Part shown: positions 1-64,000 of the stretch, in pieces | How positions within the stretch are numbered: position 1 is the stretch's first letter | Layout: each line of letters begins with the position of its first letter | Assembly (NCBI RefSeq): GCF_001194135.2 | Contig: NC_068999.1 | Span: forward strand, 30,363,369-30,427,368 | DNA length: 64,000 nucleotides | Source of the DNA: Octopus bimaculoides | Taxonomy: Eukaryota | Direction of reading: 5' to 3' | Made by a program: the position numbers and the translations under genes | The notes under the pieces: model-generated | Told to the model about the DNA's origin: nothing | The model's database searches: none | The model's input: the letters and a program-made list of their open reading frames with translations, nothing else

Positions 1-829
1 ATATATATATATATATATATACCATAAAAAGTCAGGATGTGTGAGAGGTGATTGTATTTATTTTTAACCACTTGATATGTTTATAGGCATTTTACAGCCT
101 TCATCATGTAATAAAAATTTCAGTGTATAATAAATTATTTTACATTTCTGCACCAAAATGCATGTCATATATTTCACAGTACAATTGCACAATTACAGAT
201 CAATGCAAATATAGAAAGCTAGCTCTTTAGATCATCAGACCATCATAGTTACACCAATGCTTCAATTCTGCATATGCATAATATACAAAATCTGCATATA
301 CAAAATCATCTTTTTATATATACAATGTATGGAAGACTGATAATTGATAAAATCTATTTGGTATTGCCATTAAAGAATAATGTAATTAAATAAATTTGTA
401 TGTTGATTAAGATGCTGGATCTAAGTTTAGGGACTTGATCATCCTTAATGTAAACAAAAGACAAGAAAGGGATAGGAGAGAAAGGAAAGTAGTTGGATTA
501 AATAAAAAATGTATATGTTCACTGTGTTTAAAAATACATATAAACAATGAAGTAAAATACGATATACATGAATTCAGAGGGGAATAGACAACTGGAGATA
601 TGAACATAAAACCAAGGAAAGTTTTGGACAACTGTTATTTTCAAATAAGGTTAAAGGTTAGATGGTGCTTCAATAAACTGTATTGAAGTTAACACACTTA
701 GCTAAGGGGCAGCTTCCTATGAGCATTAATATATTAAAAATAAAGATAAACAATCACACATGCATAGCTGTATATTCATGCTTCTGTTAATGAACTTGCA
801 TACCATACAAAAACAAGCATTAATTAGAG

Positions 830-867
<38 letters not shown>

Positions 868-1426
868 ATCTATAATAGTAAAAGCGAAATTCTGCTTGTC
901 TGTCTCAGACCCCTGTATCTCAGTCTACATTTGCTCTACATAGACATATTATACCATTTTGGAATCAGGATGATCCCGGGATTGAAAATCTGCCCTTCAT
1001 TTGGTTCTTGACCATTTAGCATGGGGTTTTGATTTAAAAGCATTTGGGTTGCTATCTCTAGCAGGTAAAGCTTGGCTGATTCATGCCATTTTGGTGGTGT
1101 TTGTCAAATGATGTCTGAGATCGAGGGGGAGATAAATGACATTTGCTTTGTTAATTTTATATTGAGATAAGAACTTTGGGTCAAATTGGCCAATGATTAG
1201 AAATCAACTTGGGACTGGAACAATAGAATGATCGCATTACAGAATTCTCACCTGTCCTTAGCCTCTGATTAAACACCACTGGGGCGTATAGTCATTGTAG
1301 ATGTATTATAGTTATGCTATCTAGCTCTCTTTAGTTTTGAGCTGCAGGTCCAATTAGCCCTCTGCAGGAACCAGCTTAAAAGTCTACACAGAGTGAAACT
1401 TTTAAGCTGGTATATGTATATATATA

Positions 1427-2065
1427 TCATCATCATCATACATCCACATTCCATGCTGGCATAGAAGGCTGCACCAGGCTCCAATCTGATCTGGCAAGGT
1501 TTCCACAGCTGGATGCCCTTCCTCATGCCAACCACTCTGAAAGTGTAGTGGTGCTTTTTATGTGCCACTAGTATGGGAGAAGGTCAGCTAGCATTGGCAT
1601 CGACCACGATCGAATGGTGTTTTTTATGTGCCACTGGCATGGGTGCCAATCAGGTGGCACTGGCATTGATCACACTTGAACAGTGCTTTTTACATGGCAC
1701 GGGAGCTAGGTAGGCGACACTGGCATCGACCACACTGAAATCGTGCTTTTTCTGTGCCACCAGCACAGGTGCCAGTCAAGCAACACTGGCATCAGTCACG
1801 CTGGAATGGAGCTTTTTACGTGCCACTGGGCATGTGTGCCAGTCAGATGGCACTGGCATTGGCCATGATTATGATCTCACTTGGCCCAGCAGGTTTTTTC
1901 AAGCACAACATATTGCCCAATGATTGAAGGGGTACCTTTAAATGACCCAGTTGTGAACACTGACATTGGCCACAGCTATGATCTCACTTGACTTGCTGGG
2001 TCTTCTCAAAGGTCTCAGTTACTTGTCATTTGCCTCTGTGAGGCCCAACATTCAAAGGTTATGCT
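1427..2065 (-). mobile_element. SINE with (GAT)n tail and an internal array of about five 60-70 bp units
   Basis: Shares the ccatgctggcat / caggctccaatctgat / cagctggatgcccttcct..gccaaccact core with copies at 4611, 25460, 27650, 38195, 53800 and 56575. Confidence 0.75.
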
Positions 2066-2100
<35 letters not shown>

Positions 2101-3059
2101 TTATCAATTTGTGTTGCAAGATTCCTAATGTGAAATCGTGTGTTGGAACAGATATTGCTGTATTTTGGGATTGTTTTTTTTTTTTTTTTTTTTGCTAAAT
2201 AAACACACGCACTATATGTTTATTCTTCACTTGCTTATTACTGTTTTTTTTAAAAATTTTAACTCGTGTCCATTGTCTGGAAATCTTTCGTCACACATCT
2301 GTGTGCTCTTGCTCCACTTACTCCATTCTCTTCTTCTAAGATGTGTATTGTTATGTGTGCATGCGTTTTCACCCATGTTTGTGTGCATGCGTGTGTGTGT
2401 GTATACTTGTGTGTGTGTCATTGTTCTTAGCAGCAGTATGGCCTTCCCCTCAGCCCCATCCTCTCACTGCCTTGTGCTGCTCCTGTCCTAAGACCCGAAG
2501 ATTTGGTACAGTTCCTGTATCTCCCTGTGTTTGTGTGTTTGCCCACGGTGTTGCCATTGTGGTAGTTGTTGTTGTTCTTGCCATCGGTGTCACCACCGCT
2601 GCTGCTGTCATTGTTATTCATGTTGTTGATATTGTTGTGGCCGTTTGTGAAATTTCTTGTTGTGTGTGTATGGGTTCGCTCCATGTGTTGTTTGTATCAT
2701 GCCCTTTATATGGATTTATTTATTTATTTTATCTGTCTCTATTTCTTATATTTATCACAGGTATGTGATCAATATGTAATTTTTATTTATTTATTTTTTA
2801 ATTTTTATATCTCTATTTCTTATATATATCACAGGTAAGTGCATATGTCTGTTGTGTGTGTATTACCCTGTATGTATCTATGTATTATCTATGATTACTT
2901 TTTCCTCTCTCTTCTCTTCCCTTCTGTCTTTAGTCATGTGGTGTGGAGGTGGGTGTTACTGTTCCATTCATGTTTTCTATTGAGGCTCGGTTTGTCTTCT
3001 GCTATGTGTATAGTCTCTGTGATCTGTCAGTGTCGTGTCAGTTCTATGTGTCAATAATA

Positions 3060-4545
3060 CTTTAACCTCTATGCTATTAATCGAGCCTCCATGTTCTTCC
3101 TAAACATGTTGGTAGAGCAGTGATGAGCTCTTTGAGCTCTCACCAATGTTCACCTACAAGCTCTCCTATGCTCTATGCAATCTCTCCAGTGTAGGTAGTT
3201 ATGTTTCTGCACTGTCCCTCAGTACATCATTAACTTCATTCCTAATCTTACAGTTAACCTGTGAGTTCATCCTACATACAACACAGTAGTACTCCATACC
3301 AGGGGACTTATCAATGGGGTAGGTACTACAGATCAAGGATTTTATAGGGACACCAGGCTTCTCTACTACTTTAATCTGTATATTAGCCTTACTTAATGTT
3401 TTTCTAAACAGGTATGCTAGTTTGCCGCCAAGGGTAGCATTGATGAACATGACACTCTGGTAGTTTTTGTTGTCACACCAAGTATTGGCCTTATTTATCT
3501 TATTACTGGTCCTTTCTGTGCTGTTCCAGGATTTACTCCTGAACAGCAAACAGATCCCCTTAGCATCACTCTCTATGATGGCTTTGTACTTAGTCCTGGC
3601 ACCTTTGTACACTCTAATCCTGTCCCTTTGATTTTAGCCAGAGAACTACATGTAGTGGAAGAAGTAAGTGTTGTATGTGTCTTTCCAATTCCATAGGATC
3701 GCACATGCGAGACACATTCCTCATCACTCTCATTAAGTCAGCTATAAGAATGTTGAACTTGGTGTTGTCTGCACTTGCTGTGTTCTTGTGAACAAGGTAC
3801 TTAGAGGCCATGGGTTTGGCATAATGAGAAGGATCTGGACCCTGTCATTCTTCGTTTCTAGCCAGAGTACTGTGTCTAAAGCAGGTAATCTATAGTTTGG
3901 GTGCTTACTAGGGTGGTCTATCATTAGTTCAATGCTCTGGTGGATGGAGTTAGCTATTTGCTGGATGCTCTCCATAGTGTTAGCTTCTAGATCATCAACA
4001 TTGTCTTGTAGGGGTGCTTTGGCTATTATGTTGATATCATCCACGTAGCAGGAGTACATGGTTAGGTTTATGGAGTTCTTTGCTAATTTCCCTTTAAGTC
4101 TTCTATCCCACCATACCATAAATAGGTTAACCATATTGCCAGCAATACTGACACCAATGGCTGCACCTTCCTCTTGGGCATATATCTTGTTATTAAACTT
4201 AAATATATGGCCCTTGTGTGTGGTGTTGCTACTCGCACCCACCACATGTGTGACCATCTTAACCTGATCATTTTTTTCAGGGTCTTCTTGGCCATAGAAG
4301 TTATAGTAGAGGGTTTACCGCTTATTGATCTAGTGGAGCAGAAACAACTAAGGTCATGTTTGTCTAAATAATCATTGTCACGTGTCAGTCTCAGGAGGAG
4401 GCCTAGTTCTTCTGTGTCAATACCATGGAACTCCTCATTTTATGGTCCTTGTATAGTCCATACAGTGCCAGGATGTCGTTGGTGGTGGCCTGGAAGTTGT
4501 TGGCTGTGCACTTCTTTGCTCCTAGGATATTTGACCACATCATTA
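3060..4545 (-). mobile_element. Degraded Penelope-like retroelement (RT plus C-terminal GIY-YIG endonuclease)
   Basis: Minus-strand frames give FKFNNKIYAQEEGAAIGVSIAG..NLFMVWWD, YVDDI and LPALD. They are followed by a Cys cluster (YYCVVC..NC) and a YTGE..EH-like segment near 3190. Multiple stops and frameshifts. Confidence 0.8.
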
Positions 4546-4610
4546 TATAAGCACTGAGGATCTTCTCTCTCTTCTCATACTCCCGTATCGTTTTATTTAT
4601 ATATATATAT

Positions 4611-4762
4611 ATCATCATCATCGTTTAACGTCCGCTTTCCATGCTAGCATGGGTTGGACGACTTGACTGAGGACTGGTGAAACCGGATGGCAACACCAGG
4701 CTCCAATCTAAATTTGGCAGAGTTTCTACAGCTGGATGCCCTTCTTAACGCCAACCACTCAG
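4611..4762 (-). mobile_element. Young SINE 3' portion with (GAT)n tail
   Basis: Near-identical to 56575-56725, and 94/99 identical to the reverse complement of 25482-25580. Confidence 0.85.
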
Positions 4763-4780
4763 ATATATATATATATATAG

Positions 4781-5071
4781 GTGCAGGAGTGGCTGCATGG
4801 TAAGAAGCTTGCTTCCTAGCCACATGGTTCCGGGTTTAGTGCCATTGTGTGGCACCTTGGGCAGCTATCTTCTATTCTAGCCTTGGGCCGACCAAAGCCT
4901 TGTTAGTAGATTTGGTAGACAGAAACTGAAAGAAGCCTGTTGCATATGTATGTATATATATCTGTGTGTGTAGAAAAATAAGTACGAGGATTGATTCATT
5001 TGACTAAAGATTCAAGATGGTGCCCCAGCATAGCTGCAGTCTAATGACAGAAACAAGTAAAAGATAAAAGA

Positions 5072-5075
<4 letters not shown>
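4781..5075 (+). mobile_element. SINE with tRNA-like head (tggtaagaagcttgcttcc..ggttccgggtttagtgcc) and an AAAGATA-type tail
   Basis: Head and body recur at about 21096, 46950 and 57570 (+) and at 34325 and 41350 (-). A-box/B-box-like spacing. Confidence 0.7.
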
Positions 5076-5101
<26 letters not shown>

Positions 5102-5103
<2 letters not shown>

Positions 5104-5211
5104 GGGTGTCCACAAAGGCTGGGTACATGGGGATTAACACATTCTTTAAGAAATTATTATTTCTTATATTTAATCGTTTACTCCATGTACCCAGACTTTG
5201 TGGACACCCTG
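5102..5211. mobile_element. 110-bp Tc1/mariner-type MITE
   Basis: 29-bp TIRs at 5102-5130 and 5183-5211 (27/29 match; cagggtgtccacaaagtctgggtacatgg), flanked by TA. Confidence 0.85.
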
Positions 5212-6351
5212 TATATGTTTATGCACACACACACACCCATATGTATATATACATACACAATGTATACACAGTATATCGGCCCCGTAGCTAGGTATGTTGA
5301 CTCCAGCATCTTTATTGATAACATACAAATTTATTTATTATTTACATTTATTCTTAACTAGCAATACCAATCTAATTTTATCTATCATCAGTCTTCCATA
5401 TATTGTATATATAAAGGATGCTTTTGTATGTATATGCAGAGTTGAGGCTTTAGTATAACCATGGTGGTCTGGTGATCTGAAGAGCTAGCCTTCTACATTT
5501 GCATTCATTTGTGATTGTGCAATGTATAACGTGCACATTGTTGCAGATATATAAGCTACTTTATTATACATTGCAGTTATTATTACATGATGAAGGCTAT
5601 GAAATGGCCATAATCCTATGAATATCAAGTGGTTTAATAAGTCATGCCTCCTGACTTTTTTGATCTGTGCACTCCTCATGAAATAATTTTTTCATAGATT
5701 GGATCTCCTGGATTTCAGCTGCATAAAACTCTACTCCCCCATCTTGGATTATACACTTCCATTTTGGATTACTATGTGATATACTATGTGGAATACTAAA
5801 GGAGTTTTTCTGTGATTACCACAGGATTCCATGCATCCATATATTACACTAAAAGTGTATATGCATGCATATACCCGCCCCCCATAAAGTGGAAAGTAAA
5901 ATAGTGTAAAACACTTATTCAACAATACTAACATTTGTGTGTGAGAGTCTACATAGAATGCATTGTATGTATATAAACATTTCTCAGTGTATATTTGTAA
6001 ATTTATGAAGTACTGTAGCATACCTCCAGTTAAGTAATTCAGTTTCATTATTTTATTATTCTTGTTGTGCCATCATTGAAGTTGTCTGTCACCACATCAC
6101 CTTTTAATACTCTCATTACATCAAAGCTATTACAAATTTCAATTCATGATCTCTCTGATGTATTATCAAAATTACTCATTGTAGACCATATGCCATAAGT
6201 AGTTTTGTTGTTGACAGTCAAGTTGTCTATATTGCTGGCAGTTGAATTGCCTATTCTGGTGGCAGTCAAGTTAAAATTAGTAGACCAATGTATTTTGTTC
6301 CTATTTCTTCCAGTTTAAATCCTATTTATTTTTCTTTTTAATTCTTTTCAG

Positions 6352-6426
6352 CTTTATCCCAAACCAGAATTCTTGAAACTGCTTCAGTCTGTTGGTGCGA
6401 CAGGGAAAGCTTTTAGCATCTCTGAG
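6352..6426 (+). CDS. MDM2: MDM2 exon, SWIB-1 part a: LYPKPEFLKLLQSVGATGKAFSISE (75 nt, phase 0-0)
   Basis: ttttcag acceptor and GAG|gtaatt donor. Aligns ungapped with human [25 protein letters not shown]. Confidence 0.95.
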
Positions 6427-9400
6427 GTAATTCTTTATTTGGTACTTATAGTTTTAGAATCAGCCTTAAAATATGAGTGGTGGGTAATAGATTAAGTCAA
6501 CTGTTTATTTTGCATGTTTATACTGGCTGAGTCCTAGCAGTACCTACTTGTTAGGTCAATCCATCTTTTATTGTAATGTTTTGTGATATAACGACGGTTT
6601 CTTTATTACTTCAACCATTTCTTTCCTGAGCTTGCTCTGCAAAGAAGTGGCTAACCCAAGAGAGAAATTAATTTAAATCAGGCTTTAATTTACTACAAGT
6701 TCCAATATCTACCAGTAAACTGTTGAGAAAGTAGTTTGTAAGAGTATTATAGCAGCGGTAACAGATAGTAATTGCAGCTTTTTGTGATAATTCAGTTACC
6801 ATTTCTTTTGCTATTCGAATGAAACATTATTTGTTATATTATAGAATCATTATATTCTTCTCCCCTCTACAAATATATAAAAAAAACTCCATCAACATCA
6901 TCATTGTTTTTACATCCAGTTTATCATGCTTGCATAAGTCAGTGTTTATAGAGACAGATTTTCTATGGCCTGATGCCCTTCCTGTTACCAATCCTCACTT
7001 GTTTCCAAGCAAGGTAATATTTCCCCATGACCAGACATGTTTTGCTGTTTTTCTAGGAAAAAAAAAATGCTCCTGAAGTAACTCAGTTGGTGGTTGTATA
7101 CTCTAAGGATTCCAATGAATGTCAGATACAATAGATTGCCATGTGAGGATAAGTAGATTTTTAGTGTCTAGAGCTAATGTCAGATTTTTTTGTAGACTGC
7201 CTATTTCTGGTGGCTGATATTGAGTTAGTTAGCTATTTAAAACACTTTTATGCCAGAAAGACTTCATTTAAGAAGGTATGAAAGAAATTTTGGAAGCTGA
7301 GTGGATATATCTTGGCAAATTGAAAATAAGTCATGTCATCAAGTGACAAATGACAGTTAGTGGAGAAATGTGAAATCCAACAGCACTCTCTCTATACCTG
7401 TTACATGTACTCAATACACTGTATCAAGCTCCTGCTCATTCCCTTCTGACATATTGAGCAAAGTAACTCCTATGATTACTTATTCAGTTGACCTTTAGAT
7501 CTTTGGATTTTAGGCCATTTTACTTAATCTAAAAAATTTTCTGCAGCTCTTCAATAGATTCTGCTATATGACTTGGTTACAAAGGAGCCTAAGAGTTTTT
7601 AAGATTCCAGTCCAGAACTTTGGCTTTAATAGTTTCAAGAACTAAAATATTTGAATTACAATGTATTCGTAAAGGCTGTAATTCAAATTACTACATTACA
7701 GCAACATCAAAAGATGGTTCTGCAGAATCATGCTTTTGAGCCTTTCTGTACCTCACATAAAGCCATGACATTAACATTAGTATTGGCTGTAGAACCAGTT
7801 TTTGTAGTGTTATGTTTAGTAAGTGGAAATTTTTGAAACAGTAATTTGTCTTTCTGTTTTTCAGATCATTCGTTACTTGAAGAAATACATATCATCCCAC
7901 ATGTTGTATGATCCTCTCAAGCCCTGGTTGGTTCACTGCAGTAATGATAAATTGGGCAAAGTTTTTCGTCGCAATCATTTCACCGTTGTTGATGTCAGGT
8001 GAGACAGTTAACAAAGGCAACAAGCATTGTGCTGCCATCTTCATGCTGCACTGTGCCACTTCCCTTTATATTGTACTGTATCACCTTCTTTACATTATTA
8101 GATTCAATGCAGATGGAGAAGGAAAATTTCAAGCAGTGTAGTTATATAGTGGTCTGTATTAGAAAATGCACCATACCTTAAAATATATTTAAATGTCAAT
8201 GTAAAATGTATAAAATTATATATAAAACTAAGTAAGTACACAAACACATGCACGTGTATACAGGCTAAATAAAGTAGGATTACAACCAGGATAAAAGATG
8301 TGTGGCAGGTCATACATAAAATATTTGAATGGCTTCAAGAAGTAATGTGCTTGCCTACATCAATTTCATCATTGTATAAAGACAAGGAATTTGCTAGACT
8401 GAATCCTTTTCTTGAAGGACAGTCAACAGGTAACTATGTTTTTTCTCCACTCCACCTTTCAGATTTTGATCAAGTTGTTAATTAAATGTCATCATATTCT
8501 GTTCAATGCTACAGTTTAGATATCTCTTAATTAATTTATAAGATAATGAATCATTGTCATTTTTTTATATTTTGTGTATTGTGTACTGCTTTATTCAGTA
8601 CTGAGTATTTGTTGTGAAAAAATGTATAATGCTACATAAACGTTCTCTTTAAGTTACTTGTATATTTTTAAGCTTGCTCTTAATTATTACTCGTATATAA
8701 TTATACAGAGTTTTTCAAACTTAATTTCAACCTAGCTGGATCTCATTTGGCTTCAGTGCAATCAGAATCAGCCAAACTCACTGACATAAATTAAATGGTG
8801 TATGTATGTTGATGTGTGTTTACAAATGCATATTTGTGTGTGTGTATGTACAATATGTGTATTTGTATATATGTATACCATTATCATCATTTAATGTCCA
8901 TCTTCCCTACTGGCCTGGGTTGGGTAGTTTGAGAGTTGGAGGATAGCACTGAAGTCCAACATCTGCTTTTGCATGGTTTCTATTGACTGGATCTCCTCTC
9001 CAACGCCATCCCAGTCTACAGAGTATACTGGGTGCTTTTTCTTTTTTTTTTGAAGTTGCCAAGTAAATTATAAAACAAAATAGCCTCTCGACTGAGTGGG
9101 AGTAATAGTGTTCTTCTTTGCCTCCTTAATGATGGGATTTATTTGCAACAACCAGAGTAGCTTTTCCTGGACACTCATATTGATGCACTCATTGACATGT
9201 AGATATACTATTAATTTCTTGGCATTGATGACCTACAAGATCTTCAACATCTAACAGAGAGATCTCTTGAAACTAGTCAAATCTGGCTGAGTTTGCTTCT
9301 TTTGAGATAAAACAGTCCTTGGCAAGTTTCTAGAGCTTTTTCATGCTTTTTTGCTCCAGATCATTTGAAAATGTTTTACTAGCCTCTCCAGCAGCAGTGA

Positions 9401-12400
9401 GCATTTGCGCCAGATGGTCCTGGAGTAGATCCTGCTTGAGCTTTTGCTATTACTGCCCTTACTTTTTCAAGAGTGAAATTTTATGGAAAAGGACAATTCC
9501 CTCATGAAATATTTATTCTGAAGTTACTATGCACTGCTTCCTCGGAATATATCTACTGTCTACTTTTCGCCTTGCCAAAGAGGTCAGCTGTGAGCTGGAG
9601 TGGGTTGTTACAAAAAGCTCCCTCCCCCTCTCTTTCTCTCTCTCTCCTAGAGCATATCTACCAGAATTCTGAGCTCTGCTGGTTTAAGGCTGCTTTGCCC
9701 TGTACCATCTGTTTTCTTTCCTGTTTTCCTTAAGCTGTTTTTGCTCTTTCTCCAGTTTTGTGTTTTGAAGAAAGATAGAGAGAGAGAGAGAGAGCAGAAG
9801 AAGGTTTACTGAAGCCATGTCATTTATTGATATTTTTCTTTCTTTCAAACGAAAGGAGTGATTGATTGGCTTTTTTTTATGAAATGACTATTTCTTTAGA
9901 ATTGTGCTGTCAGAATAACCTTTAATCTTAAGCATGGCAGATTCTGTTCTTAAGCAGTTTAGTTTCCATGGTAGGGGAGATAGCTGTTCATTGCTAAGGT
10001 TATTTTTAAGCCTGTTGGAGTGTCATTGACTGATGCATTCTTATGTCTAATAATAAATGAATTCACTTTCAAAGATTTGTTGTGTGTTTCATGTTGACAA
10101 TTATATTTTGGGTTACGGGTAAAAATCTGGTTGATTAAATTTGTAATCCAGTTTTGATTCTTAGTTGTAGCATTTTTCAAATATTTTGTAATTCACATGA
10201 AGAGCCTGACTATGTAAGAAATCAATATTTTCTGATATTGTTTATTATTTGATTTCACTTTTAATTTCTTCTTTACTATTAAGTTATTGTAGAAATCTAA
10301 TTGTTGTTTTTTTTTAAAATTTTCGTTGTAGAGGTCTGCTTTACCAAAATGTTACATTTTCAAATAAATCAAACAGTTTTAACAGCAATGAGGTAAGACT
10401 TCGTATCATATATTTGACAATTTTATAATTGGTCTTAGATAATATTTATACTATAAGTCTTTTGTTATATTTAATAAAATTGGTAACTTTTGGGGTTGAT
10501 TTAGTCTTTGAATAGAAATGTTAATAATATAATTTTGGTGAGTGGGTGATACATTAACTGTCTGAGTTGATTAAGTTATCTGTAGTTGGTCACTTGGTCA
10601 GATAACATAATCCTGTTTGCTGGGTTGAAACACATCTTTCACTTCTATGATTACATTTATCTTTCGCTTGCATAATCACATTTAGAAGTTGATGATTCAT
10701 CATGAAAATATTATGAAGGTGAGTGGTGGTAGAGTGTAGTTGAAGTATGAGTGATTATAGGGTGTAGTTTGGGATGAGAGTGATGGGAGAGTGTAGTTGA
10801 ATGTGAATGATGGTGGTAGTATTATTGATTTGACTCAGACCAGCTCTAAGTAGGCCTATTATCAAAGGCCATAACCATCCTGTCTTTCTCCTATTTGGAA
10901 GGTATCTGGGACTACATTCAGTATGTCAATTTTTTAAAACCTAGGGTGTGATTCTTCTGCTATTATGAGGAGATTGAGCAACTCTATGTAGAAGTTCAGT
11001 CATTAAGTGTAGTGATAGTGTAGTGGCCACATGTAACGATCGCACTACATTGGTTGATCTGTTTTATTAACAGAAATTGCTGAAATTTAATTTCTATATA
11101 AGTTAATAGAATACTTAGTTGCATGATGGTGATGGTTTACTATTGTTGAGAAAGAGTAAGAATGAGAGAAGTAATATATACCAATTAATAGTGTAGAGTG
11201 GGCTACTGAGGATTGCATAAATATACATAAATATACAATCAGTATCTTTTAATGTCAATTTTATAAGCTGGGATGGGTTGGACAGCCCTGACACATTTGA
11301 GGACATAGATCATGTTCCAATGGTCTGCTTTGGTATGGTTTCTACAGCGAGATGCCCTTCCTACACCAATCACTTTACAAAGTGTACGAGTGCTTTTTCT
11401 GTGGCTCCAGCACAAGTAAGATCACCATGTAGCCGGCAAGATTAAGATCCCTTCAGCTAATTGGGACTACTGAGATGGAAGTTGCTTTACGCTAGGAGAT
11501 AAGAGGTTAAATAATGAGACAAATGACTGGAACAGAAGTTTTTTGTTGAGGAGCAACATGGCTACTCACATTATAGAAGACAGAGAGAGAGTAGGTGTAA
11601 CAAGGATGGAGTTGGAGAGATAAAATAGTGATGATGAAATGTCAGGTTAGTCCCTCAAGTTAGGAGGTGAGCAGAAGTGAATGGGGACAGAAGAAAATGG
11701 TGTGTTGGTGCATAGAGGGTGTGGATATAATTAATGAAAAACAAATGTAATGTGATAAATATACATTGAATGGAAGAGTAGTTGATAACTGTAGAGTTGA
11801 GTAGGGTTGATATAATGATTGCTGGATAAGGGGTAAGGGTGATCAGGGATACATGTGAGTTGGGGTGATAGGGTAGATTAGGAAATAACTGACAGTACTA
11901 AAAGAGGTGAAGAGCAGCAGACAGGTAGAGGATGAAAGACATGAGAGATATTTTGTTGGATGGGATGCAGGGAGTGGCAGGCATTATGCATGGGGAAGGT
12001 AATAAATGTAGGGTAGTGGTGGAGAGCTAATTTGCTGACATAGAAGGGTGATTTATGTAAAATGTCAGTGGAGAGGTACAGTACTAATAATATTATTATG
12101 GATATAAAATGAAATGGTCCTGAGTGTGAGAAAGATAAGTGGTATCAGGAAAAAATTGGTGAAATATACAATTTTGATTACAATATGGAGCAAATAATTC
12201 ATGAGAAAAAAATAATTCACGGAAAGATAATTTGTGAAGATACCATTGATTCTGTTATTATCTAGTGTAACAATTTAGAAATAACAACAGAATCAATAAT
12301 ATAGGTGATTGTAGGCATATAATTGTTAAAGAGGACAACAGATGTTAAGGTAAGGCAAGCATCTCAAGTCATATACATTATTATTATAGGAAAAAAAATT

Positions 12401-13116
12401 CAAAGTTTTACAGCTGTTTCTGGGATATCCCAGAGTATGGGATATTCCCTTATCGGAGACAAATAGGGAGAATGAGAACGTTCAGTAACAGAATAGTAGT
12501 GGAGGTAGCTATTAAGTGGTAAAAATAAATAAAAATAAATAAATAGAGAGGTAAAGAGAGTGTGGGAGGAAGTTAAGGATAAAGTAAGGTATATAAAAAT
12601 ATAGTGTCTAAGACTATAGTGTACAAAAATAGCCAAGAAAATAAGAGAGAAGAGGAGGAGATAAAGGTAGATGACGTAAAAAAATATAGGGTGGTGGAGG
12701 AGAGCTAATTTAGTGACATAGAAAGGTGATTAATGTAAAATGTCAGTGGAGAGGGACAGTATTAAGAACATTTCATGTCTCCTGTACTCTGTCAACATTT
12801 CATTAATTTATACCCTTCTCATTTTCTCTATTTATCGCTGATGATAGAATATCCCAGAAACAGCTGTAAGACTTTGAATTTTTTTTCCAATAATAATAAT
12901 GTATATGACTTGAGATGTTTGCCTTGCTTTAATGTTTGTTGTCCTCTTTAACAATTATATGTCTGCTATATTCAAAATCTGCAATGGCATGGCTCCATAA
13001 CTACTATCTTCACTATAACCTCGGAGCCCTAGTAATCTGTTACAGCACTTACCTAGCATACCTAGTCGTCTAAATCACCTGTGAACTAAATCCCCATATG
13101 TTGTATATTTTTGTAT

Positions 13117-13175
<59 letters not shown>

Positions 13176-16100
13176 TATGCATACACATACATGCACTGTT
13201 TACTATCATTAAGATGTCACCTTATTAACCTCATTAACTCTCTATCTCCTCTTCAGTCACCACTACCTTACTACGTATTACCATCAGAATTGTTTCTTCC
13301 AATCACCAATACTATATTATAGCATATTATTAATAGTAAGATTAGTATCCATTACAGCTAAGTTATAGTCTAAATTTAGTTCATTGGCTTTTCCTCCATG
13401 TTTTCAAACTTCATTTCCTTTCTCCAGGAGGACTCCTGTGACAGTGATGGTAAGTATAGATCTTCAGTTTCTTACATTGTTTCTATTGTCATATTAGCAC
13501 CTATCATGTATTACTGGATCACATGCAAAAAATCAACAACAAAAACATATTTACACAACAGAATTACAGTAATAGACAATATGTGAGGGTATCCAAAAGT
13601 AACTGGAAACATTCTCTGTGGGACAAGCCTGATGTAGTTCAGGCTTCCATCACTAGAAGCCACTTGATGCAACCCTCAGGCAACAGTCTGCTGACCAGCA
13701 GTGTCGGGTCAGGTCATACTGCCATGTGGTATGTCTTTGTTTTGCAGTGCTTCTTCCCTCTTTGTTGATTTTTGTGATCGCTGAAATGAAGAAATTCTGT
13801 TTTCTGTTGAGGAAAATGGTGGTTGAAACAGTTGTCATGCTTCAAACAGCTTAGAAGGATGCTGCCTTGAGCAAAACACAAGTTTATGAGTGGTTTTCAC
13901 ACTTTAGGAATGGTTACTTGTCATTTGAAAACCAATCTTGTTCAGATCAGCTGTCAACCTCCCAAATGAATGAAAACGTCTTGAAAATTCATGAACTCTT
14001 CTTGGAGGACTATCACTGAACAATTGACAAACTTGTTGATATGATTGGTGTGTCTTGAAGCTCCTACCAACGAATTTTGAGCAAGGAATTGCGAATGAAA
14101 AGAGTTGCAGCAAAATTCTTGCCTTGCTTGCTCACAGAAAATCAAAAGCAGTCATGACTGAAAGTGTGTCGTGAGCTGAAAGAACAGTTGGAAGATGATC
14201 CAGACCTTTTTTTGAAGGTCATCATTGGTGATGAGATCTAGTGCTATGGAATTTGCAGATGTGGAAGAGGTGAAGAAAAAAATGATGGCAGTGTTAAAAG
14301 GCATCACTTCGCAAGAGTTCCAACACTGCTTAAAACAGTGGAAAACTCATTTGGACTGATGCATTGTTTTAAATGGAGAATACTTTGAAGGCGATAAAAG
14401 TGTAAAATCCCGGTTTCGTTTGGGTACCCGCTCGTACAGCTATTGTTTATTTTTGGATACAATGCCTACCCATTAACATGGCATAGACATATTTTGTTGG
14501 AGCAGTTTTATTTTGTTTTTGTGTCACTAACTAATCAAACTTTAGTCTGTTCTCCTGTGACTGTGCCATATAATCCACTATCTCACGCACTCTACGACTA
14601 AATGTTTGTCTAGCAAGCTGTACTCCTGTATTAAGTATTTATGGCCAAATAGACTGTCTGTTATGGACATAAGGAAACTAGTGATCAGATACAAAGCTGG
14701 CTAATAACCATAACAACTTAATAAATTAATGGTGTACTTGTATCTTCCTAGCAAGTGGATAAACAGTTGAAAGTAGGTGAAGGAAATTTTACTAGTGACT
14801 TTGATTTTAATAAAGTAACAACTCTGAAGTTTGTGGTGCTCAGTTGATTTAGTCTGTTAGTAATGTTTCCTGTCTTGAAATATGTGGTTACATGTTCACA
14901 TCCATAAATTTTTATAACCAAACCTTTGTTTCTTAAACTGAAAAATAACAATTTACATGCAGTGTCTGTTGTTAACATAAAATGTTATCTTTCTAGTTGT
15001 CATAAACCAGTTCAAAGAAGGCTTTTATTCAAACTTTATTTCTTCTCGCTGTCTAATCTGTTAATCATGGCTGTCCAACAATTCAGATGCATTGTTTAAA
15101 GATAGTATGCATCTGTCAGTGTCATTTGACACTATGCTGCATTTTTGTACTCAATACAAAATAAGATATCTACATCTTTATCTATTATTTACTATTGTAG
15201 AAAGGAATTAATGATAGGATATTATAATTCATAACAGTTTTCCCTGCTAAGTGAAAAGTTAGTCACAGTGCATAAAAAGGGGTCTTGATAATTTGTCCTG
15301 ATCTCAGTTCTCTTGTCTCGTTTTGTCCTTGAATAGTTGGCATTTTGTTACCTGTAATACTCTTGTTCAGGTATTCTTTGCAAGTTTTGTTACCTGTATT
15401 GTTTATATTCAAGCACTCTTTGCCAGTTGCTAATCTGCTCGTTTTCAGGTACTGGTCTATGAGTTCTGTTTCTTTGTTGATACATTGCTTCTATTGGTGT
15501 ACTGTTGAGGTTGGTTCCTTGTTGATTTATTATTTGTGGATTTTGTTGTTCTGTATAGAACTCTGTTTATGTAGTTAGCCCTGGTTGTATTTGTATGTTA
15601 TCTTTGCTTCCTTGATTGAAAGATTGTCCTGCTAGAGTGAGATTGTGTATCGACACTATCTATTCATCTGTTTCTAAATTGTACATGTGCAAAGTGGGGA
15701 GAAATTGTTTCCAACAATTTAACGTTTTCTACAGGTGGATCCCCCATATTTCTGAGATGTTGACAATGCAATATTGCGCTTCCGATATTCTGGAGGAATT
15801 CAGGTTGAATGGTTCCCAATGTCGATCATCTTGAAAATTTAAACACTTGCTTATGAGTCGTTGTATTGGTAGCTGTACAGAGGAGTCTTCTCATGGCTGA
15901 TAGTGCCATGGAAAGGTCTGTCAACCATTGTCTTTTATCTAGTTGTAGTGAACTAAGTGCTAGATTTATGGTCTTTATGAGGGTATTGTTAGTCCTTTCA
16001 CATTGGCCGTTGCCTTGAGGTTAATAGGGAGATGTTCTTGTTTTTATTGTTCAGTTAGCGTGAAAGAAGTCCTGGAGCTTCAAACAATGAAAAGAGGTTG

Positions 16101-19100
16101 AACAGGTGGGAAATTACTGTTTTGGTACTCATGTTTTTGCATGGGTATGTGAAAGGATACCTTGAGTACTCATCAACTATTACCAATAAGTAGCGGTATT
16201 GTGTGGACAGTGGCAGGAGACCAACAGAGTCAATGGAGAGGCACTCCCAAGGTCTCGATGCCTGTTTTAATTGGCCCATAAGTGGTTTGTGGAAGCAGGG
16301 TTTGAGTTTGTTGCATGTAAAGCAAGCGAGTGCCATTTTGCAGATTTCATTGAGGGAGAACTGCAGGTTTCGTACTTTACAGTAGTGAAGTAGGCAGGCC
16401 ACTCCTGGGTGGCACAGTTTTTGTGAAGGGTTATTAGTGTTGTAGTGTCTCTTGTTGCTGCACATCTTGATAGTGTACCTGCTGTTTTGTTTTGAGTTCC
16501 TGGTCTATAAGAGATAGTGTAATTTATGTCTAAGAGGTCCAAGCGCCAGTGTATAAGTTTTTCATTTTCGATGCCCCTTGCTTATTGAAGATCATCACCA
16601 CTGAGCATTGATCAGTGACAATGTTGCAATATGGGGAAATATGTATTAGGTGGTGCCATTTGCGGCAACATTCTACGATTGTGCAGGTGTCTCTCTTGAT
16701 GATGGGTTAGTGTTTTTCTGTTTTTGAAAAGGACCTTGAATAGAAGGCCACTGGCCTTCCTTGTGATAACGTCCTTTCCAAGGCTAGGTCGGAAACATCT
16801 GTTTTGATGGTGAGTGGTAAGGGTAGACATCCAGTTGTGTGTAGATATTTATCGTGTTAGAGTAGTCGGTCACCAGTCTATTTTTCTTTCCATTAGATGT
16901 CACGAAGCATTGAACTCGCCAAGGACTACGGCTTTCCTGAATTATTCCCTCTGAAAGTAACCTGTCAATTTTGTGTTTAATAAACTCTGCATCTCTGGAC
17001 TGTCTTGAAGTTGTAATTGGTTTGAGCTTAGAGGTCTTAATGCCAGGAAGTAGTTTGTATGTGGTGCATTTTAGGCTTGACATGGACATGCAGAATGACA
17101 GGTTTGAGCATGTCCTTGAAGTCAATTGTAACTACCGAGTGTTGACTGAAGATATCGATTCCGATGATGACCGGAGCTACAAGGTGGTCAGCCACAAGGA
17201 AATTAGCATTATATGCGTAATTTCCCAGTTGTAGTTTGCTTTTGATTTCTAGTGTTGTGTTGTTGGCCAAGTTAACTTTTTCTGGGCAGGTATGATCATA
17301 TTGTAATCCCCCGACTGCAAGAAGATTCACTTTTATAAATGTTCTGTCAGAACCCGTGTCAAGAAGAGCTTGTGTATTGTTGTCCTTAATTTTAACGGGT
17401 ACCAGCCGTCCTGTACCTAAAATGAGGGATGATAATGTCCCATCACTGTTTTCCTCTGAGTTGCCCTCAGGCTCTGTGATAGCTGCTGTTTTAGGGGAGT
17501 TTCGTTTGTTTCATTGTGGCTTTTTTGAGAGGCACACTTTCTCCAAGTGGCCTTTCTTCTGACACCTTTTGCAAGTGGAGTTTCGCCGGGCATTGATTTT
17601 CTTTTTTTTTTTTTATGGATGTCTCCACTGCACCAAAAGCATGCTGATTTAGCAGTTGCAAGACGGAGTAGTTGATTGATACCAGCTGAGCCTTGCAATA
17701 GTTTGGGAGTTCTTCAATGGCCACCTCCATGGTTTGAGTAAGCTTATAGAGTGTTTCTAAGCCGTTGTCTGATGACTCAAGAAGTCTTTGTCTGATTGAT
17801 GGTGACTGAAGCCCAGCCACAAAGGCATCACCAATTAGAATTTCTCAGTAATGGCCTGCTGTTAGGGCTTGGATTTTACTTTTCTTGGCCAGTACCTGAA
17901 GGCTTGACATAAATTCTTTTATAGACTTGTTTTCCTTTTGTTTTTGAGTTCGTAGCTTTCTTTATGAACTTTGAGTCCAGGCATTCTATTGCTGCCTCGA
18001 AGGTTTCGGATTTTTTGACGATGGGGACGGTCCTTGCTCCATAGAGGACTAAAAGTACTTCCAGTTTAGATTCCTCTGGAACTTTTGCTTTTGCTATGCG
18101 GATGTGTAGCATCTGTTTCCAGTAAATATAATCTTCCTCAGTTGGATCGTCTGGTAGGGTCCTCTCGAACATTTTGGCATCCATTCAGAATGAAGTTTGA
18201 ATAAAATTTGTCATAAACCAGTTCAAAGAAGGCTTTTATTCAAACTTTATTTCTGCTCGCCATCTAATCCGTTAATCATGGCTGTCCAACAATTAAGACC
18301 TGTTGTTTTATATTAAGTAAAGACAGTGTCCATCTATCAATGTCATTCGACACTATGCCACATTTTTGTACTCAATATAAAATAAGATATCTATATTTTT
18401 ATCTATTATTTACTATTGTAGAAAGGAATTAATGGTAGGATATTATAATTCATAATACTAGTGTCGACAGAATTCTTGTCACTACCTGTTCATTGACCCA
18501 CTGCTGGTGACTTCACATGTCCAAACCCATTGTTTTCTTATTGATTGAAAATCTAGCAAGGTCAGTTGTTATTGGCTTTGTATCACTCACTTTCTTTCTC
18601 TCTCTCACTCTCTCTCTCTCTCACACACACACACGTACACATACACATTATTTGAATGTGGATATAAACTGTTTTGTTTGTGTCATTTTGTAGTCTAAAG
18701 CACAGTTTTCTCACTGATTCCTAGCCTAGGTAGAATGCATAACTGTCATCTTTCTTACCATTCTTTTTCTCTGTTATATAAGACAGTAAACCCTCTGTCT
18801 ACATGAGTGGAATATATTTGGTCTATAAGTTTTATATCTTTACTATTTCAGCCACGGAAGTCCTTGATTCTAGTAAATCTGACTCAGAGCACACATCATC
18901 ACAAATGGTAAATATTATGACTAGTTTTTATACAGTCAGTGTATATATTTTGTTGTTGTTTAGCACTCCAAGCTCAACCCTGATGTTGCACATTTGGGAT
19001 TAAAGCCATTCCAACATTCACCATTCTCTCTAGATTAATGTTGTCTACATCCTTTTTTTAAAACATTAAGACATGATATGAAGTAGATGTGTCTGCTATA

Positions 19101-19619
19101 TCTAGCAGGTTGAGTAATCACATAGTTGCTTGAGAATGCGTATATGTGTATGCTTTAGAAATTTATGTTACTGTAAAATCTCTATTATTTCGTATAGGAA
19201 AATTGATGATGGAGATGATTTCTGATTTAGTTACAAGACTGCAATTTTGAGTGGTGGGTGGCTAGTTATTACCTTTGATCTTAGTACCTGAGAAGTACTT
19301 TGTTGACCCTGAAAGAATGAAAGGCAAAAGTTAACCCCAGCAGGTCAACGTTACCTTTCATTTTTTTGATATTGATAAAATTAAGTACCAGTCAAATAAT
19401 AATAATGGTTTCAAATTTTGGCCCAAGGCCAGCAGTTTTTATGGGGAGGTGGAAGTCAATCACATTGCTTTTAGTACTTAACTGGGACTTATTTTGTTGA
19501 CCCCTGAAAGGATGAAAGGCAAAGTTGACTTCAGCAGAATTTGAGTTCAATGTAGTTACAGACAAAATACTGCTAAGCATTTTGTACAGTGTGCTAAAGG
19601 TTCTACCAGCTCACTGCCT

Positions 19620-19650
<31 letters not shown>

Positions 19651-22600
19651 ACATCAATATTATCTGTTATTTTGTATAGGACAAAAAGGGTGGTGGTGGT
19701 GGTGGTTTTGAAAAGCTTAGGCTCAAATGTGGACATTGTCGATCTCACTAAAATCTTACCCAAAATGCCAGATGATGGTACTGAACTGAGCAGCAGATTA
19801 AGTTTGCTTCCCTAGTAGCTCATAGCAGGATTAGGATTTAGCTTGAATAAATGCTGCAATATATTTCACCTGATGCTGCAATGACTTTACAGATTAGATG
19901 CCTATAACAACAAATTAAGAATGTATATTCTAAATTTTTTCTCATCTGTGCAACATGTTTGTCCAAGTTAAAACACATTGGTTATTGCTCTAGATGTAAA
20001 TATATCTTTTATTACCATCTTACTTCATCACATCTCTGTCCTCACTACACATACTAACTCTCAATCTTGGTTTTCACTTAAGAAACAAAAATAAAAATTT
20101 TCAGTGCATGAATAGACAACACAACCCTGTTCTTATGTTACCTAACATGGTACAGCAAGTTCTTTTGATCATTAATATCATTCAGAATATAGTCAATTCT
20201 CAGTAAAAATAGCTTCATTGATGTATCTACTCTTAATGATATAATAATCAATTTCTGATTCATTCTTGTAATCCCTTTCTGCCTCCGTCTTTTGTTCCTC
20301 AGAACAAGGTAGTTGCACAGTGCTTCCTGCCAAACCATACCACTTGCCTTTCATTTGCTACTTCATTCACCTTACAAACTGTACTAAACATTACATGCAG
20401 TCCTTCATTTCACTTATTACAGTAATTGCTTATTGACCTCTACTTTCATGGTTTATGGCAATTGTCCTTCTATGGACATACTTTCTTTTTTTGACTTCTG
20501 TACCCTACCTTTTATTGCTATATCTCTTTGTTAACCCTTGACTGCTGATTTTTTAGACCTTTGATGACCTTTCTTGGCTACTGGCCACTTTATAACCTTC
20601 CTAGGGTTATTAATTTATCCAGCACCCACCCAACACCTCCAGTTTTCTTTTTCTATATCTGAATATCTTATATCTGTTTGATCATCTTTTCAGCTTTTAC
20701 CACATGGTGTTATCTTAAGTACTCATGATACCTGATGTTATCATGTGTTTATTATCTTATCATCTCAGATTTATGTCTGATCATCTTTCATCATCTTCCT
20801 CATATGTTACTGCATGATGTTATCCTATGTTATCTCATCTTATCTGATCATCTTCTCAGATGTTACCACGTGATGATGTTATCACAAGTTCAACATCAGA
20901 ACCAGTCAATCTTAGCCAAAACTCTTCACCATTGGTAAGTTAGCTTGTCCTCCTTATCTGTTTTTTTATTTTTATTATCACTGTTGTACATAATGTTTGT
21001 TGTTAGAGAGTATAGGTTTACAATATGGAACCACAGTTGTTATATTTCAGATGGTTGACATGTGTGTGTATTTACATTGATAGTAGGCACAAGTGTATGA
21101 GTGTGGTTAAAAAGCTTGCTTCCCAACCATGTCATCTTGGGTTCAGTTCTACTACACAGCACCTTGTGTTAGTTTCTTCTATTACAACCCTGGGCTGGCT
21201 AAAGACTTGTCAGTAGATTTGGTAGACAGAAGTCTATTGTGTGTATGTGTACCCTTCTCTTGACTTCAAGAGATGGTTGTAAATAAACATCACTGTCATA
21301 GTTGTTGTGTTGTTCATTTTCAGTCTTCTGTGAAAACATGTCTAGTTAAGGAAAAAGCCTGCCTCAGCAAAATCCATCTACCCCATGCAAGCATGGAAAA
21401 GTAGTTACTAATGATGAAGAAATATGTATGATTGTGTGTGAGCATGCGCATGCATACATACATACACACATGCATGCATCATCTGCTCCTTGTGTGTCAA
21501 ATGTGACACAGGAGCTCACCCATTCTCTTCTTATTGCCTCCTGCTCTTTCATGGATTTTTATTCATGTTTTCAAACACTCTACCTCACCATCAAACTTCA
21601 AAATAAAAAACTAAATTCAAAATAAGTTGAAAGCAATTTGGCTACTCATTCTCCAGAGTCGCACTATCCCCAGCAATCTATGTCTCATAGATGCTGGATG
21701 AGCTTTCTTAGCAGGGGCCTAAATCCAGATTCCCTGATTGAGGATGACTTCAACCTCAAAAAAGCTTAATTCTAACTGGACATCAAATTTGGGCCTACAT
21801 CACTCTGTCAATTTATTTGTTCATAGATGCTATTTTAATTTATGTGTCTTCAATTTCAAGAAACAACTACCAAGATGGACAGTTGTAAATGGTGAGACAT
21901 CATTATCAAATCATCTGACAAAGGTGGAACTATTGTAGTGGTGAATGAACAACATTGCATCTATAACTTGTAGAAGTAAGAGGCATTTTGCCAACTCAAT
22001 GACTCTCTAATGATTGTGCCAGCAACTACCAGAGACAAGTGTCCTCCACTGTGCCTGAACTTACCTCTTCTGGATCTCTTCCACCTTCTGCCACTAACCT
22101 CATTATAACCACACCCTGAATCTCTACCATCTACTTTGTCTGCAAAATCCACAAAACAGACAATCCTGACCACCATGTTGTCTCCATATGTAACTACCTA
22201 CTGAACTTCTCTCATTGTTCCATCACAAAATATCACCTCTTGTTACTGTTTTACTCTTACACATTAAAGACACTAGCCATGCCCTAAACTTCTTCAGCTC
22301 ATTCTCTTTTCTGCCTAGACAGTCTAAACTCCTTTTCCTCGTAGACATTTATTCACTCTATGCTGTCATTCTTCACAAGTCTATCAGCTCTTGAACTCTT
22401 TCTAGTCCTGTTCTCAGCGCTACAACAATCTTCTGTTTAACTGAGCTTGTCCTAACCTTTAATTGCTTATCTTTCTCTGGTGAATTTTACAAACAAGTCA
22501 CTGGGGTTGCTTTGGGAACTAGGATGCAAACCTCTTTGTAAGCTACACTGAAGAGCGAATGTTGACAGAATCATTTCAATTTTGGAAAAAGAAATATGAT

Positions 22601-25600
22601 TCATAATCACATATGTGGTTTTTATGTTTGCTGTTTATTTTCTTAGATTTTTCTGTGTGTTCTTTGGAAAATACCTTGAATCCAATTTTTCTGCTGGGCA
22701 ACATGAAACTGGTGTCTATAATTTATCCAAACTGAAACATTTTAGAAAACCGAAGTGGTAAAAAATGTGAAAAAATCTCCAAAAATTCTCAGCTCTCAGA
22801 TATCATGTAAAATAACATCAGACAGTATAATTCAATTGTTTACATTGTGAAATCACTTGCTTTCATGAATGTACTGAAGAGATTTGTGCTGAAATTCCCA
22901 TTTAAATATGACCAGCTTATTTCAGCTGTTTTCAGGCAGGTTGGTAACATAAGCCAGGAAAATTCTCAGGCGTCTATGGCTGGGCTGGTAATGAGAAAAT
23001 TAAGAGCAACAGCACCTCCTTTGTAAGCTACTATAAGTTTATCTCTTTCTATATAACATTTATCTCACATTATTCTTGGGAGTGCTGGTTTCAATGTCTG
23101 TTTTCAGGTGTATTACTTCCTTTATCACCAATACCTACAAAAACAGTTTGAATGACACACTCTCAGTCTTCATTTTTATAAAACTGTGGCCTTGTAATAG
23201 TTTACAACTAATAATTTCTTTATTTTATTTGGTATTTCAGTACAGTGTGAAACCATCTTTTCTGGAGATTCTCCATGTTGCTGGTGCCAAGGGGTATATG
23301 TTTACAGAAAAAGAGGTATGTTATTTTGTGACATAAATGCTAGCTGTATAGACGAAGAAGATAGAGATTATTGGACACTGTGTTACTAAGAGTAAGATAA
23401 TACAGATTATGTTGATATGATTTATATCCAGTAGTAATTGATGAATTCTTTCTCTAATGCAAGTTGTCTCTATTAAATGCTGTCTCTTTCTAGCATAGTA
23501 CAAGTTATAGAACAGATATATTCCTGAAATGCTGTCGAATTATGTTACAGTTACCTTCCTGTAATATAACACTATACCTTTCTAACACATACCAGTTTTG
23601 GTACTAAGACATTACCCTTTTCATTAGTAGGCTGTCACCTTATTGATTTAGTCAGCCATCACCCTTTTTGATTAACTATTTACAAGTGTCATTTCATGAT
23701 TTACAAAGATATTTTACTATCAAAATGACAATTACTTAAAGTTGTATGTACTAACACAACTGTTGGCTAAAAGGAATATAGATGAACAATAATGTTTAAA
23801 ACAGAATGAAGTATTAAAATTTGAGTCTATTTGAGCCTGAATTTTTGTTGTGCTAAGGTGATAAGTTCCTACTGTCTTTTGTATGTTTTTATTTCTTCCT
23901 TTTGTATTTTAACTTGTATGTTCCCAAGTGAATCACATTGTTTGGTTTATGTTGCAGATCTTTAGATATTTAAAACATTATATTTGGTCTCGGAAATTGT
24001 TTGATCCAGAACAACCTTGGATTTTCCTATGTCACAACGACAGATTAGCAGATGTATTTAAATTAGAAAAATTTATAATTTATGATGTTCCGTAAGTATC
24101 TTGTGACTAATTTAAAATTAACTGTAAAAATTTTAATATAAATAATATTCAAGCCTATTTTCCTGTCTCCTACTCCATCTGTTACCATAGCGTAGCAATC
24201 TTTACATCTGCTAGAACTAATACAAAGTAGCGATCCTTAGTTGAATACTGACCAGTGAGATTGTCTTTTCACTTCAAAATAATTAAAAGGTTTATTTTTA
24301 CTATGTTTCAAAGTGATCTTTTTAGCTTTTTTTTTTTTAAGTGCTTGAAGCTTTCTTGCCTTGTCTGTAAGGTTTTAGTTTCAGGTAAAGAATCATTAGA
24401 ACCCTCTCCCACATAATTCTGAAACTTCTCTCAGAGGTGAGCAGCAAGTAACAAAAGAGAAAAAAAATTGTCTTGATGTAAATCTTTTTCTACTGTGTAT
24501 GTTAATAATGGTATAATCTAATTTAAAATTTCTTTTATATTCCTCAGATCTCTTATTGCCAGATATGGAATAGAAAGCCCAGAATATCATCCAAAACTCA
24601 CAAAAAGACTGAACAGTGAAGAAGTAAGATTTATATTGCTGTTATTATAATTCTTCGCTATTTCCAGAACACAAGCTTGTTTATAGATTCTTTGTACAGT
24701 AGTTGAAACCTCTTACATGCAATGCATCTATTCTGGCTTAACTACTTTGTTTTTACCTCACATAAATTTAGCTAAAGGACTGCTTAGAGAGGAATTAACT
24801 GATGGCATTGCCAATTCAAATACCAAGTCTTTGATTACAGGACAGTGATGATAATAATATCAGTAATAGTGATTATTTTAGACACTTTGAGGTAGAGATA
24901 ATTTAACATTAATTGAATGTAGGAAAGATTTGATAAGATTTTATAAAGATCAATGTTATTGTAATACCCCGTCATCATTTTACACTTTTTGATATATTAT
25001 TGTAATATTCTGTCATCACTAGTCACTGTCAATATTTGAAAATATTACTCCTGCCAAATTTCTGTAATAATTGCAGTGACATTTCAGTTTGTCAAGTTGA
25101 ATACCATAATAACTGTATGTTGTGATATGTTAAGAACCATTTCACACTGTAGTATGTTAATAACTGTATTGTATTGATATATGTTAATAACTATGTCAAG
25201 TTGAGATATGTTAACTGTTATGTAACATGTTATTATGTTACATTATGATATATTAATAATTGTGTCATGTTATGATATTTAATCATATCTTCTTGTGATT
25301 TCAAATTTTGGCACAAGGCCAGCAAGTTCAGGGGAAGGTTAAGTTGATTACATCGACTCCAGTGCTCAACTGGTACTTATCAATCCTGAAGGGATGAAAG
25401 TAAAGTGATCCTTGGCAGAATTTGAACTCAGCCTGTTTTAATAATCACATCACATTGTGGTTGGCGTTAGGAAGGGCATCCAGATTGGAGCCTAGTGTAG
25501 CCATCCGGTTGCACCAGTCCTCAGTCAAATCGTCCAACCCAAGCTAGCATGGAAAGCGGACGTTAAACGATGATGATGATTGTGATGTTTATAATTGTCA

Positions 25601-27564
25601 CATTGTGAATGTTAATAACTGTGCTTTGTTGAAATATGTTAATAAACCTGTCATCTGTTATAACTTTGGTTTCTTTCTTTACAATTCAATAGCTAAAAGA
25701 AATGTTAGATACAAATAGCCGTCTGACTTCTCATTCTTCTGCTCCTGGCCAAATGCAATCTACACCTTCGGACATTACCAGTAGCACCTCGGAGACCACT
25801 ACCACACAAACAAGTTCTTCATTATTAGGTTTGTAGCTCAATTCCAAACCATCATCTCTCTACTTTTCATTGAACAAAGTTCACAATCTTCAATGTTCAT
25901 CTTAAAAATAAGTAAATATACTGGGTAAGTTAGTTTTGAATATAAAAAGAGAACAGGATGGTCATAGCTGGATTGTCAGTCAAGTGCCACACAACTGATC
26001 AAAGAAACATGTAGACGAAATTTAAAACCACCAATTCTGTATGAAGTAAACAAGTACAGATTCATAGTTACAGTTATACTGTAACTTTACATACTTCTGA
26101 TATGATCAATATGTGGTCTGTATGCTTGAACACTCCACAAAGTCTTTTGGTACACACTAATACATTGAACAAAAAAAGCAATAAGACATATCTAGACTGC
26201 AACACTGCATGCTGGATCATGCAGTGTGGTGCTTATCTAGTTGCTGGTATGATACATCTGAAACGATAAATATATGGCATATATCTGCTTGACTGTGGAG
26301 TGTTTTTAGTGATTTGGTGTTTATCTATATGACATACACTACATGTTTTATCAGAGCTGATTTGTTGGTTATACTACAGTAATTATAATAACCACCAACA
26401 CTACCTGTTATAGCTATTAGCACTACTATAACCACTAACACTAACTATAATGATGACCAAAACTAACTACTTTAGCTACTACCAATTATTACTATAGCCA
26501 ATACTAATACTAACTGCTACAACCATCTAACCATCGGGAGAGCCTATGAGTGAACCATTACACAGGTGTTTGATCTGGTAGAAATAACAGCCAAATCTTA
26601 AGTAATTCTTGAGACTTGTAATGGAACAAGATGGTCACATTTGAAAAGTTTTTGGTCATAGGTATACCCCATCATAGTTAGCCTATATGTGACTGAACAT
26701 TAACTTGCAATAAAACAACATAATTTTGGTTTTTGGATAATTTTTATTGTATTTCAGTTTTTCTGTAACTGATTTAGTTTTTCATATAAACCTGGGTTTG
26801 CATATAACAGCTAGCTCACATATTTAATAAACCAATTAACTTACTAATTAGGAAACATTAAAAACAAAACAAAACAAAAGGCAAACAATTTTTTAAATAT
26901 TTTGTTGAGTAACCAATGATAAAATAGTTTTGAGTACAAAGTTGAGTAGATGATGTTTGTGTATGAAGGCACAGTTAATGGTTCATTGTGTCTATGGAGA
27001 CACAGTAGATGGGGTATGACATGCTGGATAAATGGCTTCTCCATGGTTCTCTCATCTTCACTAACAGCCCTCTGCTGCATAATCATCTTTAAAAGTTGTA
27101 CATTTTATATTTTTCTTACCTTCCAAGTAAAAGTTTCCATATATATTGTTTTTTTTTTATCTCTCTTCAGAAGAGTCATTGAGGGCTTCAACCAGCTGTT
27201 CCCCATCAACTAGCTTTACATTGACTCTGGAAATGAATAATGAAAATGAAGTATTGAGTATTGAAGTAGGAAGAATTTCATTCTTTTAAAATTGCTTTTC
27301 ACATTGTTTTTTTCATTCAGAAATGGTACCATTGCAAGTATAATGAAATGTTCTCCATGATATAGTTCAAACATACTGAAAAGTTCTTCATTGAAGAATG
27401 GCAGAGTCCCAAATATAAGGAGGACAGTAGTAATGTTAACTTCCTAGTTATGAATGGCTATTTTTGTTAACAAGGATTTTGTGCATGTGTACAGAGAGAG
27501 AGAGAGAGAGAGAAAGAAGTGTAGGTATATGTATATAGAATACAAATGTAGATATGTGTGTGAC

Positions 27565-27609
<45 letters not shown>

Positions 27610-29280
27610 ACACACACACATGAAGACCTGTTTGCCACAGCAAAATTAATACCAGTCACATTAAAAGCACCCAGTACACTCTGTGGAATGGTTGGCATTA
27701 GGAAGGGCATCCAGCTGTAGAAACCATACCAGAATGGGCAATGGAGCCTGGTGCGGTCCATGGCCATACCAGCTCCAATCAAACCATCCAGCCTATGCCA
27801 GCATGGAAAATGGACATGAAATGATGCTGATGATGATGATACATATACAGTGAGTTTTTAAGTTATTAACGACATAACATTTGTTTATTTTATTTAAAAA
27901 CTACTTATGGGAATTCAAAGAAATTTCCACAAAATGATGGCAACAGTTATATGTATGTGGTGTGTAAAAACTTGAGGTTTTGCACAAGTGTAAACAAACC
28001 ACAGCCATTTGCATAATTTCCACAAACTTTCAGAGTTCCAAGTTATTAATGAGTGGTCTGATAATCATGTAATTATGAGTCGTAAATGTGACTTAACAGC
28101 TTCAGAGAAATCTGTTATTACTTCTGTACTTGCAAAAGGTAAATCAACATTAGAAATATCTAAAATAATTGGAAGATCTCACCAAACTGTAAAAAAATTT
28201 GTTACAGCTCCTACGAAGATATGTAAGAGAGCTAACAATGGTTAGTCGAGGGCTGTTTCTGAAACTTTCTTCATTACAAATTAATCGTGAAGCTGTAAAA
28301 GAAGCCAGGTCCTACAAGTGGAGAACTTTTCAAGCACATTGGAAAACAACTGTGTCCAAAATTACCTGATGGCATCTTCTAAAAAAGTCAGTAAACCAGT
28401 GACATCAGTTAAAAGGTTTCCTTCTAACAAAATACACATACAAAATCGTCTGAAATGGACAGAAGATAACACGAAGGTTAGTTTTTCAAGTTTTGTTTAT
28501 GGACAAAACTTGTGCTTACCCTTGATGGACCTGATGGTTGGAGCAAGGGATGGGTTGTAAATGGAGGAGATTGTCATCAACACTTGAGATGCCAACAAGA
28601 GTGAGGAGGCATCGTAATTTGAGCAGATATTATTGGGGGCAATATGGTTGGTCCTTGGAAAGTGCTTGGCAGTGTTAAAATGACTGCAGATGCTTACATA
28701 GCCTTTCTGAGGAAGCACCTTGAAGCTTGGTTAACAAAGCAAACAATCACCTTCATGACAACCATAATATTCATGCAAGATAATGCACCTTTACACTTAG
28801 TGAAGAAACTACAGAGTATGTGCCACAATTAAGCTTCTTGGAAAATAAAGTGGACTCCCTGTTCCTTCAACTTAAACCCAATAAAAAACTTGTGGAGTAT
28901 TCCAAAGTGATGAGTTTACAAGAATGGATGCCAGTTTAGAAGCAAGGATGAACTATGGCAGGCAATAGTGGATTATTCCATGGTGTAACATCCAAGGAGA
29001 TCCAGAAATAAGCATGTTCCATGGACAAGTGCCTTTTCCAACTTATTTCAAACAAATGCTTATATATCCCTTACTAGCCAGCTCACCTATCATTTTTGAA
29101 TGCTGTTTATTTCTATTTCTTCCGTGTTTATGACTGTATGTGTTCATCTCAGTATGTACATCAAACAAGTAAATTGATATTTTCTTGTCTACATGAATTT
29201 TAATTACACATTACTAATAATTTGAAACACAGTGTATATGTATGTATATATATAGAAATGAATGTGGGGGTGTGTATGTA

Positions 29281-29311
<31 letters not shown>

Positions 29312-32300
29312 NNNNNNNNNNNNNNNNNNNNNNNNNNNNNNNNNNNNNNNNNNNNNNNNNNNNNNNNNNNNNNNNNNNNNNNNNNNNNNNNNNNNNNNNN
29401 NNNNNNNNNNNCCCCCCCCCCTCCTTCTAGCATAGATTAGATTAGTCATTAGTGTCAGGAAAAGAAGGATTTGGAAATGGTCAGAGATTTAGGGATACTT
29501 TAATTGAAAAATTTAACAAGAAGGAAGAGGAACTACAGATTTGTAACATAGATGGCAACTTGGAGTTCCTCTTGGACAGCTGGCTGAGTGTCACAGACCA
29601 AATCTGTGGCTGGTGCAAAGTCCCAACCAGACCTAAGGTAACATGGTGGTGGAATGATATTGTAGACAAGGCTATTAGAGTGAAAAAAACATGACTGGTG
29701 GTAGCAGAGAACCAAATCAGGTAGCTAGGAGGGAGGCTAGAAGACAGGTGTGCTTCACCAGGGAAGAATCAGAAAAGAGGAAGTTTGCCAATGTTTTGCA
29801 GTGTGAGGACCAGAGGCTTGAGGTATTTTGGACTGCAAAACAGTGTGTCAGAGAAAATTGTGACATGGTAGGAGAGAAGTGTGTTTGCATGGATGATGGC
29901 TCACTTGCGTTTAATGATTCTGCAAAGAAAGAAGCTTGGAAGTGCCACCATGAAAAGTTGTTAAATGTAGAGAATGCATGGGAGAAGGAGAGCCTGCCTG
30001 TTGTGGACCCAACAGAAAGGCTGGCTGTTTGAATCAACAGTAGCTTGGTAGATAAAACAATTAAGGATATGAAGATAGAGAAAGCCCCTGGCCTACCAGG
30101 TATCGTCGCTGAGATGCTTATAATATATGGCAGAGTTGGATAATACCTAGTCACCCATGTAGTTAATCAGGTTGTCTATGGCGGAGCCATACCCAATGAT
30201 TGGTGTAGCAACATTTTAGTCAACTGCTACAAAGGCGATGCCTTAGACAGAAATAATTATAGAGGCTTCAAATTGCTGGATCAGGTGATGAAAGTTATAG
30301 AAAGGATCATAGCTAGAGAGTTAGCCTAGATGAGATGCAGTTTGGATTTGTGCCAGAAGCACCATTGATGCTTTCTTCCTAGTGAGGAAACTGTAGAAGT
30401 ACTTGGCAAAAAATAAGCCTCTGTATTTGGTGTTTGTTGATATGAAGAAAATCTTTGACGTGGTCCCCCACTCCCTTACCTGGTGAGCAATGTAGAAGTT
30501 AGGGATAGATGTATGATTAGTGAAAGCTGTAAAAGCCATATACAGGGATGCTGTCAATAAGATGAAAGTCGCCAATGAGTGTAGCAAGAAATTTAGTGTA
30601 CAAGTAGGAGTCCACCAGGGATCAGTTCTCAGCCCCCTCTTGTTTATCATAGTCCTCCAAGTTATAATAGAGGAATTTAAAACCGGCTGCCCTTGGGAGC
30701 TCCTCTATACCAATGACCTTGTTCTTATGGCTGAATCACTACCAGAACTAGAGGAGAAATTTCAGGTATGGAGGCAAGGCCTGAAATTAAAGGGCCTTAG
30801 AGTTAATTTAGCAAAGACCAAAGTCCTAATAATTAGGAAAACAGACAAATCATAGATCCCTTCAAGGCGATCGCCCTCCTTGATATGTGGAAAAGGTATC
30901 AGTAGGAACTTATGGTGTACCCAGTACAAACTATGGATACATAAGAGATGCAACAGTATCACTGGAAGACTAACAGAAAAAGTAGTCTTTACCTGTGGCA
31001 ACTGTGCAGGTACATTAAAGACCAGAAATGTACAAAACATAGATTCCCTGAAATATCCTTAGAAAGACCAAGTTAGCAGTGGTGACATTCGTTCCGAAAA
31101 CATAGCTACTAGAATAAGAATAGGCTGGGCAAAGTTCAGAGAGCTACTACCTCTGTTGGTAACAAAGGGCCTCTCCATCAGAGTGAAAAGCAGATTGTAT
31201 GATGTCTGTGTATGAACAGCTATGCTACATGGCAGTGCGACATAGACTGTGACTGCTGAGGAAATGCGAAAGCTTGAATGCTCTGTTGGATGAGTAATGT
31301 CAATGTGCATATACAACAGTGTCAGTGATTTAAGAGAAAAACTGGGTATATGAGGCATCAGATGTGTGCAAGAGAGAAGACTGCTCTGGTATGGCCATGT
31401 AATGCATATGCATGAAGAGAGATGCGTCAAGAAGTGCTGAGCTCTCACTGTGGAGGAAATTTGTGGAGAAGGTAGACCTGTGAGGACCATGCGATGTGAG
31501 GTGACGAGGATGGCTCTTTAGTACCACATCACATGGCTGATACAATAAATATAAAATGAACAATATATATATATATATATGTGCCAGAGGGAAAAAGAGA
31601 GACACAACTGAGTAGAATGTTTAAGAGAAGATTTATTGATATGCTAATATGTGTGTCTGTCTGTGCGTCTGTGTGTACCATCATGAGGACAAAGTGTATG
31701 TGTGTATAGGCATGGATGTATGCATGTATGTTAAGTGCATATAAGAATAGCAATGAAGAAGAAAACTGAAAGAATCTATAATGAGAAGTTAGAAGAAAGT
31801 TCATAGGCACTAGAATGGGAATACCAGTTGAAATACTGTATCAAGAAGTTGCAGCCATGATGCTGAGCCAGTTGCGGTACATGTCATATGTGAAGTTGTG
31901 ACTGATGCTGCTGCCTGGATCACTTACAGAAGTTCTCACAGGTTGTATATTCGCTGTTGATCTATGATGAAGTAATTTATAAACAATGAAGTGTTGGAAC
32001 CTGAGTGAGTTGTGTGCTTAGAGATGTTGACTTAGGACAATGGTGGCAACGGAGATGGAGGTTGCTGAATGCTGTTGGACGAAGTTAATGAGTCTCAACA
32101 TGGCTTCTGTGGTGTTGTCGCTGGAACTGGCTGTGTCTTGTGTGGTCAGTGACTAGACCTTAAAAGGTCTGAAACCAAAGACGTATAATGAGGAAAAAGC
32201 TGGGTTTTTATAGGGTGCAGTAGGCTTGAAAAGTGTTTGAAAAAGGTTGTTCATATGATGCTATCTAAAGTCTTTGACTGGTGCTCCACAGTCTGTTGGC

Positions 32301-34228
32301 ACAATAAAGTAGGAGACAAATACCCATTTTCCTTAAACATAGGAAGAAACAAGTTTGGTGGGGCGCTCTTCTCTATGAATGCCTCTTTTTGAGGCTGCTT
32401 CTTCATGAAATAAGAGGAGCGTGATTGAATGTCAAACTTTTCATACTTAAGCCTTTTAGCCTTAAATTGTTAGATGACAATCAGTGGGATAGAACAACGG
32501 CTGAGGTTTCAGTGTTATGCACACCTATTTCTTTCAGAGGTCTTTTTGCAATTCTTCTGAATTGTGAAGTAAGTAATCCATTAGTATTGTGACACAAATA
32601 TAAGAATGATTTATCAGAAGACTACAAATATTTAACACAATTAAGATTCCCTGAGAGGGAAATAACATTCTGCATTGGATGAAATTGAAGATTGCGTTGT
32701 CTCAATTGGAGAGGAAAAACACAGCAAGTTTGGCTTACCTGAAATTCATCGAAATGAGGTGAATAATTTGATCATAGAAGTTTTGCGAGAAACTTCATAC
32801 GATATTGATTCATTAACAAGATTCCTTGAGGAAAATGTCCCGAAACTTTTGCTAAACCAATGACTTGCATATACAGCATCATTGACCAAGTGACACATAA
32901 GAGAAGACGATTATATTTTTTAGACGCACCAGGAGGAACTGAGAAAACTTTTGTTACAAATTTAGTGCTAGCCAAAGTCTGGCAGAAAAAGGAAATATCC
33001 TTAGCTGTAGTGAGCTCTGGAATTACTGTAACTTTACTCCCAGGAAGTCGAACAACTCACGCAACATTCACCCTGCCATTCAATCTAACTTCAAATGATA
33101 AACCTGTCTGCAATATTAGTAAAAGTTCTTCCCTAGCTCATGTTCTCATGAAATGTTCTTTGATCATATGGGATGAAGATACAATGTCCCATAATAGATC
33201 AGTAGAAACTATTAACAGAATGCTGTAGGATTTGTGCATTTCCAATTGTTTGATGCAATTGTTTGATACAGTACTTTCAGGTGATTTCAGATAAACTTTA
33301 CAAGTGATTTCCAGGGGAACATAGGCAAATGAATTGAAAGCATGTTTGAAATCTTTTTTATGAAAGATTTCTTTTATTCCTCATTTACCTTTAATATCTC
33401 TCAATATACCCTTTCAGTTCAAATGACTTCAATTTCCAATACTCCTGTCTTTTGGCCAGACTTTGAAAGTTGCTGGTTTGCAATTAGAAGTGGACTGTGG
33501 GGAGCAAGAACAGTCTTTTCATTTTTTCCCCCTACTGGTAAAACCTAAAACATCGTCTATAAGAAAGTTTTTACCATGGGATCACCGAACTAAAATTTGC
33601 AGAATGATTAATAACTTTGAATTGATATTGTCAACGTCACACTATATTCATCTAAGAAAAGTTATTTGTATTTTTGCTTGTTCAATAAATTGTAGTACAT
33701 ATGTTTTTAGTTTTCCTCAAACATTTACCTATCTTGTACTAGACATAAGCCAAAGTCTGTGTGTTGTTTGCTTCATTTGTAGACTGAAATACTATAGATC
33801 ATAGATCAGAAGTCTAAATGCAGACATGATAATATCGGCCAGAAGAAAACAGCTCTATCATTTACATGAAAGTTAACAACCATTTCTTATATATGTTCAA
33901 TACAATCTAAGTATATTCATAGTACAATTTTGGCAACTGTGTGTCTATGTTTTGTCTTACACTTGTTTCAGTTGTTGGATTGCAGCCATTCTATGGTTAC
34001 TACCTTGAAGGGTTTTTAGTTGAATGAATTGATCCCACTACTTTTTCCTTTTTAAGCTTGATACTTAATCAAGTGGTTTCTTTTTGCAGAACTGATAAGT
34101 TATACGGACATAAACAAATGAACACCAGTTGTCGAGTGGTGGTAGGGTACAGGCACAAACACATAAATATACATAGGTATACAAATATAGAAACAGCTGT
34201 TAGATATACAAGTATACATGTACATATA

Positions 34229-34261
<33 letters not shown>

Positions 34262-37200
34262 ATGTATGTATGTATGTATGTATGTATGTATGTATGTATG
34301 TGCCTACATACACACATACACACTGTGAGCTTCTTTTAGTTTCTATCTACCAAATTCATTCACAAGACTTTGGTTGGCTTGGGGCTGTAGTAAACAACAC
34401 TCAACTGAAGTACCATGCAGTGGGACTGAACACGGAACCGTGTAGTTGGGAAGCAAATGTCTTACCAGATTTACTGGGGATTAATAAGACTGAATGAGTA
34501 TTACATGTATAGAATTTAGTGTATGGTAGATAAATGAAATTATTTTCTCAGTAAATATTGTTTAATGTGTGGATCAATGTTATTGTCTCTTTCAGAGTGA
34601 AGACCCAGTGGAAGATGTCTATGTAGAATATGAAGTCATGTCCAATACATCAAGTGTTCAAATCTCCGACAGTGAAGACGACCAACCACAAGTAGCTATG
34701 GTAACCTATTTTCTAGATTTCCATTCTTGAGACAGTCCTCAAACCTGTCAGATCCTTTTCAGTCTCACAAGTTGCATGGTGACCACACTAATGTTGGCTC
34801 CATGAAAAACACCCCAACACACTCAGATAAGTGGTTGGCATTAAGAAAAGCAGGCTGTAGAAACCATGCCAAACCAGACACTGAAGCAGGAGACTGTCTT
34901 CCAACTCATTGGATCTTGTCAATCCCTTGCCAGCACTAAAGACAGATATTAGATGATGATATATTTGTGTGTATTTATGTTATTGTTACAGTTTAATCAA
35001 CTTCCCTCTCTTCAATTATGTGGCTTGTGTCATTTGTTAAAGATTATTATTATTAATGTGGCAGAATCATTAGAACACTTGTAAAAAGGCTTTGCAGTAT
35101 TTGTTCCAGCTCTCCATGTTCTGAGTTTAAATCCTGCTGAAGTTAACTTTCATCCTTCCTGGTTTGATAAAGAGAAGTACCAGTTAAGTACTGGAGTAGA
35201 TTGCGTTGACTACTCTCAACATTGTTGGCCTTAAGCTTATATTAGAGACCATTAGCTTTATTATTGGTATTGGTATTTCTCTTTGAAGCATCACTTTTTT
35301 TTTCTATATTTACCCTTTTTTTGTCATCTTTGACCATTGAAATTGTGATGAATGGTTTGCAGATGTATCTGGATTTCCACAGAAAATGTACTGCCCCAGC
35401 TGGAGTGGATGAACACTTGGTCATTGATTTTAGAAAATTTTCAGCTATATATTTTTCTCAAAAGATGACCAAGTTCAAGTGTAAATGGAGTTGTTGTTGT
35501 AAAAGAAAATGTACTTGTCACTCCTACTTTGTATGCCAATGACCACAACAATCGTAATCCACCAGCAAGTGTTGCACTTGCTTTTCCATTGAAAGTAGAA
35601 AAAAACTCACAAAACAGTAACAACAAAAACGACACTACTAACATCAACATAAAACTGCTGCAATAGTAATGTAAGCAACTGCAGCAACTATAACAGTTGC
35701 CACCATCATGAAAACAACCACAACAATGAAAACAGCAATAACATAATCAACAAACACAAGGTTCATCACCAGTAATGGGGATAAAAAAAACTCATCTTTC
35801 AACCATGCCACAAAGACTAATAGACTTCTTGTTCTCATGAAGGTAAAACCAGCTTAATAAAAAAAAATATAAGATTGATATTGTTTGTCCTAGAGTGATG
35901 TTGCTCTCAAAAGAGGAAGTTTTGTTTAAAAGAAGAAAAAACAAAGCCCATTATTTACAAGTGCATCACTTATGCAGGCAGTTAGTCAGGAATCCACAAT
36001 ACTTATCCCCAGCTGAAATGAATAAATGTCTGAAATTGTTGTGGCCCTTTGAAGTGTACGTTACCAGTGGAAAGCATAGTGGGATGGTGATAGCTGTTTG
36101 CAATAGTGAGCAGGAAGCTTGTAAAATGGCTACAACCTCCTACACCTCCTAATAGTTTGTTTTGATACCCATATATATATGGGGGTCATGTTACCAACAT
36201 CAGGGTCACAAACATAGATCCTTGTAGAGTCCAGACCAGAGTAATAGCTATGCTAGAGGAATATGGGGGAAATTTTAAGCATGAAGTCTTATAAAATAGA
36301 ATGGATACATTGAGTGAGTTCCCAATATTGGTTGCTCTGGAAGACTTGCCTGGTATCACAGGTTACTATTTCTGAGAATGCAAACAAATGCAGGTAGTTG
36401 TACAGGATAGAAAACCCAAATATTACATCTGTGACAAAGCAGATCATCTCAAAGCATTCTGCCACTCTGAAGAGGGGTTGAGAGTAGTTCATCACACTGC
36501 ACTATTGCTCCTAGTACTAAATCTGCTATAATAACAATGGGTATGTCCTCTCTGAATCCAAACAGACAAGTGCAGTGTTTCAACAACACTTCCTCAAATT
36601 GTTTGCTGTGATTGCCGAACAAGGTGACTGAGTACTGTGAAAAGCTGATTTCTGCTTATTAACAAGGTGGATGTACTGAGCCATTGTGTGGGGTGCAAAT
36701 TGCTGGATTCAGATCATCTGTTCTGAGCTGTGTTTTCATGTGCAAGACTTGTTTGCTTTATCTTGGCACTTTCTACTGCAACTGACAGCAGACTGGAAGC
36801 ATTCCCAGTCAAGTGAGCTGAGAAGTGGTGACATTGCTGAGGAAGGATTTAAACAAGGGGATATGATTCAAAACTTCAAATGCATAACTCATCTCAACAT
36901 GCCAAGAGTTTGGCAAAGGTGTTTGCCAAGATGCTAGTATTTATTATCAGCGGTGTACATACTTGTCCAATCCCTGACTGATCCATCCATGACAATTTTT
37001 ACTTTGTATGATGCATCATAGAGCTGGTTGGGAATAGATCTGATTTTAGGTAAGATGCTAGTCACTTTAGATCCTTGCTACCGGGTTGCTGTCCTAAGAG
37101 CTCTCAGATTTGTTCTTGTCATCAAAGGCTGGATTGCTACAATGTAAACTAGTATCTGTTTTGTGGTCAAATTCAACACCCACCTCTCAGAACCAGTTAG

Positions 37201-40200
37201 CATTGAATGTTTAGTTCATCCAGAATGCCCCTACTTTCTCCTCTCCAGTGTTTTGGCCTTAGAACCTTTGTTGAAGAGGATATAGAGTTTGAAGGATATC
37301 CCACTTCAATTGGGTCACAGAAGAGCTGTATTGGCATATGTGGATGTCACTATCATTGTGCTGGACACTGGATATAGAAGACAGTGACACTTATACTGAA
37401 AGATTACCATATATGTACAGAAGTATGCATAAACAAGGTCAAGTTGGTGGGCTTGCAGCTAGGTACTTGGGGAAGCAAGTCCATGTTGGCTAGTAGCAAT
37501 TTTAGTTACTGGACCAACATATTAGTCAAGCACTGAGGTTGACATAATTGACTAACCACCTCTACTCAAAACTGTTGGTCTTGTATTATTATTATTAAGG
37601 TGGTGTGATAGCAGGATGGTTAGCTTGTTGGACAAAATGCTCAGGCTCTTTATGTTGCGAGTTCTAATTAGCCTGAGGTTGACTTTGCCTTTCCTCCTTT
37701 TGGGACCAATAGAATAAGTTCCAGTTGAGCACTGGAGTCGATGTGAACGACTAATCTCCATCTCCATAAAAAATTACTGGATTTCTGTCAAAATTTGAAA
37801 CCATCATTTTTTTTTATTGTTAATTTATTTTCAGGACATGTTGGTGATATGTCAAGACAGTGATATGGAATTCTGGGCTGATCTCAGTGAAAATGGCTCT
37901 GACTCTGATGTGGAGTTGTCTGAGGCTGTGAGTACTCCTGTTTCTTGCAAGTGTATATTATCAATGTTGTATGTGTGGCTGGAATGTGTATAGTAATAAT
38001 CAGGACCTTGTCCCTTACCTTCTCTTGTTTTTTACTTGTTTGTGATAGATATGTTATTTCTTTGATACATCTGTCAGGTTGACTGCAGTCTGCAACCATT
38101 GCTATGTAGTTAAGAAGTTCATTTTGCAGTAACATGGTATGTGGGCCTATATATACGTGTGTGTATGTGTGTGTGCATAACCATGATAAAGCAGACCCCA
38201 CTGGTGTCACATAAAATGCACCCAATCCCCCCTGTAAAGCGGTTGGCATAGGAAGGGTATCCAGCTGTAAAAACCATACCAAAATAGACAGTGGAACTTG
38301 GTGCAGTCCTCTGGCTTACCAGCTCTTGTCAAACCATCCAGCCCATTCACCATGGAAAATGGATGTTGATGATGATATATGGTTCAAAATTATACAAATA
38401 ACAAAGATCAGTGTATTAGTTTGATCCTTGGGGAAACTGGAAGAAGTCTCTTTCGTTTCAAGCCTAGGGTCTCTTCCACTGAAAGGTATGAAGAGAGAAA
38501 ACAGATGGAAAGAAAAAAAATGTGTCTGAATTACCAGATGCACATGTTGAACTGATAAGGAAGGAAGTGGTTGGAGATGTGGGTGGCAAGGGAGACAACA
38601 GTAACCTGGCTAAAGTGTTTGTGCATAGGCATGTGTGAGTATGTGAAGGATAATGTACTTGTGTATATATGTGTGTATTACAGTTCTATATTTAAGAGAT
38701 GAGGAATTATTTACATTATTTACATTTGACGGATATTTCTTCTCATCTTGTTTGTTGTTAACACAACGTTTCGGCTGATATACCTGGGTTCTCATTCCTA
38801 ACGATGTTACTACTATTATTATATTATTATTATTACTATTAATAATAGTAATAATAATAATATAATAGTAGTAGTAACATCGTTAGGAATGAGAACCCAG
38901 GTTCGAAATTTCCCCAAGACACCTGACGAAAGCTGGAGGGTATATCAGCCGAAACGTTGTGTTAACAACAAACAAGATGAGGAGAAATATCCGTCAAATG
39001 TAAATAATGTAAATAATGTATATGTGTGTATGTGGGCATGAAGATTATGTGAGCATGTGTATGTATGGAAGCAACTGTGTGTGTAAGTGGCAGTCAGATA
39101 TATGCATGTGTGTGACACTAATATGTGCATGTGTACCATGTGTTTATGTATGTGTATATATGTGAGTGTGAATGTCCCTGTTTTCAGATGGTGTGTATGA
39201 AGTTGATGTGGTGTATGTATATTTTGTGTTTGTACATAATTATGTGTGTTTGAGGCTATATGAGGCATGTGTGTGTTTTAGGGAGATGTATGTGGGTTGA
39301 CCTAGATGGAGCTGTCAGGTGAAATAGGCATGACAGTGGAGGTAGGTGTTGGGAGATATTGGTGCATGACGATATATTGGGTCAGCCCATAAATAATGCG
39401 GTCTTTTCAATTGCATGAACTAAAAGTTAGAGGGGTATGGAATAAACTACCCGCATCAACTTGCTATAAAAGCAGATATAAATTTTACCTTGTACTTATT
39501 CTTAGTACAAGTTTTGAACAGTGCAGTTCGATTTTAACAGTTATTTTTTCAAAACTATAAAGGAACATATTTGGCATATTTTGCTTTATGAGTTCAATAA
39601 AGGCATCGACGCAATGGAAAGTGTGAGAAATATTAGTGCAGTATTTGGGGATCGGATAACAAGCGTAAGCTAGTGTCAATGATGGTTCCAGAAGTTCTGA
39701 GCTGGAAACTGCAGCCTAGAAGGCGAGCCTTGTCCTGGAAGATCTGTAGAGCTCAATAAGGACGTCCTGCAAACCCTGGTGGAACAAAATCCCATCATAA
39801 CTGTTGAGGAACTAGTTGAAGAGATTAGATGGGAGTGTGGATTCTGATGTGTGTGTGTGTGTGCATAAATGTATATACATTTATGCTGTAGGGGCATAAT
39901 GGCATGTATGTATGCATATTTATAGGTGTATGTATATGCTGTAGGGGTATAATCGTGCGTGTGGTATGCGTAATAAGTATAATGGTGTAGAAAGTTGTGT
40001 TGGAAGTAGAGGAGGAAGGACAGTGAAATGTAGCAGGTGTGTGGTGTGTGTAGAAGTGAAGAATTGAGATCATGTGGGACTGAGGAATGAGAGAGAAAAC
40101 AAATTCCTGCTCTTGGCAGGTCAGTCTGACAGTCTGACAAATATTGCAGGGAATAACTGGCTGAGCGGAAGTGGCGCGAGACTGAGGTGTCGTTGCTGAG

Positions 40201-42436
40201 GCTGATCATCCCAGAAATGTTCGGTAAACTGGTAGCTAGGTTCCAGCCAGTTTGACCAAAGTACTAGGAGTGAGAGAGCAAAGGATGCAGTAGATAACAT
40301 TGCTGGCAGTCCAGGTGAATGATTGGTAATGTGGCAGTCTGAATGACAGCAAGGGAAGAAGCCAGGCTGGGTGCTAGGAGTGGGGAAGAAGCTATGGACC
40401 AGAAGGTCACATAGGTTATGGGCACATTTGGAGGGGAGGTGTGGTTGAGAAAGATGTGGGAGGTCTAGGGGTTTCCCATTGACAGGCTTCTGATATTAAA
40501 TAAAGTGTTAAACACATAGTTTGCAAATTAGTTGTTGCAGTTCTCTAGAGCTACTGGATTTAATGTGTATGTAAAGAAATTGGCTACTTGTCTCTCTGGG
40601 ATTAGTTAAGTGATATAGACACCTGATGTGACCTCAATAAAGACTGAAAATCAATTAAGGGTGTTCATCATTTTTTTAAAGCTACAGAAACCGGTAAATA
40701 TGACATGTTCGTATGTCTACTGTGTAGGTTTATATGTATAGCAACAAGCTACTTTCAATGTATTGAGTAAGACTTTAAACCGTATCTGATAGTGGGGCCT
40801 TGATACAGGATTTCCAGGGTTTTAAAGAGTGTGGAACCACTTCTTGCCACTATTAATCCCAGGTCTACTCTGATCCAGTGTAGTAACACCTGTTAGGATC
40901 CCAGCTAACCCCGTTAGTGTTAACTAGCATGTGTACCATTCACTTAACCAGGTTCTGATAATTGTTGGTGATTTAGTCAGTGGACACTCTACAATCATCA
41001 ACAATTGATAGTAAGATGAGCTGCTATGGATCACACTATCCCAAAATGTGTATGCATGTGATTGGAGACCACAATGTATTCTCACTGAAACTCTGAACAA
41101 CTCTACACCTCAATAACAAATGACTCCGGCTAAGGCATCTATGCTGTCCAACATGCTGCTCTCCCAGTGGGGCATCTGTCAAATTTGCAAGCAGGATTTT
41201 TAGTCTGTTGGTAGAAGCATTACTTTGTTTGCTGGAACATTAGGGCTGACCATTGGATGTGGTCAGCGTTTGTGAGAGATGTGGTGAACTTGGTCAAAGC
41301 CAGCTCAACTCACTCCAGGTGAATGTCGCCACAAGTACAAGAATGTACATGCAGTGGGACTGAACTCAGAACCATGTGGTTGGGAAGCAGACTTCTTACC
41401 ACATAGCCATGCCTGCACCTTTGTATATATATCATTTATGTATATGTGTATATCCTTTAGTAATGTGCGGTTATGAAATTGTAAACATTACCAAAAAACT
41501 GATAAGCCTTTGCTTTCTAACAAAAATTCCTTGTGATATTTTGGTCTGCCCAAGTTACACACGCTTAACTGTGAACCAGTTGGAAATCTATAACCAAAAG
41601 CACTATTGTTCACAAAATATATAAAACTAAAAGTAACCAAGTGAAGATGACCATTTATTATAGAAATTTGTTATAGTCAAGTTATGACATGAGTTAATAG
41701 TAGCTTAGAGAATGAGGTGGTGAGTTGTAAAATTATAGGAGAACTGGTGTTTGATAGATCAGACTTTACACAGGGATAGTTTGGTAGATCATACACCTGA
41801 TTCCTATTTTACCCTTTATTACACATTTCAACATATTTCTTTGTTTTTTCTTTTTATTTTCAGGACAAATGGTGCTGTTCCAAATGTCATGCTTTTAATT
41901 CTCCTATACATCGACTCTGTGATATATGTTGGACCATACGGCCTGGTTGGCTCCCTAATTATGACAGTCAGAAGAATTCAAATGAAGATACAGAATCTAC
42001 TGATGAACTTACCAATTGTGGGGAAAGAGGAGTGAACGTGAAAACTGAGAAGTCATCGACATCAGATGACTGTCCAATAGATAAAGTGTGTCAAATTCGC
42101 AATACCCTGTCTAACATTTGTTATTACTCAGAAACAGATATTCCAGCACGAAGAACACGAAACCAAACTGGCAGCAGGAAAAGACGGTTAACGTCTGAAT
42201 CTGAAGAAAGTGATATATCTGGTAAAATACGGTGTTTAACTTCACCAGAGAAACTACCTACGCCAGGAGTGTGTTTGATATGTTCACAAAACCCAAGGGA
42301 TGCTTCTTTAATACATGGTACCTCTGGTCACCAGATTTGTTGTCTCACATGTGCAAAGAAATTAAAACGTAAAGGGCACAAATGTCCTATTTGTCGGCGC
42401 ACTATTCAAAAAGTTGTCCGAAATTATTTGACATGA
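6352..42436 (+). CDS. MDM2: MDM2/MDM4-family E3 ubiquitin ligase, multi-exon gene (14 readable coding exons; initiator exon not identified). Architecture: SWIB-1, linker, SWIB-2, Ser/Thr-rich, acidic, RanBP2-type zinc finger, RING
   Basis: GT-AG bounded exons join in one open frame, and their translations match MDM2 domains: PKPEFLKLLQSVGA, YLKKYI..LYD..CSNDKLG, VYVEYEV, WCCSKC..N......CDICW, CLIC..H..GH..CC..C..CPIC. The 75-nt and 134-nt SWIB exon sizes and phases equal those I recall for vertebrate MDM2. Confidence 0.93.
7865..7998 (+). CDS. MDM2: MDM2 exon, SWIB-1 part b: IIRYLKKYISSHMLYDPLKPWLVHCSNDKLGKVFRRNHFTVVDV(R) (134 nt, phase 0-2)
   Basis: ttttcag acceptor and AG|gtgaga donor. Aligns ungapped with human [45 protein letters not shown]. 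Confidence 0.95.
10332..10392 (+). CDS. MDM2: MDM2 exon, SWIB-1 part c: (R)GLLYQNVTFSNKSNSFNSNE (61 nt, phase 2-0)
   Basis: ttgtag acceptor after a T-rich tract and GAG|gtaaga donor. LLYQNV resembles human MIYRNL, and the phase fits the previous exon. Confidence 0.82.
12005..12970. mobile_element. Penelope-type pseudo-LTR structure: direct repeat plus inverted repeat carrying hammerhead motifs
   Basis: Direct repeat of about 80 bp (12005-12083 and 12683-12765). Inverted repeat of about 155-165 bp (12315-12480 and 12815-12970) containing GAAAC-AGCT-GTA. Confidence 0.65.
12838..12872 (+). ncRNA. Degenerate minimal type-I hammerhead ribozyme motif
   Basis: CTGATGA-tagaatatccca-GAAAC-AGCT-GTA-agac. 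The partner copy on the minus strand at 12405-12460 retains stem-I gtct and a long stem II. Confidence 0.6.
13428..13449 (+). CDS. MDM2: MDM2 linker micro-exon: EDSCDSD(G/A) (22 nt, phase 0-1)
   Basis: Long pyrimidine tract ending ctccag and a perfect G|gtaagt donor. Supplies the phase 0 to 1 change needed for the next exon. Confidence 0.7.
13582..14434 (+). mobile_element. Internally deleted mariner transposon relic
   Basis: Translation KFCFLL..SKTQVYEWFSHF..ILSKELRMKRVAAKFLPCLL..DPDLFLKVIIGDE jumps to FADVEEVK..FQHCLKQWK..NGEYFEGD. Degenerate TIRs (gagggtatccaaaag / tttgggtacccgctc) with TA flanks. Confidence 0.85.
14998..18457 (-). mobile_element. Ty3/gypsy LTR retrotransposon, internally deleted and degraded, antisense within an MDM2 intron
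   Basis: LTRs at 14998-15236 and 18209-18457 (TG...CA/TA), with CTAGT TSD at 14993-14997 and 18458-18462. Contains gag (MDAKMFER.., CFWC..H knuckle), RT N-terminus (IIQESRSPW..RLVTDY..LDVYP), RNase H end (ISYRPGTQN..LSR) and integrase HHCC plus core (LCHPG..CFTC..PWECLSID..LVIVDEYSRYP). Order is RT-RH-IN. Confidence 0.92.
18852..18907 (+). CDS. MDM2: MDM2 linker exon: (A)TEVLDSSKSDSEHTSSQM (56 nt, phase 1-0)
   Basis: tttcag acceptor, ATG|gtaaat donor, open frame, Ser/acidic composition, phases compatible with both neighbours. Confidence 0.7.
19400..19620 (-). mobile_element. SINE with central gcctttcatcctttcggggtc..aataagt domain (MetaSINE-like; name tentative)
   Basis: The same domain occurs at 25296-25430 (-), 35060-35240 (+), 37600-37770 (+) and 63690-63880 (+). 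Confidence 0.65.
20860..20934 (+). CDS. MDM2: MDM2 linker exon preceding SWIB-2: MLPRDDVITSSTSEPVNLSQNSSPL (75 nt, phase 0-0)
   Basis: ttctcag acceptor, perfect TTG|gtaagt donor, open frame. Confidence 0.68.
21096..21420 (+). mobile_element. SINE: tRNA-like head, internal TG microsatellite, catggaaa..gatga tail
   Basis: Colinear with 46950-47320. Confidence 0.65.
21640..22540 (+). mobile_element. Degraded Penelope-like RT fragment
   Basis: Interrupted frames give IKSSDKGGTIVVV, VDIYSLY and LVLTFNCLSFSGEFYKQVTGVALGTRM, which are Penelope-like RT motifs. Confidence 0.65.
23241..23315 (+). CDS. MDM2: MDM2 exon, SWIB-2 part a: YSVKPSFLEILHVAGAKGYMFTEKE (75 nt, phase 0-0)
   Basis: atttcag acceptor and GAG|gtatgt donor. 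10/25 identical to the exon at 6352, with the same length and phases. Confidence 0.92.
23958..24091 (+). CDS. MDM2: MDM2 exon, SWIB-2 part b: IFRYLKHYIWSRKLFDPEQPWIFLCHNDRLADVFKLEKFIIYDV(P) (134 nt, phase 0-2)
   Basis: ttgcag acceptor and CC|gtaagt donor. 22/44 identical to the exon at 7865, with the same length and phases. Confidence 0.94.
24548..24623 (+). CDS. MDM2: MDM2 exon, SWIB-2 part c: (P)SLIARYGIESPEYHPKLTKRLNSEE (76 nt, phase 2-0)
   Basis: tcctcag acceptor, GAA|gtaaga donor, phase 2 start as required. Positional counterpart of the exon at 10332. Confidence 0.8.
25460..25580 (+). mobile_element. Young SINE 3' portion with (GAT)n tail and a small internal deletion
   Basis: Inverted near-identical partner of 4611-4762. 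Lacks the ctgtagaaactctgccaaat segment. Confidence 0.85.
25693..25828 (+). CDS. MDM2: MDM2 exon, Ser/Thr-rich: LKEMLDTNSRLTSHSSAPGQMQSTPSDITSSTSETTTTQTSSSLL(E) (136 nt, phase 0-1)
   Basis: aatag acceptor after a pyrimidine tract, G|gtttgt donor, 45 open codons in AT-rich surroundings. Confidence 0.78.
27171..27250 (+). CDS. MDM2: MDM2 exon: (E)ESLRASTSCSPSTSFTLTLEMNNENE (phase 1-0). Donor uncertain; an alternative end is 27265 (adds VLSIE)
   Basis: Strong ctcttcag acceptor and phase 1 start fit the previous exon. Candidate donors are gtattg (27251) and gtagga (27266). Confidence 0.7.
27848..29234 (+). mobile_element. Degraded Tc1-family transposon
   Basis: MSRKCDLTASEKSVI..STLEISKIIGRSHQTVKKF (HTH), IFMQDNAPLH and WTPCSFNLNPIKNLW. 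Degenerate TIRs (cagtgagtttttaagttatt / aataatttgaaacacagtg) with TA flanks. Confidence 0.85.
29312..29411. other. Assembly gap (100 N) inside an MDM2 intron; a second gap is at 56919-57132
   Basis: Runs of N. A round 100-N gap usually denotes unknown size. Confidence 0.99.
29450..31510 (+). mobile_element. Degraded RTE-clade LINE (RT region with PHD-like finger)
   Basis: WWNDIVDKAI, NYRGFKLLDQVMKVIERI, GVHQGSVLSPLLF..LLYTNDLVL, ICGKG..WIHKRC..CGNC. Confidence 0.85.
31750..32450 (-). mobile_element. Degraded Penelope-like 3' fragment
   Basis: Weak, interrupted minus-strand similarity to the post-RT and GIY-YIG region. Confidence 0.35.
32600..33580 (+). mobile_element. Helitron RepHel PIF1-helicase relic
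   Basis: FLDAPGGTEKTF (mutated Walker A), LAVVSSGI..LLPGSRTTHATFTLP, LIIWDE..MSH, GDFR*TLQV, GQTLKVAGL, and C-terminal GKT*NIVY. Confidence 0.85.
34216..34300. repeat. (TG)n/(TATG)n microsatellite. Other microsatellites at 1-21 (TA), 831-866 (CA), 13106-13160 (TA), 27567-27620 (CA) and 61862-61908 (TA/TACA)
   Basis: Directly visible. Confidence 0.95.
34596..34700 (+). CDS. MDM2: MDM2 exon, acidic domain: SEDPVEDVYVEYEVMSNTSSVQISDSEDDQPQVAM (105 nt, phase 0-0)
   Basis: ctttcag acceptor and ATG|gtaacc donor. VYVEYEV matches human FSVEFEV of the acidic domain. Confidence 0.88.
35900..37500 (-). mobile_element. Highly degraded Penelope-like element
   Basis: Scattered minus-strand remnants of RT and GIY-YIG motifs with many stops. 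Confidence 0.4.
37835..37927 (+). CDS. MDM2: MDM2 exon, acidic domain C-terminal part: DMLVICQDSDMEFWADLSENGSDSDVELSEA (93 nt, phase 0-0)
   Basis: ttttcag acceptor and GCT|gtgagt donor. Ends ELSEA just before the zinc-finger exon, like human EISLA|DYWKC. Confidence 0.9.
38707..39016. repeat. Near-perfect foldback: 78-bp outer arms and 58-bp inner arms, with a 37-nt one-sided insert
   Basis: 38707-38784 pairs with 38939-39016 (1 mismatch). 38783-38840 pairs with 38844-38901 (1 mismatch, aat loop). Confidence 0.95.
38918..38963 (+). ncRNA. Minimal type-I hammerhead ribozyme motif (dimer type)
   Basis: gacac-CTGACGA-a-agctg-gagggtatat-cagcc-GAAAC-GTT-gtgtt. Stem I is gacac/gtgtt, stem II is gctg/cagc, and stem III is the palindromic AACGTT. 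Confidence 0.72.
39377..39840 (+). mobile_element. 5' fragment of a mariner transposon
   Basis: LLYEFNKG..AVFG..WFQKF..SLEGEPCPGR..LQTLVEQNPIITVEEL, preceded by a ttgggtcagcccataaataatgc TIR-like end. Confidence 0.75.
41864..42436 (+). CDS. MDM2: MDM2 terminal coding exon: RanBP2-type C4 zinc finger (DKWCCSKCHAFNSPIHRLCDICW) plus C2H2C4 RING (CLICSQNPRDASLIHGTSGHQICCLTCAKKLKRKGHKCPICRRTIQKVVRNYLT*)
   Basis: tttcag acceptor, 190 codons plus TGA. In frame with ORF-track 42032..42436. Shows the MDM-specific RING spacing with two His ligands and a basic KKLKRK segment. Confidence 0.96.
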   Translation, partial: DKWCCSKCHAFNSPIHRLCDICWTIRPGWLPNYDSQKNSNEDTESTDELTNCGERGVNVKTEKSSTSDDCPIDKVCQIRNTLSNICYYSETDIPARRTRNQTGSRKRRLTSESEESDISGKIRCLTSPEKLPTPGVCLICSQNPRDASLIHGTSGHQICCLTCAKKLKRKGHKCPICRRTIQKVVRNYLT

Positions 42437-43389
42437 AACACTAACAAATTATCATTTTGGCTGTGATTTATAGAATTTATATTCATCCAATCTAGATATT
42501 TACTTGACCAAATTGTTTAATGTTTCCTTCAATTGGGTACATCTTGCTAAGGTTATTTATTTCTATCTTATGCTCACCTCAATACAACACATTGATGACT
42601 TTTCAAAACAATTTTTTTACCAAAACAACAAAAATTATTTATATGAAGAAAAAAAATTGAAAATACAGCAAAAATATTCCCTCCCTCCCCTTAAAATTTG
42701 AAAAAATTGTTTAATAATAAATAATATGATATATTGACACTTACATCATATCATAAATGAGGTCATTCACTGCTATAACATTGAAGTAATGTGTTATATT
42801 GATAAACTCCTATATGTATATGATACCAGATCTATACACTGCTGAAGACATGTATTATAGATGTCTTTATCAGACAGATTTTAATACATTTTTATTCTGC
42901 AGCTGAGACCAAAATTCTGTTCAAAATTGTTTTCCCTCTCTATCATATTGAATCTGGGACCAAAATAAAGAAACCTGCATATAACAGTGTTACAAACTCC
43001 CTTGCTTCAAACAAGTAGTATTACAAAGATGCTCGTTAAAACTTTTGAAATAATTCTACAAGGCTACCCACAGAATCACTGTATATACAACCCGGCATAT
43101 AATATTACCAGATTGGACACAATTAATTTAAGAATAACCCCTCCACACACAAACCACACTCTCTTGTCCTCCCCTTTGAAATATTCTTCAAATTTTTTAA
43201 AGAATTTCTTTCCAAATGTCCTTATTTAATGAAGAATTTTTATTTCACTGTCCATAAACAGAAAGTTTCTAGAAATGTCAGCCCTGTTGACTAAAATATC
43301 TTTTGAGTTTATTTATAAAAAGAACTTGTATTTATAAAAGGAACTTGTATGTAAAATTTTGTTATTGTTTATATTTGAATATTTGATGG

Positions 43390-43806
43390 TGGTACTGTAG
43401 AAGTGAGATATTAGGGGTGGGGTACTTTACAGATATTAGTGTTTGGGTACTGTACAGCTGAGATAGTGGTATTGGGGTACTGTACAAGAGAGATGTTGGG
43501 GTTGGGATATTGTACAGGTGAAATGTTGAGGTACAGTACAGATGAGATGAGATGTTGCTGTTGGAGTACTATACAGGTGAGATATTGGACTTGGGGTACA
43601 GTACAGGTGAGATGTTGGTGTTTGGGTACTGGACAGGTGAGATGTTGATGTCTGGGTTGGTGAAATATTGATGTTGGAGTACTGTACAGGTGAGGTATTA
43701 GTAAAGTGGTATTGTTGTATAGGTGAGACTGTGGTATTGTTGTATAGGCGGTTAGTGGTGTACAGGTGACATATTGGTAAGGTGGTGGTATTCAGATGAG
43801 ATATTG
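43390..43806. repeat. Degenerate minisatellite, unit about 30 bp (ggtactgtacaggtgagatgttggtgttg), roughly 13-14 copies
   Basis: Recurring gtactgtacaggtgagat motif visible throughout. Confidence 0.85.
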
Positions 43807-46800
43807 TGCAAAGTTAATTTTTGTTGATAGATTTTCTAAATGTATTTTCTGTGAATATGTAGTTATGAAGAGAGATAATAGTACTTTGTGGTAGTGTTTT
43901 GCATTTTGAGTTTTTCAAAATGATTATGCAAAAAGTAATTTTCTAGCTGGAGTTAGTTTTTGTGCAGTTCTTTTCTAATGGTGTCCGTACACAGAAATAT
44001 TTCTCTGCAATGGACCTACCACATTTAATAGACAAAGGGGCCACAATTATATATTTAAGATAGTTTTATTATTATTAAGTAGATTTGATGTTAGTATAAC
44101 TAGTACTACTGCATAGTTTAGAAAACTGAAATGAACTGTAAAAGTTGATTTAACAGACCTAAATATTATTCACTGTTTTAATATTTCATATTGGTTTCTT
44201 CTTACATTTGTACAAATTAGCATTAAAACAGCAGGGATATGATCAATTGAATCAAACCCTAATTTACAACAGTGTTTGACCCTGAACACTGTACTTTTGC
44301 TTTGTGTAGGTATCTGTTTCTGTATCCAAGAATGTATGATAGGATGTGTTATTCATGAGAAGAGATATACTACTGAAAATTGCAATAATCATCACTACAC
44401 TTCACCTGCCTTTACAGGATGCCATCTTAGTGTGTTACATGAAACTTGACATAAAGACAGCTGCTATAATTGAACTCCTCATTCTCAATCATCTCTCTTG
44501 CTATGTGTAGAATGAATTTTTATTCTTGACTTTTTGCATAGTTTTTTTTTTTCTTTTCTTTTTCATATAAATTTTCCATAACTTACCATAAAACGTCTAA
44601 AAGTATTTCTGAAAATAGATTATGTTTCACTCCTCTGATCATTCATGCTTATATTATCTTGGACTCTGCAATATTTAATGTGAGTTTTTATTGATGCTGT
44701 GTCCCGAATAAGTCTTATTTCCGTGTTAGTTGAGCTGGGTCTCTTAGTGTTTCATATCCTCAAAAAAGCTTATTGTTCATTCAAACAACTTATTTGTAGT
44801 GGGTAGTGAGAGTGTTTTGTCCGAGTTTGCTGTTGTTTGAATGTATTGGGGCTCTGTTTTTGAATCCTTTTAGGAGCAGAGAGATATCAAGTGAGTTTAA
44901 AATGTGATGCAAATATTTATGTACTGTTAGTATCATGGCCCTGTTAATTTTGTTCCTGGTTCATATATGGACAAAAAGACCTAAAACCAGCACAGATAAA
45001 CCAAGCTTTGTGCAGCAATGGCTTGACAGAATGGAAAAAAATATGCCTCTTATTTGTACAAGTTTACATACAACCAGTGTCTGTTAGTTTGTATGTATTT
45101 GGTAGAAGAAGAGTGACCTGAAGTATTGATGAAATGGCTGATAAAATTTCCATGAATTTTTTTTTGTAAAAATATGACAGACAAATTACTCTCTTGAAGG
45201 CTTTTATTTTTAATTGAAGTATAGGTTTTAACGTTTTTTTTTTTTTTTTATACTACCTCAACCTGTCAGCATTTTGATTATTTCAACACTAACAGATCCC
45301 CCTGATAGATTTAGATTTCTGCAGTGAAAACTTTGTAATATGATTACTTTTCTCTACTCCCATCATATAGCTTTTTCTGCTGTTTATATTTTTCTCAAAG
45401 CTGTAATTTGCCAGTAAATACTGAGAAACTGCCATTTTAAGTATCTAAGTTTAATTTTAACATTCCTTTAGTTTTTTTATCTGCATAGTTGAATGCTCTT
45501 GGTAGAAGCCTGATGGATTTTGGTCCTTATAAATTTCTAAAGCTGTAAGATGCAAGGAATTCATCAATGAATGGCTAATTCTTTCATCATGATCATATTT
45601 CTTGTATGTTTACATGAGTTGGAAATGTTTTCCTTATCACAGTATCTCACCATTTGTGGACCATTGTCATCTCTTGTAAGGTTCAGCATCTTGAGATTAA
45701 CTTTTGCTCTTCTACAATGTCCTTCTACTTGGATCCCTCGGCACTACTTTATCCAACTGTCATTGTCAATGCACATCACATGATTATAGAAGCACAGTCT
45801 GGTATGTACATCAGATCACTTGAGACATTCAGGTTTTCTTTCATCATATTTGTTCTTCATTGTTACACTAACATTACACAACTAGCAGTGTATACTCATT
45901 TCATTTCTTTCCAGCTTTGACATCCTATGCCCATATTTCACTACCCTGCAATACACAGTTCATATGCAAACATTGTAAACCTTGTTCTTCACTCTGAAAA
46001 TCTCTTTGTTACTAGCTGAATAGTACTTAGAACTTTATCCATCCTTTCTTACTCAAGTTACTAACTTCTGGAACACTCTCTTCCACTACTAATTAGGTTA
46101 ACTAGGTAACAAGCTTTTTTAACTTATAGGGAATATTTTATGGGTATTGTTACTGCTAACTACTTCTGCATAACAACTATGTACAAAGTTTTTCTTCTCT
46201 GACAACTTTCCTGCTATCTCACCTGCACACATTGGCTACATCATATAGAATTCCTTTTCTGCATCTCAAGCAAGGTTAATTCCCAGATGTTAGTAAATCC
46301 TGTCTTCTTTCCTATTACACTTTTGTCTTTGCTAAATTTACTTGAGGACTAATTGATTTTCATCCATGCATCTACATTTAAAATTATCACTAAATCTTCT
46401 ACAGAAATTACCTCTAGCCAGCCAGTCTGTTATTGTCTAAAGAGGTGATACCCGATAGATAACTCATCTGCACTCTAAATTCCCCACTGAGATCATTACT
46501 AACTTTCACCTGGCTGATATCATCTGTACATATCTTGCAAGCCATCCAACTACATCAAGTTCTCTTATAGACTGTCACACTGCAAATACTTGCTGTCATG
46601 ACCTTCACTTAAGAGCTTCTATAGTTGTGTTGCTAACAAGAGAGTATCAGTGAGGCGCCATCTTCAATAAATAAATCAGGGAATGTTACTTCATCCTAAA
46701 TGGAAACTAAATATTCTGATTAATCTTATAACTTAAAAATTATTTTCTTGGTTAAGCAGCATGACAGTAATGTTTCTCTGGGTGGTTATCTATATTGGCT

Positions 46801-47509
46801 AGTAAGTGGTCTGGTATCAACTATTTTACATTATAATGCACGTTCTAAAACATTTCCTTTACCACTTGAGTCACCATTGCTGTTTACTTATATCAAAGCA
46901 ATTTCTAAAAATTGCTCAGATAGGCACAGACATAGCTGTGTAGTTCAGATAGGCACAGGTATGGCTGTGTATTTAAGTTTGCTTCCCAACTACATGGTTC
47001 TGGATTTAGTCCCATTGTGTGGCATCTTGAGCATCTTGTGAGTGGTGTTGGTTGATGGAAACTGAAAGAAGCATGTTGTGTGTGTGTGTGTGAGTGTGCA
47101 TATGTCTGCATCTCTTTGCTTTGACATCACATAGTAGTTGTAAATGCATGTCACTGCCATACATTTCCAATATTCTGAGAGCATTTCTAGTCATGAGAAA
47201 ATATTACCTTGCTTGGAAATAGGTGGGAGTTGGTGACAGGAAGAGTATTTGGTCATAGAAAATTTGCATCTATAAACTCCATCCAACCCATGCAACCATG
47301 GAAATCAATGATGATTCTGATGGAATGACAGAGTAAATAAATCTAAACTAAGGGTAATAACTTCTGGTTTCATAGACGAGGAAGATAACTTTTGGACAGA
47401 CAAAAGCAAAAGTTTGACTATCACTGATGAACAATTAATGTAGTGAGCCAACCTCTACTAGTCTGACTTGCTAAGAATAGCAGCCAAATTGAGCTCAACA
47501 GAAACATAC

Positions 47510-50500
47510 TGGATAATTCAATCCTCATTCATCATCCATCATTTTGAATCTGGGTTTTGCCCCATTAATGGGGGTGGCCGGATCTACCTTAATGCCATAG
47601 CAACTGCCCTCACACTATCTCACCATCTTGCCCAGGTTTGGGCATCCTCCCTTCTCAAGCCAACCCTCCCAATCTCCTCCACCTGTCCCCTTCACATTTT
47701 CCTTGGTCTACCTTGCTTTCACTGTCTATTTACCTCAAACTCTAGCACCCTCTTCAGAACATGCTCCTCATCCCTCCTCAACACATGTCCATACCACTGC
47801 ACTCCATTCGTCCTTGCCAACCGTTCCACTGATTCCTCCAACCCCAGCATCCCCATCAAGTCCTCAGTCCTTCTCTTATCAAACACACACCAGACACTTC
47901 TCTCACCATTGCTCTCTCAGTCCTCAAAATTGCCAACTCTCTTTCCCTCAAACACCATGTCTCACTCCCATACAACTCCTTTCCTTTCATCTGCAATGAG
48001 AACCTTTTCCCATATAATAATGCTCCACATTCCCTGAACTTCACCCAGCCAAGTCTTACTCTTGTTGTCACAGCTGCTTCACACTCACCACTTACATCTA
48101 CCCTATCTCCCGAATAACAAACCTCTCTTACTGTCCCCACCTCATCACATAGTGTTTCCTCTGACTTCGCCAGCCCTCCAGCTCCTTTCTCACATCTTCC
48201 ATAAACCAAACTCTCTTGCCAGTCTTGGAGTCACCTTCATTTTCGGACATCTACCATGAATCCATTTCTCACATCTCGTACACAACATGGCATGTCATTA
48301 CCCTCCACCCCACTCACCATCACCTTTGTGTTCCTGAGGTTTACCTTCAAATGCCTCCTTCCATTTCCAAAACTTCTCCCTCAATCCCTCCAGCGTCTCA
48401 CTCATCAGAACAAGGTCATCTGCATACAGTATCTCCATTAGCAGTCCCTGTCTTACCACTTCAACCACCATTGCAAACAACAATGGTGACAACATAGATC
48501 CCTGGTGCACACCAACTTTCACTGCAAACTCATTTGACAGCTCTGATCCAATTCTCACTCTTGTCTTTACCCCCTCATACATCACTGCTCCCACTATTAC
48601 CTCTAGTACACCTCTTTTCCTTAATGCCCACTCAATCACCTTCCTTGGAACCCTATCAAATGCCTTCTCCAGATCAACGAAGCACATGTACAACTCCTTC
48701 CCTTTATCTCGGTATTCCTCCTGCAATCTCCTTACTATGAACACTGCATCTATTTGTCCTCCTTCTTGGCATAAAACCAAATTGCATCTCATCCACATCC
48801 ACCCCTTTCGAAATCCTCCTCTCCCACACCCTTTCTACTACATTGCATGCTCCAATAACTTCACTCTTCTATATGCCCCACAGCTCATTGCATCCCCTTC
48901 CGCTTGAAGATCAGTACCACCACACTAAGTGCCCAATCATCCGGCATTCCTCTTCCATCCAGCACGCCCTGGCAGAACTCAATCATCACAGCAATCCCTA
49001 TCTCTCCACTTGCAGTTATTATTTCCACACTTACTTCTGATGGACCAGCTGCCTTTCCTGTTTTCATTTCCTTCATTGTCTCCACTACTTCTTCCTGACT
49101 AAACCTCTCCACTGGCCTCTTCGCCACAGCAACTTCCACCCTCTGATCCCATTCATAATTCCCTCCATATGCTCCTTCCAAACTCTTCCCCTGTTCTTCT
49201 TACTAAAATTCAACCATCCTTCACTCCCCCTCATGCATCTTCCTCCCTCAACATCTCTTCCATCATTTTTCATTGATTTAATAAACCTAAACACTCTATC
49301 TGGGTTCTCATCTAGCCTGCTCAACCTTTCCTCACCCTCCTTCCTCATAGATCTCGTAACCACCTGCTTTGCACGATTCTTCATGTTGTTATACCTGCCT
49401 TTCATTTGCTCAGTCCTATTATTACATAAAGCTTTGTGCACTTTCTTCCTCTCTATCGCATCCTTCACCTCCTCATTCCACCACCACGTATCTCCTCAAT
49501 CTCTCTTACTCTTCGTCTTTCCACACACTTCATCACATGCCTTTAGTACCCCTTCTTTGAAAGACTTGCACAAATCCGGTGCATCAATGCTTACCAACTC
49601 CCCAACTCTCTCCTCAAACCTTGCTCTTGTTTCTTCTTCCTTCAGTTTCCACACCTTTCTCCTCTCAACTGTTCCCTTTTCACGTGCTTTTTAACTTTCC
49701 TCTTATCCAAGTCAGCAACCACCAGCCTGTGCTGCAACTCCCCTGGTATTGCCTTCACATCTCTCAGATATTTTCTGTTTTCCCTGCCAACCAACATGAA
49801 ATCAATCTCTGTCTCATTCCCTCCTGCATTGAAAGTCACCTTCCTTTTCTCTGTTTTCCTAAACCGCATATTCACCACATACAATTCTTTCTCATCACAA
49901 AACTCCAGCAGCATCCTTCCTTCCAAATTTCTCTTCCCAATACCATTTCCCCCATGCACACCCTCAAATCTCTGGATCCTTTTCCCAACATGTCCATTAA
50001 AATCACTGATGCCCAAAACCAATTCATCTACCTGTTGTAAGTCCCACTCATTCACCATTTCATTGAAGAACTGCTCTTTCTCAGCGATCCCTCTTCCACT
50101 TTGCAGACCATACCCACAAATTACCCTCACCACTTCTTCCTCAAATGCTAACACTACTGTCATCACTCTGTCACTCTTTCTCCTGACCTCCACCACCATC
50201 TCACAGATATCTTCCTTCACCAAACTCCCACACCTCCAGTTTTCCTGCTATTTCCCGACCACCACAACTTGTACTTTCTTCCCTTGACCCGCACAAATCT
50301 TGCACCTTGGCCCCTCCACCTAACCTCCTGCACACAGCACACATCCACCCTCCTCTTCCTCAATTCCTCATACACCTCAGTTCCTCTTTCACACAGACTG
50401 CTCACATTCCAACTTCTCAAGCTTCTCCTCAGGCCGTTGGCCATCATAAGGCAAGTTGTGCTTGCACAACCCAGGATAGGGTTTGCACCTTCCTTTTTCA

Positions 50501-50640
50501 GGTAGGTAGGTGCAGCCCACCCCAACCTTTGGGCTGGCTGGTGCCCATCCTCTTTTGCTATTATTCAGTTTTTTCATAGCTGGATTTTCTACGTGGAGCA
50601 TACCCTTGCTTACCCCCATCCTGAGTTTCTAGACATGAGT
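47510..50640 (-). mobile_element. Near full-length but frameshifted RTE-clade LINE ORF (APE endonuclease plus RT)
   Basis: SWNV..VDVCCVQEVRW, DFNGHVG, TEIDFML, QHRLVVADL, GKAAGP, FVDLEKAFDRVPR, GVHQGSMLSPLLF, YADDLVL, YGSETW. Ends in a gatggatgatga-type tail near 47520. Confidence 0.92.
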
Positions 50641-51099
50641 GGTCCCGAGACCAAAGCTTCTACCACAACTTTTAGTATATGTGGTGGAAAACTGGCTCAG
50701 GAAGGCAGGGACGCTACTCCCTGAGACCCATTTCAGAGCCCCACTACTCATTGAAATGTCTATATGTCTACAAATTCAAGACTAATAGTTTCAAAATATT
50801 TGGTGGTTGATTCATTATACTGTATGGCCTAGTCAATAGGGGTGTTACACTCACAATTGCAAAATCATTATTTTGATTCCCAGACTGGATTGTGCATTAT
50901 ATTCTTGGGGAAAACATTTCATTTCACATGGATCCAGTTCATGTGTGTATATATTCTTTTATCATTTTCAGCCAGAGGGTGCAGGTATGCTAGGGCACTG
51001 CCATTAGCATAAATACTTGTTTATTTTAGGCTCGTTTCCTAGCTCTTGTCTCCAATATTGGTCCTGGTGAAGTAGTGAGTTGGACTTCTTGCCACAATG

Positions 51100-52250
51100 T
51101 GGTTTCAACTTAGGTCAAAATTTATCTAAATGTTCTTTGAATACATTCACATCTATTCCTCTAGACATCTAGGGTCTTTTGGCAAGGTATTGAAAAGTTG
51201 TGGGTCTTTGAATCCTCAGTGGTTACAGTATTGGGTCCTTACTCAGGACAGAGGAGTGTCTAGTTTGCTAATTGGTATAGCTTTTATTCCTAAAGTTGGA
51301 TACTCGACTTTCCTGGATCTTCCATATAAATATTACTGCATATCTTTCATGTCTTCTCTCCAGGGAGAAGAGTCTCAGCTCTTTTAACCTCTGTTGCACC
51401 AAGGTTATCTTTTTGGCATAGTGGCATTTGATTGCCTCAAGCTCTGCTATTAGTTTGATACTCTGTGGCGACCATAATTGGGAGCAGTAATCCAGGTGAC
51501 TGAGAATAAATGTTCTTCATAGGAACAACTTTCTGCTTTTCTGTGTTCTGGATTATCTCAGGATTCAACCATTTAGTTGCCTGCACATTGTTGCCAACTT
51601 AGTAATACATTAACTCTGACTCAAGGATTGAAATACCCACTTAATCTGTTTTTGGATCAATAGCTGAGTGTTTGAATTTTTCCATCATTGTATTGCGTAC
51701 TGTTTTCAGCCCACTTGTGTATTGCATTCAGGTCTTTTTATATTTTTGAGTTATCATCAGTGTTCTTGATTGCCTGTGATACTTTTGTATCATCAATATA
51801 GCTGGTGAGAGTGGCTGATTGAGGGTATGTCTGAAAGAGCTATCACAAACAATAGTGGTCATAGTACACTTTCCTGAGGGATTCCACTTAAAATTGGTGT
51901 CTCCTCACTGAGAGCACCATTGGCTGTGTCTGACTCTTTCTCTTTAGAAAGTCATGTAGCCAGTCCTCTAGTTTTCCAACAATAACTAGATCACACAGTT
52001 TGTGACATACCCCATGACTAACTTTGTCAAAATATAGCACATCCATGTTTGAACAGTTAAGCTGATGTTTCAATATGTAGTCATAATGCTGCAGCAGTTG
52101 TGTAATGCAGCTCCATCTTGGACAGAAAACATGCTGTATTAATGAGCAAACCATTTTCCTTCTGACAATGCTACCTGTACTGTCAAGGACTTGCATTGCC
52201 ACATCAAAGGAGTCCTATATAGGTCTATTTGATTGACCCAGGCTGACTCC
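51100..52250 (-). mobile_element. Degraded CR1/L2-like LINE RT fragment
   Basis: MDVLYFDKVSH..GKLEDWLHDFLKRKSQ, followed by SGIPQESVL*PLLF. Confidence 0.55.
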
Positions 52251-52299
52251 TTGTTGCATAGCTTGTCTAATTATACCTGTTCCTGTTGTTAATGTTGGT

Positions 52300-53720
52300 A
52301 TAGGTTTAAGAAAGTTGAGTGCCTTAATCCTTAATGACTGGTGTAGAAGCATCATAGTTAGCTGCTACAAGGGCAAGGGAGATGCCTTAAATGAAAGTAA
52401 TTATAGAGGCATCAAATTGCTGGAACAGGTGATGAAGGTTGTAGAGAGAGCTATAACCCAATTAATTAGGAATAGAATTAAACTTGAAATGCAATTGAGC
52501 TTTGTCCTGTAAAGAAGCACTACTGATGCTATTTTTATTTATTTAGCTAAAAACAAACCATTGTACCTGACATTTGTTGATCTAGAGAAAGCCTTTGACA
52601 GAGTACCCCCGCTCTGTGATATGGTGGTCCCTGAGGAAGTTGAGGAAAGACAAATGATTTCTGAAAGCAGTACAGGCCATGTACAATGGTACTGTTAGCA
52701 AGGTAAAAGTTGGCCATCAGTGTACCCGTGTACAGTGATGAATTTAGTGTACAGGTAGGTGTCCCCTAAGGGTTGGTCCTCAGCCCCCTCCTACTCATCA
52801 TTATCCTCCAGGCCATAACAAAGGAATTTAAGACTGGAAGCCCATGGGAACTCCTATATGCTGATGATCTTGCCCTCAGCAGAATCTGTACCAGAATTAG
52901 AAAAGAAATTCCAGGTGTGGAAACAGAACCTGGAATTTAAGGGACTTAAAAAGCAAACTTTGCAAAGACCGAGGACCAAGTAATTGGACAGGACCCTTCA
53001 CTCATCAGTCCCTGCTTGATATGCAGGAAGCGGGTAGACAGAAATTCCATTCAGTGTACCTAGTTCAAACTATGCTCACACAAGTGGAATAGTTGGAAGA
53101 TTAACAGAGAAAGTAGTGTTTCTGTGTGGAAGATGTACGGGAGCCATAAAAACCACATTTTATGATTTCCTTAAATGTCCTGGTGACTCTCTGAAAGATG
53201 TAGATAATTTTTGCTACCCAGGTGACCTAATTAGCAGTAAAGGAGGCTGTATAGAAAGTGTAATTACTAGAAGAAGAGTAAGATGGAGAAAGTTCAGAGA
53301 TCTTTTACTCTGTTGGCAACCAAAAGGGAAGATTGTATGATGCATGTGTATGAACTTGATGTTGCATGGTAGTGAGACACAGACCTTGAATGCAGAAGAC
53401 ATGCAAAAGCAGGAGAGGAACGAAGCTGGTATGTTCTGCTGGCTGTGCAATGTCAGTGTGCATGTACAACAGAGCATTGATGTACTGAGGGAGAAGTTGG
53501 GCATCAGAGGAATTATACGCAGTGTGCAAGGGAGGCAACTGCACTAGTTTGGTCATGATGCAGATGGATGAGGACAGTTGCATTAAGAAGTGGAGGGAAG
53601 TTGTGGAAGAGGGAAACCCAGGAAGACAGGGGATAAAGTTTTGAAGGCTGATCTCAAAACATTGAACCTTATGGGGATAACTGAGGACTGAGACATGTGG
53701 CACATTGCTGTCCTTGAGAA
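52300..53720 (+). mobile_element. Degraded RTE-clade LINE fragment
   Basis: YKGKGDAL..NYRGIKLLEQVMKVVER, FVDLEKAFDRVP, LLYADDL, PCLIC..CT..CGRC, FCYPGDLI, LHGSET. Confidence 0.85.
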
Positions 53721-53989
53721 TACCTGCTCACCACAATAGAACTGAGATCCTAAAACCAAAGTGTCACATAAAAAGTGTTAGTGTGGGTGCTGGTGCTACT
53801 TAAAGGCACCTGTGATGGTGCCACATAAGAAGCACCCAGTATGCTCTGTGGAGTGGTTGGTATTAGGAAGGGCATCCAAAACAGACTATGTAACCTGGTG
53901 TGGAACCTGGCCTAATCAGTTCCTGTCAAGCCATCCAGCCTATGCCAGCATGGAAAATGGACATTGAATGATGAGCAAAAATCCACAGA

Positions 53990-54720
53990 ATCAAATTGAG
54001 TGAAACTTGCTCTCGCTCCACTACAGTTGCTATGAAACTTAGATGACTTTTTGGTGTTCCACCTTAGGGAGTGGTGGGAGGTTCTCCTTATATCATCATT
54101 AATCTTTCTTAGCAGATAACTGCTCACTAATCCAAACTTTGACTTATTAGGGTTAATCAAACAACGTTTAGGGTTGGAGGTGAAGCTCATTTTATGATCC
54201 GTAAGGCATTTCTCTTAGCTAAAGTCTGTATCCTATTGTTAGTTCCAAAATTAAAATCTTGCCTAATTGTTGATGCTATCATAGGTCTGAAGCGGCAACC
54301 CCCCCTGAAGTTCTTTGAAATACTGATTGTTAGTGGTCATTCATACATTTCTTTTTGTATTCTCAGAGAAGAATAAAGACCTGTCTGAAATTTCTATCTC
54401 CATGTATCTGAAATAAGCTTATGTTGCATGGAAGTTGAGTTATGTAATATTAGATTTGATGTCAGGTCTAAAATGTGTTTGAAAGTTGAGTCAAACAAAC
54501 AGACCCAGAGAACTGCTTTGATGTGGCAATGGGAGCTTTTGACAACTTAGAAATCTGTGATCTTATAGGCCTGCTTATTCTAGACACATTAGATGGGGAA
54601 TTCCCTTCAAACATTCAGTGTATATAGAGGTGACATCTTGAACATACGCATAAAGGTGGAAACAACCATTCCATGGATAGGCTCAGGAAAGACTTGATTA
54701 CGAAAGAAACAAATTTGATG
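53990..54720 (-). mobile_element. Penelope-like RT N-terminal fragment
   Basis: NPKRCLINPNKSKFGLVS..KINDDIR..WNT..FTQFD resembles the RLINPAKSE.G motif of Penelope-like RTs. Confidence 0.55.
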
Positions 54721-56574
54721 GTAGTAAGTTTTTTAGATATGACTAGTAAAAGACTGGTGAATGTTGGAAACGGAGATGTAAGAGCTAGGGAAAGAGTAAA
54801 TGTTGTGGAGGAGTAAAAAGAATGTGAAAAGGAGATAAGAAAAAGTAATAAGGTATGAAAGATATTAAGATAGGATGGAGTGCTAAATTACAACCACTCT
54901 GCCTACTACTTGCATGCACATACAAGGTTTGTATTTGCATACAAACCTTCATTACCCATGGAAAGTGGTATATTTTCATTCCTGATAAGTTCTGACTCCT
55001 TGCTAGATTCCAACAAATTTTACCAATCAATACTGTGTCTCAAACACTTCCCTGTTCTCTCCTCTAGTTCTCTCTGTGTCTTGTTATTAGTTATTATTTA
55101 AAATTATTTTATTTGTTTCCCTTTCTTACCATTTCTTCATTCTCTCAGCAACAATATTTTCCATTTCTCATTTTATTTGCTCTTTTAATTTCATCTTCTT
55201 ATGTTTTTCTTTATATCATTTCACTCATGTGTCATTTTCTTCCTCATCATTGTCTAATTCCTAGTTTCCATCTTTTCATTGCCATCACTTGTCTTTCATC
55301 CCACTTCTTTCTCTACTACAAATGTATTTGCTGCTGAAAATTTTGCTTTTGTTGCATTTGTATAAAATGAATTGTTTTATGTATTATCTACTTCAGTCTC
55401 AGTTTTCATTATCTAATTCACATTACTTTTCTTAAGTTTTCACATCTTTTACTAAAAGTCTGTTTGTGAGGGTTTTTAACCTCTTAGCATGGAACAAATT
55501 GTTTTCCCTGTGTATTTGCCTCTCTTCAGTACACACAACTTACATTGAATGTCCTTGTGCACTACAGTTCTGATAGTCCTCTCTGAAAACTGAAGTTCTT
55601 TGGTGATGGTCATCATTGATTTTCCAGGACTGTCATCGATGATATTTTGAATCTATTGGATCAATTGCAATGGCCTTATGGGCTGTTTAAAATATTCTTT
55701 TCTCTGTGATTCAATTCCTGCCAGTCTTCTGTTTCCATCTGAAGTTTGTACAAAAGATCTTGGCAATTTCTAAATCAGTGAGTTCTGCACAAATGGCACC
55801 AATGACTGAATATGTTTTCATTTCTTGTGAGTGTTTTATCTATGATAGAAGTTCTGAATGAAGCAATAACCTTTTAATTGGTTTGAAGGGAGTAATATAC
55901 TGGTAATTAAATGTCCTTAAATACCGCTTGCATGCTGTAAGGATGAAATTTTCTTCTCTTGTCTTCAGTATGCTTTAACAGATTTGATGACCTAGTAGTA
56001 AAGATTGGCATTCACTGCCATCAGAATTGTCTTCATCACATCTTATATGTCCAAACTTCTTTTCATTTCTTTAATCACTCTTTAGCCCTACATGCCTCCT
56101 TTCTCCCTCTCGTTAATTTACCTATCTCTCCCAGTCACTTTCTTCTACCTCAACCATATACATATTCATACAATTAATATTTCCTACCTTCATTTCTCTG
56201 TTTCTCTTTTTCCTTGTCATCTCCTCATTCTATCTCATTCATTAATTCAGACATGCAAATTTTACATTGTGCAGTTATTTTTGCATTAGACATTCCCTGC
56301 CAATACTCTAGAAGAACTTGCCCAAGCATGTTATATAGTCCTCAATCTCTACATTCTGTTTTTTTTTCCATTATCCAAAGACTTTTTTTGTTTTCTGACT
56401 GGGTGTTTCCATTTTCATCTGTGTAAAAGAGCCCAGGCTATATCTGGTCAGTCATGACTGACTTTTAAAACAGTTATTTTCTATTTACAAAAGGCTAACT
56501 TTATATGGAGTTGTCTGGTTATGTTTTGACCATATATGGTACACTTAATATTATAATATTGTATTAATTAATCA

Positions 56575-56918
56575 TCATCATCATTGTTTAACGTCCGCTT
56601 TCCATGCTAGCATGGGTTGGACGATTTGACTGAGGACTGGTGAAACCGGATGGCAACACCAGGCTCCAGTCTGATTTGGCAGAGTTTCTACAGCTGGATG
56701 CCCTTCCTAACGCCAACCACTCAGAGAGTGTAGTGGGTGCTTTTACGTGTCACCCGCACGAAAACGGCCACGCTCGAAATGGTGTCTTTTATGTGCCACC
56801 CGCACAAGCCAGTCCAGGGGCACTGGCAACGATCTCGCTCGAAAATCCTACAGGAGCCAGTCAGGCGGTACTGGCAACGGCCACGCTCAAAATGGTGCAT
56901 CTCATGTGCCACCCGCAC
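56575..56918 (-). mobile_element. Young SINE with (GAT)n tail and an internal tandem array running into an N gap
   Basis: Near identity to 4611-4762, then gtgcttttacgtgtcacc/gtgccacccgcac units like those at 1546-1870. Confidence 0.85.
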
Positions 56919-57132
56919 NNNNNNNNNNNNNNNNNNNNNNNNNNNNNNNNNNNNNNNNNNNNNNNNNNNNNNNNNNNNNNNNNNNNNNNNNNNNNNNNNN
57001 NNNNNNNNNNNNNNNNNNNNNNNNNNNNNNNNNNNNNNNNNNNNNNNNNNNNNNNNNNNNNNNNNNNNNNNNNNNNNNNNNNNNNNNNNNNNNNNNNNNN
57101 NNNNNNNNNNNNNNNNNNNNNNNNNNNNNNNN

Positions 57133-58830
57133 GGGTATTCACATTGACATTACACATCCAACGGAGCATACTGGCTTCATTCCTTGCGAGCTTACGTATG
57201 TCCTCAGCAGTTACAGCCCATGTTTCACTGCCATGTAGCATGGTTGTTCGTACGCATGCGTCATACAGTCTGCCTTTTACTCTGAGTGAGAGTCCCTTTG
57301 TCGCCAGCAGGGGTAAGAGCTCTCTAAACTTTGCCCAGGCTATTCTTATTCTAGCAGCTACACTTTCAGCGCACCCACCCCCACTACTAACTTGGTCGCC
57401 CAGATAGCGGAAGCTATCGACTACCTCTAGTTTTTCACCCTGGAATGAGATAGAAGTTGTTTCCTGTTTGTTTGCAGTCTTTATTGCCTGATACTATATT
57501 ACCTTATATTGAGTTTGCTCTTTTTCTCACTTATGAACCATCCCTGGACAAACACACACACACACATGGATCTAGCTGTATGGTTAAGACATTTACTTTG
57601 ATGGTTTTAGGTTTAATCCCACTGTGCAGCACATTGGATATGTATATTCTTCGGTCTCAAATTTTGACCAAACTTCAAATTCCAACTTGGATACTAAATT
57701 CATCCTTGTACTTATCACTAAGTAAATCTTTGTACTTATTGCACACATGACTTCAATGGCTCTTAATAGACATTCATCTACTCCTAACTTCTGCAAACAA
57801 CTGTGAGGTCAGTGAATGCCAAGTACAGTGGTTTTTTTTTTTTTGGCTAAATACTTTTCCTGCAGATGTCCTGCTAGAAGGAGATCATCAGTAGTTCTTT
57901 CCAGCATAAAACCAAATTGCATCTCCTTTATGTTAACTTTCTTCATAATTGAGCTATAACTCTTTCAGTAACTTTCATGGTTTGGTACAGTAATTTGATA
58001 CCTCCATAAAGACTTCTCTCTAAGGTATGTACCTCCATACTACATGAGTCATTCTGTACAACTTGATTAACTATATGGATGACTTGCCAGGTATTTTAAG
58101 CATCTCAGACGAAGAGCTGTCTTTGTTTTCATACCCTTAATTGCTTTGTCTATCATACCGCTGTCAACAAGAATGGGTGGTCCCTCTGTCAGGCTGTCAT
58201 TAGAAAGACTTTTTCTCTCGTTCTTCATATTTGGCAGGCTTTCATAATAGCACTCTCATACCTCTTTCTTTCAAAACCATTACGTGCAAGTATGCCATTA
58301 TCCTTCCAACACATTTTTCGCCTGCATCTTTATTCTCTCTGATTCACTTCCTCTGGTTGTAACACTGTAGAACATTGGCAAATCTCTTCCTTTCTGCTTC
58401 TCCTCTTACTAAATAGACATGTCTCCTATATTTTCTTCTAGCTACCTTGAATAGTTCTCTGCTGTCTCTCTTCAGGGTTGATCTCAATTACTATGAAGCA
58501 ATTGTTCTACATTGTCAGAAAGGAGATATAACTCTAATGAATTAATAAATCTATCTATCGATCAATCAATTCTTTTGTTACACCATATGTTTCAAGCCTG
58601 CCCTCAATGCACTTCCCTGTTCCACATCACCTTTGATCTGGCTTAAACTTTACACCAACCACAGATTTCATCTGTAGCCTTCAGTAAGTTGTTCTGGGAA
58701 AACATCCAGTTGTCTTCTATGTTATATGTCTCTGTCACCTCCCGCTTCTTGCCAATTGCTTCAAAGGAAGTTTCCATCACTGACCCCTGAGTTATTTCAC
58801 TTGGCTCATTTTTGTTTCATTTATGTAAAT
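57133..58830 (-). mobile_element. Degraded RTE-clade LINE, interrupted
   Basis: RIAWAKFRELLPLL..MLHGSETWAVT..LRWMCNV (57133-57430) and MQKLGVDECLLRAI upstream. Confidence 0.7.
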
Positions 58831-59115
58831 TACCTAGGCCATAAATGTGTTCTACTCTTTTTTGCATATATTTAAGTGTCATTTCTGTCAGAGATAAGGT
58901 AACTACATTAAGGCAGAAACATTCTTTCACAGTTGGGGAGATGATGAGTTTTGGAAAACTCTTGATTCTTGAAATTATCTCCCCTCCTCATTCAGGGTTG
59001 ATCTCAATTACTATGAAGCGATTGTTCTACGTTGTCAGGGAAGGGATATAACTCCTATGAATAAATAAATCTATCTTTCGATCGATCAATTTTTTTGTTA
59101 TACCATATGTTTCAA
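58471..59115. repeat. 125-bp direct repeat pair (58471-58595 and 58991-59115)
   Basis: Both copies begin ttcagggttgatctcaattactatgaagc and end ccatatgtttcaa. Confidence 0.9.
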
Positions 59116-59860
59116 AATGGTTAGCTTTAAACCTGAAAATCTACCATTAAATACTGAAGAGAGGAATGTCTTCCAGCTGGGTGTATTAAAGCACCTCGAG
59201 GAAAAAAGTAAAGTAAAATTCACAAATTTAGGTCGAAGGGAGATAATTGACAGAGCTGTTGAAGTGTAGTTACTTTATTTCTCTTTATTCCTTTTTCATT
59301 TTGGACTATGAAACAATATCTTGTCTCTTGTCCAATTTATTCATTCGAATTTTTTAGGAAGATAAAAGTGCCAGACAATATGCACATATCCAAATCTTCT
59401 TTACTGTTGCACTCACTGCTATACATCCACATTAATTACATTAAAAATATTAAATATATATAAAAATATCATGTTCATCATATATAGCCATTTGGATATC
59501 CTTACAAATATTTACATTTCTTGGACACAGTTACCCCAAATATATTTTAGGTATAATATTTCAGTGCAGTATTTAGTACAATTTAGTACAGTTATGATGC
59601 GGTTTTTCAGATGTGCATATTATCTTGCACTACTTCACCACACCTACCCTTTACCAGTTTACCTTCCCTACAAGATGTAACTAATCACTCACTTTTTACT
59701 TTTATTTCTCAATACTAGCCCTTTTCTTTTGTACTGTACATCATCATATCTTGGTCCATGCTTATATCCTACTCCTAATGCTTTAATTAGAGTTTAACTA
59801 ATTCATTTCACAATGGAATTAACCCCTTTAACAAATTAATCAGCTATTTCCTTTGGACTA

Positions 59861-59865
<5 letters not shown>

Positions 59866-59919
<54 letters not shown>

Positions 59920-61400
59920 TCATGGCATATTCATGCCTTTGATGAATCGTGGCTTGTTCCTCCTCCATTTATTTCTGTCTCTCACAACATCACCCAGGTC
60001 TTTCTCGCTCTGCACGTTCTGTCTCTTCTTCATCCAGTCAAACATCTTCATTCTCTGCCTTCCTCTCACTCTCCCTCCCACCAGCTCAGTCTCCACCATG
60101 TAATGCTCCATTCTGTCGTCCTCTCTGAGAAAACGACCAACAAATCTCCACTGTCTCTCTCTCTGATAGTATCCATCAACTGTCTCTTCACTTTCATCCT
60201 CTTCAACACTTCCACATTCGTCATCCTCTGTACCCATGAGATTCTAAGCATTTTCTATAAAACCACATTTCTGCAGTTTTGAGTCTCTTCTCCATGACTT
60301 TGCTTATCGTCCAAGACTCACATCCATACACTAGCACTGACAAGTACTTCAATAGTCTTTTCTTGACTTCCATTCCAATTCTCTTTGCACAAAAAATGCT
60401 CCTTATATCCATAAAAGTCTTCTTTGCTAATCCAGTTCTGCACTTGATGTCCTTATCTGACCTTCCATCTGATGTTATCCAGCTTCCCAGATATATGAAA
60501 CTGTCCTTCTGCTCTATCCCAGTTCCATTCACCGTCAAGCGACATGCGAGTACCGGTGCTTTCTTGGTACAGACTATTGAGAAGGTTTTCTGGCAGTTAA
60601 TTGTTAATCCAAGCTTTCCACTCTCCTCAGTCATAATATTAATCAATCCTTGAAGCTTCTCCTCTGTGTCTGCAAACAAAGCCATATTGTCTGCGCACCT
60701 CAAATTGTTATAATTCTTTTCCCCCAGTTGTAGCCCTGAAATTGTCTTGATCTTGTGTAGAGCTTTCTCACTATACAAGTTGAATAAATCAGGTGACAAA
60801 ATACAACTCTGCCAGACACCTTTCTGAATGTCAATCCAGTCGCCCAATTCTCCATCCACTCTGATGGCTGCTTTCTGGTCCCAGTACAAATTTCGAATCA
60901 TTCTTAAATCTTTCCCATCAATCTCGAGCTCTTCCAACATTCTCACCAACTCTTCGTGCTTGACACAGTCAAATGCCTTCATATAGTCAATAAAACAGAT
61001 GTACAAGTTTTTTTGTTTCTCTATACACTTTTCCACCAACGTTCTCAAGCAGCATTTTTTGCCTCCTTTCCTGTTCGATAACTGAACTATTCATCTGATG
61101 GGTTTCCCCTAATATACCTTTCACTCGATTCAATTCCACTCTCAAAATAATCTTTGTCACATGACTCATTCTATGATTTTTGCACTCAATTGTTCCAGAC
61201 ATTTTAGGCAAGGCAAAGATTGATTCCAGCATTTCTTCTGGAACCATGCCTGGGTTGTAAACATGGTTCGCTATCTCTGTTCATTTTTCTACTCCAAAAC
61301 TCCCCAAAGCATTTACTAGTTCAAATGCAATGTAGTCATTTCCTGTCACTTTTCCACTTTTCATCTTGTCCATAGCTTGCTTGATTTCAGCTGCTGTAAT
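59866..61400 (-). mobile_element. 5'-truncated RTE (BovB-like) LINE with a (GA)n 3' tail
   Basis: FIDYMKAFDCVKH..RNLYWDQKAAIR..KGVWQSCILSPDLFNLYSE..LRCADNMAL..YLGSWIT..YGCESWT. A (TC)n tract at 59866-59914 abuts the 3' end. Confidence 0.9.
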
Positions 61401-61859
61401 CACTAAACTTAATTAAGTAACTGAATTGATTTTTCTTTCCCATTCTTCTGAATGCATTAAACTGAAGTGTACAGAACTGACTCATGGAACTTAGTTGATG
61501 TGGCACTAAAGTATCCATGTCTTCCAATATCTGATGATATGTGTATCAGCTTTATGCAACTCTAGTTATTAAATTACAGCTTCCCATATCAGTAAATGTA
61601 CTATTTTCTGTTCTTATAAATAAAAACTATTGTACTTAGAGGGCTGTGACAGATAAAGCTGATATTCATAGCTGACAACATGAAATGACGTAGAAATGCA
61701 GACATCCTAGGATCCAATAATGTGTTTTTGTACATTTTGTATGTGAAAAGAATTTTCTGCAGCAAAAGGTCTACTCACATCCAAGTGTACCTGATTGTGT
61801 TAAATATGATTGTACACAATTATATTTTATTCAATGTTGCTTTGTGAAAGTCTAGTGTT

Positions 61860-61896
<37 letters not shown>

Positions 61897-62409
61897 CATA
61901 CATACATATGAATATAACTTATATCATGTATAAAAATAATAGTGTGGGTGTGTGTGTATATGAAAAAGAGAGATGTGTGAACACAAAACACTACATTCTC
62001 ACATTATTAAGAAGAAACACCATTTGATTATTGATACATAATTCACATAAAAAATACTTAAGGCAATTTTTCTAAAAGATTTTTCAGGCAATCTCGATTG
62101 TTTACATAACAGTTCTAGCTTAAAATATCTGGAAATATATATATATAATTGTGCATGTGTGTGCATATACACACATAGCTATGAAGTTTTTAGACACTTG
62201 TTTCGTAATTGAGGAGCCCTGTGGAGTCTGAACTGATGCTGCTATAACTTGTGTCCGGACACAGTGATGGGATGCCTGAAAGAGAAATCAAATGACTGAA
62301 GGTTAGCTGGAATAAATTACATAGTACTTCACTAATTACCAATTGGAAACTCAATAATTACCAATAAGTGCCTCACAAATTATCACTAGACAAAATCAGT
62401 AATTAAGTA

Positions 62410-62720
62410 GTGCACGTGGCTTAGTGGTTGGGATATTTGGCTCACGATTGTAAGGTCATAAGTTCAATTCCCAGCAACGTGTTGTGTCCTTGAGCAAGAA
62501 ACTTTATTTTCATGTTTCTGCAGTCCACTCAGCTGACAAAAATGAGTCGTACCTGTATTTCAAAGGGTCAGCCTTGTCACACTCTGTGTCATGCTGAATC
62601 TCTCTGAGAACTGCCTTTAGGGTACACGTGTCCATGGAGTACTCAACCACTTGCATGTTAATTTCACAAGCAGGCTGTTCTGTTGATCCTATCAGCTGGG
62701 ACCCTTGTTATCATAACCGA
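62410..62720 (+). mobile_element. SINE with tRNA-like head and gtgtccttgagcaag..cagtccactcagctg central domain
   Basis: A/B-box-like tggcttagtgg and agttcaattccc, followed by a conserved SINE central-domain-like sequence. Confidence 0.6.
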
Positions 62721-64000
62721 CAGAGTGTTCCTATATCACCATCATCATCTTTGGTATCAACTTTCTATACTAGCATGGATTGGCCAGGTCACTGTAGCCA
62801 GCTCTTCGATACTGCTCTCCTAGATAGGTTGAAGAATTGCATCTCACTTGTTTGTCTCATTTTTGGTATTGTTTCTATACCCTTTCCAATTCTGACCATT
62901 ATACAGGAATGTACTGGATGCATTGTATTGAATCAACAATATTGGAGATGTTGTCCTCTCTACTGCATTGTTTCCATTCATTCATTTATCACATTACGCA
63001 AAGTAAAGAGTGCATTTTATCTTTGCACCAGCATCAGTTTAGTCTTGTCTTTGACAAGACTAAAGGGTCATCATGACTTAACACTTTACTAGGTGTATTG
63101 GGTACCATGACACATGGCACCTGCACTACAGAGATAGCCTTGACCTATACAGGGCGAAGGGGTCCTCTGAACCCCACATTTCTGCTTGCTTGCCAACTAC
63201 AGTACACAATGTCCTGACTGAATTTATAGTGTTACCAACAACAGTGAGAGTGGCACATACCTCAAGGATTTGAAGGTCTCTTCCACTCTATAAGGTGTTC
63301 ATTTATTAAGGGCTACATGACTGAAGAAGTGATTAGAAATTGACAAGAGAAGAACCAGGATGGGTGAATGAATACAATGGAAGTGTGATGGTAGAAAATG
63401 AGTGACTAGAATTGAGTGGTTGAGAGAAGAGAAGAGAGAGTGAAAAGAGAAGAGGATAAATGATAGGGGTGAATAATAGGTGTCAATGCCAGGTGGTCAA
63501 AGAAGAGGAGAGAGTTTAGAAGAGGTAATAATAGATATGTCCTGGAGCAGACATAAGATCTATGGTGATTAGGATAAAATGAAGAGATGAATGGGTCAGC
63601 TAACCCGAAAGCTTGATGCGGTGAGGAGAAATCCATTGCATTTTTTGGTTACACCAACAACCAAGTACAATGAGAGTGAAAAGATGGTGAACTGGCAGAA
63701 TCGTTAGCATGCTGGGAAAAATGTCCATCTTCACGTTCTGAGTTCAAATTCTGCTGAGATCAGCTTTGCCTTTCATCCTTTCGGGGTCAAATAATTAAGT
63801 GCCAGTGAAACACTGGGGTTGATGTAATTGACTAGTCCCCTCCCCAAAATTTCAAGGCCTTGTGCCTTCAGTAGAAAGGATTATTATCATCACAATAATA
63901 ATAATAATAATAATAATAATACCTGCCTGGATGCAGTACCAGGCAATGACTATCGTGGCTTCTGATCTTAACTGATTGGAAGTGTTATCATGTATATTGT

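What the first reader, a model, noticed from the sequence alone, without database searches (positions are those of the whole stretch)
6352..24623. MDM2 with two tandem p53-binding (SWIB) domains created by exon-block duplication
Seen in sequence: two exon triplets (6352/7865/10332 and 23241/23958/24548) each encode a complete SWIB/MDM2 domain. Their first two exons are identical in size (75 and 134 nt) and all phases match. They are 32/69 identical in the aligned part, and both carry the derived motifs RYLK and DPxxPW. Three linker exons (22, 56 and 75 nt) join them in one open frame to the acidic, zinc-finger and RING exons. Established: vertebrate MDM2 and MDM4 have one p53-binding domain. 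Inference: a bivalent MDM2 could bind two transactivation domains of a p53/p63 tetramer with avidity, or bind two different partners. I do not know of a published description, but I cannot search. The introns of the two blocks show no visible similarity, so the duplication looks old and retained by selection.
Basis: partly seen in the sequence, partly recalled or inferred. Interest (0 to 1): 0.92.

Follow-up and report, generated by a model that had tools for sequence, protein, structure and literature searches.

The report
Octopus MDM2 with duplicated p53-binding domain
The octopus version of MDM2, the enzyme that keeps the tumour suppressor p53 in check, really does carry two p53-binding domains in one expressed protein; a cuttlefish has the same layout but other molluscs have one domain, and I found no paper describing it.

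Summary
Confirmed. The window is Octopus bimaculoides. Two exon triplets (6352/7865/10332 and 23241/23958/24548) each encode an MDM2-type SWIB domain above Pfam's threshold. The domains are 47% identical to each other.

RNA-seq reads and assembled RNA contigs show GT..AG junctions joining most of the 14 exons, from SWIB-1 to the stop codon. One 2,322-nt RNA contig runs from the last SWIB-1 exon through the linker, SWIB-2, the acidic region and the zinc-finger/RING exon into the 3' UTR. Independent DNA contigs cover both blocks at single-copy depth, so this is neither an assembly artefact nor two separate genes.

The cuttlefish Acanthosepion pharaonis protein named MDM2 (CAE1323096.1) has the same two-domain layout. 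SWIB-1 groups with SWIB-1 and SWIB-2 with SWIB-2 (99% and 100% bootstrap), so the duplication predates the octopus/cuttlefish split. Both copies stay 64-69% conserved. A chiton, four bivalves, a gastropod and a priapulid have one SWIB.

The duplicated unit is probably about 141 residues (SWIB plus its downstream linker), so the "linker exons" are likely part of it.

Binding of two p53/p63 activation domains at once is plausible, because mussel MDM2 binds weakly (KD 15 uM), but it is untested. I found no published description. This is a new variant of a known kind. Interest 0.6.

The parts
6352..6426 (+). SWIB-1 exon a (75 nt, phase 0), LYPKPEFLKLLQSVGATGKAFSISE. The upstream coding exon, ending ...SSTEKPNSTK, lies outside the window.
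   Evidence: AG/GT borders. RNA reads cover exactly 6352-6426, then continue into exon 7865. The loose end before 6352 was not found in the window.
7865..7998 (+). SWIB-1 exon b (134 nt), the core of the cleft: IIRYLKKYISSHMLYDPLKPWLVHCSNDKLGKVFRRNHFTVVDV.
   Evidence: Joint 7998>10332 is seen in reads and contigs. Joint 6426>7865 is seen as a loose end and a mismatch pattern.
10332..10392 (+). SWIB-1 exon c (61 nt, phase 2), the C-terminal helix: (R)GLLYQNVTFSNKSNSFNSNE.
   Evidence: Joints 7998>10332 and 10392>13428.
13428..13449 (+). Linker micro-exon (22 nt), EDSCDSD.
   Evidence: Joints 10392>13428 and 13449>18852, with 12-13 reads in X21, 10-11 in X22, and contigs in X9 and X14.
18852..18907 (+). 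Linker exon (56 nt), ATEVLDSSKSDSEHTSSQM. Conserved in Sepia as DSDATEILVSSMSDSDHE.
20860..20934 (+). Linker exon (75 nt) carrying the motif DDVITSSTSE, the first of two copies. Probably the end of duplicated unit A.
   Evidence: Joint 20934>23241 is also seen in a sister species.
23241..23315 (+). SWIB-2 exon a (75 nt, phase 0), YSVKPSFLEILHVAGAKGYMFTEKE.
23958..24091 (+). SWIB-2 exon b (134 nt), IFRYLKHYIWSRKLFDPEQPWIFLCHNDRLADVFKLEKFIIYDV.
   Evidence: Joints 23315>23958 and 24091>24548.
24548..24623 (+). SWIB-2 exon c (76 nt, phase 2), (P)SLIARYGIESPEYHPKLTKRLNSEE.
25693..25828 (+). Ser/Thr-rich exon (136 nt) with the second copy of the motif, SDITSSTSE. Probably the end of duplicated unit B.
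   Evidence: tblastn of P0001. Borders. The motif and its spacing. Its inclusion fits the length of the 2,322-nt RNA contig; this last point is inference.
27171..27265 (+). Exon (95 nt), EESLRASTSCSPSTSFTLTLEMNNENEVLSIE.
   Evidence: Its 3' end is seen as the loose end in front of 34596.
34596..34700 (+). Acidic-domain exon (105 nt), SEDPVEDVYVEYEVMSNTSSVQISDSEDDQPQVAM.
   Evidence: Joint 34700>37835 in reads and contigs.
37835..37927 (+). Second acidic exon (93 nt), DMLVICQDSDMEFWADLSENGSDSDVELSEA.
   Evidence: Joints 34700>37835 and 37927>41864.
41864..42436 (+). Last coding exon. It holds a RanBP2-type C4 zinc finger (WCCSKCHAFNSPIHRLCDICW), a basic/Ser-rich stretch, the C2H2C4 RING (CLIC...CPIC), the tail ...VVRNYLT and the stop codon.
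   Evidence: ORF. (Pfam zf-C3HC4_3, 40.5 bits against a cut-off of 27). (RNA contig from 41864 onward).
42437..43321 (+). 3' UTR. RNA contigs end at 43254 (X9) and 43321 (X14), and coverage falls to zero after about 43375.
   Evidence: depth table and contig pieces.

Best explanation
**What it is**
This is the single MDM2-family gene of Octopus bimaculoides. It is a RING E3 ubiquitin ligase with the usual layout of p53-binding SWIB domain, acidic region, RanBP2-type zinc finger and C-terminal RING. The difference is that a block of about 141 residues at the N-terminus has been tandemly duplicated inside the gene. That block holds the SWIB domain and the Ser/Asp-rich segment after it.

**Shown**
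- Both copies are spliced in series into one mRNA and read in one frame.
- The duplication predates the octopus/cuttlefish split.
- Both copies have stayed under purifying selection since.

**Inferred**
- Like other MDM2s, the protein probably binds the FxxxWxxL helix of the p53/p63/p73-family transactivation domain in the hydrophobic cleft of a SWIB domain and ubiquitinates the target through its RING (about 0.8).
- With two clefts on a flexible acidic linker of about 60 residues, one molecule could hold two transactivation domains of a tetrameric p53-family protein. Two weak, micromolar molluscan-type contacts would then add up to a tighter, more switch-like hold. I put the chance that both clefts bind the same kind of motif at about 0.4-0.45.
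For: **Exons and frame.** There are 14 exons with AG/GT borders and one open frame of 569 codons to a stop.

**Domains.** Pfam finds SWIB twice and a RING. The best solved-structure matches are MDM2 and MDM4.

**RNA.**
- GT..AG joints are seen in raw reads of two or three runs and in contigs of two more: 7998>10332, 10392>13428, 13449>18852, 18907>20860, 20934>23241, 23315>23958, 24091>24548, then 34700>37835 and 37927>41864.
- Joint 6426>7865 is seen as a loose end.
- Read counts per joint are similar, 9-14 in run X21, which suggests constitutive inclusion of every exon.
- One X9 contig of 2,322 nt (depth 72.6) carries most of the joints from 10392 to the 3' UTR; 24623>25693, 25828>27171 and 27265>34596 were not seen as joints and rest on the contig's length, the P0001 model and a loose end at 34596.
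- The same joints appear in a sister Octopus species.

**Genome.** Independent DNA contigs cover the locus at single-copy depth with 0-2 differences, and broken only at repeats. Two other species carry both blocks at about 97% identity.

**Conservation.**
- Acanthosepion pharaonis MDM2 (CAE1323096.1) has SWIB-1, linker, SWIB-2, acidic region and zinc finger.
- In a neighbour-joining tree of SWIB domains, SWIB-1 pairs with SWIB-1 at 99% bootstrap and SWIB-2 with SWIB-2 at 100%.
- Octopus-versus-Sepia identity is 69% for SWIB-1 and 64% for SWIB-2, against 67% for the acidic region.
- Synonymous sites between the two blocks are saturated.

**Cleft.** Both domains keep the hydrophobic cleft positions L57, I61, F86, F91, V/I93 and L99.

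**Avidity rationale.** Mussel MDM2 binds its own p53 activation domain with KD 15 uM (PMC10303687).
Against: - No binding, ubiquitination or structural data exist. The single-sequence AlphaFold model of the SWIB-2 protein was unusable (pLDDT 38.6).
- SWIB-2 has bulky substitutions at cleft positions: L54F, M62W and V75F (Cys at position 75 in Sepia). Both domains have H73W. These could narrow or refill the cleft, so SWIB-2 may not bind a p53-type helix.
- I did not examine the octopus p53-family protein. That cephalopod p53 homologues have a transactivation domain rests on PMC5543598, which reports it for squids only.
- The first coding exon lies outside the window, so the N-terminus is incomplete.
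- The full chain rests on three overlapping short-read contigs, not on one long read.
- Monophyly of the four cephalopod domains has only 36% bootstrap.
Confidence: 0.6

Rival explanations
1. Division of labour after the duplication. SWIB-1 is the more conservative copy and keeps p53-family binding. SWIB-2 has acquired another ligand, or acts within the molecule, for example by docking an aromatic motif of its own acidic region (such as DSDMEFWADL) as an autoinhibitory lid, in the way the WW element works in vertebrate MDM4.
For: SWIB-2 has the more divergent cleft: F at position 54, W at 62, F or C at 75 and E at 50, changes shared by octopus and cuttlefish and not seen in the other molluscs examined (F54 also occurs in Priapulus). 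SWIB-2 is slightly less conserved than SWIB-1 (64% against 69%). SWIB-1 scores better against human MDM2 (E 5e-15 against 8e-10). The MDM4 autoinhibition analogy comes from my own knowledge and was not tested here.
Against: SWIB-2 keeps most of the hydrophobic cleft core and is still recognisably an MDM2/MDM4-type domain (E 4e-11 to MDM4). No alternative ligand is known. Aromatic residues at positions 54 and 62 do not by themselves abolish binding.
Confidence: 0.33
2. The two blocks are alternative cassettes, used in different isoforms or from an internal promoter, so most protein molecules carry only one SWIB.
For: The 2015 UniProt model A0A0L8HLB2 starts in the intron at 17082-17186 and contains only SWIB-2. 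Vertebrate MDM2 is known, from my own knowledge, to have isoforms that skip the p53-binding exons.
Against: The 16697-17337 bin, which holds that model's first exon, has almost no RNA coverage. All serial joints have similar read support. No skipping joint appears among the best-supported joints. One RNA contig joins the last SWIB-1 exon to SWIB-2 and the RING. Minor isoforms cannot be excluded.
Confidence: 0.05
3. Artefact: a mis-assembly, or two neighbouring paralogous genes wrongly read as one.
For: None beyond the a-priori possibility. The window has two N gaps, but both lie outside the tandem region.
Against: Independent DNA contigs cover both blocks at single-copy depth in three species. 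The blocks are only 52% identical at the nucleotide level. Spliced RNA joins them. A cuttlefish has the same order of domains.
Confidence: 0.01

Closest known systems
Vertebrate MDM2 / MDM4 (human MDM2, e.g. PDB 1YCR; MDM4, e.g. 3DAB)
   Same: The order of domains is the same: SWIB, acidic region, RanBP2-type zinc finger, C-terminal RING with an aromatic residue near the end. The SWIB exons of 75 and 134 nt match my recollection of human MDM2 exons 4 and 5 (not checked here). The PDB sequence matches are E 5e-15 and 4e-11.
   Different: Vertebrates have two genes with one SWIB each, which pair through their RINGs. The octopus has two SWIBs in one polypeptide. Cleft residues differ: K for G58, W for H73, and a helix shorter by three residues after position 99, the last as in all protostomes examined.
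Single-SWIB molluscan MDM2 (Mytilus trossulus, studied biochemically in PMC10303687; Liolophura XP_064614524, Saccostrea XP_061193642, Gigantopelta XP_041352129)
   Same: These are the closest relatives outside cephalopods, at 42-58% identity in the SWIB domain. They share K58, P72, V96 and L99, the acidic motifs (EYEV, DSD.EF[WF]AD), the zinc finger and the RING.
   Different: They have one SWIB, Arg where both cephalopod domains have Trp (DPxxPR against DPxxPW; Ser in Saccostrea), and an N-terminal motif EEEYTVxVPLVRPKP (most clearly in Liolophura, Potamilus and unnamed relatives) that cephalopods lack.
Acanthosepion (Sepia) pharaonis 'MDM2' gene model CAE1323096.1 / A0A812ELE9
   Same: It has the same tandem SWIB-1, linker, SWIB-2, acidic region and zinc finger, with orthology domain by domain.
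   Different: It carries a species-specific repeat expansion (SEESVPAATL) before the acidic region. The deposited model loses the RING and ends in a low-complexity read-through.
Unnamed metagenomic MDM2-like proteins with two SWIB-like domains plus a RING (P0100, P0103 and relatives)
   Same: They have two SWIB-like domains in tandem followed by an MDM2-type C-terminal RING. P0103 also has an acidic stretch and a C4 zinc finger.
   Different: Their domains are very divergent from the cephalopod ones, and the first domain lacks the first helix. A relative, P0171, lies on gene-dense contigs that look like a large DNA virus. This is an independent origin, not an orthologue.
Plant and fungal proteins with two SWIB domains
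   Same: They show that SWIB domains can occur in tandem in one polypeptide (PMC4758235 was found by the phrase 'two SWIB domains'; I did not read it, and the rest is my own knowledge).
   Different: These are chromatin or nucleoid SWIB proteins with no acidic region, zinc finger or RING and no link to p53.

Membership tests
MDM2/MDM4 family (p53-regulating RING E3 ligases) | N-terminal SWIB/MDM2-type p53-binding domain | tested here: met
   Pfam PF02201 is found twice, at 31.0 and 28.9 bits separately and 52.1 bits combined, against a cut-off of 25. The best solved-structure matches are MDM2 and MDM4 N-terminal domains.
MDM2/MDM4 family (p53-regulating RING E3 ligases) | Central acidic domain | tested here: met
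   Exons 34596-34700 and 37835-37927 encode the Asp/Glu/Ser-rich stretch SEDPVEDVYVEYEV...DSDMEFWADLSENGSDSDVELSEA. It is 67% identical to Sepia, and similar acidic motifs (SVEYEVESD, DSDVEFWAD) are visible in the chiton and bivalve MDM2 sequences.
MDM2/MDM4 family (p53-regulating RING E3 ligases) | RanBP2-type C4 zinc finger between the acidic domain and the RING | tested here: inconclusive
   The motif W-C-C-x2-C-x10-C-x2-C-W is visible and 85% identical to Sepia. Pfam Zn_ribbon_RanBP was not reported for the octopus protein at E<=0.01 and scored only 17.4 bits, below the 27-bit cut-off, in Sepia.
MDM2/MDM4 family (p53-regulating RING E3 ligases) | C-terminal C2H2C4 RING at the very end of the protein | tested here: met
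   Pfam zf-C3HC4_3 scores 40.5 bits against a cut-off of 27, at residues 515-563 of 569. All eight Zn ligands can be seen in CLIC...H...H..CC..C...CPIC.
MDM2/MDM4 family (p53-regulating RING E3 ligases) | Closest relatives in a whole-library search are MDM2 proteins | tested here: met
   HMMER over 1.84 billion representatives gave top hits that, where named, are called MDM2 or Mdm2-like (two are deposited as 'hypothetical protein'). They come from a cuttlefish, a chiton, bivalves, a gastropod and a priapulid.
MDM2/MDM4 family (p53-regulating RING E3 ligases) | Binds the p53-family transactivation helix and ubiquitinates p53-family proteins | not testable with these tools
   This needs biochemistry. 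Only conservation of cleft residues could be inspected.
Canonical MDM2 architecture (one p53-binding domain per polypeptide) | Exactly one SWIB domain | tested here: not met
   There are two SWIB domains in one spliced open frame. The same holds in Sepia. This is the feature that makes it a variant.

The most novel reading that the evidence does not exclude
At least octopuses and cuttlefish, and so probably coleoid cephalopods generally, share an MDM2 in which both p53-binding domains work. One ligase molecule would then clamp two transactivation domains of a p53/p63 tetramer. This would be an avidity route to tight p53 control, in contrast to the vertebrate route of raising single-site affinity and duplicating the whole gene into MDM2 and MDM4.
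Probability: 0.4. Interest if true: 0.75.

Novelty: new variant of a known kind. Interest (0 to 1): 0.6.

Why it matters
- **Architecture was thought fixed.** The papers I consulted treat the MDM2 layout (one p53-binding domain, acidic region, zinc finger, RING) as standard wherever the p53-binding domain is retained. PMC5543598 found no MDM gene in the two squid species it names as lacking one. Here a major animal group has kept an internal duplication of the p53-binding module since before octopuses and cuttlefish split.
- **A natural experiment on motif evolution.** It bears on how a weak, motif-mediated interaction can be strengthened. Molluscan SWIB/p53 affinity is micromolar (PMC10303687). 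Two sites in one chain facing a tetrameric target is a textbook avidity design.
- **Easy to test.** The mechanism can be tested with peptides and recombinant domains.
- **Annotation.** The UniProt entry A0A0L8HLB2 for this gene is a truncated model.

Tried and rejected
- **Word-indexed protein search.** With the tandem region as query it returned only the truncated UniProt model P0001. It did not return the Sepia protein even when given part of that protein's own sequence, so it was of little use for comparison.
- **Structure prediction.** AlphaFold2 on P0001 without an alignment gave pLDDT 38.6. I rejected the model and did not run a fold search. SWIB-1 could not be submitted at all.
- As a result, joints 24623>25693 and 25828>27171 were not seen directly. 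They rest on the P0001 model, on the loose end at 34596 and on the length of the 2,322-nt contig.
- **First coding exon.** The RNA-derived 30-mer TCATCAACGGAAAAACCAAACTCAACCAAA is not in the window.
- **Bootstrap.** The Biopython bootstrap timed out and I replaced it with my own neighbour-joining bootstrap.
- **dN/dS.** Between the two blocks dS is saturated. Between species I had no cuttlefish coding DNA.
- **One review not held.** PMC4221809 (The MDM2 gene family) is not in the library.
- **Explanations rejected.** Assembly artefact, separate paralog, and mutually exclusive cassettes; see the rival explanations.

Full report
**1. The observation**

Each has an AG acceptor and a GT donor and the stated size.
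- Block 1: 6352-6426 (75 nt), 7865-7998 (134 nt), 10332-10392 (61 nt).
- Linker: 13428-13449 (22 nt), 18852-18907 (56 nt), 20860-20934 (75 nt).
- Block 2: 23241-23315 (75 nt), 23958-24091 (134 nt), 24548-24623 (76 nt).

Joined, these give 708 nt of open frame. Both blocks use phases 0, 0 and 2.

Each block alone passes Pfam's SWIB/MDM2 model: 31.0 and 28.9 bits against a cut-off of 25. Against the sequences of solved structures, block 1 is closest to human MDM2 (E 5e-15) and block 2 to human MDM4 (E 4e-11). The two blocks are 33/70 identical (E 2e-23). This is far beyond chance.

**2. The organism and the whole gene**

A UniRef protein of Octopus bimaculoides (A0A0L8HLB2, 265 aa) is 100% identical to the second half of the region. 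So the window is from that octopus. That old model starts in an intron (17082-17186) and lacks SWIB-1.

Following the frame downstream gives five further exons: 25693-25828, 27171-27265, 34596-34700, 37835-37927 and 41864-42436. The result is 14 exons and 569 codons ending in a stop. The product has two SWIB domains, a Ser/Thr-rich stretch, an acidic region, a C4 zinc finger (WCCSKC...CDICW) and a terminal C2H2C4 RING (Pfam zf-C3HC4_3, 40.5 bits).

The first coding exon lies upstream of the window. RNA reads continue 5' of 6352 with ...SSTEKPNSTK, a sequence not found in the window.

**3. Is it one transcript?**

- Raw Illumina RNA-seq reads of the same species (X21, X22) and assembled RNA contigs (X9, X14) show GT..AG joints at 7998>10332, 10392>13428, 13449>18852, 18907>20860, 20934>23241, 23315>23958 and 24091>24548.
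- They also show 34700>37835 and 37927>41864.
- Joint 6426>7865 appears as reads that leave exon 6352-6426 and continue with the sequence of exon 7865.
- Read counts per joint in X21 are 9-14, so none of the exons looks optional.
- In X9, one contig of 2,322 nt (depth 72.6) maps at its 3' end to 41864-43254 and carries most of the joints back to 10392. Three joints in that span (24623>25693, 25828>27171, 27265>34596) were not observed as joints; they rest on the contig's length, the P0001 model and a loose end at 34596. Its first 931 nt equal, to the base, the summed lengths of the exons from 10332 to 37927 plus three bases. This last point is my own arithmetic.
- A sister Octopus species shows the same 20934>23241 and 23315>23958 joints.
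- The bin holding the intronic "first exon" of the UniProt model (16697-17337) has almost no RNA coverage.

**4. Is it an assembly artefact?**

No.
- Contigs of an independent run of the same species, with intron coverage at a uniform low depth of about 8-12 as expected of genomic DNA, cover 5878-25000 with 0-2 differences and break only at repeats.
- Two other Octopus species carry both blocks at about 97% identity.
- The blocks share no detectable nucleotide similarity.
- They are 52% identical over 219 aligned coding bases. Third positions are 33% identical, which means synonymous sites are saturated.

**5. Age and selection**

A HMMER scan of 1.84 billion representative proteins gave 113 hits.
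- The best foreign hit (E 8e-69) is the protein deposited as MDM2 of the cuttlefish Acanthosepion (Sepia) pharaonis, CAE1323096.1.
- It has the same order: SWIB-1, acidic/Ser linker, SWIB-2, Ser/Thr-rich stretch, acidic region, zinc finger. Pfam finds two SWIB stretches in it.
- In a neighbour-joining tree of 42 SWIB domains, octopus SWIB-1 pairs with cuttlefish SWIB-1 in 99% of 300 bootstraps. SWIB-2 pairs with SWIB-2 in 100%. The duplication therefore predates the split of octopuses and cuttlefish. From my own knowledge that split is on the order of 250-300 million years old.
- Between the two species, SWIB-1 is 69% identical and SWIB-2 64%. That is similar to the acidic region (67%) and higher than the linker (48%). 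A copy drifting neutrally for that long would not be recognisable.

MDM2 proteins of a chiton, four bivalves, a gastropod and a priapulid have one SWIB.

The four cephalopod domains form one group in the tree, but with only 36% support. A shared Trp supports a duplication on the cephalopod lineage: DPxxPW in both domains of both species, where most other protostomes examined have DPxxPR. Whether Nautilus has the duplication could not be checked.

**6. What was duplicated**

I think they belong to the duplicated unit.
- A motif D[VI]ITSSTSE lies 120 residues after the start of SWIB-1 (residue 121, exon 20860) and 120 residues after the start of SWIB-2 (residue 262, exon 25693).
- A similar motif, SP[VI]I[ST]SST, follows the single SWIB in several other molluscan or unnamed MDM2 homologues.
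- The segments ATEVLDSS...QMM...DDVITSSTSE and LKEMLDTN...QMQ...SDITSSTSE align in the same order.
- Statistical support is weak: local score 54 against 39 +/- 6.5 for shuffles, with 28 of 1,000 shuffles as high.

The unit would then be about 141 residues. It is split 75/134/61+22/56+75 nt in copy A and 75/134/76/136 nt in copy B. That implies two introns gained or lost after the duplication.

**7. Mechanism**

Shown: one mRNA, two intact MDM2-type domains, an intact RING with all eight zinc ligands, and long-term conservation.

Inferred from the family: the protein is the E3 ligase for the p53/p63/p73-type protein of cephalopods. PMC5543598 reports that squid p53 homologues keep the transactivation domain, and found no MDM gene in the two squid species it names.

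The cleft positions known from the human complex (Kussie 1996, as used in PMC10303687) compare as follows:
- Both domains keep hydrophobic residues at L57, I61, F86, F91, V/I93 and L99.
- Both have K58, as all protostomes examined do.
- Both have W73, where most other protostomes examined have Arg.
- SWIB-1 has I54, S62 and V75.
- SWIB-2 has F54, W62 and F75 (Cys at position 75 in Sepia).

The mussel SWIB binds its own p53 motif with KD 15 uM, against about 0.1 uM in human and chicken (PMC10303687). Two such weak sites on one flexible chain, facing a tetramer with four activation domains, would gain from avidity. That is my preferred mechanism, at about 0.4-0.45.

The main rival, at about 0.33, is that the bulkier cleft of SWIB-2 has shifted to another ligand or to an intramolecular role.

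**8. Comparison with what is known**

It meets the family features that could be tested. The RanBP2 finger is visible by eye and conserved, but falls below Pfam's cut-off. It departs from the family in one defining point, the number of p53-binding domains.

Full-text searches found no description of an MDM2 with two SWIB domains and none of a cephalopod MDM2. The architecture is, however, already present without comment in at least one deposited gene model (Sepia). I did not check RefSeq octopus models.

The library covers open-access papers and bioRxiv only. "Not described" is therefore provisional.

**9. Verdict**

The functional idea is reasonable but untested. I rate it a new variant of a known kind, with interest 0.6. 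It is still a good and readily testable lead for the p53/MDM2 evolution field.

Noticed in passing
Outside the window: proteins P0100, P0103, P0154-P0161, P0171; loci L001-L003: A family of unnamed metagenome proteins has one or two SWIB/MDM2-like domains, sometimes an acidic stretch and a C4 zinc finger, and an MDM2-type C-terminal RING (42 hits to P0103). One member, P0171, sits on 28-44 kb contigs that are gene-dense on both strands and carry PIF1 helicase, Pox_A22 resolvase, SprT-like, DUF5850 and DUF5832 genes. That looks like a large DNA virus rather than an animal genome. MDM2-like ligases may therefore be virus-encoded.
   Followed up: partly
window 17082-17186: The UniProt/2015 gene model A0A0L8HLB2 begins with an ATG exon inside the intron between exons 13428 and 18852. 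That exon's bin has almost no RNA coverage, and the model misses SWIB-1 and everything after 27265. It is a truncated, mis-started annotation.
   Followed up: yes
window 29446-31212, 32830-33225, 52087-53544, 27994-28829, 13855-14016: There are transposon remnants in the MDM2 introns and downstream. Reverse-transcriptase fragments score RVT_1 E 6e-12, and a PIF1-like helicase fragment, as in Helitrons, scores E 5e-26. There are weak transposase-type helix-turn-helix matches (HTH_38; HTH_48 of Mos1), both below Pfam's cut-offs.
   Followed up: partly
window 12851-13491, 17979-19901, 21184-21824, 38621-39254, 41157-41473: Intronic stretches show RNA and DNA depth hundreds to thousands of times above the exons, with many chimeric joints and loose ends. 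These are dispersed repeats and microsatellites (TA/CA/CT runs) whose reads come from copies elsewhere in the genome, not from MDM2 expression.
   Followed up: partly
window 29312-29411 and 56919-57132: Two assembly gaps (runs of N, 100 and 214 bases). The first lies in the 7.3-kb intron between exons 27171-27265 and 34596-34700. Neither touches a coding exon.
   Followed up: yes
window 42109: G/A variant in the last coding exon. It is seen in 22 of 37 reads of X21 and in the X9 contig. It is synonymous (CTG to CTA, Leu) and is most likely a polymorphism.
   Followed up: yes
window 13428-13449, 18852-18907 (linker): The inter-domain linker is not free-drifting. DSDATE[VI]L.SS.SDS[ED]H and DD[VI]I[TS]SSTSE are conserved between octopus and cuttlefish. 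Their Ser/Asp pattern looks like acidic-kinase (CK2-type) phosphorylation sites; that reading is inference only.
   Followed up: no
window 44000-64000: No RNA coverage was seen just after the MDM2 3' UTR (43376-44000). I did not examine the remaining 20 kb beyond an ORF listing, which showed low-complexity and reverse-transcriptase-like ORFs.
   Followed up: no
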